This document shows, in pieces, positions 1 through 33,713 of a DNA stretch of 33,713 nt. Below the pieces are notes generated by a model. It saw only the letters and a list, made by a program, of their open reading frames with translations. It was not told the DNA's origin and did not search any database. Source of the stretch: Mobula birostris (lineage: Eukaryota). How positions within the stretch are numbered: position 1 is the first letter of the stretch; the number at the start of each line of letters is the position of its first letter. The position numbers and the translations under genes were made by a program. The DNA is taken from NCBI RefSeq assembly GCF_030028105.1, contig NW_027276920.1:1-33713 (forward strand), read 5' to 3'.

Positions 1-2628
1 AGGGGCAGAAAAAGCTGGTGGGAGTTTTGTACAGGCCACCTAACAGTAGTAGTGAGGTTGGGGATGGTATTAAACAGGAAATTAGTAATGCGTGCAATAA
101 AAGAACAGGTTATAATGGGTGTCTTCAATCTACATATAGATTGGGTGTACCAAATTGGTAAGGGTGCTGAGGAAGAGGATTTCTTGGAATGTATGCGGGA
201 TGGTTTTTGAACCAACATGTCGAGGAACCAACTAGAGAGCAGGCCATTCTAGACTGGGTATTGAGCAATGAGGAAGGGTTAATTAGCAATCTTGTCGTGA
301 GAGGCCCCTTGGGTAGGAGTGACCATAATATGGTGGAATTCTTCATTAAGATGGAGAGTGACATAGTTAATTCAGAAACAAAGGTTCTGAACTTAAAGAA
401 GGGTAACTTTGAAGGTATGAGACATGTATTAGCTAAGATAGAATGGCAAATGATACTTAAAGAGTTGACGGTGGATATGCAATGGCAAGCATTTAAAGAT
501 TCCATGGATGAACTACAACAATTGTTCATCCCAGTTTGGCAAAAGAATAAATCTGGGAAGGTAGTTTACCCGTGGCTTACAAGGCAAATTAGGGATAGTA
601 TCACTTTCAAAGAAGAAGCATACAACTTAGCCAGAAAAAGCGGCTCACCTGAGGACTGGGAGAAATTCAGAGTCCAGCAGAGTAGGAGAAAGCGCTTAAT
701 TAGGAAAGGATAAAAGATTATGAGAGAAAACTGGCAGGGACCATAAAAACTGACTGTAAAAGCTTTTATAGACATGTGAAAAGAAAAAAAAAAGATTGGT
801 TAAGGCAAATGTAGGTCCCCTACAGACAGAAACAGGTGAATTGATTATGGGGAACAAGGACATGCAGACCAATTGAATAACTACTTTGGTTCTGTCATCA
901 CCAAGAAGGACATAAATAGTCTTCTGGAAATAGTAGGGGACAGAGGGTCCAGTGAGATGGAGGAACTGAGGGATATACATGTTAGTAGGGAAGTGGTGTT
1001 AGGTGTTTTGAAGGGATTAAAGCCAGATTAATTCCCAGGGCCAGATGGCCTGCAGAGTGCTTAAGGAAGTAGCCCAAGAGATGATGGATGCATTAGTGAT
1101 AATTTTTCAAAACTCTTTAGATTCTGGACTAGTTCCTGAGGATTGGTGGGTGGCTAATGTAACCCCGCTTTTTAAAAAAGGAGGGAGTGAGAAACCGAGG
1201 AATTATAGACCGGTTAGCCTAACATCGGTGGTGGGGAAAATGCTAGAGTCAGTTATCAAAGATGTGATAACATCACATTTGGAAAGTGGTGAAATCATCG
1301 GACAAAGTCAGCATGGATTTGTGAAAGAATAATCATATATGACGAATCTAATAGATTTTCTTGAGGATGTAACTAGTAGAGTGGATAGGGGCGAACCAGT
1401 GGATGTAGTATATTTGGATTTTCAAAATACTTTTGACAAGGTCCCGTAAAAGAGATTATTGTGCAAACTTAAAGTACACGGTGTTGGGGGTAAGGTATTG
1501 ATGTGGATAAAGAATTTGTTGGCAGACAGGAAGCAAAGAGTGGGAATAAACGGGACCTTTTCAGAATGGCAGGCAGTGACTAGTGGGGTACTGCAAGGCT
1601 CAGTGCTGGGACCTCAGTTGTTTACAATATATATTAATGACTTAGATGAGTGAATTAAATGCAGCATCTCCACGTTTGCGGATGACACGAAGCTGGCCGG
1701 CAGTGTTAGCTGTGAGGAGTATGCTGAGACGGTGCAGGGTGACCTGGATAGGTTAGGTGACTGGGCGAATTCATGGCAGATGCAATTTAACGTGGATAAA
1801 TGTGAGGTTATCCGATTTGGTGGCAAAAACAGGAAAACAGATTATTATCTGAATGGTGGCCGATTAGGAAAAGGGGAGGTGCAACGAGACCTGGGTGTCA
1901 TTGCACACCAGTCATTGAAAGTGGGCATGCAGGTACAGCAGGCAGTGAAAAAGGCGAATGGTATGCTCGCATTCATAGAAAGAGGATTCAAGTACCGGAG
2001 CAGGGAGGTACTACTGCAGTTGAAAAAAGCCTTGGTGAGACCACACCTGGAGTATTGCGTGCAGTTTTGGTCCACTAATCTGAGGAAAGACATTCTTGCC
2101 ATAGAGAGAGTACAAAGAAGGTTCACCAGATTGATTCCTGGGATGGCAGGACTTTGATATGATGAAAGACTGGACCGACTAGGCTTATACTCTCTGGAAT
2201 TTAGAAGATTGACGGGGGTATCTTATTGAAATGTATAAAATCCTAAAGGGATTGGACAGGCTAGATGGAGGAAGATTGTTCCCGATGTTGGGGAAGTCCA
2301 GAACGAGGGGTCACAGGGGTCACAATTTGAGGATAAAGGGGAAGCCTTTTAGGACCGAGATTAGGAAAAACTTCCTCACACAGCGAGTGGTGAATCTGTG
2401 GAATTCTGTGCCACAGGAAACAGTTGAGGCCAGTTCATTGGCTATATTTAAGAGGAAGTTAGGTATGGCCCTTGTGGCTAAAGGGATCAGGGAGTATGAA
2501 AGGAAGGCTGGTACAGGGTTCTGAATTAGATGATCAGCCATGATCATACTGAATGGCGGTGTAGGCTCGAAGGGCCGAATGGCCTACTCCTGCACCTATT
2601 TTCTATGTTTTTCTATGTGTCTATGTTT
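1..2628 (+). mobile_element. CR1-type LINE, 5'-truncated by the window edge; degenerate ORF2 (endonuclease end, RT) and 3' UTR with microsatellite tail
   Basis: Broken ORFs carry CR1 ORF2 motifs: [69 protein letters not shown]. Many stops and frameshifts. Ends in (ttctatgt)n at ~2598-2628. Confidence 0.93.
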
Positions 2629-2767
2629 CAAACTTGGGCAACCGATGCTTTTTGTGCAGTATCTATGCCTCTGATATTCTTGTAAACTTCTCTCAGATCA
2701 GCCCTCAGCCTTCGATGCCGCAATGGAAACAACCCAAGTTTTCCCGTCCTCTCTTTATAGTATAAAC

Positions 2768-3326
2768 GTTTCAACTGAATTTTCGTTATTCTTTTGCTGA
2801 GATAATAGGAAGCTATGTTGGACTTAGTCCGACTGCAAAATTAATGCTACTGTTCGATACCATTCGGTAGAAATGACAGGCTTATCACAGCAGGCTCGGC
2901 TCCATCGGCTGAGAGAGAAATCGTCTTAACACTTCAAATTGACAGTTTTTCACTCGGCCATCAACAGCAATGTTTCGTATTTTCTCCTGTTTGTTAAAAG
3001 TTCCTGACCGGCCAAGGCTTCCTCATGTTTTTTGTTTGCTTCATTTCGCCTTGCAGACATCCTCAATGCTGTTTTCCATTAATTACCCTGCTTTCCATTA
3101 ACCACATAACGTGATATGCTATAAACACCTATAAACACCTCGTCTTTAAATGCATCGTGGAAATATTTTGGTTAAAGGCATCATGTCTCATCATGCCATT
3201 TTTCTATCTGTTCCTTATCCCATTAACACTGCTTTTAATATAAGATGGATGAGTACAGCACAGGAATAGGACCTTAGTCAAAGCTCTCTGTCGCGTTCAC
3301 GATGTCATATTAAATTAAATCTTTGC
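2768..3326. repeat. Copy 1 of a diverged ~550-bp direct duplication (partner 28685-29240)
   Basis: Colinear shared blocks, e.g. gtttcaactgaattt, gactgcaaaattaa(t/a)gctactgtt, aacacttcaa(a/g)ttga, ttaacactgcttttaa. Offset about 25.9 kb. Confidence 0.8.
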
Positions 3327-3699
3327 GAGTTTATTGTGCTCTATATCCCAAAATCCACTGCACATTTGAGTGTCCATTCTTAAGCCTCTTTCCTACAGTA
3401 TCTTCTTCTGCTTTCACCTGCTTTAATGTATAGGGATTTTTATTTAATTCCTGCAAGTAAGCTACGTCGAGTTCCCGGCGCTCCTACATTTTATGCGAAT
3501 TGAACTTTTTGTAACCATTTGTCACGTGTTTCTGCGAGTCCGTATGAAGGAAATGTATACCGTTTAAATGAAAGAGCAGGACTTTCAACTAATTCTCAAA
3601 TGTATTTTCTAACTCGTCTTAGTCTGGAACACATTAAAGTAATCAAATGACAATCTGGTTCTCAGTGACCTGAAGCAGATATTATTTCATGTAATCTAT

Positions 3700-4325
3700 G
3701 AATTCTGTTATGACTTGCACCATCTGAAAAATTACACGGCTGGCAGGAAGGAGCTCAAGAATGAAATTAGGAGAGCTAGAAGGGGGCATGAGAACGCCTT
3801 GGCGAGCAGGATTAAGGAAAATCCCAAGGCATTCTACGAGTATGTGAAGAGCAGGAGGTTGAGCCGTGAGGGAATGGGACCAAAGGAGAATGAGTAGAAA
3901 CATGTGCATGGAGCCGGAGGAGATAGCGGAGGTACTTAACGAATACTTTGCTTCAGAATTCGCTAGTGAAAAGGACCTTTGCAATTGTGGGGATGACTTA
4001 CAGTGACTTGGAACGCTTGATACTTTTGAAAGGTATTATGAATAGGTAGGGAAGGAACACTAGAGGAATGGAAGGTTGCAAATGTTGTTTCCTTTTTCGA
4101 TAAAGGGAGTAGAGATAACCCAGGAAATTGTAGACCAGTGAATCCTACTTCTGGGGTGGGCCAGTTGTAGAGAAGATCCAGAAAGGCAGGATTTGTGAGC
4201 ATTTGGAGAGACATAATTTGATTAAGGATAGTCAGCATGGCTTTGGCTTTGTCAAGGGCGTGACATGCTTTACGAACCTGAGTAAATTCTTTGAGGATAT
4301 AACAAAACACATTACTGAAGGTAGA
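3700..4325 (+). mobile_element. CR1 LINE ORF2 internal fragment
   Basis: ELKNEIRRARRGHENALASRIKENPKAFYEYVKSRR, followed by degenerate NCRPV and SQHGF/CLTNL motifs. Confidence 0.85.
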
Positions 4326-5500
4326 ATTGAATCGAATTGGATGAATTTAACTTAATACTTAAATACATGCTCATCTCCGTCTAAATGTGCAATATGCAAT
4401 TTATAGTCATTTATAATAAATAGTATGTACAGCAGGATAGTCAATATAACATAGAAATAAAGCTGTGTCAACATGAGTTAAGCAGTTTAATGATCTGGTG
4501 GAAGAAGCTGTCCTGGAGCCTGTTGGTCGCGGCTTTTAGATGAGATAAGATTACATTCAACTTTATTGTCTTTGTGCCGAGTACAGATACGAAGCCAAAG
4601 AAATGTAGTTAGAATCTGACCAGAAATGCAAAGAATAGTGTTATTTACAAAATAACTTCGAATGAAAAGTAAGTGCTACAGCACACAAATATAAAAGTAC
4701 TGAGACAGTACAGTATGGGTGCAATACCTCTTTGCGCTGTGATGTGAGGTTCAGCAGGGTCACAGCGTCAGGGAAGAAGCTCTTCCTGTGCCTGCTGGGA
4801 GGAGAGTAAAAAGTCCATGCTTAGGGTGAGATGCATCCTTGATAATGCTTTTCGCCCTGCCTTGGCAGCGTTTATGGTAGGTGTTCTCAATGGTGGGCAA
4901 TTGAGTGTCGATAATCAGCTGGAAAGTTTTCAACACAGGCTGGAGTGCTTTGCGGTCCGATACGGGGCAATTGTCATACCACACTGAGATGCAGTTGGTG
5001 AGTATGCTCTCAATGGTACAGCGGTAAAAGTCCGTCAGTATCCTGGGATAGATTTATGCTTTCTTGATGCTCTGCAGGAAATAAAGGGGTTGTTGTGCCT
5101 TTTTGATCAGGATGGAGGAGTTCAGGGAGTAGGTGAGATCCTCGGAAATGTGGACACCAAGGAATTTGAAGCTTGATACACGCTCCACTACAGCTCCGTT
5201 GATGTAGATGGGGACGGGAGTGTGTCTCCTAGGATGCCTGAATTCCACAATGATCTCCTTGGTCTTCTGGGCGTTAAGGGCCTGGTTGTTGTCGGCACAC
5301 CACGCGGCCAGGTACTGGACCTCGTCCCTGTAGGCCGTCTCTTCATCCCCTCTGATCAGGCCAACTACCGCCGTGTCGTCTGCGAACTTGATTATGGAGT
5401 TAGAACCACGTACAGGAACGCAGTCATAGGTGAAAATGGAGTACAGAAGAGGGCTCAGCACACAGCCGTGAGGCACGCTGGTGTTCTGGGTGAGAGGCGT
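4326..5500 (-). mobile_element. Rex1/Babar-type LINE: RT C-terminal part and 3' UTR, with an additional 3'-end fragment
   Basis: GCVLSPLLYSIFTYDC, IIKFADDTAVVGLI, KTKEIIVEFR, FKFLGVHISEDL, KKAQQPLYFL and WYDNC..DRKALQ..HPKHGLFTLLP are typical of Rex1/Babar RT. 3' end near 4540 (gacaataaagttgaa on the minus strand). Confidence 0.85.
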
Positions 5501-5589
5501 AACTTAACTGATTGGGGTCTGTTAGTCAAAAAGCTGCGGTACCATTTCTCGGATGGTAGCAGCTGGAAGAGTATTTGCCAAAGCTGTGT

Positions 5590-6304
5590 ACGACCCTATC
5601 TACCCGTGACGCCACTTTCAACAAATTATGCAGCTTTATTCCCAGATCCTTTTGTCCTATCACACTCCTCAGTGCCCTGCCATTTACCGTGTAAGATCTA
5701 CCCTGGCTGGCTGCACCGAAATGCAACATCTCGTACTTGCCAAATGTAAGTTCCAACTGCCACTTTTAGCCTTTTTTTCCCTACTGATCCAGATCCCTCT
5801 GCAGCCAGGAGAGCTTCCCTTGTTGTCCACTGCACCCACAATCCTGCTGTAAACCGCAAATTTGCTGATCTGTTCATGGACATCGTCATCCAGATCGGTA
5901 ATATAGAAGACAGACAGCAACGGACCCTGCGCAGACCCCTGTGGAATGCCCGATCAGAGAGGCAACCATACAAAGCTATTTCTTGGCTTCTCCCACAAAG
6001 TCTGTGTCGAACCCAATTTACTACTTCATCTTGAATGCCAAGCAACTGAACCTTCTTGACCAACTTTCCATGTGGGCCTTGTCAAATGCCTTACTAAAGT
6101 CGATGTTGGCAACATGCGCTGACTTGTCTTCATCCACTTCTCTGGTAACCTCCTCGGAAAACTCTATCAAATTGGTTAGATATGACATACAATGCGCGAA
6201 GCCATGCTGACTCTCCTTAATCAGTCTATGTCTATCCAAATACTTCTATATCAGGTCCCTTAGAACATTTCCCAACAACTTTCACCCTACCGCTGTCAGG
6301 CTCA
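5590..6304 (-). mobile_element. CR1 LINE RT fragment
   Basis: ESQHGFAHCMSYLTNLIEFSEEVT, IDFSKAFDK, KYEMLHFG and KVASRVDRVV across frameshifted ORFs. Confidence 0.88.
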
Positions 6305-7335
6305 TTGTTGTTGTTCAGTCGTTAAGTCGAGACCGAATCTTCGTGATCTCATGGACTTCTGTACACCAAGCCTTCTTGTTGGAAACAGCCTCTCTAAGAT
6401 CCCCCAAGGTTATACGCATTGTCTGAGTATATTATCCTCCGTCATTGTAGCCTCTGTTGCCCTCTACTTCTTTTACCTTCTGTTTTACCGAACATGACAG
6501 TCTTCTCCAAGGAATCCTGTCTACTCATGATTGGTCAAAATATTTGAACTTCTGTCTCATAATCAAGCCTCCTAATGAGCAGTCTGGCTGTATTTGTTCA
6601 AATATTGTCTTGCTGGATCTTCTTGCTCTCTAACGAACTCTTAACACTTTTCTCCAGCATCCAAGTTCAAAGGTGTTGATCCTTTTGTATTCAGTCCAGC
6701 TCTCACAGCCATACGTTGCAACTGGAAATACTATAGACTTGACTATACGGATTTTCGTAGACAATGTTATATCTCTGCTCTTTAGTATTTTATCTAAATT
6801 TGCCATTGCCACCCTCCCCAGAAGTAAGCGGCGTTTAATTTTGTGGCTGCAGTTCGCATTTATGGAAATCTTTGAACGGAGGAAGACAAAATCCGTCATT
6901 GTTTCCACTTCCTTTCCATTTATTACCATGGAGTTGATAGGGATGGACGACATAATCTTTGCTTTCTTCACATTGAGCACAAGCCAGCTTTTGCACTTTC
7001 TTACTTCACTTTGATGAGAAATTTCCTCAGATCCTCCTTACTTTCAGCCATTGGAGTGCTATCATCTGCACATCTGAGTTTCGTCCGGCAATTTTGAATC
7101 CAACATTTGAGTCGCCTAGACCAGCATTCCTCATAATGTGTTCAGCGTATAGATTAGATAAATAAGGAGTGTCACATCCTGCAGCCTTATTATCGGCAAT
7201 GCGTTTTTTTGATCACCCATTCGACTTCAGTTTCCAGAATGTCTGGCTCTAGATCGATGAGGGAATCATTGCAGGTGTCTTCACCGTTGGGATCGTCCCT
7301 GTACAATTTTTGTATGTATTCCTGTCATTTCTTTC
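6305..7335 (-). mobile_element. BovB-like RTE-clade LINE fragment, internally deleted
   Basis: LNVKKAKIMSS..KIKRRLLLGRVAMANLDKILKSRDITLSTKIRIVKSIVFPVATYGCESWT..RINTFELGCWRKVLRV closely matches BovB RT C-terminus as I recall it. LEPDILETEVEW lies upstream. The 3' end shows an (aac)n tail and ttcagtcgttaagtcg. Confidence 0.85.
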
Positions 7336-7359
7336 TGATTGAATGACGGAGCAGACCTG

Positions 7360-7670
7360 GACCTGAACCTGGACCCTAGCACCTGGGAGGCAACATAATC
7401 GGAAAATGTCGTTCTCGTTCATAGAACCTCCTTTCTGTTCTGCTAAAGAATCTCCTATATCCACAACTCGCCTCTTCTCTCCTCACCCCCGCAAACTTCG
7501 TTTTCTAGTCGCAGAGTGAGGCTTAGTACCAAAGACCTGACCGCCGTGACTCTTTCCTGATAGCTCATTGTCTCGAACAGTATCCAAAGTGGTATACCTG
7601 CTGTTGAGGGGGATGGCCACAGGGTACTCTGCGCTGGCTGCTTAGATCCTTCCTCTTCCTTACTGTCACC
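7360..7670 (-). mobile_element. Probable CR1 ORF1 (SGNH esterase-like) fragment
   Basis: RLCCLPGARVQ resembles the CCLPGARV motif of CR1 ORF1. Otherwise degenerate. Confidence 0.45.
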
Positions 7671-8363
7671 CACATATAAACTGCAAATGCACATTCTGCC
7701 AGAACAAAAATATTACTTGATTCGTGCTTTCAATGGGAACAACGCAATGAAAGACACACCTTCAGCACTACACAAATATACATGACATGCAGAGCCACAA
7801 GGCTGTGCTAGTGGCAAAAAACATGAATGGCAAGTCCATAACTCATGTGCAATAAAGCCTGATATAAACACTCGATGGATGTCCTGGTTAGAATGCACAA
7901 CTGAAAAAATGGAAGGAAACAAGAGACATAGCATAACAATCAAAGCGCAAGTAACGTAGATTAATCAGCAGTTTGGATATTTAACTGAAATTCTCGTTTT
8001 TATGCAATAATGTGTCATGGTCCGGTCCGTGAGGTCCGCATTAAAGTTCACGGTCCAGTCCATCGATCCCTTATTCCAGGTTTTCCGGTTTTCCCTTGTC
8101 CAGCATGTGCCTTAATTGAGGCACATGATTCTCATCTTGGGCTGACTACATAAACAGCTCCTGGGTTCAGCTTCAGTTGCTGGCCTGTTCCCTTCTTTTC
8201 CGTTCACCTTCTGCCTGAAGCCTTGCCTGAAACCTCTGCCTGAAGCCTTGGCCTGAAGACTTGCCTGCAACCTCGCCTGTATCGCTGTCAGGTTCTACCG
8301 CCGGAGCAAGGCTGGAGCCTTGCTATGTCTAGATAAGAAACTGTCTATCGTTGTTTGGAACTG

Positions 8364-8683
8364 CCTCTGTGTCCACGACTTCGCTCGGTAGGTCCGACCG
8401 TTTGCCGCTACCTTGAGTTGGGAATCGTCTCTGTGTCCACACCTTCGCTAGGTAGGTCCGGCTGGTTGCCACTACTTTGTGTTGCGTACCGTCTCTGTGT
8501 CCTCGCCTTCGCTAGGTAGGTGCGGCCGTTTGTCACTACCCTGTGCTAGGTACCGTCTCTGCCTCCACGCCTTCGCTAGGTAGGTCCCACCATTTGCTAC
8601 TACTTTGTGTTCGGTACCGTCTCTGTGTCCACGAGTTTGCTAGGCAGGTCCGGCCATTTGCCGCTATCTTGTTTTGGGAGCTG
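8364..8683. repeat. Minisatellite, five units of 64 bp
   Basis: Unit starts at 8364, 8428, 8492, 8556 and 8620, exactly 64 bp apart. Core tctctgtgtccac..ttcgctaggtaggtcc. Confidence 0.92.
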
Positions 8684-8871
8684 TCTCACTGTGTTCTGTG
8701 TACGAGTCCAGGCTATACGTCCTGTTCCCAAGGAGGTGTCCCAGCTCTGTGTTCCATGTTCCTGTCTCTCAAGACCTAGGCTGTGTATTCTGCGTTCCTG
8801 TCTCCCAAGACCAAGTCAGGGCTTTGGGGTCTCGTCCTGTCTTTGTGCCTCTCCCAGCCCAGGAGTACTGC

Positions 8872-9108
8872 GTCTAGTCCAAGCCACGTCCAAGTACATC
8901 GTCTAGTCCAAGCCACATCCAAGTACCTCGTCTAGTCTAGGCCACGTCCAAGCACCTTGTCTAGTCCAATCCACGTCCGAGCACCTTGTCTAGTCCAAGC
9001 AACGTCCAAGTACCTCGTCTAGTCCAGTCCACGACCAAACACATCGTCTAGTCCAAGCCACTTCCAAGCACCTTGTCTAGTCCAAGGACCTCGTCTAGTC
9101 CAAGCCAC
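8872..9108. repeat. Minisatellite, about eight units of 29 bp (one truncated)
   Basis: gtctagtccaagccacgtccaagtacatc repeated with 29-bp period (8872, 8901, ...). Confidence 0.92.
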
Positions 9109-11868
9109 GGCTTTGTGTTCTCGTCCTGTGCAGGTGTAGCCACACCACGTTCTGTAGCCACGTCTTGTCCTCGCCTAGATCCAGGGTCCGAGCCCGAGTC
9201 AAGACACATGTTCCGGGTCCATGTCCAGTCTCTGGCTCGGAGTCCAAGTCCAGGCTCCTAGTTCCCAGTTCCATGTTCTGCTTTCCCTTTCCTAGCCAAA
9301 GTCCCAACCCAAGACTGTGTTCTTGTCCCAGCTCCTAGTCTACATCCTGTCACGTCCCTAACTCTAGTTCTAGTCCTGTTTCTAGTACTTCATTGTCTGT
9401 GCCTTGCATTTGGGTCCGGGACCAGCGCCCTCCTTATGACAGAATGAGCACTATTATTTTAAAATAACACGATCTTAACATGTTATTTAAATATATGCAC
9501 GTAAAGCTTTAGAGTAAAAGATCCTGTGTTTGCATGGAATTACCAATCAATTCCGTTGTTCCTCGGAATATTTACAAAAATCCTTGAACATGTGAAATAA
9601 TAATTGAAATAAAAGGAAACTACTCGGCTAATTCGGTGGGCCAGGCAGTGCGGGTGAAGGCGTGCGGGTGTTTACTGTTTTGAGCTGGAGACTCGGGATT
9701 GAGAGTGTAGAGGGAAGATGTGCAATATATAACTTTGAAAAGGAGGTGTACGACCGGTGATAGATGGAACCAATCTCGTTGGATGGAATGGTGGAGTGTT
9801 TGCAAGTCGAGCGAGAAAAGTATGATCCAATTTGCTCATTGCGGAATCCTGTAAAAACATATAATAACGGGTCGAGTTAAACATGTTTTATGAAGCTTGA
9901 TTAAAGGATATATATTGGACAGTTAATGGGAGAGATCGTTATCATCGAAGAAAACGATACCGTGGGAGTAATGCTGCTCAGTCGGCAGTGCAAAGCGACC
10001 TTTATTTAAGATGTTTAGTGAAACGTATTTTGAGTGTAATTCATCCTCAGTGATTTGCCGAAGCATTTTTAACCGAGATTTCGTCCTCTAATCCAGAAAT
10101 AAACCAAAGTGAGAAGCTAAGGTTCAAACTTACGTCTGGTATTCAGAGAATGAGATATTGTTTATCGACAAACGAATAGCATATCATTTATTGGATTGTT
10201 TGTTAGTGGAGGAGTGTTTCTAAATAGATTATAACAACTGAAAGCGATAGAACTGGAGGGTGGGGTTGGTGTGGAGGTGTCGTCCTAACAGCGTAGCAAT
10301 TAGAGATGGCGCCCTCTCCAGGCCGTGACAGAACGCACTTGATTGGGATGATTCAGAGGAATTTACAAATTTACAGATATTTAAAATCCCTGAAACCATT
10401 ATCATTTATATTATTATTGTATTCATTTTCTATCTTCATTCGACTGTACTGAAATATTTTTTTCTGATAAATATAGTACACAGTATTAGAGGGGGCTTTT
10501 TTTGCGCAGGGCATTCTCCAGTGCGAGCAATAAAATGATATATTTGAAACGACGTTGAGCTGAGCTGAAACTGGATACGTCCTGAAAAGCACTTTGGAAA
10601 ACATCACCAGCGCCTCTCACTTGCTTGAGGAATTAGTTGACTCTTGTGACTGCTCTTCAGAGAAATAACAGACGGCTATTTATGTTTTTTTATGAGTAGA
10701 TGAAAAAATGCATAAGAAAGATAAGAGTACAAAGATCCTGTCAACTACGAACAAGATATAACTGTGCATTTTTAATTGAAAGTAAATATCAGAGCAATAT
10801 TAAAAAGTGGAGAAATCGACGAGATTTGAGATGTGAAGGGAAATCTGTCCCAGCCAGCATATCCAGCAGAACAGGACTGAGCAGCCCACTCAGTCTCCAG
10901 GCGTGTACGTTTTTATTATTTTTGCCAATCTCTCTGCATTACCGAAACTCTTTCAGAAAATAGGCTGTTGTTTGCATTATCAGACAGAGGATTTATTTCA
11001 CTGCCGTGTTCCGTGTACCTACTCCCCGCCTTCCTTAGCCCCGCACCTTATCCACCAACCACGCTGACCTGATAAGCAACAATAATATATTACTATAACA
11101 GGATGCTCACGCTGTTGTCACATATACATCTACCTGAACCGGAATTAATGCGTCAATTTACTGACTATTGCCCAAATAAATGCTGGGCATATAGCAGACT
11201 TATTTTGCTCCATCGGGCAATTGGAAAGATTAACCGCTGAGGAGCTCTGTCCAAAGCACCATATTCTTCGAGAGTACACGTCGAAACACGTGATTCCTAT
11301 AAATCTACTTTCCAACGTCTACAATTTTCAGTCAGATGTTATGATTAGGCTAAACCTGATTTCCTTTAATGTGACCAGGTGCGTATCTCCTTGTTTCAAT
11401 GTGGGCTGGGACAGGTACACTGGTGGCGATGCATTTCATAGTGCAGTTGCATTTTACAGTTAATGTTGAGCAACAATCCGTGAATGTATACGAAACAGAA
11501 GAATACTGATTTTTTTTTATCATTCGACATTTACTGATCAATATTCAAACACAGAGGTGTTATCGTGAGAAAATGTTGCGATTTTTTCACATCTTTTAAT
11601 CTATATTTCCCTCGGTTGAACTTTGACATAAGTGAGCAAGAATAACTGTTCAGTTGACGGTTTTTACCCTGAAAACAAAGTTCTCTGCCTGGTGGTGACA
11701 AACCTCTCTTTTTTTTCATCCTCTGAGGACTGTAGAGGGTGGGGAGGTACTTTAGGCAAAGTAGTTTTATTTCCTGTAATGATCGGGGAATGTTCAATGG
11801 AGATAATGACTGGGCAGGAGAGACAGGCGGAACGGCTTATTCCTAATCTTATTCTTAAATTTCTTACT

Positions 11869-11874
11869 TTTATT
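11869..11874 (-). terminator. Candidate polyadenylation signal of the Ig receptor gene
   Basis: AATAAA on the minus strand about 180 nt downstream of the stop at 12053. The surrounding DNA is AT-rich, so this may be chance. Confidence 0.35.
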
Positions 11875-12052
11875 CTTACCAGTGATAATCGCTTCCAACA
11901 AATCGAAGATGAAATTGATCCCTTATCTTCCTAATTTATACATGTGATAGATTAACAATCTTTATCTGGAGGCAAGAAATGAAACGAATAAATGCCTCGG
12001 GCATGCACTCATTGATAGTCTATAGCTCTAAACTGCAGTTGGATTCTCAGCT

Positions 12053-12184
12053 TCACAGTTTCTTTGATGTATTTACGTCTGCGTACAATGCATGTTTGTT
12101 TTGCTGTTTGGATGCTGGTGTGTTCTTAGAATCGGGAATCTGCAGAGCAGCGTAAGTCAGTTTGTCAGCTCCATTTCCTGCAGT
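12053..12184 (-). CDS. Exon 7 (terminal): TAGNGADKLTYAALQIPDSKNTPASKQQNKHALYADVNTSKKL*, with ITIM LTYAAL and a second Tyr motif ALYADV
   Basis: Acceptor tattttcgcag|ACT (phase 0). Two YxxL/V motifs 23 residues apart, then TGA. Confidence 0.8.
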   Translation of the reverse strand, partial: TAGNGADKLTYAALQIPDSKNTPASKQQNKHALYADVNTSKKL

Positions 12185-15100
12185 CTGCGAAAATATTTGA
12201 AAATCAGGGGTTAATTGAGAATCCATTGAGTTGAACAAATTTAATCAAGAATTGTAATATAAATTAGTGATGCACTCATAAGTTATCAATTTTAGATTTC
12301 TGCCGTTTTACACAAAGTTTATGTCAACATTGTTTCAAAATTTCCCTTTTTGATTTATTTGGTATTTCAACTCCAAGAGCCTGTGCTGTCGCACTGAACA
12401 ATGAGCGTTTCTTTCCTTACTGAAAATGAACTTCAACAACATCGAGTTGGGAGAGTAGATAACTCCTTGAAGCAGCAGGTATAGTACAAAATATTTCGCT
12501 AACTCAATATACAAGAGCATTGTTGTGTTATGTTTGTCTGATTGCCGCAAACTGTTTAGTCTACAGATCTTACGGTGTTTCCTCAGTCACACCTGCCAAC
12601 AGAATTCCAAATACACACAGACACTGTCATCAGTGGATACCGCACAACTGAAAGATTGAACGCTGGCACTTTGTTCATTCATGCCACATGGTTACTGTTT
12701 TGTCACAGTTCGGCATTTCCATGAATAACACCAATGTTCGGTTGGTTCAGTGTTTCTCGGTTATTATCAGATATTCGAGTTCATTGTGGAGCTGATAATG
12801 AGCATTGGAAAGGATGGCTATTCCTAGTTTCATGCTTTTTAGTGTTTCCACATTACATATGAAATTGAATTCATAAAAGCGAGCGTAAAAAAGATAATCT
12901 CAATGGATTCTGCAGATGCTGGAAATCTTGAGGAATGCAAAAGAAATGTTATGTAATTCATTCGGTAAGGCAACATGCATGAAGGTAAATACGCTGTTGA
13001 TGTTTCTGTCTGAAATGCTTTAGCAGGACACCGAAAGGAGGGGGTCAGAAGCTAGAATAGGAAGGTGGGGAATGAATACAAGATGGCAGGTGATATGAGA
13101 AACCAGCTGGGAAAGAACGTGTGTTGATGATGGGGATGGAATAACTTAGAAGCTGGGAGGTGATGAGTGGAAAAGGAATAGGGTGCAAGAAGAAATCTGA
13201 TAGGAGGAGACAGTGGACCCCGGAGGAAATGGAAGAAAGAAGGGTACCAGTGGAGGTGATGGGCAGATGAGGAGAAGAGAAGCGGTGAAAGGGAGCCATA
13301 GTTGGGAATGGAGAAAAAAATAGAAAGGGAATGATGAAATAGGCATTAAAAATTAGAGAGATCAATGTTCATGCTTTCAGGTTGGAGTCCACCCAGATGG
13401 AAGAAAAATGTGATGATATTTCGAGGGTGTTTAGTCGTAAATGGTACAGTGAAAAAGTTCAGATCAGGTCCGTAAAATTAATCTCCTTTGGAATATCGTT
13501 TATGTACATGTTGGAATCGATTGTTAGGAATGAGATTACGGAGTACCTGGAGGCACATGACAAGTTAGGCCAAAGGCAGCATGGCTTTCTGAAAGGAAAA
13601 TCCTGCCTGTCTAACCTACCGCAATTTTTTGAGGAAATTGCAAGCAGGGTAGACAAAGGAGATGTAGTAGATGTGGTACACTTGGATTTTCAGAAGGCCT
13701 TTGTCAAGGTGCCGCACATGAAGCTGCTTAGCAAGATAAGAGCGTATGGAATTACAGAGGCGTTACTAACATGGGTGAACATTGCTGATTGGTAGAAAAC
13801 AGAGAGTGGAATAAAGGGATCCTATTTTGGCTGATTACCGGTTACCAGCGGAGTTACACAGGGGTTGGTGTTGCGACCGCTCCTTTTTATGATGTATGTC
13901 AATGATTTTGACTATGGGATTAATGGATTTTGGCTAAATTTGCCGATGATACAAAGATAGTTGGAGGGGTGGATAGTGCTGAGGAAACAGAGCTGCAGAG
14001 AGACTTAGATAGTTTAGGGGAAAGGGCAAAGAAGTGGCAAATAAAATACAATGTTGGAAAGTGTATGTTCATGCACATCGGTGGAAGAAATAAACGTGCA
14101 GACGATTATTTAGGTGGGAAAATAATTCAAAATGCCGTGATGCAAAGGGAATTGTGAGTCCTTATGCAGGATATCTGAAAGGTTAACCTCCATGTTAAAT
14201 CGGTTGTGAAGAAGGTGAATGCAAAGTTGGAATTCATTTCTCGAGGTATAGAATATAAGAACAGGGTGTGATGTTTAGGCTCTATAAGGCACTCGTGAGA
14301 CCACACTTGGAGTATTGTTTGCAGTTTTGGGCTCTTTATTTTGGAAGGGATATGCTGACATCGGAGAGGGTTTAGAGAAGATTCTCGAGAATGATTCCAG
14401 GAACCAAAGGGTTACCGTATGAGGAACGCCTGGCAGCTCTTGGGATGTATTCCTTGGAGTTCAGGAGAATTGGGGGCGGGGGGATGGGGATCTCATAGAA
14501 ACATTCCGAATATTAAAAGGCTTGAACAGATTAGATGTGGCAAATTTATTTCCATGCTAGGGGAGTCTAGGACAAGAGGGCACGACTTCAGGATTGAAGG
14601 ACGTCCATTTAGAAAGAGATGCGGAGAAATTACTTTAGTCAGAGGGTAGTAAATATGTGGAATTTGTTGCAATGGGCGACTGTGGAGGCCAAGTCATTAG
14701 GTGCATTTAAGGCAGGGATACAGGGATAGATACATTTTTGATTAGCCAGGGCATCAAAGGGTATGGGGAGAAGGCAGCGGAGTGGGGATGACTGGAAGAA
14801 TTGGATCAGCCCATGATTGAATGACGGAGCAGACACGATGTGCCGAATGGCCTACTTCTGCTTCTATATTTTATGGTATTGTATATCTGTTGTGCGTGGC
14901 TCGGTAGCGTAGCGGCTAGGTTAACACTATTACAGCAGCGGTGATCGAGGTTTAATTCCCGTAACCGACGAAATGGTGTGTTTCTATGTTTTCCCATGAC
15001 CGTATGACTTTTTCTGGGCGCTCAAGTTACCTCCCACGTTCCAAACACTTACGGGTGAGTCGGCTAATTAGTCACATGGCTGTAATTGGGTGGCACGAAC

Positions 15101-18100
15101 TAGCTGGGTTGTACGGCTCTGTTACAGTGGCGTGCAAATTTTGGGCACCCCGGTCAAAATTTCTGTTACTGTGAATAGTTAAGTGAGTAGCAGTGGAACT
15201 GATTTCCAAAAGTCATAAAGTTAAAGATGAAACATTCTTTTCAACATTTTAAGCAAAATTAGTGCATTTTTGGTCCAATTTTAGAGTGAAAGAAAAGGAA
15301 AGGTGCACCATGCAAATGTTTACGGACCCCAAGAGATTTGAGCTCTCAGGTAACTTTTACCAAGGTCTCAGACCTTAATTAGGATGTTAGGGCTATGGCT
15401 TGTTCACAGTTACCGTTAGGAAAGACCAGGTGATGCAAATTTTAAAGCTTTATTAATATCCTGATTGCTGAAACCTTGTCCCAACAATCAGAAGACATCA
15501 GCTCCTCTAAGCGGTTGCCTAGCACTCTGAAAATTAAAATAAATGATGCGCACAAAGCAGGAGAAAGCTAGCAAAGCGTTTTCAGGTAGCCGTTTCCTCA
15601 GTTCATAATGTAATTAAGAAATGGTAGTTAACAGGAACGGTGGAGGTCAAGTTGAGGTCTGGAAGACCAAGAAAACTTTCCTAGAGAACTGCTTGTTGGA
15701 TTACTAGAAAGGCAAATCAAAACCCCCGTTTGACTGTAAAAGACCTTCAGGAAGAATTAGCAGACTCTGGAGTGGTGGTGCACTGTTCTACTGTGCAGCG
15801 ACACCTGCACAAATATGACCTTCATGGAAGAGTCATCAAAAGAAAACCTTTCCTGCATCCTCATTACAAAATTCAGCGTCAGAAGTTTGCAGAGGAACAT
15901 CTAAACAAGCCTGATGCATTTTGCAAACAGGTCCTGTGGACTAATGAAGTTAAAATAGAACTTTTTGGCCGCAATGAACAAAGGTATGTTTGGAGAAGAA
16001 AGTGTGCAGAATTTCATGAAATTAAAACACCTCTCCAACTGTTAAGCACGGGGGTGGATCGATCATTATGCTTTTGGCTTGTGTTGCAGACAGTGGCACG
16101 AGGAGCAGTTCACTGTTAGAGGGAAGAATGAATTCAATTAAATACCAGCAAATTCTGGAAGCAAACATCACACCGTCTGTAAAAAAGCTGAAGATGAAAA
16201 GAGGATGGATAATGATCCTGAACACACCTCAAAATCCACAATGAACTACCTTAAGAGGCGCAAGTTGAAGGTTTTGCCATGGCCCTCAGAGTCCCCCGAC
16301 CTGAATATCATCGAAAATCTGTGGATAGACCGGAAAAGAGCAATGCATACAAGACGGCCCAGAAATCTCACAGAACTAGAAGCCTTTTGCAAGGAAGAAT
16401 GGGCGAAAATCCCTCAAACAAGAATTGAAAGGCTCTTAGCTGGCTACAGAAAGCATTTACAAGCTGTGATACTTGCCAAAGGGGGTGTTACTATGTACTG
16501 ACCATGCAGGGTGCCCAAAATTTTGCTTCGGGCCCTGTTCCTTTTTTTGTTAATTTGAAATTGTAAAAGAAGGAAATAAAAAAAGTAATCCTGCTTAAAA
16601 TATTAAAGAAATGTGTGCACCTTTAACTTTATGCCTTTTGGAAATCAGGTCATCTTTTACTCGATCACAGTAACAGAAATTTTGACCAGGTGTGCCCAAA
16701 CACTTGCATGTCATAGTTTATCTCTAAAGCAAATTCATATATTATACATGGCAATCTCTCTGCTTTACCTGAGAATAGATAATGCATTCTTCTTCTTGTC
16801 GATCTTTGCGAAATCCTTTACTTTCCCTCATATTTAGTGAAACATGGGGAGTGGTGTCATCAACCGCAGCTTGGTCAGCCTGTTGGAAAAACACACTTAA
16901 TACTGATAACTGATACAAGGTCAGTGATCATGAACTGTTTGGTTTGGAATATCCGCGTGTTATGATATTGTCCGTATATCATTCCGGAGGTGGGATACCA
17001 AACCCATTTCAGGCTGGAAGTCACTACGTTTACTTTAGATTTCCAAGCAACCACTTAAAACCATCCTTTCAATCGGATCGGTTTCTCAGGTCTGGCCATT
17101 TCTTTTGTTTTCATCTCTTCTGTTATATCCCTTACACGCTTCTAAGTTTTGTGGACGGGCTTTATCCGATGCGGTTTTCTTAGCACCCCGTCAAATTACT
17201 ATAATTATTGGCATGACGCGATTTCGTCCCCACGGTGCATTTAGAGCCTGTGACTCTTGAAACTCGCATTATCTAGGTTAAGGATATTGGAACAAGTGAC
17301 AAGACCTGTTGTACGGTTCCAGCCTGGCTTATCTGAGGTAGCAAATACGGGAGGGGCATCTTGCCAGCTGTTGAGCTGATTGGTGTTGCTGGTGTATCAA
17401 TTAAATTACAATCGAAAGAAGTAGAGCTGTTGGACATGCCCGTTACAGTAAATGGTTAAAATAGCATTTGTTTCGGCTGAAATAATGACAGAGCATTCCA
17501 GAGCAATAAAGCGACGGTAAAAAAAATCTTAAACATTCCAGCTTCATCTTAGATATTACTCTCAGAAGCGGTCCTTCATTTCGGGAAGTGCTACAAATGC
17601 TGATAGAAGTTTCAACGGAGTTCTACTATAATGAAGCCAGTGGGATATGACAACCTTGCTTTGGTGATGTGAAAAGTTGTTGCAGCAAATATCGTTACGT
17701 AAAAGTAAAAATATGCGCTACAATTGGGAAGGTAATTAATGAACACAAAAAAGTTGTTTCCCGTGTAGACAGATGGGTATCTAACCGATAAAGGTTTAAT
17801 ATATGCTATCAGGAGGATCCAGGTGGGACACATTTAATAACATTGAACTGCTGGAACTTTGAAGTGAAACAGACAAATAAGACACACAGTAGATCAGGAA
17901 ACACGAGAGGAAAGAGAAACAATCAACGTTTACGTTGCTTTCCGGGGAGAGGTATTCAACCTGAAAGGACAGCGTTTTCTCTTTCCTAAAACGGCGTTAG
18001 AGGTTCTTAATTTCTGGATTCAATCCAAAATGGGAGATGACAATACATTTATATGTTGCAGGCATTTCTTTCAAAATTGAGGATAATAATCCTTCAGCGT

Positions 18101-21100
18101 AGCCTCCTGGAGTAGAAGGCGCCTGGTGGAATTTCCTTAACATATGGGTATCATTGTGCACCAGATACTACACGGTTTATTGGAAGCATATTCGATTCCA
18201 TTGCAGGTCATGCACTGTTCTGTGGATCTTTGTTGGGAATCGGTGTTAAAAACTCCATATGACTTTCCAAAGCAAAATTTCGTTGCATTTTCAATTTTGC
18301 TTGCTGTGCGTTCAAATCAGATGTAACATATATTGTGAAATGCGTGTACTGTATTTTTCCATTGTGCACGACACAGTGATTCTCGTAAGCCGACATTTGA
18401 CATCTAAAACATCTCAGTCTTAGATTTGTATTTAATTATTCGTCAAACGAAGCGTGATTAACAGCATAACTTCCATTAGTATACACTACCGTTCATCTTA
18501 ATGCAACCGGTTATGAACTGATGTAGAATCCTGAAAGACGATAGATTCAGATTCAATAGGAATATTCAAATCTACCTTGGATAAAACTGCAAAATAAAGA
18601 GGTGTCAGGTAGTTTTATTGTTCCCTACTGCGTTTCAAATGTTAGAACAAAATAAATCTTAGGCGGAAGGACAAGATGGCGGTATGCCGTGCGTGCGCAG
18701 CTCTCCGGTGAAAAATGATATTGTATCTGTCAAATAGGGGCCGTGGACAATTCTGATTTGATGGAGAATGGACGTGAAAGCACAGAGGAACATTCGCTGC
18801 TGTCGTTACTGTGTGGTCGTGAATCTTTCGGAGGGTAGGCCTCAAAATCCCCGACCTTGCCTGCTTTTGGCGACCGAGAAGGAGGTCGAATCGTTCGGGC
18901 AGATGTGGCGCTCAGTACTCGGTATCGTAGAGTTGATCAGAGCTCGAAGTTTTCGGATGACTCAGAGTCGGATTGTGGTCGGCATGGCAGGGAGAGTTTT
19001 TCTTCGTTCTCTCGTCTGCGTGAGATGTGGGACATTTGAGAAACCTTGTACTTTACTGTGCTCACGGACTTCTTCATCAAGTTATGGTATTGTTGCACTG
19101 CTTGTAACTATATGCTATAATTATGTGGTTTTGTCAGTTTTTTCAGTCTGGGTTTGTCCTGTGTTTTGTGATATCACACCGGAGGAAATAATGTATCATT
19201 TCTTAATGCATGCATTACTAAATGACAATAAAAGAGGAATACTTGTCTTCATAATCATAAATTTGTAATATTTAAGGTACGTTTGACGTTAGGCCGGTAA
19301 TTTTGACATTGATAGTGGGTAAGTTATTGGAGGGAGTACTAAGAGACAGAATCTACAAGCATTTGGATAGACGGAGACATATTAGGGAGAGTCATAATGG
19401 CTTTGTGCATGGTAGGTCATGTTTGACCAATCTATTGGAGTTTTTCGAGGAGTTTACCAGGAAAGTGGATGAAGGGAAGGCAGTGGATGTTGTCTAAAGC
19501 CTTTGACAGGGTCCCGCATGGGAGGTTAGTTCGGAAAATTCAGTCGCTAGGTATACATGGAGAGGTGGTAAATTGGATTAGACATTGGCTCAATGGAAGA
19601 GGCCAAAGACCAGTAGTAGGAAATTGCTTCTCAGAGTGGAGACCTGTGACTCGTGGTGCGCCACAGGGATCAGTGCTGGGTCCATTGTTATTTGTCATCT
19701 GTATCAATTATTTGGATGATAATGTGCTAAATTGGATCAGCAAATTTGCTGATTATACAAAGATTTGAGATGTACTAGACAGTGAGGAAGGTTCTCGGAG
19801 CCTGCAGAGGGACTTGGACCAGCCGGAAAAATGGGCTGAAAAATGGCAGATAGAGTTTAATACAGACAAGTGTGAGGTATTGCACTTTGGAAGGACAAAC
19901 CAAGGTAGAACATACAGGGTTAATGGTAAGGCACTGAGGCGTGCAGTAGAACAGAGGGATCTTGGAATACAGATACAAAATTCCCTAAAAGTGGCGTCAC
20001 AGGTAGATAGGGTCGTAAAGAGAGCTTTTGGTACATTGGCCTTTATTAATCAAAGTATTGAGTATCAAAGCTGGAATGTTATGATGAGGTTGTATAAGGC
20101 ACTGGTAAGGCCGAATTTGGAGTATTGTGTTCAGTTTTGGTTACCAAATTACAGGAAGGATATTAATAAGGTTGAAAGAGTGCAGAAAAGGTTTACAAGG
20201 ATGTTGCCGGGACTTGAGAAACTGAGTTACAGACAAAGGTTGAATAGATTAGGACTTTATTCCCTAGAGCGTAGAAGAATGAGTGGTGATTTGATAGCGG
20301 TATATAAAATTATGATGGGTATAGATAGGGTGAATGCAAGCAGGCTTTTCCCACTGAGGCTAGGGGAGAAAAAAACCAGAGGACATGGGTTAAGGTTGAA
20401 GGGGGAAAAGTTTAAAGGGGGGCTTCTTCACACAGAGAGTGGTGGGAGTGTGGAATGAGCTGCCAGACGAGGTGGTAAATGCGGGTTCTTTTTTAACACT
20501 TAAGAATAAATGGGACAGATACATGGGTGGGAAGTGTATGGAGGGATGTGGTCCGTGTGCAGGTCAGTGGGACTAGGCAGAAAATAATTTGGCAGAGCCA
20601 AGAAGGGCCAAAGGCCTGTTTCTGTGCTGTAGTTTTTCTATGGTTTCTGTGGTTTTCTATATCTCTGCTATACCTATACGCCGATCTCAAAGAAGTCAAG
20701 CCACTTCACTTACCAGCTCTTCACTCTGACATCTGTCCAAAGAGCTTGTGTTAATCCCTTAAGAAAAATAAAAGAAATTATTTACATTGTAAAAGTTGGA
20801 CATTATTCATTTGATACAAATAGAATTCATCGCGTAAGAGGAACTGCTGAAGGTACGGATCTTTCAGAAAGCATTTTGTGGTATTAGTTGTCTTAATACA
20901 GTGCATCAACATCATGGCACTATGCTCAAGAGTCTACGACATTTAAAGAAGCCGTAAAGTGATAATAGTATATGAGTTGCTGTACTACATCTAAATACTG
21001 TCGTTAAAATGGAAATTAAAATCAATGAGACATGCATGAGATCGTCAATGTTCTTTAAACAGTGACAGTAAGCATAGACCTATGCCAAGCTGCTTACGCT

Positions 21101-24100
21101 TCAAAGTATAGACCTGCCATTGTATCCAAAACGACATTTGAAGTATTCCAAAGGGATATAACGGCATTTATGAACAAGATACAGCATATAGATACAGCGA
21201 GTGGACTGGTGGAATTATTGTATATTAAGATCCAGCTTGTGTTGTGCCTGATGATTATCAATGTAATCAGGTTCGACCATGTCAATCCCTGTCTAATCAT
21301 GCTCTAATGACATTTATTCTTTTTGAAGTTAAGTATCTTTCACACATCTATTTTGCACGAATAGAGGTGATATTTCTCAGCAATCAGGTTTCTTACCGTG
21401 CAATCTCTTTAACTTGACTTTCACCAAAACTATTATCAGAGCTAAAATTGCCGATCCGCCGAGCGCACATGCCAGAATGAATTTAGTATCAGCGCCTTGT
21501 GGATCAACAGGGGGAAAAGAAGAAACTGTGAAGCACTTATGCATCTAAAAAATGCACACATGAGAATCAATAATGCAAAATATCTAATAGGCTCCTTTCA
21601 AATCTCACTGCGCAACATCGGAAAATATGTCATAAGACAGGAAATGCAAATTCCCACCTTTGTTATATTTCGATGAGATATAGAGTTTACGTTTTGCTTT
21701 CCACAATTTTGGCAAATGTTCACAAGTTTGCTACCTTGCAAATACTGCACGAATTCAATTTCTTAATTCGCCCTACACGAATTAAACTAACGGAATAACA
21801 CAAGTTTTTGAACACCTTTCACGTTCAATACTCACTATCAATTACTACGCTTCAAAATTAGCCATTCTTCCGTCTTTGGGTAGCTGTTCAGTTACTGTTC
21901 TTAACAAGGTCACATTGACCCCACCACAATGACTTGTAAGCGCTTCCATCTTACATTGAGCAGAAAAGATTCTGAACATGCTGAAATTCAGAATAACACA
22001 TAAAATCCTGGAAGAACTCAGCCGATCAGGCAGATCTAAAATTTCGACGTTTAAGGCCGAGATCCAACATCATGACTTCATCAAGACACCATCTTACCTT
22101 GGATGTAGCTGAAACTGGCAGACAACGTGAGGGAGCCATGCGACACCAGGCAGGTGTAAATATCTTTTCCCCAAGTAGACTGCGTAATTTCCAATAAACT
22201 AAATACTTCGTACAAGCCGTCCACGTTCCGGTTTGTCACATTTTGTATTCCAGTGTGAATTTGCTTGTTATTTCTTTGCCAAATGATTTCTAATTTCTCC
22301 GGGTAGAAGGCAGCCGTTTTACAAAGGAGCTTTCGAGGAGACGAAAACCCTCCAACAGGAACAATTTCCACTGGAGTTGGAGGAGCTTGAATCAAAACGT
22401 AGTTATATTGAGTATTTTCGATCCATTTCAGTACAGATAATTTCGCTTATCTCCCTTCCAACTAGCCTGATGCTCAACTATCAAATCAGTTACCCGCCAG
22501 TATTAACCAGTATTTAATAAATTCTTCCAATTTCACGTTCTGCTTATTGTTACTCAACCATACACACACACTCCGATGCAAAATACGCCGTGACGCCTCA
22601 CCAGTGCTTTATAAAGTCTGAACATTACATTCTTGCTTTTATATTCTAGTCCTCTTGAAATGAATGCGATCATCGGATTTGCCTTCCTGGCCACAGACCC
22701 AAACTGCAAATTAACCTGTATGGAATACTGCACACGGACTCGCAAGTCCCTTACCACCTCAATGTTTTTTTGTGTTTTCTCTCCAGTTGGAAAATATTCA
22801 AAACTTTCACACCCTCCACCAAACTGCATGCTCACACACTTCTCGAAACTGTATTCCATCTTCCATTTCTTTGCCTGTCCTCCTAATCTGTCTCAGTCTT
22901 TCTGTAGCCTCTCTATTTCCTAAAACTACCTGCCCATCCACCTCTCTTCATATCGTCTGCAAGCTTTGCAACAAAGCCATCAATTCCACCATCCATATCA
23001 TTGACATATAACATTAAACGAATCGGTCACTGCACAGACCCCTGTGGAAGACAGTTCGTCACGGGCAGCCAACCAGAAAATTCTCCCTTTATTTCCATTC
23101 TTTGTCACTTACCAACCAGCTACTGCTTTATCCACCCTAGTATCTTTCTTGTTATACTTTGGGCTCGTAGCTTGTTTAACAGCCTTGTGTGTGGTACCTT
23201 GTCAAAGGCCTTCTGAAAATCCAAGTACACAACAACCGATTCTGCCTACTTTTATCTATCCTGCTTTTTATTCCTTCAAATAATTCAATCAGATTTGTCT
23301 GGCGAGAGTTTCCTTTGAGGATATCATGCTGACAATGGCGTGTTTTATTATGTGTCTCCAAGTAATCTAATACCTGATCCTTAATGATGGATTCCAACAT
23401 CTTGACAACCAGTGAGGTCAGACTGACTGGCCTATAGTTTCCCTTTTCTGCCTCTCTGCTTTCTTGAAGAGTGGAGTGACATTTGTAATTTTCCAGTCTT
23501 CCAGAACCATTCCAGAATCGTAATTCTTGAAAGACCTTTACTAATGCCTCCACAATCTATCAGCAACTTTTATCAGAATCATGGTATGTACATCATCTGG
23601 TCTAGGTGAATTACCTACTTTCAGAACTTTCAGTTTCCCAAGAACTTGCACTCCAATTATGTCTCTAGTTTTGCCGTTGTTCAAGATAGACTCTCGGAAT
23701 AAACCGGGATAATATAGACTAGTTGGTATTACAGTGAAGTGGGTAATTTATTGGAAGATATTCGAAAGAATAGGATAGATAAATATTGAGATAGACTGGG
23801 TTTGTTTGGGAATAAGCAACATTATTTTGTGCAATGTAGGCTCTGTCTAACCAATCTTAATGAACTTTTCGAGCGGGTTACCATGGATCTTGATGAAGGA
23901 TAGCAGTGGTCAATATGGATTTTAGCAAGAGCTTTGGAAAAGTTCTGCATGGGGGTGGTGGGCTGATCAAGTACGTTCGCTTGGCATTCAGGATGAAGGA
24001 GTAAGTTGTGTCTAACGTTGGCTTCGCGGGAGAAGCCAGTGTATGGTAGTAGATGGTTGTTCTTTGAACGAAGGCCTTTGACTGGTGGTGTGCCGCATGG

Positions 24101-26138
24101 CGATCAAAGCTTGCAGCGGGTTATGGACCAGGTCTAAAAATGCGTTGAAAATGGCAGATAGGATTTAATGAAGGTAATTGTAAGCTGTTGTACTTTAAGA
24201 AGACAAACCATTCTCCGATACACATCGTCAACGAGACTGGGATTGACGAATGCGGTAAAAAATGATCTTGGAATACAGATTGATAATTCATTGGAAATGG
24301 AGCAAAAGGCAGTGGTTTCGTAAAGATAACCTTTGTCATATTGGACTTCACATATCAGAGTATTGAGTGTAAAAGTTGGAATGTTATGCTGAAGTTGCAT
24401 TAGACGTCAGTGAGAACAAATTTGGTGTATTGTTCACAGTTCTGGTTAATTATCTGCAGGAAAGTTATAAATATGATTGAATGAGTACAAAACAACTTAC
24501 AAGATGTGGCATGAATTTGAGGACATGGATTATGAGGAAAGGTTTAACAGGTAAGGATTTTTTGAATGATTCGTAAGAGAACGAGCGACCATTTGATCGA
24601 GGTATACAAAATTATGAGGGATGTAGATATATGGTGTATACAAGCCTGCATCATCCACTGAGGTTGGGTGAGAGTGTAATTGGAATTCATAGCTTCAGAG
24701 TGAAATGAAAAGTATTAAAGGCGAACCTGGTGGGAAACGTCTTTACTCGGCCGGTGATGCTATTGTGGAGTGAGCTGCCAGAGGAGGTGTTTGCGACCGA
24801 CTCTCTACCCGTTACAGTACTATCCAATCGTATCAAAATTCACCTTAACCCTGAGAGGTCCATATTTCTCACAATTTATATGGTGAAAGAAGTATAGATT
24901 TTGCTAACCCTGCATGACAAAAGTTGGAATGACATTTTGCAGTGCATGTGATAGATGTTGGAATTAACTCATTTGGAGCTGGGTATTATTCCTGTCTACT
25001 TGTTGATGCGGAATTGGAGCATTGTGCTGCTGCATGGAGACCCTTTGACAGAGATTACTCTATTTAAGTATTAATATTCTGCGTCCTCTGTGCTGAGGAA
25101 TCGAGTTATCCAACTCCAGCCATTCACATTAATATTAATATTATTTCAGCCTCTTGCTTGCAACACAATCCTAACCTTGCTTGAAAAGTAAAGTAATTCG
25201 TTGTATTCAAAGTACCTTTGTGATAATGAGGGTGAAGTCCTAAGGTATCACTAACCTTGGACATTCGGTTTAATTGGGAGATAGCTGATGAGCAGGGCTG
25301 GACGAATAGCAGTGGGGAAAGAACCGAGGAAATACGATACGATAAACAGAATCAACTTCATTATGCGCCTAATAGTTGCTACACGAAATGTGATTAATTC
25401 TTCTGTTCTTTATAATTCTGAATTGAGAATCCCTGGACTGGGGTATATTTTAACGCGGGGAACAAATGTATTCTCGCCGCTTGTTTAGTCAAATAGAAAC
25501 ATTTATTATCATCCTCATCACTAAGTTTGATGTAAAATGCACAGAGCCGAAAATCTCCAAACAGCCACACTCACCGAACACAGTGAGGCTGGTGCCACAG
25601 CTACTCACGAAAAATTGCTCCTGAAACTTTACTTCACAGTAATATAGTCCAGAGTCGCTGAATTTGACATTTCGGAGTACAAGCGTTCCTCTTCCCCTTT
25701 CTACAGTAAATTGTCTTCTGCTGTCCCTTTCTAAAAATGCCTTCTCGCCTTGCCTCCGCCAACGAATGTCAACAGTATCTTGTGATAGTGGAAATTTGCA
25801 GAACATCGTGACATTCGCACCACCCGGGACGTTCAGGTCCCGCGGGAATTGAGATACTTCGTTCGCCGTTACTTTGACGACTGCCGGAAAAATAAACAAG
25901 AGTATTAACAACAGTTAAACACAGTGAATTAACAAAAACTGATGACGTAAGTCACTGGACATCTAACAGCGAAAAACGGCCGAATAGATGAAAAACGGTA
26001 ACCGAATATGCTGCAGGCACCCAGGGTTAAATATTATGAAATAGAATATTCAATTCGGAAACGGCGTGTATAAATCAGCATACTTAGCCAAGTAATAACC
26101 AGAAGTGTCATGTACGAAACCGTAAACTTCTCCACCAT
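12053..26138 (-). CDS. Seven-exon SIRP-like inhibitory IgSF receptor: leader-VJ-C1-TM-cytoplasmic ITIMs, 344 aa. Exons 26138-26084, 25880-25575, 22385-22098, 21495-21397, 20757-20714, 16879-16769, 12184-12053
   Basis: All introns are GT-AG with compatible phases (1,1,1,1,0,0). Exon lengths 55+306+288+99+44+111+132=1035 nt, open to TGA. Domain order is that of a type I membrane receptor. Confidence 0.78.
12905..13390 (+). repeat. SINE-like interspersed repeat with purine-rich body; related short pieces at ~21960-22075, ~30290-30560 and ~32460-32640
   Basis: gattctgcagatgctggaaatc start and GA-rich body. Related copies carry a gacgttt..gacccttcatcagaactg-like motif. Family not identified. Confidence 0.55.
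13480..14880 (+). mobile_element. CR1 LINE 3' part (RT and 3' UTR), antisense within intron 6
   Basis: QHGFLKGKSCLSNL, LDFQKAFVKVPH, KFADDTKI, RTRGHDFRIEG. 3' end gaatggcctacttctgcttctatatt. Confidence 0.9.
14894..15124 (+). mobile_element. tRNA-derived HE1/V-SINE-type SINE, interrupted near its 3' end by the Tc1 element
   Basis: A-box-like tggctcggtagcgtagcgg and B-box-like ggtttaattcc. Core tt.cctcccacgttccaaa resembles the V-SINE domain. The tail tatctctaaa resumes at ~16719. Confidence 0.7.
15125..16716 (+). mobile_element. Tc1-family IR/DR transposon, ~1.6 kb, transposase inactivated
   Basis: TA|CAGTGGCGTGCAAATTTTGGGCACCC left end. Long (~200 bp) inverted repeats with internal direct repeats. 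DD34E remnants: LWTNEVKIELFG (D>N), DNDPEH, WPSESPDLNIIENLW. Start codon lost; stops and frameshifts present. Confidence 0.92.
16769..16879 (-). CDS. Exon 6 (cytoplasmic): ADQAAVDDTTPHVSLNMRESKGFRKDRQEEECIIYSQ
   Basis: Acceptor gtgtttttccaacag|GCT and donor CAG|GTAAAG. 111 nt, phase 0-0, open. Acidic stretch precedes a Tyr. Confidence 0.65.
18665..19260 (+). repeat. Unclassified interspersed repeat (SINE or LINE-3'-like)
   Basis: GC-richer block from caagatggcgg to gacaataaaagagg..(ataatc)n tail, contrasting with AT-rich flanks. Its ORFs have no recognisable motif. Confidence 0.4.
19295..20660 (+). mobile_element. CR1 LINE 3' part, antisense within intron 5
   Basis: GRSCLTNLLEFFEE, QGSVLGPLLF, KCEVLHFGRTN, RPNLEYCVQFW, KTRGHGLRLKG. 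Tail (ttctatgg)-like ends about 50 bp from exon 5. Confidence 0.93.
20714..20757 (-). CDS. Exon 5 (cytoplasmic): (G)INTSSLDRCQSEEL
   Basis: Acceptor ttttatttttcttaag|GG and donor CTG|GTAAGT. 44 nt, phase 1-0. Confidence 0.68.
21397..21495 (-). CDS. Exon 4 (transmembrane): (G)ADTKFILACALGGSAILALIIVLVKVKLKRLH
   Basis: Acceptor ttccccctgttgatccacaag|GC and donor G|GTAAGA. 99 nt, phase 1-1. A 20-residue hydrophobic run with no charged residue is followed by a basic stop-transfer stretch KVKLKR. Confidence 0.88.
22098..22385 (-). CDS. Exon 3: Ig C1-set domain
   Basis: LLCKTAAFYPEKLEIIW..NVDGLYEVFSLLEI..YTCLVSHGSL matches the C1 consensus CxxxxFYP/W/DGxY/YxCxVxH. Acceptor tcaag|CT and donor G|GTAAGA. 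288 nt, phase 1-1. Confidence 0.92.
22500..23640 (-). mobile_element. CR1 LINE RT fragment (sense to the gene) in intron 2
   Basis: GNYRPVSLTSLVVKMLESIIKD and GLEYKSKNVMFRLYKALVR. Degenerate. Confidence 0.88.
23680..24790 (+). mobile_element. CR1 LINE 3' fragment, inverted relative to the adjacent CR1
   Basis: Degenerate CLTNLNELFE, cagtgagaacaaatttggtgtattgttcacagttctgg (RPNLEYCVQFW-like) and 3' UTR-like gagtgagctgccagagg. Confidence 0.8.
25575..25880 (-). CDS. Exon 2: Ig V-set domain with an integral J-like G strand (VJ-type)
   Basis: VSQFP..GANVTMFC..W..TLVLRNVKFSDSGLYYC..SCGTSLTV. Acceptor ttgtttatttttccggcag|TC and donor G|GTGAGT. 306 nt, phase 1-1. Confidence 0.93.
26084..26138 (-). 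CDS. Exon 1: leader MVEKFTVSYMTLLVITWL(I), continuing VKVTA in exon 2
   Basis: AAGATGG is a strong Kozak context. Hydrophobic core present. Phase-1 donor A|GTATGC fits the V exon. Predicted cleavage after VTA. Confidence 0.7.
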
Positions 26139-26159
26139 CTTACAGAAACCAAAGCGACC

Positions 26160-26275
26160 AAATCTTGCAATGCAAGTGGTATTTTAAAGAAGGAAAAGGA
26201 CTTCGTGAGGAAATGTATTAATTATGTAAACATGACGCAGGATGACGCCACCGCCAGGCAGAATAATGTGGTTCA
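26160..26275 (-). promoter_or_regulatory. Candidate leukocyte-type promoter region
   Basis: Within ~140 bp of the ATG: TTGCAAT and TTATGTAA (C/EBP-like), GAGGAAAT (ETS/PU.1-like), two TGACGC half-CREs 10 bp apart, TGTGGTT (RUNX). These are short motifs and may be chance. Confidence 0.35.
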
Positions 26276-28684
26276 GATTTGAACCCTGTCTCGGCTGGGA
26301 GGAAAATAAGAACTCTTACAATTCTAATTTTTATATGGCCTACCTAATGCTTCCGTAATTATGTTGGAAATCTTGCCCTCTTGCTGAATACAGGAATTAT
26401 CTAAGTCTTTATTGAGCTATAAATTCAAATCTGTACTCTGCGCATTTTGATGGTAAAGATGGAAATCCGCTTAGGAGTTGAAAAATGTCTAATAAGTTAG
26501 GCGGACAAAAACAATAACAGTATTTCTTCATTCCAATTTACCTTGGCAGTTTTGCTCCATTTCAATTATATACCTTCGGTCAAATGGCACCCTGCGGGTT
26601 TCTCTAGTAAAGCAGTTGCGTTCATGCGGCCAGAAGACTTTAAGCTCCGACGGGTGCGGACGGTGTTATATAAATGAAAAATTTGCTTCTCTTGATAAAT
26701 TCCTTTACGGTTTGGTTATAACGGTTCGATTAATGAACTACTGCTGAATGTCTGGATTGCAAAACAATAAGGAAATGATGAACGAGCCTGGTTTGAACAG
26801 CAAGTACATTGCCCCGGACGTCGAAATGCACATATCTCCTGCACAATGTATGATTTTGGGTTCTGAGCATTGATGACAAAAAGAAACGACATATCATATG
26901 GTCGCGTATTCAAAAACGAATTAATAATGAAATACTTCTGCTGTTTGACAAGATTAAAGAAATTGTCAAGAAATATTCCATTGCTCCCAGTGAGGAGCTT
27001 TATAAAGGGAGCGTCGAACTTCAAGCAATTTTCATGAGACAAAAGCATATAATGTGAAACCTTCATAAATTAATTCCATTGACAGATTTCAGTCTGTTTT
27101 CTCAAAGTAGGCCGCATAGTACTCAGGTTTCTTACTCGCTGCTGTGACCAGTTCACAAGTAGAACTCACTGAGAAGCAGCAGCAAATACTGTCTGTGATA
27201 GAAATAGATTTCGGGTATAGGGTGTTGATCACATAAAGAGTGAGCATAGATTTCAAACAGCAAGTTATTCAGTTTAATGATAACAGAGATTCAAAAGGTA
27301 CTGCGATAAAATCTATAAAGGGCGCATCGAGGAAGCCTCGGATCATTGATTGCAGTTCCGAGGCTCCATTTTAAATCCAATAAACACGAGCAGTTCCATT
27401 GGGGAAATGCTGCTCTTTCAAATATCTCCTACAGTTCCACAAAGTAAATGAGAGACAACAGGATAGTCAATCGAGCAAAAATTTTAACCCGATACAGAAA
27501 AAAAGGGTTAGCACGCACCCTTGTGTCTAAGCTAGCAGGGTATAAATTTTTATCCATTTATAAAATGACAACACGGAATATTCAAAAGCATCTTGGTTGG
27601 CAATGAAACAATACTGAGCTTCCATGTGCTTCCTACGAACGGAGTTAAGATTCTGATTACCATGTCAGACACCTCGCCATTTTGAGCAGTTACATTTCCG
27701 AATTTCCACGCAGCGGTGGGAATGTTATGCCTTTTTCATAGAAGCTTTGTCACCATTATTAAATTGTATCTCCTGTCTTCTTAGATCTGAAATTATGTAG
27801 CTGCTTGGGGCTTAACGTTGTTCACAGGTAACACAAATTTTGTCAATTGGATCCCACGGGATGTGATTGAGGTCAGTTTGTAGAGGAGTTTATCCGGGAG
27901 TGGATATGGACGTTGACGTCCTGCTGTAGATCTGATGAATCGTAAGAGACAATTCTAATGAGGGTCAGCTTAGTTTTACGTTACAGGTAACTTGTGATGC
28001 CGAATACATAAATGTGTCTGCGGCAGAAACCACTATTTCCAGAAAAGTTTTCTGTCGAGATTTCTGCCTTGATCTTCAGATATTCCTTTTTCTCGACAGA
28101 TAAATACCAAAGATGAGAGTGCTCTGATTAGTTCCCCATGAACCACTCTCTGTTCTCCATTAGTCCATTCTTCATGTGGCGTAAGAATAGAGCAGTAACT
28201 TAGACCAATTACTAAGCACTTCAAAACAAACTTGCTAATAAAAATTGGCCTCGGTTGAGCACGGTTGGGATTATCATGGTAGCTCTTAGGTGCCAAACTG
28301 AATAACGCTGCCGATCATTTTCAGTTTTAAATGCTTTAGAGATAAACTCTACATCTCTATGTTTTTAACAGCATAAATTTGTTCAGCTTTAACTGGGGCG
28401 GATGGCAAGGGTAAGTAGAAGGCATTTTGTTCTTTTCAATTTATTGTTTTTTTGATTTCAAATGTTTGAATACATGGCAATCTCAGAAAAATCAAGATCT
28501 TTTTAAATGTTAAGCACAGCTATGGTTAGGCCAAAGGATTGAGTGTAAATCTAGATTTCTAATTTGTGACACAAATTTGTACACCGGACGAGATAATCCT
28601 TTATATTATTGCGACTTTAAATGTCTCTGCCTTCATTACAAACATATTCCGAATTGTTTTCAGCAAGGTTCTTCTAGGATAAGT

Positions 28685-29240
28685 GTTTCAACTGAATTTG
28701 ATTATTGTTTAATAGATAATAGGGAGCTTAATTGAAGTTAGTTGACTGCAAAATTAAAGCTACTGTTTGATACTACTTTGTAGAAGTCACAGGAAACAAT
28801 CAGCAAGCCAGGCAGCGTCTGCTGAGAGAAATAATGTGAACACTTCAAGTTGATAATTTTTCACTAGGTCATGAAGAGGAATGATTTGTATTTTCCCCTT
28901 TTTATAGTAGGTTCCCAATGTTTTCTGCTTAATTACGGAGTGCAAACACCTGCAATCCTTTTTTCCATTAATTTCCCAGCTTTCCAATAAATGATCAAAC
29001 TTGATATAAGCCGAACACAAAGCGACCTGACCTTACTTCCCCTTTCATTTAAAAGTATAGTGGAAAACTTTAGATCAAGAAGCACCTCTCGACATTGCCA
29101 CTTCATGTAATGTTGTCTACCTGTTTCTTGTTCCCTTAACACTGCTTTTAACATAACAACGGACTAGTACAGCGCAGGATTCGGACATTCGGCTAAGCTG
29201 TCTGCCGCGAACATGATGCCAAATTAAACTAAATATCTAC
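28685..29240. repeat. Copy 2 of the diverged duplication (partner 2768-3326)
   Basis: Same colinear blocks as copy 1. Lies about 2.5 kb upstream of the receptor ATG. Confidence 0.8.
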
Positions 29241-30599
29241 TGCTTGCAGTCCCTCATTTAATTAATCAGAAAGGAGAATGTTTTCCCCATGAAATCGGCT
29301 TATGATGTCTTTTAATCTTCAAAGTAATTGGTTCTCCATTCAATGCTCTCAGAGAATGACTCACACATAAATATCATGTATTTAGCTAATTTAATAATTC
29401 TTTCGTATACTTATTTCCAGAATGAACATAGCACAGAAACAGAAAATATAGACGTTGCAGCACAACTTGAGAAACATTTAGCTGACAGGAGCAAAAAATC
29501 AAATATTGCTTAAATTAGATTTATTGACCTACTTTTAAACATCAAGTGTGATAACACGAGCTGTCTGCTACATAGAGGTTTCAGAGAGGAGCAATCTTTG
29601 ACCACAAATTTTCCATGATGTTACCAGCAGGCTCATGAGTGCAATTCTATTCTCAGGTAGCGTATTAGGTCCCATTAACACAAGATACAAATGCAATCTT
29701 AGTAAACTGACAGATGAATTGAAGTTCTATTCCGAACATCTTTTTTACAGAAAACATGCAGAAGCTCGCATGCAAATATTCGCATTTGTGAATAATAAAC
29801 AGGATGTGAAAATATATCTATTTTAAGAGGATGCAAAACTTCATCGGAATTGAACAAAAGCAGCTGGCCTTTCAAATGGCAGAAAAAACAGGAAAGGAAA
29901 AAAAAAGAATGTACTCACTTCTTTCGAAGTTAATTGAAATACTTGGATTCATAATTCACAAATGTAGAGTTAACAGTCCAGAAACACAATTCTGTGGAAA
30001 GAAGGTAAATGGAAGTTTTAATTCTGTTGATCTCCCTGCACATTCTAACGTGATCTGTTGAATATTCCGTGCATTCCACATTCAAGAGCCCAGCAAGTTG
30101 GACCATTCGTCTTTTTTGTTATCTATTCTATTAGGCTACTTTATATGCCTTGAATATGGAAGTTTATTCAGTTTCTTATGCTAACATAATCTGTAAAAGT
30201 CGAGATTCCCACAGGTGTAAATGATCCGCGAGATGAATATGCCATTTGGAACAATTTTCAACTGCTGAGGCAGCTAGCATGAAAGGAGGGTTAGGGAGGT
30301 ATAGATTCTGGATGGTGTTGAGCAGATGGCAAAGGCTACCAGTTCTGTAATCTATCAAATAAAGGAGAGAAATAATGGGGACCATTACAGGAGAGGTGAA
30401 GGGCAGATGGAGCCAGGGCAAAATGGGGGAAGGGGAAGGCTTTGTTTGAATTGTGTGTGTTGTCGATGGATGCAACCACTGGGTAGCAAAGTTTTTTGGA
30501 AAATGGTGCTCCTTCAGATGTGGATGAGATATTCTGCCTGAAGCTGAATGGAATGATAATTTCACATTACTTGTATCAGGAAGAAAATTGGAGAAACAA

Positions 30600-32130
30600 G
30601 GCATAAACTTTTATTGATTATAAAGCGTTTAAATTTATAACAGTAATGTCGCCTGGCAATAATTCAACTAAGTTAAAATATTTTGTGAAGATTTCCGTTT
30701 GTATTCAATGCCGAAGGCTTCTTCAATAAATGTCCAACAACAATCCGCCAGCATTAATGGATTCCAGCTGCCTTGATTCAATTTTTTCATGACCACAATC
30801 TCCTTCTGAATCCTTTCACCATGCTCGTTACGAACAGCACCAAGATTTGCATGGAAGAATGCAGAAAATGAATTTTTTCTGACATGCTGCACTTCATGGT
30901 TTTGTGTGCTTGAAGTATGTTGTCAAGCAGCTGCATGTAGTTTGATGCTCTGTGGTTGCCAATATTTTGTTTTGAACGACATCCTTGAATGCCTTCCACT
31001 GGATTTTCTCTGGTCCCTCTAGACATTCTTCGAATGGCCTGCCATTTATGACCTGTTTGATGTGCGGACCAACAGAAAAAGCCTTCCTTAATTTTGGCAT
31101 CAGTTATTCTGGGAAACATCTCTCTCAAATATCGAAATCATCCACAGAAATTCTTGTACCCGGAGACAGCAGATTTCATCCTTGTAGTTTTGAATCCAGT
31201 AATTCTGCTTTTGCCTTTGACAAACCCAAGTCGCTGACAAAGTCATTTAACTCAGACTGAGTATCACAAGAGGCTCACTCGACATAAAGAGTCCAAAATC
31301 TGTATCGGTATCAGTGTCGGTTGTCTATTCCTGCCACTTACACATTGTTATCTTCCTCTTCCTCCTCTAGACTGTATGTCCCTGGTGTCTTCAGTACTGC
31401 AAGACTATCATCATGCGGCTGAAGTCTCGATGCTGAAAGGAGATCGCAGTGTTCAATCCATTTCTTGTTTATAACAGAGAAACCAGGCACGCTGGTCAGC
31501 TAGAACTAGCTCTCGCCATATCATCGGTACCACGAATGCTGTTGTCTTCCGAACATCTCTGAGGCAAAGTCTCAGATCAATAACGCCTGTTGAGCAACAA
31601 ATGTGAAGGACCTAGGCATTGAGTTGGTCGCCAATCTTACACTCAAAGTAGAACTCATAGGCTTTCTTAAAAAGAAGAGTTATGCTTCCTGGTTGAGGTT
31701 AAAGCTTATACTCTCCACACAGAAAATATCGCGGTTGATGCAACATTGGCGAGACATCTTGCTTTCACAAATACTACTGAAAATAAAATAACTTGACTAT
31801 AATGAATACACACAATATGCTATGCCCGCCGAACATGCGCATGAACATGACCAATGCACACTTAAACGCAACGCAAAGAACAGAGTGTGCATGATGCTTT
31901 TATAATCTTTCTAAAACCTGTCCTGCCATGCAGTATCCGCCCTGCTTAATACCCGAACAAGAAGAAAACTTTTCAGCTTACATCGTGGGCAACCATTTAA
32001 TTGACTTGAAGTATGAATTGAAATAACAAATATAGGCGATTTAAAAATGGTATGTGATAGGGAAACTTCATGGTGACTTTCATGATCAGCAGTACAAAAT
32101 CCCTGAGACAAACCGAAAGGTATCAAGGAT
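30600..32130 (-). mobile_element. Chapaev-type (CMC superfamily, Chapaev3-like) DNA transposon, internally deleted; transposase remnant ~31757-30730; ends approximate
   Basis: MSRQCCINRDIFC.., KKAYEFYFECKIGDQ, QSELNDFVSDLGLSKAKAELL, REMFPRITDAKIKEG, SEKIHFLHS, NLGAVRNEHGER, WNPLMLADCCWT. Several frameshifts. TIRs not resolved. Confidence 0.72.
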
Positions 32131-32999
32131 GTAAATTCTTTGCTGTCCGGTGAACTCGAAGGGGTGGTGGCGAACACATGTGCCTTGGAGCTGAGGGGTG
32201 GAAGAAGATGGGGCGGGGCGAGACACAGTATACTAGGGTTTATCTACAGCTGCCGAACGTAGCATCCAAGTTCTTGGGTTATGGAATATGAAAGCAGAAT
32301 ACCCAGAGACAGGCCACAGAATGTTAACCTTTGATGCAAAGGACCTGGTAAGGGACAAGAAAGCCGTGCTGCAGCAAGGGAAAATGACTCGGTTCAGCCA
32401 CAATTGCGAACCATTCTGATCTTTTTAAATGGTATGTGTTGCTTAGAGGAAGTACAGTGAAGCTTCTCTAAATTGGGTCAAACAACATCGATGGAGAGAA
32501 GTGAACAGTCGAAGTTTCGTATTCAGACCCTTCATCAGAACTGGAAGAACGGAAAGGAGGAGGACAGGTAGCCAGTATTTAAAGGTCAGGAAAAGGTTGG
32601 AGCAAGAGTTGGAGAATAATAACTGGATCCAGGTGAGAAAGTGATTAGCATCACTCTCCGAAATCACTTGATCCTCCCTTGCATACTTGCAAACTACCTC
32701 GATGTTTAATCAGACTAAATTCCTCGCTCACGATCATGGCTGATCCAATCAGAAACTTTGATTCTGGTTTTCTTTTCGTCTGCAACTCACATCGGTATCA
32801 GTCAGCAGTACTTTGTAGCTACTCGGTTGCTTTCTAAAATTCTCTAGAAAACTAATGATATGATTTACGCCATGTAATCTAAATGTCTGGAACAATGAAG
32901 AAAATCATTTTTCAAATCTCGTTCTGCCAGAGAGCGCGTTTGCGTTCAGCTGATGAACTGACGAATCCTATGATTAATGGTACCCACGACTGAGGTACA

Positions 33000-33713
33000 A
33001 CACTGTCCTCTCTAATATTCCCTCTAATTTTCGTTTAGCATAACCGAGAAAATTCATCTGCTTGAGTTATAACAGTTTTCTATTATTGACCTAGCACGTC
33101 GGCCAGTGTTTAAACAGGACTCCGGCGAAATATTATAAGAATCGAACAGACCGATAACTCGCCGATACACAGGATGGACCGAACTATTGATTCGGAAAGG
33201 TAAAAGGTGGAGGTATCTGTTTCAGGATAAACTGTACTTCTCCGATGTGGCAGTTTTCTCGTGATTTTGTTCGTCCGAACTTGAACATCTGGGGATCAAA
33301 CGCCGGCCGTTCTATTTACCAAAAGAGTTCTCCGTCATGATCCTGACCGCAGTTTAAATACCACCATCTTCCGACTGAGATACTACATGATGCCATCGCC
33401 AAGCAGGTAACAGTCCATCTCGATGCATTTCAGATCATAGTCGGGGAATTCAATGAGGCTTGTTTGAAGAAATTCCTGCCCAATTACCCTCAGCACATAA
33501 CGTGCAGCACCAGAACACCTAGCACACTAGACCTCTGCTACTGTACAAAATACAAGAAATGTCGACACGTCCATGCCCAAAGAGCACATCTGATCGCTTG
33601 ACTGTTCTTCTTGTACCTGCATAGAGATAAAAGGAAACGAGCAAGAGTCCGCAGATTAGGACAACAAAAGGGTGGTCGCGGGAGGCAGAGGAGCGGCTAC
33701 GGGATTGCTTGAA
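33000..33713 (+). mobile_element. Rex1/Babar-type LINE, endonuclease region, running off the window
   Basis: LEHLGIKRRPFYLPKEFSVMILTAV*IPP, plus degenerate TLDLCY and SDRLTVLLVPA motifs. Confidence 0.75.

What the first reader, a model, noticed from the sequence alone, without database searches (positions are those of the whole stretch)
12053..26138. Non-rearranging, antigen-receptor-like VJ-C1 inhibitory receptor (SIRP-like) hidden across seven exons
Seen: an intact leader / germline-joined VJ / single C1 / uncharged TM / ITIM-tail gene with consistent splice phases and no rearranging segments. Established: C1-set domains are largely restricted to Ig, TCR, MHC, beta2m, tapasin, SIRP and B7-H6. 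A germline V(J)-C1 membrane protein is the architecture often proposed for the pre-RAG ancestor of antigen receptors. Mammalian SIRPalpha is V-C1-C1. Inference: this is a basal gnathostome member of that class, structurally like a TCR or Ig light chain but wired as an inhibitory receptor, and may belong to an uncharacterised chondrichthyan family. Orthology to SIRP, NITR, NKp30 or B7-H6 cannot be decided from this window.
Basis: partly seen in the sequence, partly recalled or inferred. Interest (0 to 1): 0.82.

Follow-up and report, generated by a model that had tools for sequence, protein, structure and literature searches.

The report
Manta ray antibody-like inhibitory receptor gene
This is an intact seven-exon manta-ray gene for a membrane receptor whose outer part resembles an antibody light chain that needs no DNA rearrangement and whose tail carries an "off-switch" motif. 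It is one copy of a large shark, ray and chimaera receptor family that databases predict under inconsistent names and that I found described in no paper I could search.

Summary
On the minus strand, seven exons with canonical AG/GT sites and phases 1-1-1-1-0-0 join into a 344-aa protein. It has a split leader, one V exon that already contains the J-like strand, one C1-set exon, an uncharged TM, and a tail with ITIM LTYAAL followed 23 residues later by ALYADV.

The window is a whole unplaced Mobula birostris scaffold. RefSeq already predicts the gene: isoform X2 equals my model minus the C1 exon. The M. hypostoma orthologue is 96% identical and includes the C1 exon.

The gene belongs to a family of more than 80 predicted V(J)-C1 receptors in rays, sharks and Callorhinchus. 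Long-tail ITIM/ITSM forms with uncharged TM are interleaved in the tree with short-tail forms that have Arg/Lys/Asp/Glu in the TM. That is a paired inhibitory/activating family, working like SIRP, NITR or KIR.

No full-length relative was found outside Chondrichthyes. SIRPα, PD-L1, TAPBPR, CD276, B7-H6 and Ig light chains are all about equally distant (16-22% identity), so orthology to SIRP is not shown.

It is a new variant of a known kind. Other windows of this scan hit the same family.

The parts
26084..26138 (-). Exon 1: start codon and most of the signal peptide (MVEKFTVSYMTLLVITWL + 1 nt). This is a split leader, with a phase-1 donor gtatgc.
   Evidence: Identical to residues 1-18 of RefSeq P0007.
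25575..25880 (-). Exon 2: end of the leader plus a complete V domain with the J-like G strand in the same exon (306 nt, phase 1 to 1).
   Evidence: Pfam V-set 5.5e-13. Canonical C46...W59...DSGLYYC100. The exon runs without a break into SSCGTSLTVF and then gtgagt.
25576..25605 (-). J-like strand SSCGTSLTVF, with an extra unpaired Cys113 (codon 25597-25599). Paralogues have GNGSGTKLTVF here.
   Evidence: Family alignment and motif scan.
22098..22385 (-). Exon 3: a single C1-set domain (288 nt, phase 1 to 1), with FYPE...W...YTCLVSH. RefSeq isoform X2 skips it.
   Evidence: Pfam C1-set 7.8e-14. The best single PDB domain for the family profile is human Ig lambda C at 42 bits; UrIg2 domains score 35-36 bits. 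pLDDT is about 90-95.
21397..21495 (-). Exon 4: short stalk, transmembrane helix and the start of the tail (GADTK-FILACALGGSAILALIIVLV-KVKLKRLH). The TM lies at 21422-21481 and carries no charge.
   Evidence: The acceptor at 21495 reproduces P0007 exactly. Helix 221-250 in the model.
20714..20757 (-). Exon 5: cytoplasmic (G)INTSSLDRCQSEEL, 44 nt, phase 1 to 0.
16769..16879 (-). Exon 6: cytoplasmic ADQAAVDDTTPHVSLNMRESKGFRKDRQEEECIIYSQ. The paralogues' first tyrosine motif (TEYAPL/TAYASL) is TPHVSL here. It also holds the family-conserved IIYSQT.
12053..12184 (-). Exon 7: the end of the tail, with ITIM LTYAAL (12143-12160), ITIM-like ALYADV (12074-12091) and stop TGA (12053-12055). The two tyrosines are 23 residues apart.

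Best explanation
The locus is an intact Mobula birostris gene for a type-I membrane receptor. It has a signal peptide, one germline-joined V(J) domain, one C1-set domain, an uncharged transmembrane helix, and a roughly 100-residue tail with one canonical ITIM (LTYAAL) and a second tyrosine motif (ALYADV) 23 residues downstream.

It is one member of a multigene, tandemly clustered family of non-rearranging V(J)-C1 receptors found across cartilaginous fish. That family contains both ITIM/ITSM-tailed members and short-tailed members with a charged residue in the TM.

The most likely mechanism is the following. The V domain binds an unknown ligand. Src-family kinases phosphorylate Y312 and Y335. 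The doubly phosphorylated tail recruits the tandem SH2 domains of SHP-1 or SHP-2, and these damp activation signals. Close paralogues have 83-85% identical ectodomains but carry Lys or Arg in the TM. They probably signal the opposite way through ITAM adaptors.

What is shown: the gene structure, the domains, the motifs, the family and its taxonomic range, and the interleaving of tail types. What is inferred: expression, phosphorylation, phosphatase recruitment, adaptor pairing and the ligand.
For: - **Gene model:** the exon model has canonical splice sites and consistent phases, and gives 344 aa.
- **Match to RefSeq:** there is an exact match to RefSeq isoform X2 when the C1 exon is skipped, and 96.2% identity to the 344-aa M. 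hypostoma orthologue, which includes the C1 exon and has the same ~14.1-kb gene span. The two are sister sequences at 100/100 support in the tree.
- **Domains:** Pfam V-set 5.5e-13 and C1-set 7.8e-14. The AlphaFold model has pLDDT around 90-95 over both Ig domains and a TM helix at 221-250.
- **No rearrangement signals:** no RSS was found, and V and J lie in one exon.
- **Family:** 85 and 60 significant hits, essentially all chondrichthyan, with a drop from 160 bits or more to 60 bits or less outside the group. Callorhinchus copies lie in tandem and in one orientation at 15.25-15.61 Mb of one scaffold.
- **Tail types:** 29 long-tail ITIM forms and 18 charged-TM short-tail forms are interleaved; starred branches force at least 11 changes.
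- **Nearest named proteins:** SIRP-alpha by protein-language features (0.96, 201-205 of 256 features) and by Foldseek against Swiss-Prot (6e-16).
Against: - No transcript evidence could be obtained for this copy, so the C1-containing isoform rests on the orthologue's model.
- The second tyrosine motif has Ala at position -2. That fits neither the strict ITIM nor the strict ITSM consensus.
- The membrane-proximal TxYxxL motif of the paralogues is lost here (Y to H).
- The J-like strand has lost its first glycine and gained a Cys.
- The gene sits on a 33.7-kb unplaced scaffold full of LINE and Tc1 fragments.
- No ligand, cell type or biochemical property is known.
Confidence: 0.8

Rival explanations
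1. It is the cartilaginous-fish orthologue or co-orthologue of SIRP-alpha, descended from the same ancestral gene and binding a CD47-like ligand.
For: SIRP-alpha clusters are the nearest by language-model features and the top Foldseek Swiss-Prot hits. The V has a J-like strand, the constant domain is C1-set, and the tail has paired tyrosine motifs resembling SIRP-alpha's xTYAxL and xEYAxV (my own knowledge). Some paralogues have two C1 domains (P0168, P0186). Charged-TM partners exist, as with SIRP-beta.
Against: Identity is only 16-21%. The E-values are within about three orders of magnitude of those for PD-L1, TAPBPR, CD276, B7-H6 and Ig lambda, and part of the SIRP alignment runs over the disordered tail. 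This gene has one C1 domain, not two. SIRP V domains did not reach the 45-bit level that CD79b reached in the PDB profile search. The C1 profile's best single domain is Ig lambda C. NCBI's best-hit names scatter over eight unrelated families. No synteny was obtained.
Confidence: 0.15
2. It is a B7-family ligand (B7-H6/NCR3LG1-like, as NCBI names its orthologue) and not a receptor.
For: The orthologue P0151 and many paralogues are named NCR3LG1-like. The architecture is V-C1-TM. The C1 ends in H-x-SL-x-x-(P/S), which I recall from B7-H6 and tapasin. B7-H6, CD276 and PD-L1 are among the Foldseek hits.
Against: The family V domain carries a canonical J-type G strand (GSGTKLTV), which B7-family V domains lack (my own knowledge). 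A conserved ITIM plus ITSM tandem, together with partners that have Arg in the TM, is a receptor signature. Pfam prefers C1-set (7.8e-14) to the butyrophilin-type C domain (4e-3).
Confidence: 0.07
3. It belongs with other germline-joined VJ genes (NKp30/NCR3, PRARP, or UrIg/UrIg2) and has simply gained a C1 exon or a membrane anchor.
For: The family J motif GNG(S/T)G(T/S)xLxV resembles the GNGT...V motifs of the turtle and gecko multi-VJ ITIM receptors. Those are the closest V relatives outside cartilaginous fish (hhalign E 2.6e-15, 35% identity). Isoform X2 is V-TM-ITIM, the PRARP/NKp30 layout. UrIg2 is the second-ranked chain overall in the C1 profile search.
Against: UrIg is secreted with three C domains, and UrIg2 has nine or more C domains (PMC12227049). 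No protein named NCR3 appeared among the hits. The reptile relatives have no C1 domain. No reference NKp30 or PRARP sequences were available to test this.
Confidence: 0.1
4. It is a decaying or misassembled extra copy on an unplaced scaffold, with no function of its own.
For: The scaffold is unplaced and repeat-rich. The gene has lost one tyrosine motif and the GxG glycine. Another copy in this genome was reported as frameshifted (earlier finding s1-145046).
Against: All seven exons are open with intact splice sites. The M. hypostoma orthologue shares the same changes and is 98.5% identical over the ectodomain, so the features predate the species split and the gene has stayed intact. No other M. 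birostris model among those recovered exceeds 85% ectodomain identity, so it is not a haplotig of those.
Confidence: 0.05

Closest known systems
SIRP-alpha / SIRP-beta (signal-regulatory proteins, mammalian paired receptors)
   Same: N-terminal V domain with a J-like strand; C1-set constant domain; single-pass TM; tail tyrosines in ITIM-type pairs at spacing suited to SHP-1/2 binding; sister genes with a basic TM residue and a short tail. Nearest by language-model features and by Foldseek.
   Different: One C1 domain rather than two. Only 16-21% identity. No evidence of shared synteny or of CD47 binding. The family is far larger and was found only in cartilaginous fish.
UrIg and UrIg2 (non-rearranging shark VJ-C1 genes; PMC12227049)
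   Same: Germline-joined VJ exon, split leader and C1-type constant domains in elasmobranchs. UrIg2 is among the best C1 matches in the PDB.
   Different: UrIg is secreted with three C domains. UrIg2 has nine to eleven C domains. Neither has an ITIM tail or charged-TM partners, and both are single genes, not a multigene cluster.
NITRs of bony fish (novel immune-type receptors)
   Same: A multigene family of non-rearranging V(J) receptors with inhibitory (ITIM) and activating (charged TM) members that interconvert over evolution (my own knowledge).
   Different: The second domain of NITRs is I- or C2-type or absent, not C1. They are known only from bony fish. No sequence relationship was tested here.
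Ig light chains / TCR chains
   Same: A V(J)-C1 two-domain ectodomain. Fab light chains are the best PDB fold matches, and Ig lambda C is the best single-domain match of the C1 profile. The family J motif GSGTKLTV is close to J-lambda.
   Different: No RSS and no separate V and J segments. It has a membrane anchor with its own signalling tail. Identity is about 20-22%.
CD79b (Ig-beta)
   Same: The best single V domain in the PDB for both the window exon and the family profile (29 and 46.6 bits). From memory, CD79b also has a Cys in the J-like strand (GCGTELRV) that makes the interchain disulfide, at the position of Cys113 here.
   Different: CD79b has no C1 domain and carries an ITAM, not an ITIM. 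The Cys is specific to this gene and a few paralogues, not a feature of the family.

Membership tests
C1-set Ig domain proteins | Match to the Pfam C1-set model above its curated cutoff, with the FYP...W...YxCxVxH hallmarks and a seven-strand sheet that includes strand D | tested here: met
   PF07654 scores 52.2 bits against a cutoff of 21. The hallmarks FYPEKLEIIW and YTCLVSH are present. The model has eight DSSP strand segments (one very short) across 126-215, consistent with a C1-type sandwich, at pLDDT about 90.
Germline-joined VJ (non-rearranging antigen-receptor-like V) genes | V framework and the J-type G strand (F/W-G-x-G-T-x-L-x-V) in one exon, with no RSS | tested here: met
   A single 306-nt exon runs from the leader end through SSCGTSLTVF to the donor. 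No RSS was found. The motif is degenerate in this copy (S-C-G in place of G-x-G) but canonical in paralogues (GSGTKLTV).
ITIM-bearing inhibitory immunoreceptors | At least one cytoplasmic (I/V/L/S)xYxx(I/V/L) motif, with an uncharged TM | tested here: met
   LTYAAL at Y312; the TM FILACALGGSAILALIIVLV has no charge. Phosphorylation and SHP binding cannot be tested with these tools.
Paired (inhibitory/activating) receptor families | Closely related ectodomains attached either to ITIM tails or to short tails with a charged TM residue | tested here: met
   P0154 (Lys in the TM) and P0158 (Arg in the TM) are 84-85% identical to this ectodomain. The two tail types are interleaved across the 80-sequence tree. 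Adaptor pairing was not tested.
SIRP family | V-C1-C1 ectodomain | tested here: not met
   There is only one C1 exon between the V and TM exons, and only two Ig exons in the window. A few paralogue models have two C1 domains.
SIRP family | Orthology: closer to SIRPs than to other V-C1 proteins, with shared synteny | tested here: inconclusive
   SIRP-alpha ranks first (6e-16), but PD-L1, TAPBPR, CD276, B7-H6 and Ig lambda follow within about three orders of magnitude, at 16-22% identity. The window has no neighbouring genes, and the edges of the Callorhinchus cluster were not reached.
SIRP family | Binding of CD47 by the V domain | not testable with these tools
   Needs a binding assay.
UrIg / UrIg2 | VJ followed by three or more C1 domains; secreted (UrIg) or with many repeated C domains (UrIg2); linked to the MHC or to the antigen-receptor complex | tested here: not met
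   This gene has a single C1 domain, a TM and an ITIM tail. The definitions come from PMC12227049. Linkage could not be tested.
B7 family (B7-H6) | V domain without a J-type G strand; a ligand role with no paired activating/inhibitory forms | tested here: not met
   The family has a J-type GxGTxLxV strand and charged-TM partners. The B7 criterion itself comes from my own knowledge.

The most novel reading that the evidence does not exclude
The family is not a SIRP offshoot. It is a surviving membrane-bound, signalling lineage of the pre-RAG VJ-C1 gene pool: sister to Ig/TCR and UrIg, with a lambda-like C domain and a canonical J strand. It would be the innate paired-receptor system of cartilaginous fish, filling the role NITRs play in bony fish. 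If so, it would offer a living example of what the antigen-receptor precursor did before it was split by the RAG transposon.
Probability: 0.15. Interest if true: 0.85.

Novelty: new variant of a known kind. Interest (0 to 1): 0.5.

Why it matters
Non-rearranging VJ-C1 genes are being sought as relics of the antigen-receptor precursor; UrIg and UrIg2 were reported in 2023 and 2025. This gene shows that cartilaginous fish also carry a large, clustered family of VJ-C1 chains that are membrane-bound and signal through ITIMs or, in paralogues, probably through charged-TM adaptors. I found no paper in the held library that describes it, and RefSeq names its members after eight unrelated proteins. 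A proper description would do three things. It would correct those annotations. It would give sharks and rays a candidate equivalent of the SIRP, NITR and KIR paired receptors. It would also add a data point to the debate on what V-C1 proteins did before RAG. This particular copy adds little beyond the family, since it is one of at least ten genes in this genome.

Tried and rejected
- **Literature:** I searched for UrIg, SIRP with cartilaginous fish, PRARP, shark NCR3 and paired receptors. The UrIg/UrIg2 and CD28-family papers were readable. The shark NCR3, PRARP, UrIg 2023 and Ohta-Flajnik review papers are not held.
- **Domain-level ranking against SIRP, NKp30, B7-H6 and tapasin in the PDB:** the table shows only 60 rows, and these fill with multi-domain Ig, titin and contactin chains. 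Only upper bounds could be read for the families of interest.
- **Reference sequences:** I had none for those families as tool ids, and I did not type any from memory, so no cross-family V or C1 phylogeny was built.
- **Synteny:** the window's flanks hold only LINE and Tc1 fragments. Four Callorhinchus look-ups all fell inside the tandem cluster.
- **My first TM-exon acceptor** (21525, cacag|tt) is in phase, but RefSeq and the orthologue use 21495.
- **My first guess for the start of exon 7** (12190) was six bases off.
- **Rejected readings:** a rearranging V segment (no RSS, J in the same exon) and a UrIg-type secreted protein (it has a TM and a tail).
Full report
**What is in the sequence**

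The feature lies on the minus strand. Reading from the ATG at 26138, a 55-nt leader exon ends in a phase-1 donor. A 306-nt exon then encodes the last residues of the signal peptide and a complete V domain. This exon runs without interruption through ...DSGLYYCEVKFQEQFFVSSCGTSLTVF to a gtgagt donor.

A 288-nt exon follows 3.2 kb downstream. It encodes PPTPVEIVPVGGFSSPRKLLCKTAAFYPEKLEIIWQ...YTCLVSHGSLTLSASFSYIQ. Pfam scores the two exons as V-set (5.5e-13) and C1-set (7.8e-14, 52 bits against a cutoff of 21). A tblastn of both exons against the window finds no further Ig exon.

The remaining exons were located with the help of the database model. They are a 99-nt stalk/TM exon, a 44-nt exon, a 111-nt exon and a 132-nt terminal exon. 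All boundaries are AG/GT, the phases are 1,1,1,1,0,0, and the product is 344 aa.

**Independent support for the model**

A library-wide HMMER search with the V exon returned a 248-aa protein that is 100% identical (P0007). It is RefSeq XP_072106610.1, named 'uncharacterized protein isoform X2' of Mobula birostris, on a contig of 33,713 bases. The window is therefore a whole unplaced scaffold. My exon set without the C1 exon translates to P0007 exactly.

With the C1 exon included, the protein is 96.2% identical to a 344-aa Mobula hypostoma model (P0151). That model includes the C1 domain, uses the same C1-to-TM junction (SYIQ|GADTKF), and its gene spans 14,118 bp against 14,086 bp here. In an 80-sequence maximum-likelihood tree the two are sisters with 100/100 support.

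**Not a rearranging segment**

The V framework and the J-type strand share one exon that ends in a splice donor. A scan for heptamer/nonamer pairs with 12- or 23-bp spacers found none on either strand (0 observed, 0.48 expected from shuffles).

In most relatives the strand reads GNGSGTKLTVF, which is a canonical G-x-G-T-x-L-x-V. In this gene and its orthologue it reads SSCGTSLTVF. The first glycine is lost and an unpaired Cys113 is gained.

**The protein**

- The AlphaFold model, built from a 46-sequence family alignment, has pLDDT of about 90-95 across both Ig domains. It shows a helix at residues 221-250 and a disordered tail.
- The TM, FILACALGGSAILALIIVLV, has no charged residue.
- The tail has three tyrosines: IIY299SQT, LTY312AAL (a canonical ITIM) and ALY335ADV.
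- Y312 and Y335 are 23 residues apart. To my knowledge this is within the range seen in receptors that engage the tandem SH2 domains of SHP-1/2, such as PD-1, PECAM-1 and SIRP-alpha.
- Paralogues have TxYADV at the last site and a further TEYAPL/TAYASL motif. In this gene and its orthologue that further motif is TPHVSL.

**The family**

A search with the full-length M. hypostoma relative, and two profile searches, returned 34, 85 and 60 significant proteins. Essentially all come from cartilaginous fish:

- Rays: Mobula, Hypanus, Hemitrygon, Pristis, Amblyraja, Leucoraja, Narcine.
- Sharks: Chiloscyllium, Hemiscyllium, Heterodontus, Heptranchias, Scyliorhinus, Mustelus, Carcharodon, Cetorhinus, Pristiophorus.
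- The chimaera Callorhinchus.

Scores fall from 160 bits or more to 60 bits (a sturgeon butyrophilin-like protein) outside the group. These searches pre-filter candidates by shared words, so distant relatives can be missed. However, Foldseek against AlphaFold DB clusters gives the same picture. The top hit has 31% identity (its accession prefix suggests a shark-genome entry; the tool gave no organism), and everything else has 13-28%.

RefSeq names the members after SIRP-alpha (SHPS-1), B7-H6, PD-L1, CD276, TAPBPR, Ig lambda, TCR beta or MHC class II. That is what one expects when no named protein is clearly the closest. At least ten models from M. birostris fall in the family. Four Callorhinchus genes lie in one orientation between 15.25 and 15.61 Mb of one scaffold, with further family genes at their flanks.

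**Paired tail types**

I sorted the 80 sequences by what follows the C1 domain. This gave 29 with tails of 50 residues or more, ITIM/ITSM motifs and an uncharged TM. It gave 18 with short tails and Arg, Lys, Asp or Glu inside the TM, for example IPRFVLGFL and IFRSALGG.

The two kinds are interleaved through the tree. Starred branches force at least 11 changes of the charged-TM label. The closest paralogues of the window gene in its own genome are P0154 (Lys in the TM, 84.8% ectodomain identity) and P0158 (Arg in the TM, short tail, 84.3%). This is the pattern of the paired inhibitory/activating receptor families such as SIRP, KIR and NITR.

**Comparison with known proteins**

- By protein-language features, the nearest large clusters are SIRP-alpha (score 0.96; 201-205 of 256 shared features).
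- Foldseek against Swiss-Prot models puts bovine and human SIRP-alpha first (6e-16 and 1.7e-15). PD-L1, TAPBPR, CD276, B7-H6, Ig lambda, TCR beta and butyrophilins follow down to about 1e-12. All have 16-22% identity, and part of the SIRP alignment runs over the tail.
- Against solved structures, the best matches are Fab light chains.
- The family C1 profile matches human Ig lambda C best as a single domain (42 bits), followed by two UrIg2 domains (35-36 bits).
- The family V profile's best single V domains are CD79b and the amphioxus VJ-C2 protein (46.6 bits each). NKp30 and SIRP V-only chains therefore score below about 45 bits.
- Outside cartilaginous fish, the closest V domains belong to gecko and turtle receptors with two to six tandem VJ domains and no C1 domain; the gecko protein and one turtle model carry ITIM tails. 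One of them aligns to the family V profile with hhalign E 2.6e-15 and 35% identity.
- UrIg is secreted with three C domains, and UrIg2 has nine or more, so neither has this architecture (PMC12227049).

**Conclusion**

The gene works like SIRP-alpha: a VJ-C1 ectodomain, an uncharged TM and an ITIM tail, with charged-TM sister genes. It fails the V-C1-C1 criterion for the SIRP family, and orthology is unresolved.

The gene is already predicted in RefSeq. Other windows of this scan reached the same family on other pieces of this genome. Their statement that the family reaches amphibians or turtles is reproduced here only for the V domain, not for the V-C1 architecture.

I found no paper in the held library that describes the family. 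Several key papers were not readable, so I cannot exclude that it has been described.

Noticed in passing
window 25603-25608 (minus strand): A perfect 5' splice-site consensus (ttc|GTGAGT) lies inside the V exon, exactly where the J-like strand begins (F-F|V-S-S-C). If used, it would cut off the J strand in phase 0 and would not fit the phase-1 C1 exon. It is probably silent, but it sits at the V/J boundary.
   Followed up: no
window 25597-25599 (Cys113): There is an extra unpaired cysteine in the J-like strand, shared with the M. hypostoma orthologue. From memory, CD79b has a Cys at the same place that forms its interchain disulfide. This might allow disulfide-linked dimers.
   Followed up: partly
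window 16769-16790 (IIYSQT) and family alignment: A third tail tyrosine, in (I/V)(I/V)Y(S/T/A)Q(T/A)K, is conserved from Callorhinchus to Mobula. It fits neither the ITIM nor the ITSM consensus, and its role is unknown.
   Followed up: no
window 22098-22385: RefSeq isoform X2 skips the in-frame C1 exon. That gives a V-TM-ITIM protein with the layout of NKp30 or PRARP. Whether this isoform is real could not be checked.
   Followed up: partly
window 15730-16501 (+), 13382-14157 (+), 19303-20458 (+), 22554-23553 (-), 1-7000: The introns and flanks are filled with transposon remains. There is a Tc1/mariner transposase (HTH_Tnp_Tc3_2 1.5e-15, DDE_3 7e-10) in intron 6. LINE reverse-transcriptase fragments lie in introns 5 and 6 and upstream; an unconfirmed RT-like ORF (no Pfam hit) lies in intron 2. 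No other host gene is on the scaffold.
   Followed up: yes
P0121 (gecko), P0140/P0085/P0030 (turtles): Reptile proteins auto-named obscurin-like, titin-like, pIgR-like, FCRL5-like or NCAM2 are in fact receptors made of two to six tandem VJ-type V domains (GNGTGTQVTI). Some carry ITIM tails (VTYVDL...VVYTEV). They look like another misnamed and apparently unstudied receptor family.
   Followed up: partly
P0168 (Chiloscyllium), P0186 (Amblyraja): Some family models have two C1 domains after the V domain, the SIRP-like V-C1-C1 layout. I did not check whether these are real genes or fusions of neighbouring genes.
   Followed up: no
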